NCBI GenBank assembly: GCA_035084275.1
Contig: CM068744.1
Coordinates: 103,106,001-103,170,000, forward strand
Direction of reading: 5' to 3'
Source of the DNA: Hydrolagus colliei
Taxonomy: Eukaryota
DNA length: 64,000 nt
The notes beneath the pieces were generated by a model that saw only the letters and a list, made by a program, of their open reading frames with translations, searched no databases and had not been told where the DNA came from. Below are positions 1-64,000 of this stretch, one piece after another. The stretch's first letter is position 1. The number at the start of each line of letters is the position of its first letter. The translations under genes were made by a program, and so were the position numbers.

Positions 1-2862
1 TAATATTAATGACACAATCACAAAATTAACACTATGTTCATCCACTTTACTACTTTGGATTATTAATTCAGGTTATACAAACTGAAAAAGAAAATACATA
101 AGTGTATCATTTTCAATAGTAGCTTATATGCATCTAATATTCAACTAAAGAAAAGCTGTGTTTTATTATTTATTCATTCTTATAATTTTAGGATCCTACT
201 TATGCCCTGTTCACCATCTTTTCAAATCTACATGTTGCAACTATCCAGCACTACGAATGTACTCCTATACAGTTTCCCCAATCCAAGACTTTACACAGTA
301 ATCTGTACTTTGATATGGCCATAGATAAAACCTTTCGGTTTTTACTTTTTTCTAATGTTCTTTGCGAATTCTGTATATTGTTGAAATAGTCCTGGATGAA
401 TAAGATGATCTGCCCCTTTCTATTCTCATGCCACATTAATACACATTGCTACTATTAAATAATAGGGTCCAAATTGCAGTGTTTTCCAACAGAATATCTT
501 ACGTAATTGTTTAGAGATCTTTGACTCATGGAAACTCTGAACCTTCATGATTATTGTAAGGAGATACTAGTAGCCTGATTTGAATTCCTTATTGAGGAAT
601 TCTGTTTGCTGCATTTTAGATCCGAATTTTCAAACAAGGGATATGAATGTAATAGTTTGAAGCTTTCTTTTATAAAACGTTGAACTTTTTTTCTCTTCGA
701 ATATGAGAGGATTCAATGGTTTTTCACAACTTGTAATTTTCGGACTAATTATATTTTATTTTAGTCTACTTGTGACCTAGGTAAACCTTAACACAAGAAT
801 GACAGTTCTTGGTTCGTATAATGGAGTGTGTTCTTAAAAAAAGTCACAGAAATCCTACAAACTGCTTGCACATGCCCTTTGGTGGTTGCAGTATTTTTTT
901 TACACTGGGTGACATCTGTTCAGGGGACTTGGTTACCAAATTAAGCAGAATGATAAATATTACAAAAAAGGTCAATCTAGCTTGAAGTACATTACCATCT
1001 TTCACAAGAATCCTACACCTGTCATGCTCTTAGATGAGGTGCTAATATGCTAATGAAGTCCTTAGAGGGTTAATCACTGCAGTCCATCAGCTTCAGGCTG
1101 GCTCCTCCTATTTCTGGCTGCAGCAAGCAGACTGTCACATTCCTCATTTCTATCAGTGAGTTTTAAATTGACCAGACAAACAAGCAGAACCAACGAGCTA
1201 GAAAAGGTCACACCTGGCGTGTGGTCGGCCTGCTCCCTGTGTCCAACGCCCCACCCACAATTCTCCAGGTTTCTGCCACTCTGTCTACTTCTCTTTTGTG
1301 TTTCCTTCCTTCCCCAGCTGTTCCATTCAGAAACCCAGGCTCAGCAATCTGCCCGCCTGAAACTACTTATTAAGCCAAGCTGGCTCGAAAGACGGGCTCA
1401 GCACGTGCCACTTCTTATCTCTCCAGTTTCAAAATCCAATTGCGTGGTGCTTAAAATACAAAACGTAAATGGACTTAACTCCCAGTGGTTCCCCTGAAGC
1501 AATCCAAACAAAAGCATGAGTGACAAAGACATTCTCCAATATGGCAGGTGTTAATGTCAGATTCAGCCCCGGGCACACAGGCAAAAGTATTAGCTTTCAG
1601 TTAAAGCTCAGACATGCAGAAAAAGGGAAGTACCATTAGTAGAGCAGTATTGTTAGTGCTACTACCTAGTCAGGTGTTAATTCCCAGCACCACTCGAACC
1701 AAAGCGCATCATTTTTAATTAGTAGCTGTGATAAGGTAGCAGTGAAGCTAGTTTTGCTCGCAACATAAAGGACAAGTTTATTAGTAAAGCATAGTCAACA
1801 AACTGGCAAGATGCACTCATTGTGCCCAATATAGTGGGAGCCTTACCTTTAACAATTACTGTAATCAGACCTTTAAATATTTAAATCTGGAGAGAGGGAG
1901 AGACACACAAAATACAAAATGAATTGAATACAAACAAAGCAGTTCCAACCAAATACACTGGGATTTAAACACAAAAGTTAATTTTAAAACAAAAAAAGGA
2001 TGCAAGCCTAATGAGAATATTTTATTCAAAGTACTCCCAGATTGCTAAAAGGAAATTACTAGATTTTTCTTTTCCTTTTTCCCTTGTCAAAAATGACAAA
2101 ATCTTTACTCGCCCTCCCTTAGGTCAGTCTGATAATGACACAATGGGAAGCGTTGACATATGTCCAAACCTGCTTTGTAGGAAATAGTGGGGAGTGTAAC
2201 TTCAAATAGTCTTGAGTGTGGAATTAGAACAACAGGATACCATACCATTGTCTGGGGAAGCAAAGAACCTCACATACAGCTTGTCTTCTCATACCTCCAG
2301 GTTTGTTCTTAGGTGGGTGTGGAGTGTTACTCCTATGTTTCTCAGAGTTATTTTGAGGTGTATTCAGAGTTAAAACATGAGGTGGCATCACTGGAGCTGA
2401 CTGGCAGGGAAGGAAGTCTCGATTCAACATTTATACAAAACCATGACAATAAATTTATCATCAAATTTTTCTCTTATAATTTGGGAGAGTACTTTGAATA
2501 AAACAACAATGCACCACCCCCGTCATTCAACACATAAGTTAGATTTAAATGATGCAATTCAACATTGAATGAAAATTTTCTAGCTTTTAAAAAAACTCGA
2601 GAATAATATTTAAATCCCAATAAAGTTTTACCTTACAGTCATATATATGCCTTTTCAAGTACATGATTAAAGTAAAATATTTAAAAACACAAAATAATTT
2701 GGATTTAATAATGAATTATATTGTAAACTATCAACTAGTGATCATTTTTTGCCACATAAGGTTAATTCAGGAGAAATAACATTGTATAAACTGCTGTGTA
2801 AATGTACTGCTTGTACAACCACATATGGAGGTGAATAATTGACTCCAAGTCACATACAGCTA

Positions 2863-3181
2863 CAGTAAAATCTCAATAATCCGTCACGATTGGGCCCACA
2901 CACCTCTCGGATTTTGGAGATTGCCGGTATTTAGAAACCGACCTACAAAAGGCTGGGGAAGTGCCGCCACAAACACCACGTGAGCTGTAAACCATAACTG
3001 AAGCCAAACTCCACTCACAGCACCGGGTGACAGAGCGACTACTCCGTGAACTACAAGTAACTGTTCCGAACTACAGGAGATTTGCCAACATTGGAAAAAA
3101 ATCTAATACTAGTATTTTGAAATCTTGCCAGTTTTAGGGAGTTGCCGGCTTTGGGAATGTCAGAATATTGAGGTTTTACTG
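2863..3181. mobile_element. Tigger/pogo-like MITE
   Basis: TIRs CAGTAAAATCTCAATAATCCG / CAGAATATTGAGGTTTTACTG, flanked by TA on both sides. Confidence 0.85.
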
Positions 3182-3359
3182 TAGTGAAAAGAGTACTGTA
3201 GTGCTTTACTACAGTATCAGTCTTGATTACAACACTATTATAGGGCAAGTTTAAAACACAATTGGCAATAAAGTATGTAAAATATTACTATAATATGCTT
3301 TATGTATAAAAATTACAGCAGCTTCAGAAAGGCAGAGGGAAAGGAGATGACACTTGTTC

Positions 3360-3415
3360 CAAACAACACAGTCATGATACATGAAGGTACATAATACACA
3401 TTTGAAACATTTATT
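3360..3415 (-). terminator. Candidate polyadenylation signal with downstream GU-rich element
   Basis: Minus strand AATAAA (3415-3410), then tgtttcaaatgtgtattatg and tgtgttgtttgg about 40 nt downstream. Confidence 0.45.
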
Positions 3416-4573
3416 GAGCTCGGGGGATGAAAATTGCTTCAAATTGCTCGCTTTGCCACATTCTACACAGACAGGGATGTTTGTTCCACTTTCAAAAAAA
3501 GACATTTCCCACTGCAATTAAGAACGGTCACATTGACAGAATATAAAAACAACATAAATTTAACTTCCAGGTAAACAATTCCATGGGGTGGGGAGGGGGG
3601 AATTGTGTTGAAAAGAAAGTGATAATTAATAATACTTGTCAGCTGAAAGCCATCTTCCCCCTTGAGAATAGCAGTGGAACACTGCTGTGTAATTTCAGCA
3701 CACTCTTTTCTGAGCGACTTTGAATAGGGTCTTTGTAACTCCAGAGCACGACAATTTCTACTGCGTACTGTTAAATCATCAAAAACAATGACAATTAGAC
3801 ATTTTAATCAACAACAGAGATTATTATATTCTTCTCCCTTTTCAATGCTATGTGAAAAATAAGTTCTGAACCATCTCTTCCACACAAAACACAGTACATC
3901 ACAACACCAGTGAATATGAAACCAGATTGGCTTTGTTTCACTCTAGCTGCTGCTTTCGTATATGCATTATGTATGAACCACATATAACTCCAAAAACAAA
4001 ACCTCAGCAATCTCATTGCTGTCTTGGTTAAGATGTAATTAAGTAACGAACCACAATGTTCAATGGAGCAATGAAAGTTTAACCCTTGAGCAGCTCTGTA
4101 GGCACTGAGCAAATTAATGGCCACGTGCTAGATACAGAATTATCTACATTCTGATCATTGCAATTTATATTACATGCACTTTGCTGATCAATCTATTCTG
4201 TATCCTCATGATTAAGAAAAACCCCTTTAAACAAAAAGTCTCCCAACTTTTCTTTTGAGGGGGGAAGAGGCAGGAGAACATTGCTATTTGACTGTCCACA
4301 GGAGAAGGGGGGTAGGTGGGGGCAAAAAAAAGGAGATTTGTAACCAATGTGATAGTCCATGCGATATCTATACAAAGTTACTACATCTTAGACAAGGTAG
4401 TGTTAGTGCATGAGAATAGATTCCAGTATCCATTAGTGAGGTTTCCATCTGTACTCTCTTCTGAAAATATGCATGCAGATGTCAAGTTAAGAACTCAGCT
4501 GTGATGGTCCTCCTTGGTTGAATAGCCTGCCAGCATGTATTGTCTGGCTCAAGTTTCTGAAGCTTGCTGGTAC
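3390..4573 (-). other. Candidate terminal exon / 3' UTR of RALGAPA2 (possible coding tail 4573-4482 if spliced directly from 10870)
   Basis: Acceptor ttctacag preceded by a perfect TACTAAC branch motif; repeat-free AU-rich sequence follows; AATAAA at 3415-3410. No homology support for the tail peptide. Confidence 0.4.
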
Positions 4574-5457
4574 CTGTAGAATTCTAGCATGAACGTTAGT
4601 AGTTACAGAAAACCAAAGGAATTTGTTTCAAAAAACAAACTGTGTGTTTGAACACCTCTCGAACTTGATGTTCAAATATTTCAATAATCAAATATTTCAA
4701 GATGATACACAGACGCAATATGGAATGGTAAAATTGCTCTCCAAGTACTTAAAGGAAATAAACTAAAATATCTCATCTCAAAAATAATTTTTTGGGGGCT
4801 TTGTTGGGTATCAGTAACAAATGGAAATTCTTTAACCAGGGGAGCTAAATGGAGCATCATGATCTCTTTGAATCAATAACAACTTGCAGTTATATAATGC
4901 TCTTCACGGAGGATAATGTCTTGAAGCGCTTTGACTGGGGTACTGAGTCAAAGGCACTTAGACAGCAATTAAATCAGCTCCTCCACAAGACAAACACCAC
5001 CGGTGTGCGTAACATGACAATTTTGAATCTGAAGTCTTTTTAGGTCATCTATTTATGGATGTTGAGTCTTTTGTATAGTGGATAACGCAGTGTCAGTAAA
5101 GAACACAATAGAAAATGACACCAATCTTTTTATTGCCTTAGCAACCTCAGAAACTAATTCTCCAGTATAGACTCAAAAAACACAATTAACTGACTGCACT
5201 TCAGAACTGTTTTAAAAGAAACATATTGCACGTTGACCAACTTACCGTAACTGTCCTACATTTCAAAATGTAAAGCCCACATCTACCTTGACTTTTCTGT
5301 GAAAATTTAACATTAAAGTTTCTTACCTTTCTCTATTCTACCTGAATCGATGCTTAATAAAACATTGGTAAATATGAATGTGATGAGGTCCATTATGTTT
5401 ATTCTTGACAATACACTCAATATGCAGTGAATAAAAGGCCCACCAGCCATAAATAGA

Positions 5458-5542
5458 TATAATATAATAATAATGCTTGCATTTGATGTAGCGCTTTTCA
5501 AGTCTTCTAGACGTCTCAAAGCGCTTCACAGAATATACTGTA
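5458..5542 (-). mobile_element. SINE 3' tail fragment
   Basis: taataatgcttgcatttgatgtagcgcttttcaagtcttctagacgtctcaaagcgcttcacag matches the full SINE copies at 16672 and 32275. Confidence 0.8.
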
Positions 5543-7795
5543 GATGACTTGAAAAGGCTTCAGACTTAATATGTAAAAGAGTTGCCATGTTTGAAATCAG
5601 TTTAATTCAGATCAACTCGATTTAATTTTCCTATGTACACTATTGCAGATTTGAAAATGACAGAAATTTTCCCCTTTCGATATTATTATCAAATAAACTT
5701 CCACAGAACCACTTCTACTTTACCGATTGCTGATCAATGTGTTTGGGGGCAGCTCTGCATTACGAATGCAAAGGTGCTCTTGCTTTAGTGCTCATGGATC
5801 TAAAACCTAATTTGCAGCTGGAATTCCATCTGAGAGTTTGACCAGTAATTGGAAATGCATCATGCTGATCATGGGAACTCCATTCAGATTACTACTATCT
5901 TGGAGTAGTAACCTAAGTGGGAAATGTGCTGTACTTATCAACAGATGTGCAAATCTAGGCAACGGCAGATGCAAATATTGTATTTTTTTACTCTACTGCC
6001 ATTCAATCTTGTAATTATCTGAAATCTAAAAAGAATTGTAATGGAGAGACTCCATGTTACTGTACTGAAGCCACTATTCCTGCCATTCTTCTACGGTTCC
6101 ATGGTTCTTTTTACCAACTGCTAATGCTCCTTGAAACCAGAGCAACACACCACCCTGCCAACTATGCGAATAAGCTTGACAATGATTCATAAACCAAATC
6201 ATTCTTCTGTTACAGCAGATTGAAGGCATATAAGCAGCAGATTATCAACACATTTCACTGTTCATCAATAGTTCAGTTCTCCAATTAAAGGCACAATATC
6301 AGCTGCTGGGGAGGAAATAGGTTCCTGGTAGCAGTTTAGTTCAGCATCACCATAAATGCACATTACATGAATGTTATCTCTTGTAAACATTTATCAGATA
6401 CATTTTGGAAAAGCTTCAAAGTGGCTATTCTTGTTAAATGGATTTGATATTGCACTTTTTAAACTCTACAGAATATATTTATCATTTTAGTAAAGGACAG
6501 TTCACATTTTTATCTCCTTCATTATCAAATTTTGTCCTCGGAAATGTTATTTATTTTCTCACACTACTTTTCTGTCCTTACCTTCTCTTGGAAATGTTAA
6601 ACGTTGTTTTTTAAACTTCCCACTGGCGTGTGCTCTGCAAGGCAATGCTGTGCAATTAGCTATGTATGAATCTTGAAAGTGAGTGCTAGTAGCTATTTGT
6701 GCATCATAGCTGAACCCCCATCATGTCCAGATCATGCACATTTTACACAGCAATCTGGAACAGGAACCCAAAGAGTACTCAACAGATATGAATTTTGAGT
6801 TGGGAATTCAACACAACCACTACCAATGCTATTACAAGGTTTGCCCTCTCATCTTTTTGTATGGCGATTCTGGATGTCATTAAAGCTATTCAGTTTCCTC
6901 TTGCAGGAATGGAATACATAGCTCCTAAGCTTTTCTGAAGCTGTAATGAAAGTGCAATAGAGGCTAGATAGTTTTTTCCGCTCTGTTCCTCTTCCTGTTC
7001 CAAAGAGAATGATTATGCGATTAATGCTGGCTATCTTTGGTTCTGCCAGTGTCAGTAAGCTTATCTGCAAATCCTGCTGCTATGGACGACCAATACAAGC
7101 ATGCAACTCTTATCTACTTACAAAGCCACAAATGCACACTGACATAAGCAAACAGTGTGCCACAATGACGCATGGCTGATCTTATTAGTCAACGTTTTAT
7201 ACTTCAATCCAAATTTCTAAATGGGTTGCAGTGAATTTAATTTATTTTCTTTATTTTATGGCTTTAATGTAGAGTATTTATCAACAAATGTGTGAAGCTG
7301 AACAAGGGCAAATAATTGAATAACACGCAGAACTTTATTTAAGCCTCAAAGCTGAAGAATTAAGTGTCTCATTACAAAAGGGGCTAACTAGTTATGCATT
7401 TTTTTTGCTTGACACCTAAACGTTTACAAATGTTTCTGCACTGGCATCTATACAGCTTCATTTTACCAATGCTTATATTGCATCCTCATTAGAACAAAGT
7501 CCTGAGAGTCAAAACATTTTACATCATACTATAGTGGGGATATCACAATTATTGTCTCATAACATGCAGTAAAGAAGCATATTGGTAGGTATCTCTAGAT
7601 TTTAGGCTGGATAGTTTAGTAATGCATTAGACTTTCTTCCCTGGATGTATAATGCTATCACAGTGAACAGTTTATTAATTGCTCTTTAGTTAATAATGAT
7701 TTACTTTTCCTAGTTACCCCAATTAGATGTTTGTTACAACAAATTATGTTTATATAGTTACAAAGTAAGATTTTGTTTTGGATGCACTATTGCTA

Positions 7796-8491
7796 CGAGG
7801 GATACCCAAATAGTAATGCCTCCTATTTTCTCAAAATTCTTTAATTGTTAATTTACAAAACTTAACAGACCCAAAAGGCAACATTTAAAAGAAAATCAGT
7901 GCAGATATTTTCTCAGAAAGTAATCATCACGATCAGCACACTTTGCCAATGTGAAACCAATGATGTTATGATGAAATAATGTGCGAAAGGTATTTTTGCA
8001 TTTCGTATGAAACACGGCTAACATTTGTGAAAAAACACTGTGCACAAACTTTAGAGTAACCAAGGTTACCAATAATCATGTTCATGGCATGATGACCGAT
8101 ATCGAGACTCTCACTCAACTCCTGCTGAGTGATGCGTCGATCTTTGCGGATCAGTTCATCAACTTTCTGTGTACTTACTCTCTTCATTAACAGCTGTTGC
8201 CGCCCGCCCACTGGGAGACCTATCTTGAAGTTCAGTTTCTCCACTTTTCACACGACTTATCCAGCAGCTTACAGTACTCACATCAACACATAACTGCCCA
8301 TACACTTTCATCATGCAATGGTGAATCTCAATCGGCGAAATCCCCTGAGTAAATTCAATTACTGCTCTTTGCTTAACATGAGTATCATGTGGTGGGATAT
8401 ATAAAAGTACCTTGTGCATGTTTTTTATTACTATATCACTTACCATTCTTCTCAAATTAAATAGGAGGCATTACTTTTGGGGTGTCCCTCA
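7796..8491 (-). mobile_element. Internally deleted, frameshifted mariner (Tc1/mariner) DNA transposon
   Basis: ~33-bp TIRs (cgagggatacccaaatagtaatgcctcctattt / aaataggaggcattacttttggggtgtccctca), TA at left. ORFs 8159..8455 and 7966..8244 give the mariner N-terminal HTH (KQRAVIEF..VYG..VDVSTV..W..SGR..VDELIRKDRRIT..LGYSKVCA). A C-terminal remnant (LVSHWQ..) lies near 7920-7965; the DD34D domain is absent. Confidence 0.92.
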
Positions 8492-8630
8492 CATTACTAA
8501 AACTGCATAACTGGCAATTAATACTAATACAAATACAGTGAACACCTAATCATATGACCCTGGTTTAACTTGCCACTACCACTTAAGAAATCATGGTGTC
8601 AATATCTTGGCTGTATCCATTTATTTAACA

Positions 8631-8836
8631 AAAACAGAAATGGCTGGGAACACTCAGCAGGTCAGGCAGGAAAAGTGAGTCAATGTTTCCGGTCCACGAC
8701 CCTTCGTCAGAACACAGGGTCGTGAACCCAAAACGTTGACTCACTTTTCCTTTCTCCATAGATGCTGCCTGACCTGTTGAGTGTTCCTAGCAATTTCTGG
8801 TTTTGCTTCATATTTCCAACATCTGTAGTATTTTGC
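8631..8836. mobile_element. Palindromic Penelope-like element fragment (inverted pLTR-like arms)
   Basis: Left arm aacagaaatggctgggaacactcagcaggtcaggcag is the reverse complement of right arm ctgcctgacctgttgagtgttcctagcaatttctggtttt; same family as 9983-10229. Confidence 0.7.
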
Positions 8837-9012
8837 GTGTGTATCTCAGTCTCTGAATGTGTGTGTCTGTGAGTGTGTGTCTCTCTTTGGTGTCTATGAG
8901 TGTGTGTCTCTCTTTGGTGTCTGTGTGTATGTGTGTATTTCTCTCTGTCTCTGAGTGTTTTGTGTCTCTTTCTGCGTCTGTGTCTCTCTCTGGGTGTTTG
9001 GGTCTATGTGTG
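8836..9012. repeat. Compound (TG/TC)n microsatellite
   Basis: Repeated units such as gtgtgtgtctctctttggtgtct; explains ORFs 8808..9077 and 8857..9168. Confidence 0.9.
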
Positions 9013-9982
9013 GTGCTGGCCCTGAGGCAGGAGGTGGTGAGCTCCTGTAGCTTTCCTATCTTCCCCATTCCCCACACACAAAAAAAGGACCACCCAGTTT
9101 ATGTGAAAGAACTGGTTAATATATATATATTTTTTCAACAATATAACATGTTACTTCCTTATGTTTAGTTTTCACCAATAAAGTGCAAACATATGGAAAT
9201 AAAATATACCTCAATAGCACCCATCGGCTCTGCATTTTTCCTGCGAAATGCATCAAAGCCCTCCGCAATTTCCTGCAAGGGTTGCAAAGTGCTCTACAAT
9301 TGTTTTTGCAGCAAATGTCCACACTTTTCTATTGGGCTGGGTGACGAGTAAATAATAATCCTTGCATTTGAGTATACTGTACAATGGGGTATCAGAAAGC
9401 TTCAGAAAACATTTTCTGGACTAGTGTGGTTTCCATGCCTTGTAATCTCTTTCCCCCCTTCCATTGGTGATCTCATTGAGTTTCAGAAATCCAATCAATA
9501 TTCTGTCTGCAGCATAAATCTGGTTTGAAACCAGCTAATTACAGAACATTTAAATCTCAAAGTTTCAAAGTTTAAACTTTTTAAATGCATGTACTGCAAC
9601 TGTCTCTTTAAAGTTTAAAAAAAAATGTAACTGATGTTCAGTACCGCAAGTCATTTTATAAAAGCTTTATGCTGTCAAGCGCAGATGCTAGGGTGAGTTG
9701 TCTGGAAGGATGAGATGAATGGGTCACAGGAGCTTCTTCATGCAAACCTCTCTTGTTTGTGGAACTCTGGGTGAGAGCTCTTCTTAGCCCCAATTAAGAG
9801 GGTCAGTCAGAGCTGAAAATGTAACCCTGGGATCCTGTTCTGAATGCTCTGTGGTGGAACTAAATGTTCTCACTTCCAGGAATATATATTTTTAACAAAG
9901 CACAAGTCAATTTCAGCCTGAATGCAAAGATATCCAAAGAACAGGAACAAAAGCACATTAAAGTCAACAAGCTAATCTAAGG

Positions 9983-10229
9983 CACCAACAGAAATCACTG
10001 GGAATACTCAGCAGGTCAGACAGCATCTATGGAGAAAGGAAAAGTAAGTCAATGTTTCGGGTCCACAACCCTGTGTCAATTTTGACGAAGGGTCGTGGAC
10101 CCGAAATGTTGACTTTTCCTTTCTCACTTTTCCTTTCTCCATAGATGCTGTCTGACCTGCTGAGTATTCCCAGTGATTTCTGGTTGTGTTTCAGATTTCT
10201 AGCATCTACAGTACTTTGCATTTTTATTT
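9983..10229 (+). mobile_element. Palindromic Penelope-like element with 14-bp target-site duplication
   Basis: Inverted arms at about 9985-10072 and 10089-10185; exact direct repeat AAGCTAATCTAAGG at 9969-9982 and 10230-10243. Confidence 0.8.
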
Positions 10230-10869
10230 AAGCTAATCTAAGGATTCTTCTTGTCGGATCTTTCTTACTAAGGGTTCACATGAAGTCATACACCCTGCAA
10301 AAAGATCGGGAATTCTGAAGTTATTTTCCACAATATTTTGGAAGGAAATCAAAAGGTTAAAGCAGTCAAAGGAACATTTTTAACTTTTATTTGCATTTAG
10401 CCTTGCCTCTCACTAACTGACATGTGCACTTTACCTGGATTCTAGTGCATTACTTTGCAAGTATCCTTTACAAACTGAGCAGTTGCATCATCAATATAAA
10501 ATATCAACAACTCTTGTGTTGTTCGATAGTGCACCCTCAATTGACTACTAATTCAGGCAAGGTTCTGTATACATTCACTGCACAGCAAGTAATCCGTACC
10601 CTACCCTCCATGTGAAGACATTATTCTCGGCAAGTTCATTAACCTAGCTGGATTGGAAGGTTAACCAGCCAACTGAGAGCAAAGGTTTGAAAATTGATGA
10701 AGGAACAGCTTTGACACAAAAAATTTAAATGAGCACCTCCATTCCTTTTGATATTCATTAGTTTATAAGGAAGAAAGATGGTCTTGAATTTGTAAGCGTT
10801 TATCTGCAGAAAATTGGTGTACATCTGTCACTGAAATGCTCCATAAATAAAAGAATAATGAAGACTTAC

Positions 10870-10991
10870 CCATGTTACTGAGCGAGTAGCTTGGGGTAGG
10901 AGAGAAGACTTGAGCTGCAAAATCTTCAAATGTCATGATCTCTTTGTGTTGCTGAACTATTGCTTCAACGTACTGAGCTCTTTCTTCATAA
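10870..10991 (-). CDS. RALGAPA2: RALGAPA2 coding exon, 122 nt, phase 2/1: (F)[40 protein letters not shown]
   Basis: Not in the ORF track; manual translation. Frame joins the upstream exon exactly (TT+T=Phe); donor G|gtaagt. Matches recalled human RALGAPA2 C-terminus [38 protein letters not shown]. Confidence 0.95.
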
Positions 10992-13900
10992 CTGTACAGC
11001 AGGTTAAGGATATCTCCAGAAGCACAAACAAGTAAGCATATTAAACATCCTTAACACCGTGATTAAGCCCACTCTAAAAGTGAGTTCTTAATCAAAACAT
11101 AAATTACATTTTGTTAAGCGAGAACAAATACTTATGTATTGCAAACTCAATTTTTCCATTTCCATCTACTTGCAGTTTTTTCTTTATTTAATCAACATAG
11201 GTACTCTAAATTAAACTACTTAGATGACTTAAGTTCAGTGAAAGTAGATGTCACACACAATAACCAGCATGTATAATTATATCAGTAATACAACAGTTTT
11301 GTAAATCATTAGCAGTTTCACTTAAGCAGAATATATTTTGAAGTATCTAAATAGAAATGGAGGAAATTGATACCAGAATAACTACAGTTAAGTAGAAATG
11401 TCCACTCATATTTACAAGCCTTCTATTATTGCATATGTCTTCAGAATTTAACATGTTGACAAACATTCATCCCATACTGTAAGATGAGGGAACACCTGAG
11501 CAATACTATTTTTTTTAAGGCATATCTCCTCCAGATTACCTCATGGCTGTTGTGGGATATAGCTGGTGCATATGGTTGCTGCATTTGCCTACAAAATAGT
11601 CACTACACTTGACAGTAATTACCCATGAAGTGCTTTAAGACATTTTGACATGTTAAAGCGCTATAAAAACACATGCTCTTTCTTTCACATGCAAATCTTT
11701 GTGCAAGCAGTTCAACCCTAAGTGAGGAAGTGTTTTTCCACAGTCCACCTTTTAACAAAAATCTGGCTGGTGTGTGCCATAAACCTTGAATCAGTCAAAA
11801 CCATTTAAAATGAATTTAACATCGACACCTTAGGAAGAAGGCAATGCACCACTGCACAGTATTCAATTTCAGCAGCATCAAAGTTCATAATTAATGCACA
11901 TCAGACCTGCCACAAAATATTATTTAACCCAAGTTTAAAACTGAGAGAAAACAGCAGCAAAATACTACTCTCCCCCCCCACAAGAAATGCACTGTTAAAA
12001 ATCTCATGACATTATCTGCAATAAAACACCACTGAATTGCTTTCCTATGACCAGAGTAAAATTTGGAAGTGGTGCGGTAATCAAAACCAGTCACCAATAA
12101 GTTAAAATCATGACAGGGTTCAACAACCTGGCAGCTGCCCTAATAGGACCCCTGCTTGTAGCTGCTTTTCATGATGCATTGTGGAGAGCTTTTATTTTCT
12201 CTCTTTGTGTAAAGTTCCACAGAAGCAGTAACAAAATACAGTAATAAATCATGCACAAAATCCTGCTCCTTGTAAAACCTGATGCCATCGCCCATTCTCT
12301 TTCAGAGCGGCAAGTTGACGGACGCACCGATTCAGAAGCACTCAAACAAAACCAGACTACTTAACAGCGTTTCATGAAAAAAAGTCTGAAAATAAAATGA
12401 ATAAATTAACCTCAGCCATTTGCACCAAATGTTTTACTTTCATTTTGTAGTAAATGAATAATTGTCTCTTTCTTCAAATGTTTACTTTTTTGGGGTGGGC
12501 TTTGGGCTATATGAAATTTAGCAGAAACATTTTCTGTCAAACGAATTGTATGTGACATGCAATGGACTAGGAGAAAAGTCTTAAAACAGGGTTGTGTGAA
12601 ACACTCTCAAAAGGTCAAGTTGTGTAAGGTGGATCAGTGCACACCACATCGCAAGATATTTTATTTCACAATTCTTTCTAAGCTCATCAATAAACGGTAT
12701 AATTGAAACCTGGGCCAGTTTATTTATTGTTAGGCCATTGTCAAAAGAGACTCAAAATTCTGATGACCCAAGTTAATGAATAGCCTGCTTAATTTGGGAA
12801 GAGCAGGGGCACACATTCTCTGTCAATTCTGTAGGGACCAACTGATGCCATTCAGAAGTCATTAGGAGCCTTCTTTTCCTGCAATACATGCTGGCTGTTG
12901 CTAGGCCTCTTCACTCCATATTGCCACAGCAAGCCACTGGCCTCGTCAACAGCAGGCTGTTGGGCTGGTGTGTCCGTCTGGCGAACAGGCGCTTTGACAC
13001 TAAGCTGGCACGTGCTGTCGCAGCAGGAGTAGGCTTGGGCGTGACAAATTGTTGAAAGAGCTCAGCTAAAGTTGAGGCCGGGAGCCACCTGAGCCTCAAG
13101 TCCTCTATAGGCCTGTCATCAGTTGCCAATTCATTGCTTGGCCAATAGTCTGTAGTCAGCTTCTGGGCTGAGTTTAAACAAGGCAGAAACAATATAAAGC
13201 CCTTTCAGGAGATGGCTAATAACACCCTGCTGTTTAATGAAAGGCCCTGCATAACTAACACATAAGCATACAATGCAGCACACAACTGCTAACAAAACAG
13301 AGACATTCACTAAATAATGTATGCAAAGACAGTAAGACTCGGGGCTCCAAATTGATGTAGACCCAAATGATCTAGTACAATAGCCAGTTCACTTATGAAG
13401 GCAAGCAGCAGCCACTAATGTGGACCGTGACAACTTGCGTGATTTTGAAGGAAGCAGCAGGAACAATGGTACATTGCTGCATGTATGAGGACTTTTACCC
13501 AATTTATGCCTTAACCATTAAAGAACTCACAAATCTATTTGTTATATATAAACTAGGATAGGACTTAAGTCAAAATAATTTAGTTGATAAAAATAGCAAA
13601 AATTAAAGTATCTTTTAAGCTCTTTCTCGTAATAGATTTTAGTTTTTTCTTAAGGTTAAAGGAATAGATGAAAGCCATCCAATTTAATTTTACAACAAAA
13701 ACTCTGTAAATCAAAATTTTGAGATGAGTTACACCAAAAGTGAACTTTTCCCATTCTATTTGTTCAAAGCAGCTTTAGAAATACAAAGATGTTTCAATCC
13801 CTATACAAAAGGGTTTCTCTCAATACTCTACATATACAAATACATATTCTATTCGGTACCTGCTTATTGGATAATAATCTAAAATACTGAGGGATGAATG

Positions 13901-15494
13901 AAATATTTGTATTATCAGCATTAAATGTGATTACTGTTTTAAATGAGAAAAACGATTAAATCAAAATGATGAACAGAAGGATGAGTCCGTTAACATTATG
14001 ACAGCCTTAGACAATGACAATAATTCAAGATACGATATGCAGTTATACTCAATGTAAAGAATACTGAAGACATTTAAAAGAAATAACCATTCTTCTTTTG
14101 ATGCATAAATGAATTTTACAGAAGCAACCATTATCAAATTTTACATGAAAAATTCCTTTACAATTCAATTAATTCTTTATGTTGCAGCTTAGAGGCCAAC
14201 ACAGAATGCAAAAGGCACATCGAGTCCAGATTGCCATAGCAACTAGTGCCAATAAGAATGAGTCACTTTGGGGGTAAGTGCATTAGTGAACAACGTAAAC
14301 ACAGGCATGCAAAAAGGACACTTAATGAGAAATCCATCAAATGATTAATACTCAGTGAAAAGAGGGGAAAGTAGTAAAAATGAAGAAAGGATAGTAGCAC
14401 ACGATTCTTTCTGGTCTTTGTAAAATCAACCTTTAATAATAATTTAAAAAATCAAAGCTAAATGATAAAATAATTCTGCAGCATGGAACAAAATGTAAAT
14501 AAAACCATATGGCACACCAGTATCATAATCGCACATTTTTTTTGCAGGTCTGCTATTGAGAATTCTTGAGCAAATATTGATTGAAGTAGGAACAGATGTG
14601 ATTTCCGTCAGATAGGATACACCTACGCAGGAGGAACAGTTTGTTGCATGCTGGATAATCTAACAGAACTGGACAATGCAAGTAAAATTTGACTACTGGA
14701 AACAAAAATCTTGATTTGCCAAGCAATTTAAAGATGCTGAAGAAAGTAAAAGCTACAAAATATTCTTAAGTCAGCACTGCTACAGTACGTCCTACTGACC
14801 AAAATGCTCACTTGCCTGTTAAAATTACAACTGTACTTCAAACTGAAACAGTACCAATGAAACAATTTAATTTTGTTATTTGGGCCGACATGTTGTTTTC
14901 AGCCAGATAAAGTATACAGTGTGCATTAATTGGTGCAATTTCAGAAACTGTAATACAACCTTTAGTTTTATAAAAGCCATACTGAGTTTACAAAAGTGCT
15001 GAAACCACCTTGGGGAAGTAGGCTCACAGATTTATTTGGACCACCAGATCCCTCTACTTCTTCACTCCTTTTAGTTTTTTTGTCTCTCACTCCTGTAAGT
15101 ATTTTACTCTTCAGGCATTTACCTGAAAATCAAGGTTCACATTTATTGGGCATTAAACTGCCACTTCCTTTACCCGACCATTTTCTAGTCTATCTTAAGT
15201 CCTCACAAAGTCTTATGCTATTACTTTTTAAATACCTCGCAATTTAGTATCAACAAGCTTTACTGTTTCCCTCTTATATCCATGCATATTGCAGAACACA
15301 GTGGTGCTTTATAGACCCCCAGAGCACAACACAAGTTCCCTTCAATTGTTCCATTCTACCTGTCTGAAAAATATACATCATGTTTGTCCCTTATCTAATG
15401 TGTTCAACATACTTCAAAATAAATGTGACAGCAGTATTGGCATACTTTTAACAAAAACAGTGAGGACATTTTAGTGAAGATGATTTCCGATCTT

Positions 15495-15770
15495 TAACAA
15501 CAAATTGCATTTATATGGCATCTTTCATATTGGCTGCGTCCCAAAGTGCTGGATAGTCAAGAGTTTGCACCAGAGCTGGGGGTTGGAATCAAGAGGGTTG
15601 GGGGCAGGAGGATGACCAAAGGTCTTGAGACAGGCTTTAAAGGAGGTAAGAGAGGGGGCGAGGGGAAGGGCTTCCAGGATGGAGAGTGGGAGTAGAACTG
15701 CTTTCAGCACCTTGGGAAGTCCTCCTGACGTGAAAGGCGTTATACAATTTTGTTGTTGTTGTTGTTTGTT
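15495..15770. mobile_element. Two L2 LINE 3'-end fragments in opposite orientation
   Basis: Minus-strand tail aacaacaaattgcatttatatggc from about 15496; plus-strand tail gcaccttgggaagtcctcctgacgtgaaaggcgttat..(ttg)n at about 15706-15768. Confidence 0.75.
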
Positions 15771-15812
15771 CCAAACAAGAATACACAAACTTAAAGTTTT
15801 TTGGTATCAAAT

Positions 15813-15960
15813 TATAATAAGAATCCTTGCATTTGATATAGCCCCTTATCAACGTCATTGAGATGTCTCAAAGCGCTTCACAGAATATTACAAGGTGGAT
15901 TGACTGTATTTTGTGTTTGGATTGCATCCAAGTTTTGCATAGCAGTGTCGTGGATTGAGT
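15813..15960 (-). mobile_element. SINE 3' fragment
   Basis: aatccttgcatttgatatagc..gatgtctcaaagcgcttcacagaatat. Confidence 0.75.
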
Positions 15961-16671
15961 GGATTTATTTTTAATAAATAATCTTTGGATTACATCCAAC
16001 AGCAGTTTCTACAAAATAAGAATATAGGCAAAATGTCATCCTCCATAATATTGGATAATTATTTTGAGTCAGCAATTATTACCGTATCCCAATGATTATA
16101 GATGATTTCAACTAAAGGTCAGCTGTACGAGTGATGTCAGAATACGAAAGTACAGTTCCTGTATATCACTAGTAAGTAATGATAAATGCTATCTTGGTGA
16201 GGGGGATTAAATGCAGTAACCAAGATTGGAATTTGAGAGAATGAGGGCATGGTCGGAGAACCCCAGTGTCAATCTTAGATGCACATAGGTTTTGCAAAAC
16301 ATGGAGTAATCATACTGAATAGAAGTGCTTTACACTGAGGTGTTGAGTGACCACAACAGTAACCTCAGGCTGCCTGTGCATCCTGCCTTCTCAACAGATA
16401 TTTTAGATGGCTGTGATGATTCACTTCTATCTACATTGTACGTTGTTGACTGCTCTCAAATTATGTTCTGTTATTCCTCAAATGTTTGGAATGGGAGAAC
16501 AGCGATCCCAACACTTAATATAATTAGCCTTACATTGAATGTAGCATCTTAAAGTGCTTCACATAATACACTGCAAAATAATTTGTATTTTGTGGTCACT
16601 TTGCAGCATTTCTAATCTATATGCACTTCCTTGACATAATCTGTATATATCCAAATGTATGGTGGATGATT

Positions 16672-16988
16672 TAATAATAATAATCCTTGCATTTGATATA
16701 TGTAGCACTTTTTACATCTTATCGACGTCTCAAAGAGCTTCACAGAATATACTGTAAAGTGAATTGACTGTATATTTGTGGGTGAAACGTGGCAGCCAAT
16801 TGCGCACAGCAGTGTCCCACAAACAGTCTTAGATTAAAATGACTAATTTTTATTATAGATATTGTGTTTTTTGGGGGACGGATTATTATTTGGCGTGTGG
16901 AGTAAAGAAACCTGCCCTGATCTACCTGGATTCGAACACAGGTCTCACACTTGTAAGGTGAGTGCTCTAACCACTGAGCTACAGGATA
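16672..16988 (-). mobile_element. Near full-length tRNA-derived SINE (Deu-domain-like body, L2-type tail)
   Basis: Minus strand head tcctgtagctcagtggttagagc (A box) and gttcgaatcc (B box); body tgtttgtgggacactgctgtgcgcaattggctgcc; (ATT)n tail. Confidence 0.88.
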
Positions 16989-17235
16989 TCCAACTCTAAC
17001 ACTACAGTCATGACAGACCGACCGTCAGTCAGTCTCATGACCTAGATAAGCCCAAACATCCTTCAACTGAATACTAACTAAACGGATACAATTTTGCTCA
17101 AGTCTCACTGAGCCTGCTCAACACTGTCTCAGAGTGTATCAGCCTCCCTTGTGTCTGTTCACTCCATCTCATAGAAACAATGGAATTTTGTTTTTTTTCC
17201 TTGGCTATCCCTTAAGCTTTTTAACTTGTCATTAC

Positions 17236-17445
17236 AAATGATCCTTGCATTTAACACGGCACTCACCACATTGGCAAGCTGTCTCAAGTGCTTCAGCAGA
17301 TTTACTGTTAAATATAGTAACTGTGTATTTTGAGGGTGAACATAGTAGTCAATCTATGTGCAGCAAAGTCCCATAAACAACCTTGACGTGAATAACCAAT
17401 TTTACCCAGGGGAGCTGTTGCCCAGGACACGAGAATTCTTTGAAC
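17236..17445 (-). mobile_element. Degenerate SINE copy
   Basis: atccttgcattt..gtctcaagtgcttc..gtgcagcaaagtcccataaacaa. Confidence 0.6.
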
Positions 17446-18029
17446 TATCCAACAAGGAATCCCCGATAATACACATAAGTTTTACAACAAGCATATTTGC
17501 AAATATTTTATCAGCTAATTTTCTGCTTAAAGTGATCTAAAATAATTTCTAAAAAGGTTTAAAGTATATTTTTTCATTCATTATATAGTAATGCAAAAAA
17601 TGTTTCCTCCTATAAAGAATTACCTATTTTGTTACATAAATCAACTTTTGTGTTTGGTGTCCACCCCTGGTATCTTCTTTCCAGTCCTGAAATTTGGGGG
17701 GTTTCTAACTGGTCTTATGGCAGTAAGCAAAACACTTCAAATTGCAGAAGTGAGAATTTATTTGAGCATTTTATTAAAATCAGAATTTCCCTCATATATG
17801 TCTGGTACTTTTTTTTCCCTTTTTTTCTTTAACAATAATGTTTTATACTCAAGAACAAAACATTCATCCAATAATGAATAATTTAGCAGGAAAAATTTAA
17901 AAAAAGAATGTAGAATCACAATGTAGAAATAAACAAAAAATCTTGAGCCCCCACCCCCCCATCCCAGGATACATCTGTACCAGATAATTTATCTTCCATT
18001 CTAAATTATCTTCAGAATTAGGGCCCATG

Positions 18030-18370
18030 AAATTAACGGCAATAAATTAGCATGGATTGAAGAGTGGCTAATAGGAAGAAAGCAGAGAGTAGGGATAAAT
18101 GTTCTATAATATACAATATAACATTCTATAAATGTTCCTCAGATTGGCAGGATGTGACTACTGGAGTGCCACAAGGATCAAGCTTGGGCCTCAACTACTT
18201 ACAATCTATACCAATGATCTAGACGAGGATATATAACTTAAAATACCTAAATTCGCGGATGATACAAACCTAGGTAGGAGAGTAAGCTCCGAGGATGACA
18301 CAAAAAGAATGCAACAGGATGTAGGTAGTCGAGATGGGTGGGCTAGAAGGTGGCAAATGGAATATAAGTG
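18030..18370 (+). mobile_element. Degenerate CR1 LINE RT fragment
   Basis: Broken frames read LAWIEEWL..RKQRVGIN, GVPQGS.LGP, NDLDE, KFADDT.LG. Confidence 0.85.
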
Positions 18371-21300
18371 CATAATCCATTAAACTAACTCCTATTGTAA
18401 AGTGTTGGCTGTCTTCCCTTAATCCACAGTCTCACAGAGCGAAGTGTCATCTGCAAATTAAAATACCTTACACTTATGAAAATCCATTTCATATCTGGGA
18501 CCAGGAAGAATCCCCAACACAAACACCTCAATAACTCCCTTATTCCCTTATCTAGATCCCCTACAACTGTACCAAAGATATGGTTTCATTAACTGTTATC
18601 ATGTACAAAAAAAGCAAATAGTTTTAAAAACAAGAAGCCAGTATTTGAGACACTTTGCTTTTTCAGAGACATTATAGAACAATTTACTGTATAACAAGAT
18701 TCAAGTGTTTAACATTTTAAAATATGTTAAGTAAGACACATTAACAGTATTTTGCAATGTTGATGCTGAGCTAACTAGGTCAGTTGTCTTAATAGATCAA
18801 CTAGACCAAGTGTCTTGACACTGCAGTCATAATTTGAGAGATTCTGCATATATCTGTCTTAAAGGAATTGACCTGTATGTGTAAATGAGACCGATTTCAA
18901 CTACAGCTAGAATATTAAATGTGTTCCATTTATTCTAATAAATATATCTGGAATTTCCATGTACAGGTGGAGCAAAGAAACTCTTGTTTGTTTTAGATAC
19001 TTAGGAGATTGGTGATGGGTTTCCGTATTGTATTCTCCACCCGGGTGATCCAAAAGAAATCTTGGCCCTTGACCAAGTTGCTTTGCACTGAATTTTTATT
19101 TTATTTTATTAAAGGCTCTGTAGGATACCTTTAAAAAGCAGTGAAGCTGTGGCCAAATTTCGATGCGGGGCAAGTAATATTTCTTCCTGCCCTTGCCAAT
19201 TAGTTTGAGACATTCAATCAGTCCGTTTGCCAGTTTCAGAAGACAAATAAGAGCAAAAAACCTACTTCTTACCCAATGCAATAGGAAACATTTCTAAATA
19301 CATGATGTACCACAATCGTATTACTGCAAATTTTGCAGGCCATATCCACCCAGAATATTTTAAGATACCTATTAGAAAATACTGTATGCATCATCTTCGT
19401 ATTGTTTTTACAATACATTGCCTGTATACAGTTGACTAACAAGTTGCTTCACAAGAATTTTCCACCAAGTGGCCTTGCTGTGTGCAGCATTTAACTATGA
19501 AGAGCTTTGAGACATTGATGTTAGACACAATGTATCAAGTACTTGTTAGTCCAAAGGTATATTAGCGCCTTATGTCAAAATTCTCAAAGTAGCTCGCAAA
19601 ATTTCTGTAAAGTGTAGTGACTGCGTTATTCTAATAAAATGCCAAACTGCAATTTTTTTAAAATCTGAGAGATTGTTGGCCAGGAGACTAGGAGAAACTC
19701 CTCTCATTCTGAAGAGTGTTGTAGGATCTATTCAGTTCCCTTGTGAATTGTCTAAAGCAATCTGCCGTACTCTGAGAGTCTATTCTACATTTGTCACAAA
19801 TTCACTACATTGTAGTAAAGTAACTGAATCTGAACCAGAGATGTCACCACCGACCATTTTGAGCTTGAGACCATAACCAACTAACGACAACAAACAATTA
19901 ACAAACTAACTCCTTGTATCCGATATTATTTTCTGTATACAGTTCAACCTTCAAACATGTCTACTCCTTGAAAGGACACCTGCCTGTGGAGCCAAAACAA
20001 CATTTGATACAAGTGGATGTAATCTATTGATATAGGTCAGGGAAGCTCTGAGGATAATATGACAGGAGCCATGAAGTATTCCCAGTAATCAAGAGGAGTG
20101 TTTCTAAATCAAATTATAGACTTTATTTTAATGCTGGTGATATCTGAGGTAGATTTTACTGTTCAAGAGTGTTGTACAAAATGACATTTACTCAATTGTC
20201 GGCTAACTGTCATAATCAGTACCTATGGGTCCAGACACACTTTTCCTGAAACCTAATTGTAATGATTGAAATTTGTAATCACAAAAATATAAAATTAGCT
20301 CAAATTATACAGATTGTTAGTGGATAAAATTGTACATCTTCAAAAATGAACAAGCCATAAGCAGAGTACACATCATAGTAATAATATCCAACTCATAAAA
20401 TCAATTCAAATCATAGCAAACTTTTTATGGCTGATAATTTCTTGTGCTTGAAACAATGCTTTAATGCTAGGTTGACAATAACTGAGGTATATTAAATGTG
20501 TTTAAATAACATTTGATATAGCAAGAGATCTCTTATGGAAAGGTAATTGCTTATTCAAACAAAGGGTTAAACTGCAGTATAAACTATGCCAATGTCAGAG
20601 CATTACCAAGCATACCACAGATGCCCATATCCTGCATGGAATTCGTCCCTTCAAGTCATTAGAATGCTGTAAACATCTAATTAATTTCATCAGATCACAA
20701 GCCTTAATGAAGTGTTAACAGCCAATGCAGTGAGAGACTATGTACAGAAGGCATATGGAGCTGCATTCATGTATAGTAAAATTATCCCATTGCCTTGTAA
20801 ACCCTTGCCCAACAGGTATTCAATAATGCCACCAGTCCATATGGCTGCATTATCTCTCCCCTCTACTTTAGCTATGAAATCAGATTCCCCTTCCCAAGGT
20901 TTAAAAATACATTCTGGGTGACTTAAAAATGACAAGGTTCAAGTCATTAAGAAAAATAACATTTCAAAATTTATTAATTGGTTTTCAAAAAAAAGCTTTT
21001 CTTTTTCAATTCAATGTTTTTAATGGACTTTAAGCAGGATGCAAAGAATAGAGCAGATAACATGATATATAAAACGTCAGCATCAGCAGCAAGCACACCT
21101 TGTAAACTCAACAAATAACACTGCTGTATCACGCAAATACGCTCATCTATCCGTATTCCTCAAAAGGATTCAGTGTGACCCATATTAGATTTGCAGTCTT
21201 TAATTTACTGAGAGAAAGCAAAATCTTTGCTTCCAGTTTATTTACAAAATAGACGTATTTTCAGTAGTACTCAGAGAACCCGTAGTCCTGCCAGCACAGA

Positions 21301-22179
21301 AGCAGCACGTGGTTTTATGAATCTGGGGTGCTGACTGTTGTCACAAAACAATGTTAGAATGATGGAACTCTCAAAACGCCTTATTGGCACATGTATTCTG
21401 TGCTTCTCAGTTCATTTTATACAAAATATGCCTACTGATGCTAAAAATGCAGTACTGTACAAATTAAGGGTACCATTGAGTGAAAGTTGGCCACATTGGA
21501 ATGTTTTGCAGTACAAATTCAAAGAGGAAATCAACAAAGCTAACCTGTGGTGGGGGAGGGATGACATAAGCAACAATTAGATAAAATAGGGCTTCTGATC
21601 CTTTTTGTCTGAGTTGAAATCAAATCAAAGATCCTCGCACTCTCTCCTTACCTAATGTATCTTTTCTCAGGAGTTCATGACTATAAAACATCCTCCTAGT
21701 CTTTTAAAATTAAATCCTGATCTAACCTGACAGATGTGTCCTGTCCTCTCAAACTCCTTCAGACGTGGTTATGTTCTGCACTGTAAACTTGCCCTTTTAT
21801 TCAGGGTTTCTGATGAAATACACATTCCTTGGTGCTAGGTAGCTTGCATCAATTCATAAACATATGGTCAATGTGAATCATGTCAGCCTTCAGCACAACA
21901 TGGAACACCAGACAGTGTTGACTAGTGAAGTTGTTTTAGTTTTTTTTTAAATTAAGCACAAAACGCGTCAACAACAACTTCGCAAAACCCATTTTTGGAT
22001 ATTCATGTTAATTAACCATGTTTGTATGGCTGGGTAGATTGACCGCATTTGGTAATATAGGAATTAGTCCAGTTTCTCCTCATCAAGTGCAGCAAGACTG
22101 AACTGTTCAGTAATGTGAAAACTGGCACGTATGCATGTTGGTGGAGAGCTAATGTTCATTGAAGCAGTTGCCCATTAGC

Positions 22180-23756
22180 CCACTCCTCATCAGGCTCCAC
22201 AGGCTCCTTGACAGCAAATTGATTTCAAGATCCTTAACCTCACCTACAAATCCTTTCACATTCTAACACCTACCTCTCTCTGATCTCGTCCCCCCCCACT
22301 CTATTCATCACCGCTGACTGCCTTCCTTGGGATTGTTGTGCACAACTGCCCTACCGATAAAACCAATTCAGACAGAGCTTTCCAGTTCATTGGCCCTAAC
22401 CTCTCCCTTCTGTGTCTTTAAAACCTACCTCTTCAATTGTGTTTATGATCACCTCTGCTTTTGCTCCTTCCCTTCTGGTTGGCATCTGCTTTTGCCACTG
22501 TAATGCGTTTCTGTGATCAGGGTTCTCTGCCTCCTTGTCCTCCTCGACCTCTCTGCTGCTTTCCACCGCTCAATCCTCCTACACCGTCTCTACTCCCAGC
22601 TCAATCTTACGGACCTGCCCTTACCTGGTTCAACTTTTACCTTTCTCACAGTATCCATTTTGTTGCCACCAACCGCTTCTCTTCCAGTCCCTGCAATGTC
22701 ACCTGTGGCATCCCCAGGGCTCTGTGCTTGGCCCATACTTAACACCTACATGCTTCCCCTTGGTGATCATCTGCAGACATGGGGTACGTGGATGACACCC
22801 AACTCTATCTTTTTGCCTCTACCCTCAACTCCAGGACCACTACCTAGTAGTGGTACTAGGTAGTGGTTGTGACAGACATTAAGTCCTGGATGAGAGCTAA
22901 CTTTCTACAGTTGAATGTCAACAAGACTGAGGCCCTCCTGATTGGCTCACACCAGTGCCTTCAGGCATCAGCAGCATCAACCTCTATGGTTGCACACTCA
23001 ACCTCACCAAGCCAGTCAGGAACCTAGGTGTCTTGTTCAATCCTTAACAATCTTTCCTCCCTCACATCCAAGCAATGACCCGCTCTGCTTTCCATTACTC
23101 TGTAATTGGTCGATCCTGCCATTACCTCAACACCCAGGCCTTTGAAACCCTCATTCACGCCTCCATCACATCCAGGCTCGACTATGCCAATGCCCTGCTT
23201 AATTGGCCTTCCCAATTCCTCCCTCCATAGGTTGCAGATAATCTAGAATTCTGCGGCTGAAGTCCTCTACCGCTCCAAGCTTCGTGACCCCAACTCCCCC
23301 ATCCTCGCCCAACTCCATTGGCTCCCTATCACCCAGAGGATCCAATTCAAGACCCTGGTTCTCACATTCAAAGTCCTCCATAGCCTCGCCCCACCCTATC
23401 TCTATGACCACCTAACCCCCTACTAATCTGCCCACTGCTCCACGTGCTCTGGCCTGCTCCATGTCCCCCGATCCACCCACCCCACCATTGGCGGGCGAGC
23501 TTTCAGCACTCTACCCCCAACCTCTGGAACTCCTTCCCGCAGTCCCTCCGCCTTGCTCGGTCCCTGGCCTCCTCAAAGTCTTGACTCAAGACCCCTCTCT
23601 TCGACGGTCCCATCAGTCACCCCAAATCCCCCCACTTTCCCTCCATCCTCCACGTACCCAAGCCCAGCTCGGGTCTGAAACAATGACTGTCCAGCGCCTT
23701 GGGATGTCCTCCTAACGTGAAAAGCGCTATACAAGTGTAATTTTGTTGTTATTGTT
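22180..23756 (+). mobile_element. L2 LINE 3' fragments (older 22180-22460; longer 22512-23756 with tail)
   Basis: [30 protein letters not shown] motifs in broken frames; tail gcgccttgggatgtcctcctaacgtgaaaagcgctat..(ttg)n. Confidence 0.88.
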
Positions 23757-23799
23757 AGAGAAATACCCAACAAAAACCTTATTATGCCTTGACTGAATT

Positions 23800-24180
23800 C
23801 AAAACAACAAAATCACATGTATAAAGTGTGGTTCATGTTGGTAGGACATCCCAATGTGTTGAACAGTCAGTTGTAGGGGATAATGTTTGGATGAGGGAGT
23901 GCAAAAGGGTAGGAAGGTGGCTGAAGGAATGGTCAAAACAGAGGGTTTTGAGTCATACCTTGAAGGTGGCAAGAGAGGGAGCAAGCCAAGGGCTGGTGTT
24001 CCAAAGAGTGGGGGAGGAGAAGCTGAAAAGCCAGCCGCCAAACATAGGGTGGGAGACCTGGAGCAGGCCAGAGCCTGCTGAGCAGAGGGAGTGGACAGGT
24101 TCATACGGTGGCGAAGGGGTCAGCAAGTAAGAGATGTAAGTGGGGGCAAGACCCAGGTGGGTCTTTAAAGTGAGGACGAG
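23800..24180 (-). mobile_element. L2 LINE 3' fragment
   Basis: ORF 23953..24213 LVLTLK..GLAPTY..FSFSSPTLWN; (caa)n tail at left. Confidence 0.85.
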
Positions 24181-26526
24181 TTTATTTAAAAAACCTACAA
24201 TAGCTTGATTCAACTTGTCTCTAATATCTGCCCAACATAAACTGAGGCTTGTAGTGCTTATGCCTCATGTTTGGTGAAGCATTTATTGTCAGTAGAGCTC
24301 AGGTATATCAAAGCTATTGTGTTTGGGGACAGCAGGTGCTGATTGGCAATTCGCAGGCATGTGTGAAAAGGACTTCTTGTCACGCAAAGTCTTCATGTAA
24401 AGATTATTCCGGTGGAAAGATCAAGATGAAAGCACTTGGTTGTTCCCTGTGATTACAAGAGACAAATCCCTCGGCCAGCTTTTCGCTGAGATCAGTGTAA
24501 CAATGTAACTAGTCCCATTTTATCACTATATGTAGAGGTGCCGATGGTCATGTTGTCTAATTATCCAACATGTTCTGTGAGAAAGATGCTCATCAGGGGA
24601 AAGAAATTAGAAACAAGGGCAAATGTAACTGTACAGCAAACTCCCCATGCACTTTATTACAGTTTTTAATCTCAGCTAAATTGCTGACGAGATACACCTA
24701 GTCCCAATATTTAATGAGCTTTCTCTCCCAAGCCTTTGGCAACAGGGTGACTGTAGTTTAATTAAACCTCTGGGATTTTGTTATCGTAAACCAGTGTCAA
24801 GAGTTCCTCATTTAGCACAACTTGATAATCAGCAGATAAACCCAACACCTTAAGTAGGAAAAAGGAGCTATAATGCAATCAAATGTACTTAAGCAATCAT
24901 CAGCGGCATTAAGAGGCTATGTGGATTTTCTGTTATAACAATGAAGTATTCCTTCAGATTTTATATGCATTCACAGAATTTTGATATTTCATCCTTTTAT
25001 ACTGTACAGGTATATGGAATGGCACTTTATCTAATCAGTAAAAAAAAAGTTTATTTATGAGTAAACCAAAAAACACTCTCCACAAATAGGAATGCTAATA
25101 TAGTTGTGCAGACAGTGTTTTCTCAATTTATAACCCATCCCTATATTATCACTACATTCTATTGGTGATAATATTGGTCAATTGGTAGCAGATTTCTGGC
25201 ATTACTTACACAGTAATGGGCCCAGAAGCTCTCTCTGTCATCACATACTACCACAAATCATCCCCACCACTAGCCTTGTTCATATTGGCATCCATCTATA
25301 ATTATCCCAAAACAAGCTTCTTCACGTACAAAATAGTTACTGCAGCGGCAGAAAATGTAAGAATGATGAGCTATTGCAGTCCTATGGATATCTTAGGAGT
25401 TTTTAACATAGAGTTCTATAATTATTATTTATATTTCCCATAATTATAATGAAACACAAAATTACAATATGAAAATCACTGCCTTTATGTGCATGAGACA
25501 ACACGCTTCTATATATTATAAATGTTTTCCATGCATTTTAAGATTGTTATAGTTTAACTTGCAAGTGGATTGCTGAACATCTGTGCTCCTCATGAATAAT
25601 CATCAATATTTCCCCAAATCAAACCTAAAGCAGTCAGGATGTGCACCCATCTGAATCTGGGTAATTAACATACAGAGTTGAAATAGATGAGGATGTGGGC
25701 AGTGGATTTTTGTATGAGGTAAATCTTGTGCATGATGTAACTGAGGAGAACCAGTGAGGGATATATCTGAGAAGTCAAGTCAGTAAGTACAGTACTTGTA
25801 TTTAATGCTGGAATTCTAGCATATGTGAATCTCAACTGGCATGCATCAAATTGTAAACCATATTACTTTGACTGAAATTTTTGAAATGCATATGACCCAA
25901 GTTCTTCAAACAGTGTCATTATGATAATCCAAAGCTTTGTTTGCAGTTCTCTTCTCAACTAAATGAAAAGGTTCCACTACATTCATTTTTGTACAGCAAC
26001 CCAGTTTTCTCCATCTGCCATAGATGCCAGTCCGAATGCACAATATGACCTCCTGCCAAATGACTCTCTCAAAACTGCAGCAAAACATAGCAACTCAATT
26101 TGGTTTTGGAAATGAAAACACATTACAGAGCATTGCATGAGTATCAAGACCCATTCTCAACAAAATTATACTCTTAATTCAGTTTAATGTTTCTTTATAG
26201 AACCATGAAAATTACAGGATTGGACAGAGCCAGGAGGCCACTTGGTTTATTGAACCAAATCTGATGTTAGCTCATCCACGAGAGATAACTACAGCAGTGT
26301 CGATTATCCACATTAATCAGGACTGGCCCAATTGCGGATAAGCAAACAATAGAGACAATTTCACAAAATGTTAAATAGATGTAGCTACATCTGGAGTTGT
26401 ACGGTTACAAAGCTAGCCATGTTTTCTCTCACCCACCCAAGGGAATCTCCAGCTCCATTTCTCATCCTTCCTCTCTATTTATATCTCCCTTCTCCCCTCT
26501 CTCTAAAGAGTTTCAAGAACTTTCTA

Positions 26527-26883
26527 CAGTGAGAGACCATTTATCCTGCACCCCCCGGGGGTCAACTAATTGACTGTGTCGGATAATCGGGCGGCAAGTT
26601 GCCAAAAACCCAGCACAATAAAATTACTTATTTCAAAACATACCATATTAATAATACACTAAATAGTAACAGAATATTGTAGGAAAACTTACCAATAAAG
26701 ATTTCAGCACACTCGGTAAAATGATTGGTAAAAACCCAGAGTTCGTCAGTTTAATAAGTGCGTATTAAATGCATTGTGCGCAGGCACAAAGTGAGCATAC
26801 TTGCGATTGCTGGAATGGGGAATTGCCCCAGGAGGAAATCGCGCAATTGGTTGATTGGGTCACGGATAAACGGGCTTTTACTG
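26527..26883 (-). mobile_element. Tigger/pogo-like MITE, same TIR family as 40121 and 63185
   Basis: TA-CAGTGAGAGACCATTTATCC ... CACGGATAAACGGGCTTTTACTG-TA. Confidence 0.8.
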
Positions 26884-26929
26884 TACCTCTTTCTTTACAA
26901 TAAATGACGTATACATGTCAAAATCAAAA

Positions 26930-27092
26930 TCAGCGTTTCGTCCACAAATATACAGGCAATTTTCCTATTCTTCTTCATCCATCCCTGAGCCCTCCCCCCT
27001 GCTCTTGTCCCTACCTAACTGTACAGCACCTTGGGACGTACTCTCGATGGGAAAGGCACTATGTAAATGTTAAGTTTTGATTGATTGATTTG
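26930..27092 (+). mobile_element. SINE variant 3' part with C-rich insert and L2-like tail
   Basis: gcgtttcgtccacaaatatacaggcaatt + pyrimidine tract + gcaccttgggacgtactctcgatgggaaaggcactat + (gatt)n. Confidence 0.6.
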
Positions 27093-27574
27093 ACGTGCAT
27101 ACTCTAATTTCTAATTCCATCATTTCTATCCTTTGGTATTGCTACTCTTCAGGATACTATAAATACCTTTTAATTGTACGGAAAAGTTGCCATAAACTAA
27201 TAGCCCACTGCATGAAAGTTGCTTCCAACCTCCCACTAATCCTGAATTTACACCCCCCTTTTGTTACCAATTTACTAAGTTTTTAAAATAGAAGAAAAAT
27301 ATTTTAAAATAGATTAATTTTGAGAAAGTGTAGCATATATTCAATACAATTGCAAATATACAATGATATGTAGAATATAGATTGTATGCCAGTGGTTTAG
27401 TGAAAATAAAGAAAATTGGCAAAACAATATCATCATGTAGAAACTGAAAAAGAACTTCAGGCACATGGCAGACCATCAATTTAGATAATAGCAGCTGGAA
27501 GTACTCTCACACATCATTGTCCTTCCTTTATTCCACCATCACTACACTGTCAACTATGCTCAGTACATTAGCTA

Positions 27575-27725
27575 TAATAGTAATCCTTGCATTTGACGTC
27601 TTATCACGTCTTCGAGATGTCTCAAAGCGCATCACAAGTTATATTGTAAAGTGAGTTGACTACTGTATGTATTTTGTGGGCAAAATGCAGCACACAATTG
27701 AACACAGCAGTATCCTGCAAATAGT
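27575..27725 (-). mobile_element. SINE 3' fragment
   Basis: taatccttgcatttg..gatgtctcaaagcgc..cacagcagtatcc. Confidence 0.75.
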
Positions 27726-29719
27726 CATGGATGGAGTGACCAACATATTATTTTAAAAAAATGATTTATAGTAAATAAGAAACAATAAATGAATCCCATC
27801 TCCACCCCTACCCCAAAAAAATTAAGATCAGCATGTGATATGTAATTCTCTAGGTGGCATTGATCAACTAATTGAGCTTTGCTTCTCGTGCTTTGAGTTA
27901 TCAAAACTGTCCAAAAATCACAAGCTATTTGGTTTCCTATGTTCAAAATATTGGAAATGTACGGCCATCGTGCGCAACATTCTGGGATAGAGTCCTATTT
28001 CCAGGACTATTTCCTTGAGCACTATAATATTTTTTGTTGCCTAAAAAATTGATGTGCATATGAAGAACACCATCAATTTAAATTTTTTTAAAATGAATAC
28101 TTTTACCCCGGGCTACTGGGAAAGAAGCAGTTGGTAAGTTTCCTCATACTGGTTTACACTGTACTACATAGCTTTGTATAGTGGCACAGTGAAACAGAAA
28201 TTACGTGAAATTAATTTAAAGATTAAATCCTTTCAAACTAAACTTTCAGGGCTATTGTGACTGAAGGCTACAGGCAACATAGAGCTGTGGGATGAGAAAA
28301 TAGACTGAAATTTCACTGCAATGAGATCTGCAGGGTCCAAACCTTGGAATGCCGAGCACTTTCGGATGTCCTTGCGACGTGAAAGGCAACGTACAGATAG
28401 AAATTTGTTGTTGCTGTTTTATAAGATATGGGATATGGCAGACAAAAATGCACGCTCACCCAACAAACATTTGAAAATTGTAATTAAAAATGCAATTATG
28501 CAGCAGCCTGACGAAACTGATAATGCAGCATTTCTAAAATCAGCACCACAGACAGCTCCTTTTGATAAATGCTACAGAGCAGAGCTCTGCCACCAGAAAT
28601 CAACTTAGGTAACAGCAGCTGGAGTTACTTGTTGCTGTGGTGACAAGGAACTTGGGACTGCTACCGATGTAGAAGCTGCCATGAGGGAAAATGCAAGAGA
28701 CTGAAACAAAGACACATGCTTTGGATTTTTAAAATGCTACGAAAAATTGTGCAAACATATCACTAATTTCTCTTCAATTTCAGTGTACTGGTTAGTTTTA
28801 TAAACAATGCAGGGAAATTTGCGATACAGATCATTTTTTGATTTTCTAAAAGTAAGATGCCAATTTGTAGCAAATCCAAATATAAGACAAGGCCAAAGGT
28901 TTTATTCTCATTCACATCCAGAAATGGAGATAGATGGAGCTCATTACTTTGAATTGCAATCAATCATTTTTTTTGCAGTGATTTCAGAAATGATTGTTCT
29001 ATTCAAACAACTTCCAAGTACTCAATTCAAAGATGTACATATTGTGCTTCAATACTCCCAATGCAAACCAATTTTAATCAAATGTAGTTCATAATGATCC
29101 AAAATTGTGAATGTTATTGTACATCTAAACAACAAAGTTAAGAGAGATAACAACAACAATAAAATTACATTTGTAGAGTGTCTTTCTCGATGATTGCTTT
29201 ATAAATAAGAACAGGATATACTGGTATGGTTAATCCTGGTCATCTGATACATTTTCAGTGGCCATTTTGTCTCTAACAATTAACAATTGCTTAGCATACT
29301 CTATTTTTTTCTGATATCCAACCCACCCTTGCTGTGTTACTTGGGTTCAGCTTGGTTCTTTCAGTTAAGTGAAGAATTTACCTACTCCCTCTTGAGACTC
29401 CACAGAATGAGTCCACCCTTTAAGTCCCACTGAAGAGACAGATTGATTACTCATCACCAGGAGTGGTACCGTTGCCCAGGCACCTTTTTGGCAGATAGGA
29501 GACTGACATACTTGGAAACCCCCTCAACATTCAGTGTCAAATGCAAGATGAGAACTCCCATAAGCAGTAGTTCTTGTTTGTCAGTACTGGAGTGTGCAAC
29601 CCTCTCCTGGGGTAAATGGAAGAAACACAAATACATAAAGTATAATTTGTTTATGCCTGGAGAACATAAATACATAAAAGAAAACAAAATGTGCACTATG
29701 CAGAATGGATATCCCAGTA

Positions 29720-30090
29720 TGCTTCAGAGAATCTAGTGTAAATTGTTGTACTTGTGTATTTTGCAGCCAAACATAGCAGCCAGTTTACAAATAGCAATGT
29801 CCCACAAACAACCATGAAGTGAATGATAAATATTATTTGGGGGCTTGTTGGCTAGGAGATTGGGAGATACTCTTCTCTTTTTGAATAGTGTCATGGATCT
29901 TTAACATCCACCTAACAGAAGGGACTTCAGTTTTATGTGTCACCTGAAGGACAGCACCTCTAACAATGTAATACACACCTTTAAGTCCTGCACTGGAGCA
30001 CCAGCCTAGATTATATGAGGTCCACATCCCAATAATGTGCTTAAACCCACAACCTTCTGAATCAAGGGGTGAGAGTGCTACCACCTGACA
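29720..30090 (-). mobile_element. Older Deu-domain SINE (SacSINE1/SINE3-like)
   Basis: gcaatgtcccacaaaca..gaatagtgtcatggatctttaacatccacct..aaggacagcacctctaacaatg..cccacaaccttctga..gagagtgctacc; family assignment from recall. Confidence 0.75.
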
Positions 30091-32274
30091 CACAAATCTA
30101 CAGACATCATGTGTGTTAATTCCTAATGCCTAATGCAATGCTGTATTAGATAATTCATCAAATATTTAAATTCAATTTTGCTTATTAAAAGAGCAAATAT
30201 AAGATTGCCTCAATCTGCAGAAATGCCATGAGGTGTAGAATGGAACCTAATATAATAACATAAATGAATTGTAATTTGGCGCCATTAAACATTATTTAGA
30301 TTATTGTCAGAATCATTAAATTACTTATTAAATAGGTTGTTGCAATTGACTGGGGAATTTAGAGGAAAAAACAGTTACTGTTACAGGTTATCTTTTCCTC
30401 ATTCATTGAAATCATGGGCCAAACCCTATGTAAAAAGATAATATTGACAAGATGCACTAAAAAATTACTTAGGAGAACTGCATTTTGTGAAAAAAAACTA
30501 TCATGCAATATTTCCATCAATCTGCTATGATAGTAGTGGAATCACCCTAATCATGTATGTCAAGTGGTCAAGATGACAAAAAAAAATCAATAGGATAAGA
30601 ATGTGTTGGTTGATACTAGAAAATAAACTTTGAAAGACTGGACAGGCTTTTAAAGAAAACTTCTTTCCATGAGCTGATCCTGTAGAATAATAATCCTTGC
30701 ATTTGATATAGACCTTTTCACGTCTTCCAGACAAGGATATGGAAATATAGAAAAGCATATGGTAATCTTGGCTGTTTTCCCATTAGTCAGAACAATAATA
30801 AATCTGAAAAGTGAATGGTTAGGAGAATTTTTTTGTTATCCTACTGCATCATTGGCTAGACTCAGGGGAATTCTTGAACACAGAGACAATCAGAACAAGC
30901 CAGTGAAAATATGCAAGTTATTCATTAAAGAAACAAAGTTGGCATTGTTGAAGGTTCCCGGTTAATGAATTCAGAGGAAGATAGTTTCCTTCACAATTAG
31001 ATATTTAGTTAAATAGTCATAATTGTGCCTGAATACAAGACATAACAGCTTCAAATGCAAGAAAGTGAGTCTGAAATAAAAACAATTGTGTAGTGCCAAA
31101 ATGTTAAACTTTAAAACACCTATGTTGTACATCAAGAAAGAATATTCAGGACTTTGTTGCTTTCTAATTTATTGCTACATTTTAATTTGTTGAGGTCACT
31201 TAGGTTATCAACTGGCGTCACTTTAATTGCAGCATTGTTTTAGAAAAGTAAAACCATCAAGCTTAACCCAAGTGGATTGCTGATGATTATCAAGAAGAGG
31301 CTTGCTTCCCTTTTCATATACAAGTAGCAGTGGCATGACTGGCAGAAGGGTTCAGAGAATCATTAGCAGATGGGATCTACTATCAACTTCTCATAAGCTG
31401 TTCAATCAGGCATAATTCTGGTTAAAAACCAAGATTGCAATTTATTGCCCCACACTGAGACCAAAAGAACATCTTGTACATGGACGATACAGAAGCGTAT
31501 ATGAAAAAAATACCTGCACTGAGGCAGTGATAATCTAGAGCAAAATGAGGGAGAAGGAAAGAAAGGCAACTTGCACATTTGCAGCAGCCTTCTAATCCTT
31601 GCCCCAAGCCATACTGTGCAGTCAGCCTGTCTATTGCAAGGCAACAATTAAGCAGCCAGAGCAGAACACCTGGTACTCACAATCCTGAGCCTTCTGTGGC
31701 AGCTGACTGCAAACAACTCCCTGCAAGGTGGTTGTGTCTCTCATACACTTGCTTGCCAGTCTGGGGGGTAAATAAAGACCATTTTTCTTCATCTTGTTAT
31801 TCTGAAAGCCATTCACCCGTAGAATTTGATTCAAAACTCAAAAAGAAAAGCGCCAAAGCTTAAAATCTCAACATAATGCAACTCACCAGTATTTTTAAAT
31901 CTATTGGGTGCTAAATTTCCTTTGTATTTTCAAAACAAAATGCAGTTTTGAAGAAAGTTTTGAAAAAAAACATACACCTGATGTTGATTGTGTAAGTAAA
32001 ATTAGAGGAATGTGCAAAACAATATACCATTATTATTCTATGATTAAACTGAAAACTGTCATTATAAACTTGAGTTAAAAAAGCAACACTCTTCATAGGA
32101 TTCATTACTCAAAAAAAGGGTTACCAAGTACGGTAATACAACTTATTGGTTTATATTGCCAAACTGCAGTAAGACATCTTTAAAATTGATTTCATTTTTA
32201 GATTTAAATAGAATTTGAACTAACATATTATTTGTGAATAGTTGGGGTTAAGAAGTTGTAATTTATATTGTTGG

Positions 32275-32591
32275 ATAATAACAATAATCCTTGCAATTGA
32301 TGAAGCGCTTTTCACGTCTTCTAGACATCTCAAAGCGCTTCAAAGAAAATACTGTAAAGTGAATTGACTGTATATGTGTGGGCGAAACACAGCAGCCAAT
32401 TACACACAGAGGTGTCCCCCAAACAGTTGTGGATTGAAGTGACCAATTTATCAATTTATTTATTTTTTCTTGAGGGATTATTATCAGATATATGGAGTTA
32501 GGAAACGTGCCCAAGGTTTCGCCCTGCTAGAAATCAAACCAAGGTTTCTCGCTTGCGAGGAGAATGCTCCAACCACTGAGCTACAAGACTC
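32275..32591 (-). mobile_element. Full-length tRNA-derived SINE
   Basis: Head gagtcttgtagctcagtggttggagc; same body and tail as 16672. Confidence 0.88.
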
Positions 32592-34714
32592 TTGTACTTT
32601 TTTAAGACAAAGCAGAAAGATGTTCAAAACATTTTCAGGGTATTTTGCTGAATATGATTTTCCTGCCATTGTAAATCATACACTCTTTATTGTTGTGTAC
32701 TCAGTTCCCCATTCATTTTTATATTGTGAAACTACTCACATGTTAAAGAATATTATCCTACCTATTGCAAGATAAGACTACAAAGTGAATAAAATGCAAT
32801 GCCCCAATATGTAGTACTCTTCTATAGCTCAAAACAATAGATGGCACTTGGGAATGAAAAAAAGCGAAAGGAAAGCATTAGCACATCAAAGCCAGCTTTT
32901 CTCAAAGGATGAAAAAAAACTGCACGAAGCACACTTTAATCTTTCTAAAAATCCATGTGCAGTCTGAGCCTAAATGTATTTTTCACATGCTAATGCTTAC
33001 AAGGGCAGTCCTTACCCAGAAGAATGAATTATAGACAAACAGGTTATCGTGGCCTTTGTATCGAAGTGAAAATCATCAAGAATTAACTGCTGCAGTATTT
33101 CAACACACAATATTTGCAGGCTTTTTTTTTAAAAAAAGAAGTCTACAAACAGAAAACATGGGACTTTGATAATTATTACAGCTGTATGACTACCAAGGTA
33201 AAAAGCACATATACAGTACAGAAAGGCTCACATGCAAATCCTATGCAGGACTCTGAACACACATGCTGCTGGAAGCAGTGCAATAGACATGTAAAAGTTC
33301 ATTAATTAAACTGTTCTCTTGAAACAGATGGAACTGGCTAGCTGGACTCTAATTACTCCTAGCAGGAGCAGAGGCTTGCAGTTCTTAATGAGGTTCAATA
33401 AAACAGCTAATTGCACATCAATGACAATTAAAAGCACCCAGTAAGTCGAGTTGAGTCATCCCCGCAACAGGTCAGGAAATGTGACTACTAAAGACCAACA
33501 GGCAGGCCAAAATATAAAGATGCTTTTAGATACAAATCTATATTGCAAAAATCAAACCAACTAAATATGCATGACAGTAAAATACTATGATGCTTTGTTT
33601 GTATTGGACTAGTCCTACACTAGAGAAGGCTAAGACTTCAGAAATCATCTATTTGCCAGATTGTTCATATGAGATCAGAGCCAAACAAAAGTATTCCACA
33701 CAATGCAGCAGGCACTTACACCCTGCATGAAGGCAGTCTGCGACTCAGATTGGCTAGCTTCATTGAACCACTGTATCCTATTCAGTCAGGACAAGAATAT
33801 GGTATCATTGTTTATACCACCAATAAGTACAGCTTAAATTAATTAAAATTTGTGGAATCTAACAAACTAAAACCAATTAATTTCTATTTCTTTTTAAATT
33901 AGGCTGTCAAAAATGATCAACAATACAGGAAATATAAATCAGTCAGGGCCTCTAATTTGTGAGGTACCTTGATCTATTATAAAAACACTTCACACTCTAG
34001 TAAGCATAGGTCCATTGGGACATCAAATTTGCTATGCTGACTAAAGAGGACACAAACTTAAAGGGTTGGAAGGGGTTTGTATTAGTAATAAAATGAATCA
34101 AATTCATGTCTGTGATTGAAGAATACTTTTGCATTTTGTATGAAGCTAGACACCATATGCCATGCGGAGACCCTATTACTATATTCTCTGCTATCACCAT
34201 GAGCCAGACACAATGGTAATCCCAATGGAAACAGTCTCCTCTCTGTGGTGAAGAGCAAGATCTCAGTGATCTGTGTACATCAGATACTGTAACAATCTGC
34301 AGGAACAGCTGGTCAGCTAATAGGGAGCATTATATGAAAAGGTCTAAAATGATAAACTGACTAGGTGTTTTGATACATGTAAACAAGGAATGGGAACTGT
34401 GCCATTGTGGACCATTTTCCACTATGCTTTTCAACCCTATTCCCCTTTCTGCAATTTGTAAATGAAGTAAAATTTCAAAAAAGACATAATGTCTAAAATG
34501 TTTATAAGAAGGAAAAAGTATTTCACATACAATCTATAGCAAAATTAATATTTTAAAAAACTTTAGTTCACCTATTTCATGGGTCGAGTCTGCTTCATCT
34601 TAAAGTTTAAAAGAGATATATTGTAGAATAAGAGTACAAAATAACAAGTGTTGAATGTCTAGTTTATATAAAAAATACAGAGCAATGAGCTTTTTGTTTT
34701 TCAACAAAACATAA

Positions 34715-34925
34715 CTTCAGCCACTCTGCCCCCACCCTCTGGAACTCCATCATGCATCCCTCCGCCTTGCCTCCTTCAAGACCCTCCTCTTTGACCATGC
34801 CTTCTATCACCCTCCTCCTCCCACCGTCTTCGATCTTAGCTGGGATGTAAAACACTGTCCAGCGCTGGGACATCATCCTGACGTGAAAGGTGCTAACAAA
34901 TCAAAATGTTGTTGGTGTTGTTATT
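34715..34925 (+). mobile_element. L2 LINE 3' fragment
   Basis: gcccccaccctctggaactcc..gacgtgaaaggtgcta..(ttg)n. Confidence 0.8.
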
Positions 34926-37900
34926 GAGCTAACCACTGCTCTAACCACTGAGTTGCAGAATAATGGATATGGATTAGTAACTGACAAAAGAGGAGGAGAT
35001 GGTAGTTGTTATGAGAGGAAAGTCAAACTGGGAGGGGAGTGTAGTGATGAGGAGCCTCAAGAATCCATGATGGATACCTTTGGGTTCCTAGTAATCACAA
35101 ATGACCTGGATTTACAGACTCAGGACAAGATACATTTGCAAATACCACCAATCCATGTTAAGTTATAGAATAGGAAGAAGCAACTAGGATCTTATGAAGA
35201 GCTTCACAGGGTAGATACATTCATTGATCACTGGACTACAAGGTACAGAATTTAAGCAGTAAAATGTACTTCATGGGACAGAATTTGCTTGGGGGAATTT
35301 GAAAGAGATATGGGGTGTTAGTTAACTCTGTGCTCACCATGTCAAAGCACTGTGAAGCATCACAAAACAGAAAGCAGGCTACCGACTGCATTAAATGAGA
35401 TGATTTCTGAATCCTTCAATTTCTCATTTGCATTATTGATTCTTTCTTAAGGAATTCCATTGGAATCTGATTCTTACTACAGTCTTATACTAAAATTAAA
35501 TGTTATACAAAAAAAGCATCAGGGGACATGGGAATATATGTTATATTAACTATGTTTAAAGCAAAACAACAGCAATAGTCTGAATTTTATTTTTGTATCT
35601 CACATAAAAGTGTCTATTACCACATCATTATTGAGGCAGCCAATATTTATCTAAGAAAATTAACCCACTCAAAAGGAGGTTTAACATAGATTTAAAAGGT
35701 ATAATAATTATTTGGCTTCACCTCTATTTTGGTAGAGAATAATAAGAGTACTTTAGTATTATTTATATTAAATGTCACTGACACCAGGTAATAGTATATA
35801 TCTGTATGAGAACAATGAAGATGAGATAAATGTGTGGTAAGGTTTTGAGAACTTAATAGCATAGTGTCTTTACAGTTGAAATAACTACATCATGAACTCA
35901 TGTAATGGTACCTAAAAGGTTTGCCTTGCATGAGTTATTACAGAGAAGAACAGATTAGAGATATTGATTTCTGCCTGGAGATGGGACTTGGTCTGAGATC
36001 AGCAGTAAGCAGCATAGACAGTTTGCGAAACTATTGATTCATTTTGGCAGTGAACCAGCACTTCAAAATGAAGATCAGCACACTTTCATCCTGGCAATGT
36101 TGCTCACAGGAATGCTCATTGGAGTGTTCTGAGATCAGTGTGACTTGTCTCAACCTTTGCCTCAAAATCCACAAGCTGTCTTGCAATCACTGGTTTATAA
36201 TGTCTGACACTGTAGGTGGATGTGACAAACTACATCTTATATTTTTCACTGGATAAGCAACAGCAAGTGACCGGGGATGATACCGTTAGTCAAACCAATT
36301 ATCTAGTTTTCCACGATGAGCTACAATGTCTCATTAAATGCATCAGGGAAAATGTTCCATCTTGACAGTTTTGTAGCTTTTTGTACTGAACTATGTCAAT
36401 TTCTGCTGAAATCATTCATCAAAGTGGGAAATATTTTTTTAAATACTGATTCTGTAGACGAAGTCAAAAGTTTGGTTTCCCAATATAATTCAGACAACTT
36501 AACAAAACAGGTTATTTTGACAATATGGAATTGTGTTCAAACGATAACCATATATACCAGAATGATTTTACTAAAGCTCTCCTTGCATAATAATACATGA
36601 GTATTTCAAAACGCTCCATCTTCCATCTGGAAAATAAGTTAGCCAAGTTTAAAAAAATAATTACTTTGTTAAAATGTTGGGAGTTATTTATGTTGACCTA
36701 CATTCCGAAGCTTGTTGTTGGAGATCAGAGAAATTTATGCAGTGAAACATATACACAGTATTTTGTCCTGAACTCCCAGAGAGCACTGCACTGAATCGAA
36801 ATAGCTTGAGTATGGGAAGCACCTAAATAAGAGTAAGTTGGTTTCAATTCAATCCGTTTGGTATAACATTCCTATATTGCTTCTATAACACACCATTATC
36901 TCCATTCCTGATTACATGAAGATATAAGCATGATGGATTCAAGAAAATATTTAATTTTCTTCAAGCATGAACAGGTTACTGTGTTTACTAGCAGCTCCTG
37001 CATCCACATTAACTTAAAATTCACTATCCGCAAGTTAAAAGTATAAAGCAACAAACACAATTTACCAACCCTACTAACACAACAAAAGATCAGGCATCAG
37101 AAAATAGTGACTTTCTAATTAAATATATTTATGTGTATAAAATATTCTTGTTCTCATTCCTCTGCAGATATGGCTGCAGAATTCAGCACTGTCTGATGGT
37201 CAGCACCAAGTGGAACACCTGCTTTCTTGTGATAATGGTTCAAATGCTAAAGTTTATACACTCGGGATTGAAGTTTCCTTCAGCAACAAGGGGGTACATT
37301 CCCTTGTGGACCTTGCACTTGGATGGCAGTGAACGATAAATGCCGCTCAGCAGACTGTGACAGCATGCGGTTACACTTGTGTCTGTTGTGGGACCTGTGG
37401 CGGGATTTTCCAAATGCTATCGCCACCACACCAGCTTCATCCTAATTTAGATTTTATGCATGGCTGAAGCAGGGGCCACAACATGAAATTTCATAAGTGA
37501 AAACTAATTAGATCAGATAAATATGGAATGACAACAGATGTTTTCACATTTAAATAATTTACATGAAACACACTGTGCCAAAAATCCTGAACGGGTCAGG
37601 TAACAATTATTTTGTGTGTTTTAAAAGCCTTAATGGTAACAATGTTGATGAATATGCAGATGATATACACAATGATTCAGTTGGTATACCAATTTGAAAT
37701 CTTCTTAAAAAACCTAATTGTGTTTAATTTGTAAATACTAGTTCACATAACAACTACAAAACTGAACCAAAAATCTGTATATTTGTAGAGAAAAATACAA
37801 AATGTAATTTAAGAAGCAGCCAAACATCTGGAAGAATGTTTATTAAATGCAAGCAAAATATTTTAGAATCTTGATTGATTTAGATATGATTCACTCTTGT

Positions 37901-40120
37901 TCAGATTAAATTTCCTCGCAGGACTTTGCTCATATACGTTGTCTCCATTAGCTGAAAGTGTACTGAATTAACGAGAACTTTGTGTAACAGTACAATGCAA
38001 ACTAATATTTTAAAGTTACAACTGTTTTTGTCATGCAAAAGTATCGTTAACTTCCAGATGTTCTAATTGTATGTAGCCTTTTTGTTTTAAATTAACAGCA
38101 CAAATTATTGATGGCATTACACCATTAAGTGGTCAGTTCCAGCATCCAGTGCAAACCTGCATGGAGAGACTGTTGTGTACCTTTCAGATTATCAATCCTA
38201 GACTAATGAGCAGCTCCACTGGAACTATACAACTCTAATCCCAATTCCTTACTTTTGTATTTTTTAAATCTCAGCCTCGTGCATTGACAAATAGTCCTTT
38301 GCACATATTTGCTGGCCAATCAAAGATTCAAAAAAACATTTTTTTTTAAACATCACAAATCTTTTTAAAAAAATTACAATTCTTCTGAAACACAGCTAAC
38401 TAAAAGATCACTGAAAAACATAGTTTGTAAATAAAATGCCCACAGGCTGACTTATGTGAATTAACTGATTTCAAATAATTTTTAAAAATGTCAGTGTGAG
38501 ATGGACTCTGGTTAGCCTTGAATGTAAATAAAGTGACCCCTGCAGTTCAGTGCACCTATCACATCCTCCTGACATGATAGGTGCACTACAAATGTGATTT
38601 AGTTGTTGATGAAGTGTGTAGATCTTCATAGTGAAGGAAGTGGATCATGTATCTGCAACTTCCTACTCATCACTTCTACAATGCACCTGGTATAAAACTT
38701 TGTGACGCAACAAAAAAAGGTACAGTGCTGACATAAGTGTTGTCAGAAAGATAATTTCTTCTTCTATTCCTCTTTTACACTTCAATCGCTAAAATATTTT
38801 CCACCAGTATCATTAGATTAAAACATGAGTCGGAAACATTTTGGTGGCTACGATTAAAACTAAGCTTCTCATGGAAATGAAAAATCCATACCATAAATTT
38901 CTCTCCAAAATTCTCCCAACTATCTTCATTGCATTTTCTTTCCCATTGCCCCAAAGCAAATGCACATGAAAATCCTGGCTTTTGGGGGAAAAAAAATTTG
39001 GCCAGCAACTTATTTGTGTCACATATTTGAGAACATGGGTACTGCAAAATAGGCACAATAATGAAACTTCTGTTACAAGAACACTTCATTTTACAGAGCA
39101 AATCTAATGATTAAAGCTATCAAATATCTAACTCTGGAAGCAATGATGCAAGATTTAAAAATCTAATTTACCATACTCATTAACTAACATTAGTATATAA
39201 CATTTTTTAAAATAAAAAATCGTCAATGCATTTCCTAGCCTAAACAAAGAGCAACCAACCTTCAGGTTGCTGTGGTAACACATCCTCTGACATTGTCCTC
39301 CATTCAGCTGGAGTATTCAGTGCTCGTGGGCTTTTTGCCTGATCAGATTTCTTGTGCAACCTGCTGGCTACAGAGTGCAATCGGTTTTCTCCTACTGCTC
39401 TCCAATTGAAATGCAAATGAATCTCCTCTGATGATTATATTCTCCTTAATCTAACTGTCAAGTGCAGATGTAATCTGAGTTTACAGTTCCAGCAATAAAA
39501 GACATCAGAATAAGGAGATACTTTGCTCTGATGAGATATGAAGGATAAACAAACATATTGCAGACTTTTTACCAAAACCTTGCATTGACAATAGATAGAA
39601 GATGTTCAATGAACATGCTGTACAACCATTCTTTAATTCTCCATGTGTAATTTCTAGGGTCGAATCGAATGTTCCATAAGCAAAAACAGGCTGGTTTATA
39701 TTGCACATTGCATTGACAGCATATATAGTAGCAAATTAGCATCTGTGTAACAATGAAATGTTTGAAAATACTGTACCATCATGGAAACAGTATCTACACC
39801 AGAAATCTATAATTCCTATCATTTTATCAATGACAAATTGTCTCACTTTGCAACTGTTTACCAGGGAACCGAATTTAAACTAAGTCCATAAAGTTGCCTA
39901 TCAATGAAGGCACTTACATTTCACACGTAAACTTGTTGTTAAGGATCAAGTGAATCCTCATTTAATATCTCTATAACTGATTCTCAATTCAGTGGAAAAT
40001 ATAGAGATTTCACACACATGGCATCTTTTAGAGAAAGGATAACCCTGAACAAAGAAATTCAGGCTGCATTCTCAGTATAGGGTCCAGGGACAGATGATAT
40101 TATTACTGACTAACATGATA

Positions 40121-40679
40121 CAGTAAAAGCCCGTTTATCCGTGACTCGATCCACCGGTACTTCCGTATAACCGGCACGCCCAAAAAAAGTCCCCATTCGA
40201 TAAACCGGAACTTATCCGGAAAAATAGCAGCGGAGCATTTGTAAATGCATAAATAATAACATAACAACACAATATTGTAACTTATTGTTAAAATTACTCT
40301 CTTGCGCTTTTTACCTTTGCTAGTAGATGCTGCGCTTGAAGCCATGATGCTGCGGTTGAGGTTTATAGTCCAGTGATTCTTTTTAAAATGGAGCACGCCA
40401 AGCAGGTGAAAAAAACGGAGCGCGTATGACTTTAATACTAGTACTAGTGGCAAGCCGATAACGGTAGCCGATAACCCACATTGGTGCAAGAGAGTAGTTT
40501 TAACAATAAGTACCAATATAACATTCTGTTATTACTTAGTCTGGTGTGTATGGTGTGTGTTAAAAGAAATTTAAATTTTTTTGTTGTGGGTTTTCGGCCG
40601 TGGGCCGCTCGAATATCTGGCAGGTGCTTTAACCGGTATTCGCCAGGTCCTGCGGGTGCCGATAAACGGGCTTCCACTA
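40121..40679 (-). mobile_element. Tigger/pogo-family deletion derivative retaining the transposase N-terminus
   Basis: TA-CAGTAAAAGCCCGTTTATCC ... GATAAACGGGCTTCCACTA-TA; minus ORF contains MASSAASTSKGKKRKRVILTI, a Tigger/CENP-B-like start. Confidence 0.85.
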
Positions 40680-41074
40680 TACTTCAATTTAAAAAAAACT
40701 ATTGTAGTGCTATCTTTCAGCTCAAAATGTATATTTCATCGAAATGCTTAAAATTTATACTGTATTCAAAGTAAATTTATCCACATAATGTACAACCAAT
40801 AAACAAATTATTAACTTATGGCAATGGTACCTTGATTTGAGTAATTAATACTGTACGTCAAAATATTTCCAGGACAATTGATGTCCAAACTAGAGTAAAT
40901 GCTAAGTGCGAGAAAATAATCCCAAATCAGTAAAGAGTGAAAAATCACCCATTTGCCAGAAGCTATTATATTAATTCAAAATGCTGAATTTTTCAATGAG
41001 GAAATTGAATACAATGTTAACACAAGACAGATACTTCAGAATTACTCTACACACAGATTCGTAGAAAAGGATAC

Positions 41075-41202
41075 AAGCTCTGGTATAGGGGTATGAGAGT
41101 CTTCACAGCTCGACTGGCATTGATGCCCGTTGCACGGACAAGACTAGGAAGAAGTTTTCCATTCACAATGGCTCCATCAAAGAGGGGACCAAAAAATGGG
41201 AC
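41075..41202 (-). CDS. RALGAPA2: RALGAPA2 coding exon, 128 nt, phase 0/2: [42 protein letters not shown](F)
   Basis: Lies within ORF 41047..41244; acceptor tttacag, donor TT|gtatcctttt (U12-type). Confidence 0.95.
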
Positions 41203-41339
41203 CTGTAAATTGACACATGGTTTACAATTATAACATGATTTCATTAAACATGCATGCTAATAGTTTTCCGATACATATAACAACAACAAAATTACACTTG
41301 TATATAATCTTCTAAAGGTGGCTGATTGAGGTATTTTAA

Positions 41340-41568
41340 TAATAATGCTTCCATTTGGTATTTGGCCTTTCACATTGGGAGTTGCATCTCAAAGTTCTTC
41401 ACAAAAGCTTACTGAAAAATACAGCAGTGAATTTTCACACAGAAATGAACCAATAAGAGACATTAAGTGAATAACCAATTTTATTTTGGGGATGGTTGGC
41501 CAGGATACCAGGAGAAACTCCCTTCTATTCTCAAAAAGTGACATGGAATCTTTAACCTCACCTGACCA
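41340..41568 (-). mobile_element. Degenerate Deu-type SINE interrupted by L2
   Basis: aataatgcttccatttgg..ttggccaggataccaggagaaactccc..catggaatctttaacctcacctga. Confidence 0.65.
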
Positions 41569-42015
41569 GACAACAACAAAAAATTACATTTATAGAGCCT
41601 TTCACAGCGGGAGGACATCCCAAGGCGCTGAACAGTTAGGTTCGGACCCGAGCAGGGGGGGCGTAGGGGCAGGGGGAAGGAGTAGGAAAGGGGGGAGAGT
41701 GAGGAGGGTAGCAGAAGGCACGGTCGAAGAGGAAGGTCTCGAGACCGGCCTTGGAGGAGGAAAGGGAGGAAGTGTGCCGAAGGGATTGCGGGATGGAGTT
41801 CCAGAGAGTGGGGGCAGAGAGGCTGAAAGCCTGGCCACCGATTTAGGGCGGTTTAGGAGGGGGACATAGAGCAAGCCAGAGCCTGCTGAATGGAGGGTAC
41901 GGGCAGGCTGATAGGGAGACAGCAAGTCGGAGAGATAGGCAGGGGCAATGCCGTGAATGACCTTGAAAGTGAGGACGAGAATCTTGAATTCGATCCTCTG
42001 GGGGATGGGGAGTCA
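41569..42015 (-). mobile_element. L2 LINE 3' fragment
   Basis: [12 protein letters not shown] and LSPYQPARTLHSAGSGLL; tail acaacaacaaaaaattacatttatagagcctttcac. Confidence 0.88.
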
Positions 42016-42194
42016 GTGGAGATGTGCGAGGTGGGAGTGATGTGGGAGTGATGAGTAATTTTAACAACTCATTCGAAGACTGCACCTCCAATAATTGAGC
42101 ACCATCCTCACCGTCCACCCAGTTTTATATCAGCCTAGAGTAGGTGCGTTAAATTTTCCAAAGTAGAGCTTGAGCCCACAACCAAATTCATAAA

Positions 42195-42447
42195 TCAAAT
42201 TGCGCAATTTGTGCGCAATTTGGCTGCCGCGTTTCTCCCACAAATATACAGTCAATTTTCCTACTTTCCTTCCCCAATCACAACCCCTCCCACCCTGCTA
42301 TGGTCCCTACCTCTTCTCCCCCCTTCCCTCTTGTCTTCTCCCTCCTCCCCCTACCTTGGGACGTTGTTGTATTCTGTGAAGCGCTTTGAGACATCGATAA
42401 GATGTCAAAAGTGCTCCATAAATGTTAGGATTATTATTATTTATTAT
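42195..42447 (+). mobile_element. SINE variant with C-rich insert
   Basis: gcgcaatttggctgccgcgtttctcccacaaatatacagtcaatt + pyrimidine tract + ccttgggacg + tattctgtgaagcgctttgagac..(att)n. Confidence 0.7.
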
Positions 42448-43129
42448 ATTATAAATCCAAAAACATTAAAAAATTCCAGGGTGCATATCTGCTCTCTGAT
42501 TTTATTTTAGAACACAGTGCTGCACAGACAATAATCCCTAGTCACCCTAGTAACATAAGAATCATCACTTATCCATAATGAATTGAACAGAAATCAGAGC
42601 ATGAACTGTTTTTCTTGAGAGTCTGTTTCACTTAAGTATTACTGTGTGCGTCTGTGCGTGTGCATACGTGCATCTGTGCGTGGGGGAACATCCAACCTAC
42701 AAACTCATTAATGTTGAATCTGATCTAATCTAATATTGTCTTTAGTTTAATACTCAGACTCAAGTCAAATACCTTATATACATCAATATTTGTGTCTTTT
42801 GAACATGCTGCTCTTTATTCCGTGTGACAGCTGAGATTTTAAGGCAGCATATAGAGTTCAAGGATGCAAACCCACAGGATTATTTTATTATCCGCAGAAA
42901 AAAGGTTTCATTGGTGTTCGCACATAGAGTGCTACATTGTTCACTCTAGACAAACAGTTCAGAATCCAAACATATTTATTATATAAGCAGCATCTTTATT
43001 ACATTTTAACCTCTACAGATCACCTATCCCTTTCCTTTGAATTGTACTTATGCAAGAATGTATCGCACAAATCCTATTTTACCGAGTGTCTAATACTTCA
43101 CATGACAAAACTCTTGGTTGATTTGTATC

Positions 43130-43990
43130 TTTTCTCTCCCACTCTCCTTCCCCTTCCCCCTATCCTGACCCTCCCTCCATGCTTGGGTCCCGACCTGACT
43201 GTTCAGCGCTTTGGGTCATCCTCCCAAAGTGAAAGGCACTATATAAGTGTAATTTTGTTGTTGTGGTTGTTTTCTGTATGCAACATTTTGTAAGTAATCA
43301 ATTGGAAAGCTGCAAAAAGGGTCAATAGAAGACTCAACTTAATTAAAAGTGAAATGATCGTACCATTTACCTGTACAGTTTCTTAATAGGACTTCTGTAT
43401 TTATCCTCAGAATTACTAAGAGTTGAAGCTTTATTAACTGGTAAGTTGGCTTGGAAACCACCTTGTGGGTATTTCCACTGAAGGAGTTGGCAATATGGTA
43501 AGTGAGCAGCCTTCTTTGTGTAACTGACACATACTATGCTACCTAGTTAAATATTCTATTGTTTTCGAACCAGATGGGTTTGGTAAATCTGAGATATATC
43601 AACTTTAAAAATCCAATAAACCAGCCAGTTTAGGCCATACAAGTAATACCTTTGTTTTCTCTTTGCCAATGTTCATTCAAACTAACCCCATACATCCAAC
43701 GCTTTGGGACGTCCTCCCGATGTGAAAGGCACTATACAAATGCAATTTTGTTTTTGTTGTTCATTAGTATGCATGGCACCCACCATTTGGTAAAAGGACT
43801 CTAAGTATTCTGATACATTCAGAGTAAAGTCCTTTTTTTTACTTCATCAAAGGTGATCTCATCACAAAAACTAATATAATAATAATCCTTGCATTTCATA
43901 TAGCATTTCTTACGTCTTCTAGACGGCTCAAAGTGCTTCACAGAATATACTGTAAAGTGAATTGACGGTATATTTGTGGGCGAAACAATA
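43130..43990. mobile_element. Cluster: L2 tails (+) at about 43130-43270 and 43695-43760; SINE 3' fragment (-) at about 43873-43986
   Basis: gcgctttggg..gtgaaaggcactat..(ttg)n twice; taataatccttgcatttcatatagc..tgggcgaaac. Confidence 0.75.
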
Positions 43991-44230
43991 AGTCAGCGAT
44001 CAGGACAGATTACAGGAATCTTCCCTCACTTTTCCTAAATCCTTGATTGAGATAAATTAATGAGATTATAGATCCACATTTAGAGAAGGAAAAGCAACCT
44101 GCCTTTTGTTTTTGCCAAGAGAAAGTTTTTAAAGCAATGACTTCCTTACATTTGGGACACTATGCTGCAACGTCGTGATTCTTTGTTCAATGAAACATTT
44201 ATAACTTTGCACAGGTTGGTTCTTACTCTT

Positions 44231-45240
44231 ATCATAGAATCATAGAATTTTACAGCACAAAAGGAGGCCATTCGGTCCATCTAGTCTGTGCCGGCTCTTT
44301 GAAAAGAGCAACTCAATCCCACTGCCCCGCTCTCTTCCCATAACCTAATAGACCTGTTCTCCCTAAATAAAGATTTAATTCTCTTTTAAAAGCTGTTATC
44401 GAATCGGCCTCCACCACCTTTTCAGGCAATGCATTCCAAATTCGAACAACCCACTGAGTGAAAAAAGTTCTCCTCAGCTCCCCTTTGCTTCGTTTTGAAA
44501 CTATTTTAAATCTGTGACCACGAGTCACAGATTCGCCCACCAGTCGAAACAGTTTTTCCTTATTCACCTTGTCGAATCCCCTCATGATTTTATAAACCAC
44601 TATTTGGTCTCCTCTCAACCTTCTCTGTTCTAAAGAGAATAAACCTAACCTATCTAGCCTTTCCCCATAACTGAAGTCCCTCAATCCTGGTACCATTCTA
44701 GTAACCTTCTTTGCAACCTTTCCAATGCCTTAATATCCTTTCCATAGTGTGGTGACCAGAATTTGATACAGTACTCCAGCTGAGGCCTAACCCAAGTTTT
44801 ATGGAGGTTAGTCAGCACTTCCTGACTTTTGTACTCTATACCCCTATTTATAAAGCCTAGACTCCCATATGCCTTCTTAAAGGCTTAGTCTACCTGTCCT
44901 GCCACCTTCAAAGAGTCGCTAATACAAATCCCCAGGTCTCTCTGTTCCCTCGCACCCCTTAAAATTGTACTATCCAGCCTATACTATCTTCCCTCATTTC
45001 TTCTCCAAAAATGTATCACCTCAAACTTCTCTGCATTAAACTTCATCTACCATGTGTCTGCCCACTTTACCATTTAACTACATCTTCTTGCAGATTGTTA
45101 CTATCCTCCTCACTATTTACTATTCTCCCTAACTTAGTATCATCTGCAAACTTGGAAACTGTGCTCCCTACACCCAAGTCCAGATTGTTAATATATATTA
45201 AAAAGAGCAGTGGTCCCAATACCGATCCCTGGGGGACTAT
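44231..45240 (-). mobile_element. CR1 LINE 3' end (~1 kb, 5'-truncated)
   Basis: ORF 45067..45279 ([26 protein letters not shown]) and ORF 44313..44696 (LGLFSLEQRRLRGD..TRGH..FFTQ.VV.IWNALP); (ATTCTATG)n tail at 44231-44248. Confidence 0.93.
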
Positions 45241-45784
45241 ATTTTGCAATAAATTATTTGGAGTCATAATTTTCTGCAATCATCAATTTACATCAACAAA
45301 GCTCCTTTCATGTTGGAGGATGTCTCAAAACACTTCAGTGCCACAACAACCAAAGCACCCTGCCTCTCATCCTTGTTGGCTCCACTAGCTCCCTATCCCC
45401 CAACTTTAAGATACTCATCGTTGCCTTCAAAAGCCTGCACAGTCTTGCCACCATACTTCCGTGAAATTTGACCACTCTTCTGATCACTCCCTCCATTTCC
45501 ATCAATCCTGGCATGTCCTACCTACTCCATAATCAGCCAGTAAACTTACAGCTATGCCCCAGCGCCATCCCCCCAGAACTCTTTCTCTGCCTCAGCTCCC
45601 TCCTACACGTTCAAAGCCTATCTAAAGACTTCTAATATTTATCTTATGGTTTAGTGGCTAACATAAGGGTAGTGGTGACGGTGGGAGTGAATGTCTCAAT
45701 TAGTTTGACTATAAGGATTAACTATAAAGGGTTTATAGGATTGACTGTAAAGTGTTACTGGCTATTTGTAGGCTTTCTGTCGAT

Positions 45785-46475
45785 TGTATTTCATCTGCGC
45801 AACATTGCCAGGCTCCGCAACTATCTTACCCCCCGCGCTGCCGAAACACTCGTGCACGCGTACATCACCTCACGGCTGGATTACGGAAATTCTCTCCTAG
45901 TCGGCCTCCCCAGTTCCTCCATTCATAGGCTGCAGGCCATCCAAAACTCTGCAGCCCGTGTACTATCCCGCACCCGCCTCCGTGACCACATAACCCCCAC
46001 CCTCGCCCGTCTCCACTGGCTCCCCATCCTCCAGAGGATCGAATTTAAGATCCTCGTCCTCACCTACAAGGCCTTGCACGGCCTTGCCCCATCCTACCTA
46101 GCCGATCTACTCTCCCCCTACACGCCCACCCGGACCCTCCGTTCAACAGGACTTGGCCTGCTCCAAGCCCCCCGCCCGAACCACCCTACCATCAGAGGCC
46201 GGGCCTTCAGTTTCTCCGCTCCCACCTTATGGAATGCCATCCCTCAATCCCTACGTTTCACCTCTTCCCTTTCCTCTTTCAAGGCCGATTTGAAGACTTT
46301 CCTCTTCGATCGTGCCTTTTGTTCTACCCCGAACTCTTTTACCTCCCCTTCGTGTTTCACCCCTTCCCAAACACTCCCCTCCCAGCTCGGGTCACACGCC
46401 TCTTGTTTAGCGCCTTGGGACGTCCTCCCGACGTGAAAGGCGCTATATAAATGTAAATTGTTGTTGTTGTTGTTG
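45785..46475 (+). mobile_element. Young 5'-truncated L2 LINE 3' end
   Basis: Uninterrupted frame [33 protein letters not shown]; (GTT)n tail; nearly identical to 57461-58148. Confidence 0.93.
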
Positions 46476-49400
46476 TATCTTTGGCTGAGTGAAAATTGCT
46501 ATAATAAGAGCAATTGTTTTATATTACGGCATGAGTAAACGTGCTATTTTTAATTGAAGAGTTCTGAGAATACAGGCGGCAGCAATATAATTGATGAACA
46601 ATCATGCTTACTGGAATAAGATTAAGATAGTACAGGGAATGAGAGATGCATGTATACCACTCTCAGAGGCAGTCACATGCATTTCATCAAAGCAAGTAGG
46701 CATTTTCCTCTCGACTTCTTTGCCTGCAGGATCTGACTCATGACATGTGGAAGAGACAAAGTGGTACAGAAATATCATATTTTTCATGAATCACTAACTA
46801 CTCCAACAGCTGCTTGTTTTAGCAGCTTCAATCTCTTGAAGAAAAATAAACTGTAAAATATGAGAGAGTCAGGCTTTCAATAATTATCAGCATTTTAAGC
46901 CACAAATTCTTCCATCTGGACATGGACTTATTGAACAAATAAATGGCACCTATTATCCTCCTGTCGTGCAATTACTACCGGATGACTGCGACAGTCATTG
47001 AATAAGGAGACAAAAGGAATAAAAAAGATCTCTTGCACCCAGGGAATTCCTCTAATTAGAGTTGGCAGCAAATTTCAACAGGAATTCAGTTTTGCTCAAC
47101 ATCTGCATCTGACAGCTGTCTTTCCAAGCAGCTCTCCTCCAAATAATTCTCTCAGGTTGTGACCTAAATATCTTGAGTGAAGCTAGGAAATTTGACCAAA
47201 CTGAAACAGGGATGTCTGAAAAAAAATCCAATACATTTTGTGCCAGTTTCTAATTTGCATTTTCTTTCATGAGGGTTTACAATTGTATCCTTCAATATAA
47301 CTTTATATACAGTATACAGTGTACAGTCAATATACAGTGAGTTGAAAGATGGTTTTATCATCTTAGTTCAAACCTGCATCGCATCAGCCAAGAAGTAATG
47401 AAAGAGTTTAGAATATTCTTGTTACGAGTGTTATATAAAACTGAGTACAATTATTTTCTTATAAAAAAGGAAAAAAACACTGGTTAGGCGCACAAACACA
47501 TCCTTCTGCACTAAAAGCTACATTGTCTTTTGGTTAATAACAGAATTTAATTATTGTTGTCTGCAAATTGATGGCTATCATGTGGTAGCAACCCTCCTAG
47601 TGACGAATCGCAATGTTGTTTCTGACTAACGCATATTTTATTGCTTTTAGTCTTTAATGACATTAGGTCTAATAAATAAACAGTATATCAGATCAAAGTT
47701 TCAAAAAGGAACATTTCTAATCAGAATACTGAATCTGGCAAATTTGCTAACTTGAAATCAATAGCAAAGAATGCAAACAATAATCACTCCAAATACTCAG
47801 CTGAGATATGCAAAAGATTTAGTTTCAGAAGTGCAGTTATTTTGAATAGAAGAGGTTGTTGTGTGAGAAGGTCGCCGCATTTACAGTTGCTCTGAATTTT
47901 TTGGAAAAAAAATTAAGTGTCTTAATTAATAACCTGATGACTCTGCCACAATTTCATTTGACCATAAGTCTGGTAATATTGGACAAGTGGGGCCATTAAT
48001 GTGTTGAACTTTATAGCAAATGGGTGAGAATTAATCTCACTTGACTAGCTGCAAACTAACAAGGCTCTGTGTCCTGGGGAACCCACGGTATGTCCCTAGT
48101 GGTATTTGCAGTGCAGTGAGCCTGCATGACATTCTTAGTCCCATTCTGCAGGCAGCTTCTGCTCTCATTGTTTGCTCTATCCCCTGTATCTGTGACGCGT
48201 GGAGACCATTCGTATTGACAGATTTCCTATTCTTCTAGAGTAAGTCTTTGTTTGATGGATGGGGTTGCAGTTCATGATAATTGCATCACTTAATTATTGA
48301 AGACAAAAACTGTGCAAATCAATGAGTGGTTGCCAAGCGGTGAATAAAAGACAAAAAGGTGGACATTCGTAACAAAAGTGAAAGCTATTTGATCAGAAAA
48401 TTCTTCCATAATGTTAATAAATTGAATTTAAAAAAAATCACTAACATTGTCTACACATCCTGCCTTCTGTGCCAACAAAAAGGCTAACATCAGTTTCACA
48501 AATAAGCAGCATGTTTGAAACCTTGTCCACAACAATGTCTGTTTCCATGGATCCTGTAACTTGATAAAGAAAACCATTTGATGAGGGAATGCAATTTAAA
48601 TGCCACAGTCCACAAGAACCGCAATATGCATTACTCCCAGCAAGTCTCATCCTCCAGTTTAGGGTTATCACTGGGATAAATCCGTTTTAATACTTGGTCT
48701 GCAAATACTTGTGAAAGATTAATGGTGGATGAAGGGTTTTCTTTCTTCCCACTTTCGTTGATGAGTAGAAAGATTCATTTTATTTGGAATAAATCAGTTT
48801 TATGATCACATTCAAACCTGGGTTGCTATCTACATTTGAACTATCCGAGAGGGAACTTGAAAAGACTTTGGGTAAAACAATGTGAAACTATGACCACTAC
48901 CTGGTTTTATTAACCATTTGCACGTGTCAAATGAATGTTCTCAAGGACTGGGTGGTGGGGAGGGGGGGGGGGGTTGGTGAGTGGAATAAAGATAAAGAGT
49001 GAATGTGTGATTGTGTGAGAGAGAGAGAGAGAAAGAGGAAGACAAAGACAGGGGAGGAGGATACAGTAAATCACCTCGGAGGCGGCACAGAAGAATTCTC
49101 TAATCAAATACCTTTTACTTTATAACATACCATCTTTTTGCATTAACCTTTCTTGTCCTGTATTCACTACCATACTTCAGAATTCAATAATTAAGCTAAA
49201 TGTAAAATAAAAACTTATAATAACTTATACCTTGATGATTAGATGCACCAAGGCAGTGAGATAGCTTGAGAGCAGCCTCCAATACATTTTTCCTGTACAC
49301 ATTGGAAGGCGGCCAACAGTTGGACTGCTCCAAGGAAAGATGGTTGAGGCCAGATCATTGAAACACAGATTTTTTCGGACCAGCAGGGTGTCTGATAGAA

Positions 49401-51652
49401 ACCCTTCACCAAATTAAGGATGTTCAAACCAAAATTTTCTCAAGCAAGAAGCAAAAGGTCAAATAAAATAATTCTTATTCTATTGAAAGGACAGATCATT
49501 GAAGACAAGAGGACAAAATGAGTAGCTATGTTTTGAAGGTTTCTGTTGCTCAGCTTTTGGTATAGCACTTTGTTGGGCCAGTACTGTGGAACTTGGGAGA
49601 ATCCCCATCCTTGACCAATGTCAAAGCCAACTGACATAAATGTTCACGATGGGAAATGAACCAATGTCTTCAAAACCTTGAATCCATTCTTTGCATCAGA
49701 TATGAAAAACAAAGCAATAATTTTGGGCAATGGGTCTGGATTTAAACTCAACATTTGCCAATTCTGATGAGTATTCTCATTGATATAAATACTGTAATTC
49801 ACATTCACTAATGGAGGTCATGACATCTTCAACACACCAAATAATTATAGTTTTGCAGGTGCTTACCTACCATAGCAAATTCCATACAGTTGAAATAGTG
49901 GCAAAGCTACATGTCTTCAACTGCCTCAGTCCAATATTGCTCCCATTGTTCTCTCTCAGGTTAATTAGTGATCTTGATCTGGATCACAAACAACTCAATG
50001 TTTCACAGTTTAGATTTTTGCATATGCTTGCCCAACACTTTTTTGATGCCAAAATAAACACGAATGTCATTGGAAACTTGGATTCAGAGAAAGAGATTTT
50101 GGGCAAACTGTGTCTTTTGCAATATGTCTACCCCAGTTTTTCATGCATGAATGAATGAGGGACATTTGGGAGCCAACTCGGCAGGTTTTTTGGACTCAAA
50201 TGCAGAATGTATTGCTGCTTCAGGCATTCTGGATTGTTCAAGCTGCTGGAACCTCAATTCCTGGACCTTCCAAAAGATTTGGTAGAATTTACAGTGCCAA
50301 GTCACAACAAACTAAAAAGCATCAGTTGTGGCTGGCCATCTGTTAGAGGAGTTGATGCAGATTTTAAAAACAGAACTTGCTCTTCATTGACAAACAAATT
50401 AATATTTATGAATGCCACATAAAAGAATTCCCAGTTTCCAGAGACATAATGCCATTATTTTAAAAAGGGTCAAGATGCATCCCGGAAACTAATCAGTTTA
50501 TCATATAGAAATAAACTTAATTACATTAAAAGGATTTGATGGAAAGTACAGCTCGTTGAATGACAGCCATCAGTATTTAGGAAGTGGAGGTCGTGTTTAA
50601 GTAACCTGCTGAACGATAGAAGGCAAAGTAGATATATACACAAGAAGAAGCATTTAGATCTTTTAAGAAACTAGGAATGTGGCCTGGTTAGCATTATAGT
50701 TTAGGAGTAAAAAACTAAATATTGAATGTCAAACTGATTTTTATAAAAAATGAAGTACACTAATCAACATTCAATTGGAAACAATATTGAACCAGCTGCC
50801 CATTGTGCCACGGCAATAAAACAGCAAAAACAATCTGGTGCGCTTGTGGATGAGTCTCTCTGCAATTTTTTCTCTGCTTAGGGCTTTCTCTAACCGTGTA
50901 CTTAACTGTCTTTATTTATCTCTCTCTTATCCTACTGATTTCCTCCCTCACCTCGTTCAAAGTCTGTCTCAAGATGCATCTCTTTTTGTTATGTTTCCCC
51001 TTCCCACCCGGTTTGGCTTCCACACCCAGCTCTGATGCACAGCCAGCAGTGCAATGAGCTTTAAGTTGTCCTCCAGAACGTGAAAGGCATGATACAAAGG
51101 TAAATTGCATTGTTTTTCCAATTCTCAGCACACCATCAAATTACATACAACTTAAACATTTTTGCTGACATCATAGCCCAATTCAAAGTTTGTGAATATG
51201 AGAAGACATGGATAGTTGGTGTGTGGTTATGCAGCATTCCAAAGGACGGATTATAAAAAACTTTCATTTGTTGTAGCACCTCATCAGATCTATAGGTATC
51301 AAACACTTGACTTTGAAGTCTAGACACAGTTACATAGAGAAATGTATAAGCTAATCTGAACCAACCATGTCCAGAGAGAAATAAGATGAATGCTCCATCC
51401 TATTTATTTGATCTCAATACATTTGGATGAGGGAAGATATTTACCAAAAAATGGCTCTTTTGAAATGGTTTTCATAGGACTGAGGACATGTGGTGCATAA
51501 TAAGAGTTGTTTTATATAAAAGATTGAAACGTTTTACTTGAAATTTAGGAAGGATTTTTCACAGAATAGCTTTATCTGGAGTTTACTTGATGAAGGAAGT
51601 CATGTGATACAACAATCCAACTTTCAATAAAGCGCAATAAAAGTGAACTTAC

Positions 51653-51811
51653 TTCTGGCTTCTTGAACATCTGAATGTAAAACATGTGATTTTTCATTGG
51701 ATAGATGATGATCAAAACATCGCCGAAATCCGTAGGAATAATGCCCCTGCGGTAGTCCCTTGTATGCTCAGACCAGATAATGTGAATCTCATCATTCCCC
51801 AGGTGACGAAG
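51653..51811 (-). CDS. RALGAPA2: RALGAPA2 coding exon, 159 nt, phase 0/0: [53 protein letters not shown]
   Basis: Lies within ORF 51572..51823; acceptor ttgcag, donor GAA|gtaagt. Completes the KKLRHLGND asparagine-thumb motif of Rap/TSC2/Ral-GAPs. Confidence 0.96.
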
Positions 51812-54189
51812 CTGCAATGACAAATTGGCTCTTGATTAATTGTTGGGAAATAATGCATTTATTAATAGATTGATTTTTACCATATTAAAAGGTTTCAATT
51901 GGATTTCATCAAATTCTATACAAAAGATAGATCGATTTTCCAGTACAATGGTTTTCAAGGTTCGATGCATAATTTGGTCACTTCAATTTGCAAATCTGAA
52001 CTACAACAACAAAATTACATTGAAAGAGTGCCCTTCATGTCGGGAGGACGTCCCAAGGTGTTTGTATTCAGTCAAAATGTTCAATAGTAAAATGATGAAT
52101 ATTTTAATAACAATAATTTGATACCTGGGCCTGAACTATTGAAAATAAATTGTCTTTACCCTTGTTGTATGCACACAAGCATAACTATCAAACGTCCAAG
52201 ATATCAGCAGTGATTTGTTTATCGGAAATTAAGACACTTAATAAAGCTGAACTGTAAACTTCTTTCTAACTAATTTTTATTTGAAAGTATGTCACAGTGT
52301 ACTGACCATTAAGGAAATGTGGGGTTTATTATAAAACACTTTAAGGGCCCTGCTTTGATCTTCAAGCCATTCAATCCTAGCATGTAAATGATAAATGCTT
52401 GGAGTTGATTAAGTTATACCCAGTAGCAATATCATCAAAATGGCATTACCTGCATGACAACTCCATTGTTGAAAAATATAGAAACTGATTTGATACCAAC
52501 ACTCAATAACTGGATCACACCAGTCACCCCATTTGATTCTTTCATTAATCTCCACATTTTATAGACAATAATTTTTACCAAAAGCGCTAAGTCCCAGATA
52601 CCCCAATCAAGTGCAAATTATTCTTCTCACATGAGGATCTGCAGGTTATTTGTCTGTAGATAATGATAAGTTTGAACCTGTGTTTTCACACCCACATACT
52701 CCCAGCAAGGAGTAAGAGAGGAAGAGCAACAACTTGCATTTATATTGCATCTTTCACATAGGTAGAATATCTTGCAGGCTTTGAAATCCTGCCCAATTTT
52801 TTTCTTCTTCTTCATTCAGGACTTGAGATTAACTGTGGCACCCTGACTGCTGCTCAGTGGAGATTAGTTCATAGCATTATCCACTTTATTCTCATTTAAT
52901 GTGAATAAACACTGGTCCTTTAATCATCTTTTAATCCAAATACAATTCACCTTATATTGATTATTTAAAGGCTAGGCTGTTGGTCTGCTTCACGAATCTT
53001 CTGAGATAAAAAAAAATCAAGTCAAACATGATTTTGCTGAACTTAAAAAAAATCGGAATCCTTGTGTGATCAGTCGCGTGCCACATAAATCCATTTACTA
53101 ATGCTGCTATTCTGCCGGCTGTGAGCCGGGTGGCTAGCAAACTATTCATGTCACTGGTCAAGGCACCATGCCCAAGCGCCTGACCTCTCTTCTGTTAATT
53201 GCATTATAAAGCCAGCTGGCTCAAGTATGGAGTCGTCAATTTGATTGAAAAATTCCTGCTGTCAAGTAGGCATGGTTGCCCTGTTATTCAGTCACTCTGA
53301 AGCCTGACCACCCCTTTGTTTGTGCTGCAGTGCACTCTTCCTCAAAAACTGAGTTTTATTTGTAAATTAACCAAAAAACTTCCTGCCAGAATAGCAATGC
53401 CTGGAGACTGATAATGTGTGCCTTTCATTCTGCTCCATTCTCACTGTAACCCTGCCAATTTGTTTTCCTGCTCTCGTCCTGCCTCAGGCTAAAAAAGCCT
53501 TGTAAGACATGAGTGCAATTACAGTTCTTGGAGCCAAATGAATTGTACAAATCCAATAGCACAGTTCTGTCACAGCTTGCAACCCCTGTCGCGGTAAGAT
53601 TAGCTGCTAAAAATCCAATCTAACAAAGCTAACAAATTTCTACTGTAAGAGCACAGGGTTCAGCATGGGGTCGGAGGCACATAACGAAAATGAGGTCCGC
53701 AAAACTACTAAACATTTTATGACAAATCACCTCAGCAGTTTTTGCAGCACATTTAAAAAAAACATAAACTGAGATTTGGTGAGAGAGTTCAATGGACTAC
53801 ACCATGCTGATGCACAAATTTATTTTCATTTTGATCAATCCCATCAAAAAGTTCCATTAGTAATGATGCTGCACCTCACAATACCAATGAACAATATGGT
53901 CACCATCTTTTTACTGAATTCATGATTCTTGCTACTCATTTGAATACATATGGCATTTTAGACTTATCTGACTACTTTCAAAACACCTACACCATATTGT
54001 ACTGATGTGAACCAGTTTCAACTGATGCTTCTTGTATTAAAGACTCACTACAATATTTTGTGATCCTTTGAAAGTTTATTTGCAAATTGCAATTTAACAC
54101 AATTTATTTGCTAAATTCAGTATTTCCAAGATGCAGTCATTGCTTGGATAAATTCAAGAACATTTCATTTCTGTCCATTTCAATTTTCT

Positions 54190-55312
54190 ACTGAGGAACT
54201 CCTCATTGGTTCCCATCAGCGTCTCCACATCTCAGGCACTGACAGCATCACTATCCAAGGATGCAGACTAAGCCAGTCCAGAACCTTGGTATCTTGTTTG
54301 AACCCCAACTATCCTATCTACTCGAGATCAATACCATGTCCTGCTCTGCCTTCCCCCACACTGCCTCCATCACTGCCTTCCACCGCAGGCCAGCAAGAAC
54401 CTCATAAACGCATTCATAACATCCAGGTAGCTCAACTATGTAAACTCTCTGCTTGTCGGCCTCCCTAACATCTCGCTCCATAGGATTCAGATCATCCAGA
54501 ACTCTGAAGCCCATGTCCCCTCCTGCACCAAGTTCCACGACCCAATCCCATCCTCGCTCAACTCCACTGCACTGCCTCAACTGCACTGCCTTCCCATCCC
54601 ATTGTGGAGTCCTGTACTTCAGTGGTTAAATACTTGCCTTGCAAGTGAGAGACCTGGGTTTGATTCCCAGCAGGGCAAAACCTTGGGCTAGTTTCCTTAT
54701 TCCATGCGCTGATAATAATCTCAAGAAAATACCCTAAGAATAATTTGGTCAGTCCATCCGTGACTGTTTGTGGGACACTGCTGTGCGCAATTGGCTGCCA
54801 CGTTTCACCCACAAATATACAGTCAATTCAATTTACAGTATATTCTGTGAAGCACTTTGAGACGTCTAGAAGATGTGAAAAGTGCTATATCAAATGCAAG
54901 GATTATTATTATTATCATCAGACAGACCGTGCAGTTCAAGATCCTGGTCCTCACCTTCAAAGCCCTCCATGGCCTTGCTCCCCCTTATCTCTGCTACTTT
55001 CTAACCCCCAACCAACCTCCCAGCTCCCTTCATTCAGCAGGCTTCGGACTGCTTCATTTCCCCCAGCTCGCCTGCCTTCTGTCACGCTGCCCCCACCTTC
55101 TGGAATCCCTTCCGCCTCGCCCCCTCCCTTGCCTCCTTCATACCCGTCTCAAGACCTGTCTCAGTCCCTCTTCTTCAACTGTGTCTTTCCCCCATGTCCT
55201 CCACCCTCCCAAATCCCGACCCCCAGTTTGGGTCTGAAACACCTGATTGTGTAGCGCCTTGGGAAGTCTTCCCGCTCTGAAAGGCTTTATATAAATGTAA
55301 TTTTGTTGTTTT
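54190..55312 (+). mobile_element. Older L2 3' fragment split by a SINE insertion
   Basis: L2 motifs (ctccactgcactgcc before the SINE; gttcaagatcctggtcctcaccttcaaagcc after it); tail at 55250-55312. Confidence 0.8.
54607..54916 (+). mobile_element. Full-length tRNA-derived SINE nested in L2
   Basis: gagtcctgtacttcagtggtt..gggtttgattccc..tgtttgtgggacactgctgtgcgcaattggctgcc..caaggattattattatt. Confidence 0.88.
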
Positions 55313-55344
55313 TGTACTTCCAAATATCTAACCGACTATGAGAA

Positions 55345-55637
55345 AACAACAACTTGCATTTATATAGCGCCCTTCACATGCTATAGCACCCTGGAGCCCT
55401 TGATGAAATCAAAAGCAATATGTGAGGGTGAAACACACACAACGCAGCTAATTGCACACAGCGGTGTCCCACAAACAGTCGTGGAATTAAATGACCAATT
55501 TATTGTGATTGTTTTTTTAAGGGATTATTATCAGCCGTGGAGTAAAGAAACTTGTGCAAGGTTTTTCCTTGCCGGGAATTAAACTTGGGTCTCTTGCTGG
55601 TAAGGCGACTTCTCTAACCACTGAGCTACAGGACTCC
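55345..55637 (-). mobile_element. tRNA-derived SINE with (GTT)n-type tail
   Basis: Head reverse complement of ctctaaccactgagctacaggactcc; tail aacaacaacttgcatttatatagcgcc. Confidence 0.82.
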
Positions 55638-55909
55638 ACACGGAGGCATTGTGACTTTACATCTCTCATGTTTCTCAATTAATTTCACTCACCAATTCTT
55701 TCTAAAATTTACTGACCCAATCTTTCTCACCATTGCAGTTTATTCCACATACTCACTTCCAAGGAGGTGAACTGTGCATATTTCATAATTCATTCAATAA
55801 ATAATAACTGACAACAGCTGCAAACTTTATTCCATTTTTTAACTATTGACAATATCAGTGACTTCCTCCCCATAATACCAAAACATAAGATCAGCATTTT
55901 CAGATGCTA

Positions 55910-56240
55910 ACTTTGGCTCAGTTGGTAATACTCTCACCTCTGGTACAGAATGTTATGGGTTCAAGCCCCACTTAAGGATTTTGAACTAATAGGCTAGCAA
56001 ACACTTCAGTGCAGGGGAGTACTACATTGTTGGAAGTTAAAATTTTCAGACACTAATGTCCCGTTTCTTGTTTAGGTAGATATTAATCCCATGACTCTAT
56101 TTTTAAAAAAATGTTTCTTCTGTTATCCTGCTTAACAATTATCCATTTAAATTGATCATTCATTTTATGGCTGTTTGTTGAAAATGCGGTGTGCAAATTA
56201 GCTGCCGCATTAATCTACAAGTGCATTTACAATTTGAGAA
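55910..56240 (+). mobile_element. Older Deu-domain SINE
   Basis: ggctcagttggtaatactctcacctct..gggttcaagccccact..gctgtttgttg..gtgcaaattagctgccgc. Confidence 0.7.
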
Positions 56241-56269
56241 TAGTGCAAAGACTATTATTATCTTTGCAG

Positions 56270-58148
56270 TCACTTCGCAGGACCTCACCTCGCAGATCCT
56301 CTCCTCAAACGATCGTTGTGAGGAGATGCTGGACTTCCTCTATTCCAAAATAGAGAGAATCCGCTCTGCGGTTTCCTCCCCCTACCACTCCTCCACCTCC
56401 GCGCCCTCATCAGTTACCTCAACCCCTACTCACCCCCCATTTCACACTTTCAACCCCACCACCCCGTTTTCAGTCACAAAAAGAATTACCTCCATGAAAC
56501 CCACCACGTGCTCATTGGACCCCATCCCCACCCCCCTCCTCTGCACCCAGCTCCATTTGTTAGCCCCACTCATTTCTGACACCATTAACCTTTCCCTCTC
56601 CTCAGGCACCGTCCCTACCTCCCTTAAAACAGCCACCATCACCCCATCCTGAAGAAACCCTCCCTTGATGCATCGCAACCATCAAGCTATCGACCCATCT
56701 CCAACCTCCCGTTTTTATCCAAGGTCCTTGAAAGAGTGGTTGCCTCCCAGCTTCGCTCTTTCCTTTCAACTCACTCACTTTTTGAACCCCTCCAATCAGG
56801 TTTCCGCCCAATTCATAGCACAGAAACTGCCCTGGTTAAGGTTACAAATGACATCCTAACCGCCTGTGACCAGGGCTCCCTCTGCCTCCTCATCCTCCTT
56901 GACCTGTCTGCTGCGTTCGACACAGTCCTCCTTCAACGTCTTTCCTCCCACCTCAACCTTCAAGGCACAGTCCTTGACTGGTTCCATTCCTACCTGACCC
57001 ACCGCTTACACTTTGTTTCTTCCAACGGTTTTTCCTCAAACCCCCGCACAGTTTCTCACGGCGCCCCTCAGGGCTCTGTCCTCGGCCCCCTCCTTTTCAC
57101 CATTTACACGCTCCCTCTGGGCGATGTCATCCGCAAACATGGGGTAAATTTCCACATGTATGCAGACGACACCCAGCTGTACCTTTCTGCCTCATCCCTC
57201 AACCCCCAGACCATCGATGTTCTGACAGCATGTCTGTCCGACATTGAGTCCTGGACGAGGGACAACTTCCTGCAATTGAACGTGAGTAAGACCGAGGCCC
57301 TCCTGATTGGCTCAAGCCAGCGCCTTTGCACATCAGGCGCTGCCAGCCTCAACATCCAAGGCTGCACTCTCCACCTCACAAAGCCAATCAGGAACCTCGG
57401 CATCATGTTCGATCAAAAACTTTCCTTCCTCCCCCACATCCGCGCCTTGACCGGCACCGTTTATTTCCACCTGCGCAATATTGCCAGGCTCCGCAACTAT
57501 CTTACCCCCCGCGCTGCCGAAACACTCGTGCACGCATACATCACCTCGAGGCTGGACTACGGAAACTCTCTCCTCGTCGGCCTCCCCAGTTCCTCCATTC
57601 ACAGGCTGCAGGTCATCCAAAATTCTGCAGCCCATGTACTATCCCGCACCTGCCTCCGCGACCACATAACCCCCACCCTCGCTCGTCTCCATTGGCTCCA
57701 CATTCTCCAGAGGATCGAGTTCATGATCCTCGTCCTCACCTACAAGGCCTTACATGGCCTTGCCCCGCCCTATTTAACCGATCTACTTACCCCCTACAAG
57801 CCCACCCAGACCCTCCGTTCAACAGGACTTGGCCTGCTCCAAGCCCCCCGCCCTAACCGCCCCACCATCGGAGGCCGGGCCTTCAGTTTCTCCGCTCCCA
57901 CCCTATGGAATGCCATCCCTCAATCACTCCGTTTCGTTTCTTCCCTTTCCTCTTTCAAGGCCGGTTTGAAGACTTTCCTCTTCAACTGTGCCTTTTGTTC
58001 CACCCCGAACTCTTCGACCTCCCCTTCGTGTTTCACCCCTTCCCAAACACTCCCCTCCCAGCTCGGGTCACACGCCTCCTGTGCAGCGCCTTGGGACGTC
58101 CTCCCGACGTGAAAGGCGCTCTATAAATGTAATTTGTTGTTGTTGTTA
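56270..58148 (+). mobile_element. 5'-truncated L2 LINE with reverse-transcriptase ORF (frameshift near 56645; no endonuclease domain)
   Basis: ORF 56191..56652 (PTTCSLDPIPT..INLSLSSGTVP) continues after a frameshift into [15 protein letters not shown] and ORF 56736..58112 ([27 protein letters not shown]); stem-loop and (GTT)n tail. Confidence 0.95.
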
Positions 58149-58329
58149 TATTTCAATGTTGTTTCAGTGGTACACTCAAGCGCCGATCTCTGTCAGGGGG
58201 ACAAACAATTATTGTACAGTTCATTGACTTGTTTTTATAAGTAAACATGGCTGCAATTTGTGCCAGCAAGCTCCCACAAATAAAACAATTTACATTGATA
58301 TAGAAACTTTCACACAAAGTGAATGACTC

Positions 58330-58775
58330 AACAACAACAAAACTACAATTATAAAAAGCCTTTCACGTTGGGAGGACATCCCAAGATGCTAAACAGTCAG
58401 GGGTCAGGACCCGAGCATGGGAGAGGGACAGGGTAGTGAGGGATGGAAGGGAGAGAGGTGGGAGGGCGGCAGAAGGGACAATTGAAAAGGAGGGTCTTGA
58501 GACCATCCTTGAAGGAGGCAAGGGAGAAAGCGAGGTGAAGTGACTGTGGGATGGAGTTCCCGAGTGTGGGGGCAGAGAGGCTGAAAGTCTGGCCACCAAT
58601 GGCAAGGCGGATCGGGTGGGAGACATGGAGCAGACTGGAGCCTGCTGAATGGTAGAGGCGGGCAGGTTGATCTGGCAGGGAGTCAGTAGGTTGGAGAGAT
58701 AGGAAGAGGCAAGGCTGTTAATGGCCTTGAAAGTGAGGACGAGGAAGGAGTTTCCATAGTCGAGCCTTGATTCAA
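58330..58775 (-). mobile_element. L2 LINE 3' fragment, tail-to-tail with the 56270 copy
   Basis: ORF 58363..58797 [21 protein letters not shown]; (caa)n tail. Confidence 0.88.
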
Positions 58776-60439
58776 GCTGGGTCGAGCTGAGACTCAAAAT
58801 GCTTTACAAAATGTAAGCAGGTACACGAGGTGGGAGGGAGTCGTGAGTGATAGGGAAAAGGCTCAAAGTTTAATGAAGGTTTTTAAAATTGTTTTGAAAG
58901 CTGTCAGGGAGAGGGCAAAGCAGATGCACTTGGGAAGAATTCCAATGAGTGTTCCAGATATCAGAAATACAGCCATGAGGTGATTGACCAACTAATCTGA
59001 ATTAAAGGATATTTTTCTACTATCAAGTACGCTATCATGTTAGCTACCACCTAAACATCTTTTTTTGCCTAAGTATTTAGTGCATAAAACTGCAGAAGAA
59101 GAGCATGAATAATAAGATGCTTAGGGATTTGACCTAAAGTAGCTGTATACACAGCCAATTCTAATACCTCTCAAACAATCTAATTCCTGGATCTTATATA
59201 TAAGATTCTCTATGAAGCCAGTCTTAGATGTGAAATGAAAATCAGTATAATGGCTTCTGAGTTCAAGGGGACATCATAATGTAGCAATTTGCCATGATGT
59301 TGAAAAACTATAAAATTGCATGTTTTTAAATTGCAGTGATTGAATGATAGCAAACTTTTAATTTAAGCAAGATCAGAGCTTAGAATCCTTAAATTGTGAT
59401 ACAATAATATATATTATTATTATTGATTGAAATTCTACTCATTGTAAACTTAAACCATTTTGATGTGCACTTTAATGGCATGTCCCCATTCTAAGTTTCT
59501 AAGCCTGGTAGCAAGAGGATTTTTAACACCTGGATGTCACTACTTCATATGGTGAGAATAATTTAAACTATCTCTGTGTTTTCTAGTAAGCACAAAAACA
59601 TCTTAATTTATTTCAAATGCAAAATAATGTTTTTATTTCTTAGATTTATTGATTCTTCAGCTCACATGCAGATAATTTGGTTGAAATTATTTTAATTCTA
59701 TTGTAGGATGTAGGTTTGCATTCTATGTTTTACCCCCATATAACAAATGAGTTGAGTGATGAGGAAAACTAAACTGCCCCGGTTGCAACATTATTGTGGT
59801 TGGGTAAAACTGATTTTAAAAATACAGTACCATGCAAGAACAAAAAGTGACACAGTCTACTTGAAAATAACTAGCACAAACACTTTGGAAACTTCTTTAT
59901 TGTCTATGTATTCCCTCTCAGTGTACACTGAAATGAAAAGAATATTGACAGGACGTAACAGCATAATAATATTTAAATGCTGTATTGAAAGTGTAACTAA
60001 TTTGGATTCTTTTTATGGCCTAATGTACTGAATTCTGCTTGGCGTTAGTTGTTTGGCAAGTTCTTGTTTGTGAGAAAACAAAACTGAAGTGACCAGTTAT
60101 TTTACCACAATAAAATAATAACTCATAATGGTCTAACAAATATCTCTGAGATTTATGCAAATTAAAAACTTCAGGGAAAAAATACTCTTCCTTTTCAAAC
60201 CATCTTGAAATTTGTAAACTGCTTAGAGCATTCTGCAACAGAAATATTCACAGCACCATTTCTCGGACCCAGAATACAAATTAAACATTTGTATTGTGAA
60301 GCTTATTAAGAATTCATCAATTGAAATGTAACCATAAAATTTCATAAATTAATTGTAAAATGTTGAACTATATTACTTAACATTTATATGTTGTAGTTAG
60401 CAATTTTTACATGATTCCATAATCAGTATCTAAAATCGT

Positions 60440-60605
60440 TTTCTAAAAATAAATTGGTCATTTCAATCCACGAGAATTGTGGGACACTGCTGTGTGCATA
60501 GCTGCTGCGTTTCGCCTGCAAAGATAGTCGATTCACTTTACAGTATATTCTGTGAAGCAGAATTCTGTGAAAGTGTTACATCAAATGCAAAGATTATGAT
60601 TATTA
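60440..60605 (+). mobile_element. SINE 3' half
   Basis: tgtgggacactgctgtgtgc..attcactttacagtatattctgtgaagc..caaatgcaaagattatgattatt. Confidence 0.78.
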
Positions 60606-62324
60606 AATGCACCCTATGTCAATAAATTGGTTCAAAGGGATTCATACCTAAATATTGTGAAATGTAATGACCATTTGTAGATAAAACAGTGAAGGCTGTT
60701 TGTAGGGTATTAGCATACAAATGGAAGACTTCAAAATGCTTAGCCATTTGAAAATGTCAAATGCTAAGATCTACTAAAGATATTAACATTGATTTTTAAA
60801 ATTGTGGTTGATATCTGTATTACATTTGAGCATTTTTGCTCCGCTGAATACAAAACAGAGAAAGGAAGTATTCTAGTTTTTTGGGGGGAGGTGGGGGGGA
60901 TATTTAAAATCAGATAACAGAGGTCAACAGTGAGACAGTGATTAAGAGTTTTTGTACAATTAAAATTTATACATTATATAATTAATTTGGTTGATCTTTT
61001 ACGAACGTATAGTCAAAATATTTCTTCATTGTACACAATAGCGTTGTTGGAGAGACAGACACATACTGCACAATGTTCTGAGATTCAGACTCTCTTTCAA
61101 ATCTATACAAACCACAAAAAAAGGCTCAGAAAATCCTTTGACAAATGTTGTACAAGATTTGCAAACCCACTTTATACATGAGTTAAGTCAAGTTACACTG
61201 AGCTTCCAATATGCAAATACAGCCAGAGTTTAAGGCCACGACCAGATGATTTTATTTTCATTGAAGTTACCAGTACACTCATTAGAAGTGAATATTCTCA
61301 CACCATATTTCTAGCCTGACAACAGATAATAGCATGCTGGTTTTCTTCCAAGTGCATTGCAAAAGTAAACATCACAACAGTTAATGATTAATTAATTCAA
61401 CTAATTTGCAGCTGCCACTACTTTAAGTTGAAAGGTTTCCTAGGTACGAACAGACTAGTTACTCTGCTGGGCCTTTTTGGTCACTTATCTAGATGCCGTC
61501 AAAATTATGCATTTGGATATAATAAAACAATAATTGCAGCCTCAGCAGGAAGATTAGATTATGTGATTACCTCTATCGTGGCATATTCAGTATGGAACAA
61601 AACGTTTATTCTAGCTAAGGGCCTGTCAATGTGCATTGTGCCTTTCTAAGATCCTCCACTCAAAACCATAGCTGATTAATTTTTAGCAAAGTGTACTCAT
61701 GAATTCAGTAGTATGCCATTAAAATCCATATGAAGATTTTTCTTTTAAACAAAAGATTGCAGCGCTTGCCTGTTACATTTCTTCTTGATATACAGAGAGC
61801 TCTGTGCTGTCTGGTCTCAATACAGGTAGATTTCATCAGCCCCTGAGTGTTACACAGGCCTATTCTATCATTCAGTTCCATTCTTCTTAGTCAGCCCATT
61901 GATCAATTGCCATCAATGCTTTCATCCCAACAATTTTCGATGAAACTCCTGAATAAACGTACGTGATTTTTATCATTACGATAAGGCTTGTAATTTTTTC
62001 TCTTTTGCTAAATCAAGAACCCTCTCATTTGTAATTTGATAAAGTGTGCATGCACACAATTTTGAAGCAAGCTTCCCCATTGCCAAGAAGAAAGCACCAT
62101 TGATTTAACAGTACAAAACCAACCTTTCTAGGGGTTTAAATTTATAAATTTTAACAATAGTCCTGGATAAGGAAATTGAGTGAAGACTCCTCAAGTAATC
62201 AACAAGCATAAGAATATGCAGGAATTATGTTCCAAAGTAGATTGTATTGGAGTGGAGTTACCACAACTCGGCTAATGTAGTTTATTTATTAAATCTGTTA
62301 ACAATTGCCACGTCCCATCGGCAA

Positions 62325-62447
62325 CTCCTAAATCCCCCACCTTGCCTCCCCCCCGTCCCCATCTTGGGATGACGTAGTGACCGTCCTGCGCCTTGGGATG
62401 TCCTCCTGACTTGAAAGGCGCTATACAAATGAAATGTTGTTGTTGTG
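62325..62447 (+). mobile_element. L2 tail fragment
   Basis: gcgccttgggatgtcctcctgacttgaaaggcgctatacaaat..(ttg)n. Confidence 0.78.
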
Positions 62448-62869
62448 GTATAAAATCCCTCTGTCATGGTGCAAAGTTTAAATGTTATTGGCAATAATTG
62501 GACCTGAAAATGTAGATGACGCAGTATAAAAAGACTACATAAAAGCAAACTTTCAGTTTTAATCCACACTAGGAAATATTCACCTGAGGCTCGAGTTAAG
62601 GAACACTGTTAAGACTATGAAGCAGGATCACATCAGAATGTTTTTAAATCATGCATCATACAGTAGTTAGTATTGAAGGATGAACAAATGCATCATTTCC
62701 AATTCTGCTATCACTTCCATTTCCTTGAACTCATGTAGATACACATTAAAATAATTTTAGGCAAGGCTATCAAAAATATGATTTGCTAGTTTACATTCTT
62801 CATTCTTACAAAGCTTACTGGAGTAATATATTTCAGGATAATTTACTCAACATTCATTAATCACTTTAC

Positions 62870-63025
62870 CTTTTTTGTTATCGAATCATCAGAGTCCGAT
62901 GGCATTCTGCTGGAAACATGGAAGATGACTTCCACAGTAGAGGTAGCAAAGTATGGTGCAGTTTGCCCTGTACTGCCATTCCGCTGCAAACCGCCCATGA
63001 AACCACAATGTGTGGACAGGTTAAT
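62870..63025 (-). CDS. RALGAPA2: RALGAPA2 internal coding exon (Rap-GAP domain), 156 nt, phase 0/0: [52 protein letters not shown]
   Basis: Manual minus-strand translation; acceptor ttctccag, donor AAG|gtaaag. The peptide matches recalled vertebrate RALGAPA2 ([23 protein letters not shown]) better than RALGAPA1 ([23 protein letters not shown]). The ORF track shows a different frame here. Confidence 0.95.
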
Positions 63026-63184
63026 CTGGAGAACAATAAATAGACTTCAGAAATAGACAAAACTCACTATCGATTTTAGAAATAAAGTTATTTCAAATAT
63101 AAAGAAGATTTTCAAGATGCACAATTTCTCATGGTTAGCCTATTCTTGCAGACTTTTGCAACGTGTAAATAGTATGAATAGATA

Positions 63185-63396
63185 CAATAAAAGCCCGTTT
63201 ATCCGGCACCCGATTAACCGTAACTTCTATATAACTGGCATCCCAAACAAGATCCGCATTCGATTAACCAGAATTTATCCGGAAAAATGCATTGAAAATT
63301 AAAAAAAATAGGGGGGCGTTTTTAGCCGAATATCCGGCAGGCGCTTTAACTGACATTGGCCAGGTCCGAGGGTGCCAGATAAACGGGCTTTTACTG
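63185..63396. mobile_element. Tigger/pogo-like MITE (shorter derivative of the 40121 family)
   Basis: TA-CAATAAAAGCCCGTTTATCCGGCACCC ... GGGTGCCAGATAAACGGGCTTTTACTG-TA. Confidence 0.88.
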
Positions 63397-64000
63397 TAAC
63401 TACATAATATTATTTAAGGGAAATGGGGAAGCCTGCCCCTTTAAATGGGTTCTGTAACATTTCAGGTTGTATGTGGTGTGTACAGGACTACTGTACAGTC
63501 AGAGTTTGTTTTATATTTATTCTCTAATGTAGAATTATGCTACCAGTTGTTATAGTTTTGTGTGATTGTTATGTCCCATTGTTGTAAATCTTCCATTGTT
63601 ATATTTCTTATATGCAAGGTAGCCTCGGGCTGATTTTAACTAGGTTTTAACAAAGAGCTAATGTTTCTACTGAATGTATCCTTGAGTCTCCAGTAGTATT
63701 CTAGACAAGCAAAGGAGTTCACACTTTGGAGGGTTGTGAGCAACATTGAAGGTCTAATAGTGCGAACAGACTCTGTTTAGACATTCCATTTATCAGGCAT
63801 TGAAGTTAACTGAGAATACCTGTCGCTGTGTGACTGACTTGGTTGAGTCCTTATTTTAAAAGAGACTCAACCAGGAGAAAAGCAGAATGTACACCAAGGG
63901 GTGAGAACCGCTGCAATTTGCATTAAAGAATGGTCATCACAGCCATTGTGACAATTGTAATTATAAATAACATTCCTTGCATTTGATATAGCGCTTCATC

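Follow-up and report, generated by a model that had tools for sequence, protein, structure and literature searches.

Complementary intronic regions that steer splicing are defined by conservation above the background and by compensatory changes, and U12 snRNA is established to base-pair with the branch motif of U12-type (minor) introns. The closest described systems are engineered: in a theophylline splice switch, ligand-induced masking of the branch point blocked splicing (PMC2275289), and 13-bp stems designed to cover the branch site of a yeast intron lowered splicing, with destabilising mutations arising under selection (PMC12637734). Open branch sites go together with splicing in plant nuclei (PMC7784297), and in human cells the order and timing of splicing are related to the structure potential around splice sites (10.1101/2021.10.18.464728). 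In the literature covered, by title and opening of the abstract, there was no natural structure over a U12 branch site, no natural branch-site decoy in a minor intron and nothing on the RALGAPA2 minor intron, most subscription papers lying outside it.

The stem analysed here lies in a window of 64,000 nucleotides from Hydrolagus colliei (organism A), whose positions are used throughout (Table 1). It resembles the engineered systems in that a helix of similar length lies over a branch sequence, where it would compete with the branch-binding snRNA. Those systems (PMC2275289, PMC12637734) are U2-type and have measured effects, with a tetraloop in the yeast stems, whereas the RALGAPA2 stem is natural, U12-type, closed by a 27-nt loop, and known as a sequence and a predicted fold. 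With the conserved complementary regions it shares intronic complementary segments that overlap a splicing signal, but neither conservation above background nor compensation was found across four organisms.

Table 1. Positions of the RALGAPA2 minor intron, its flanking exons and the predicted structures at its 3' end (window coordinates)
Feature	Position	Strand	Remarks
GT-AG U12-type intron of RALGAPA2	10992..41074	minus	30,083 nt, phase 2; 5' site and branch motif; spliced reads and contigs
Exon 5' of the minor intron	41075..41202	minus	end of the Pfam Rap_GAP match
Exon 3' of the minor intron	10870..10991	minus	122 nt; last-but-one coding exon; both boundaries are RNA loose ends
Last coding exon, start	1873..1886	minus	four codons and stop; RNA loose ends at 10870 located in the window
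5' arm ('anti-branch-point' segment)	11043..11055	minus	core 11055-11048, outer part 11047-11043
3' arm	11003..11015	minus	holds the branch motif TCCTTAAC (11010-11003)
Stem loop, 27 nt	11016..11042	minus	predicted fold
Second predicted hairpin	11061..11093	minus	14 pairs; -11.3 kcal/mol in isolation; just 5' of the stem

The intron bearing the stem is a U12-type GT-AG intron of RALGAPA2. Its downstream exon corresponds to residues 1859-1897 of RALGAPA2 chain 9qwp_A (E 1.3e-15) and encodes 40 aa close to the C-terminus. U12-type introns carry an extended 5' splice site with the consensus RTATCCTTT and a branch motif near the 3' site, without a pyrimidine tract in between. Both signals were found: GTATCCTTTT at 41074, immediately after the coding exon, has the form of a U12-type 5' site, and the U12-type branch motif TCCTTAAC lies 11 nt from the exon with no pyrimidine tract separating them, the 3' AG ending at 10992. 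The branch adenosine would be that at 11005 or 11004. The downstream exon had been described as the final GAP-domain exon, which proved incorrect: Pfam Rap_GAP matches three exons preceding the minor intron and not the downstream exon, and the latter is the last but one to be coding. RALGAPA1 is among the human genes listed as having a minor intron (PMC7507305). Compared with RALGAPA minor introns, the 5' site, the branch motif, the short branch-to-AG distance and the used junction are all the same here; there is no difference of class, and all that sets this intron apart is the fold predicted for its 3' end.

Two minor observations concern the same intron and its surroundings. The branch region reads AG|ATATCCTT on the minus strand (11013-11006), a match to the AT-AC-type donor consensus that overlaps with the branch motif and is likely a by-product of the TCCTT common to both minor-intron signals; re-splicing from this donor-like site at 11013 was rejected, as only 22 nt are left before the exon. 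The window also holds intronic open frames at 44316-44884 and 7969-8470 (both minus strand), which by eye we take to be decayed LINE reverse-transcriptase and DNA-transposon fragments.

The junction joining 41075 to 10991 is used in the RNA of three relatives, organisms B, D and E. In B, six reads join both exons and 0 of 14 aligned reads enter either flanking intron; these reads come from a polyA library, of which about 27% of one run was covered, and are uninformative on nuclear retention or splicing rate. The 30 letters of B beyond the 3' site are identical to window 41075-41104, and RNA contigs of D and E (one each) are spliced at the same point as in B. This junction evidence is thin and polyA-derived, and comes from organisms other than the window's own, with weaker stems. 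Together with the 9qwp_A match and the two splicing signals, it bears out the gene and intron class given in the original prediction. In D, the RNA contigs cover 11163-11494 as well as the downstream intron but not 10992-11146, a pattern in which contig gaps prove nothing and depth cannot rank retention. One D contig (10620-10899) extends from the exon into the downstream intron, which is U2-type; it may represent a retained intron, pre-mRNA, an alternative 3' end or DNA, which contigs cannot separate.

The stem was confirmed in the sequence and in the fold as 13 bp, 11 of them Watson-Crick and two G-U (11046:11012 and 11044:11014), around the 27-nt spacer originally described. The folding check proposed for it gave a positive result: when 11100-10980 was folded, all 13 pairs appeared both in the MFE structure (-33 kcal/mol) and in the centroid. 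The fold has z -3.28, with 0 of 200 shuffles equally stable, a z-score that is not from the stem alone, since the second hairpin, absent from the original proposal, contributes. In isolation the stem reaches -15.0 kcal/mol on the transcribed strand vs -8.1 kcal/mol on the opposite strand. Of the two G-U pairs taken to favour structure at the RNA level, that at 11046 occurs only in A and is U.U in B, C and D. Opening the 8-nt branch motif is predicted to cost 9.3-11.7 kcal/mol at 37 °C across five window sizes, with a mean unpaired probability of 0.002-0.004, and 11.8-13.6 kcal/mol at 5 °C. A stable helix is thus predicted over the branch site, and the occlusion originally foreseen stands as a prediction, its opening cost being put here at about 10 kcal/mol.

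An alternative partner had been suggested for the 5' arm, namely the U12-type 5' splice site, which lies 30 kb upstream, a pairing that would join the intron ends or block U11/U6atac. The arm is complementary to both signals through the common TCCTT, and the duplex is predicted at -8.6 kcal/mol. The local partner is much stronger (-17.4 kcal/mol) and is transcribed 40 nt after the arm, against a distance of 30,083 nt to the 5' site. In C and D, the changes at 11046 and 11047 also cost the long-range duplex some of its pairing, shortening it further. Such pairing is very improbable.

The main rival explanation is that the stem is a lineage-restricted brake competing with U12 snRNA and lowering both the rate of intron removal and the level of full-length RALGAPA2. 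As proposed, the arm would emerge about 40 nt ahead of the branch site, and the helix would fold as the RNA is made, enclosing the branch adenosines. The opening costs at both temperatures favour this explanation, as do the prediction of the stem in every transcript prefix tested, the core pairs present in four of four organisms, and the inhibition of U2-type splicing by branch-site sequestration (PMC2275289, PMC12637734). Because the next intron is U2-type, failure to splice would give retention and not exon skipping; a retained minor intron would meet a stop codon 9 codons into the intron. Weighing against it are the lack of constraint above background and of compensation, a spread of 6 kcal/mol among close relatives, the absence of the stem from the paralogue, and the lack of unspliced RNA among the few polyA-library reads of B; no trigger or second state was identified. 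On balance we regard a brake as unlikely, and the two other rivals, the 5'-site pairing and the two-hairpin structure discussed below, as weaker still. A related version, which we consider distinctly doubtful, has a natural cis mimic of U12 snRNA masking its own branch site and setting how fast the RALGAPA2 minor intron is spliced; the mask would have been adjusted step by step within a single vertebrate lineage (predicted opening cost 4-10 kcal/mol over four species) and would be stronger in the cold. Of the original proposal that a cis decoy throttles or switches splicing, what remains is that a brake is physically plausible, judging from the designed yeast stems (PMC12637734); a selected decoy or switch is unsupported. 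If the stem did act as a brake, RNA structure in cis would be able to set the splicing rate of a single minor intron, and the four natural versions would form a stability series for the handling of a paired branch site by the U11/U12 di-snRNP.

The conservation and covariation check, proposed along with the original observation, gave no support to a selected decoy or switch. Organism A was compared over the stem with DNA contigs of B, C and D, four close organisms and hence a comparison of low power; runs X7 and X9 did not reach the stem. The 3' arm and the branch motif are identical in all four. The 5' arm has changed at 3 of 13 sites: besides 11046 in B, C and D, position 11047 differs in C and D (U-A to C.A) and 11052 in D (A-U to G.U), so that two changes break a pair and one stays paired as G-U. 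The outer pairs are broken in all three relatives and the contiguous 13-bp helix is lost in 3/3, while the 8-bp core still pairs throughout. No compensatory change was found in B, C or D, a weak test given that the 3' arm is invariant and held by the branch consensus. The loop has two differences in D, and one difference plus a 5-nt insertion in C. In D, the sites changed number 3/13 in the arm and 1/8 in the core vs 19/200 in 11101-11300, a background of about 10%; across these four close organisms, the pairing partner is not conserved above its intronic surroundings. When the 29 observed substitutions were placed at random, with indels left out, the core remained unbroken with P=0.53.

Change at the background rate, without compensation and with loss of the helix in relatives, gives no sign of selection, and since conservation does not exceed the background, the stem is not classed as a regulatory structure. 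The predicted opening cost falls with distance from A (A 10.3, B 8.0, C 6.6 and D 4.3 kcal/mol), and this steady fall is to be expected where an extreme case has been picked out. Folding predicts an occluded branch site for A, B and C, with a mean unpaired probability of 0.002-0.007, and a partly occluded one for D (0.19). A predicted mask of 4-8 kcal/mol is compatible with splicing in related organisms. We therefore consider that the 13-bp stem is probably a chance inverted repeat, neutrally drifting and tolerated, rather than a decoy or switch under selection. As a feature of the sequence, the inverted repeat does exist.

The second hairpin upstream (11093-11061) adds a further alternative, in which it makes up a single local structure with the stem (11055-11003). 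This structure would be under weak conservation for some other role, such as concealing splice-site look-alikes or binding a protein, with branch masking as a side effect. The upstream hairpin encloses a branch-like CUUAA (CTTAA) at 11067 and a YAG at 11076, the signals that would be hidden, and both hairpins are in the MFE of all four organisms. It varies in D only, by one change in a bulge and one G-U to A-U change, and no pair is broken in B, C or D; under the same neutral scatter, the stem core and the upstream hairpin are both unbroken with P=0.07. The upstream hairpin taken alone, however, remains unbroken by chance with P=0.15, D diverges at 8/85 positions in 11016-11100 vs 19/200 farther upstream, and no Rfam family comes near its cut-off. 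The seven Rfam matches in 10600-11800 have E values of 2.5-9, all far below the gathering cut-off, and none indicates a known intronic ncRNA (snoRNA, miRNA or other). A shared structure of this kind is improbable.

How often a stem this strong would arise by chance was estimated in three ways, all with the same geometry. When real segments of the window were joined to the native 3' end, 6 of 1,524 grafts matched the native opening cost, as did 16 of 1,587 random 8-nt sites and 1 of 97 genomic TTTTCCTTAAC..YAG sites (a strong branch-like motif followed by YAG); the last are look-alike loci among the 100 matches listed out of 149, and most of them are not real intron ends. At those genomic sites, the level reached by D (4.3 kcal/mol) was attained by 11/97 among the matches listed. 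For one intron, the stem therefore falls in the top 0.4-1%, above chance. Human minor introns number 722 (PMC7507305). Over about 700 minor introns, the same per-intron rate leads to an expectation of about 3-7 stems this strong per genome by chance, selection ignored, so that the stem is not above chance in a genome-wide scan.

Other minor-intron ends provided a direct comparison. An intron also interrupts the paralogous RALGAPA1-like locus (L002:1490-1503, G000 C17) at this position; its branch-like motif (ACTTAAC) is weaker, and it lacks the anti-element. No such stem is present at the homologous intron there (opening cost 1.3) or in a fish RALGAPA1-like locus (L021; 0.7), nor at the end of an AT-AC intron (L045; 1.5); a fourth intron end (L112), which we take to be from a MYB-family gene, has an open branch motif (1.0). 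None of these four likely real minor-intron ends is structured like the RALGAPA2 stem, in a control set that amounts to a handful of likely ends, with both ends checked in L045 only. The L045 intron (2047-2520, plus strand) is about 470 nt long, carries both minor-class signals and belongs to a sodium/proton exchanger gene (PF00999 locus). A metagenome scan for distant RALGAPA2 introns yielded five loci and no RALGAPA2 intron. Two RALGAPA-like metagenome loci, apparently invertebrate (L022:~720-789 and L023:~1190-1274), have a short intron with a U2-type donor at the same codon position, and a third (L020) has no intron there; this pattern likely reflects U12-to-U2 conversion and loss of an old intron.

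The short branch motif contains the palindrome TTAA, and an 8-nt complement likely arose within the last 60 nt of the intron in an ancestor of the four organisms. Later point changes likely lengthened the complement in the lineage of this genome, and this would be the reason that the stem stands out here. In the nucleus, a helix with a 27-nt loop may be opened or prevented by proteins on the nascent RNA, by helicases or by binding of the U11/U12 di-snRNP; both this route and the neutrality of the stem are what we infer. The intron would be removed well enough, with any delay too slight for selection to act on in either direction. Several findings run against neutrality: the core has persisted across about 10% intronic divergence with the branch site predicted occluded in A, B and C, at each of the three arm sites where D and A differ, the letter in A is the one more favourable to the stem, the core and the upstream hairpin are both unbroken with P=0.07, and 0/4 likely real minor-intron ends are so structured. 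Moreover, since designed stems lower splicing in yeast (PMC12637734), selection might act against a stem that really forms, which makes its persistence slightly surprising. If chance is indeed the origin, the result calls for caution: predicted branch-site masks of this strength would be expected in about 1 of every 100-250 minor introns, and such stems therefore need conservation or a functional test before they are counted.

Candidate origins and wider roles for the 5' arm were also considered. Origin from a repeat was rejected, the 341-nt stretch matching only itself and the paralogous exon in its own genome in a weak search that skips common words. The U12 snRNA of the genome was not found by a family search in which 43 of 63,191 candidates were scored, nor by two short motifs, one without a match and the other with a single match that is not U12. 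The arm-plus-motif pattern gave 24 strand matches in 17 loci vs 87 for the control, and hence no enrichment among the matches listed, none of which lies on contigs C4, C5 or C7-C12, part of the genome being possibly outside the search. A general anti-branch element of minor introns was rejected: of the 16 other loci with arm and motif, five lack AG/AC or an open frame of at least 20 aa after the motif, and 12 frames from the remaining 11 had no Pfam match, a weak test in that the true exon also has none. One further locus (L076, G000:C1:88563017-88563039, minus strand) holds a 14-bp near-perfect hairpin between a TTTTCCTTAAC motif and the sequence just downstream, with an opening cost of 14.8 kcal/mol and no evident exon, an example of a similar stem arising elsewhere.
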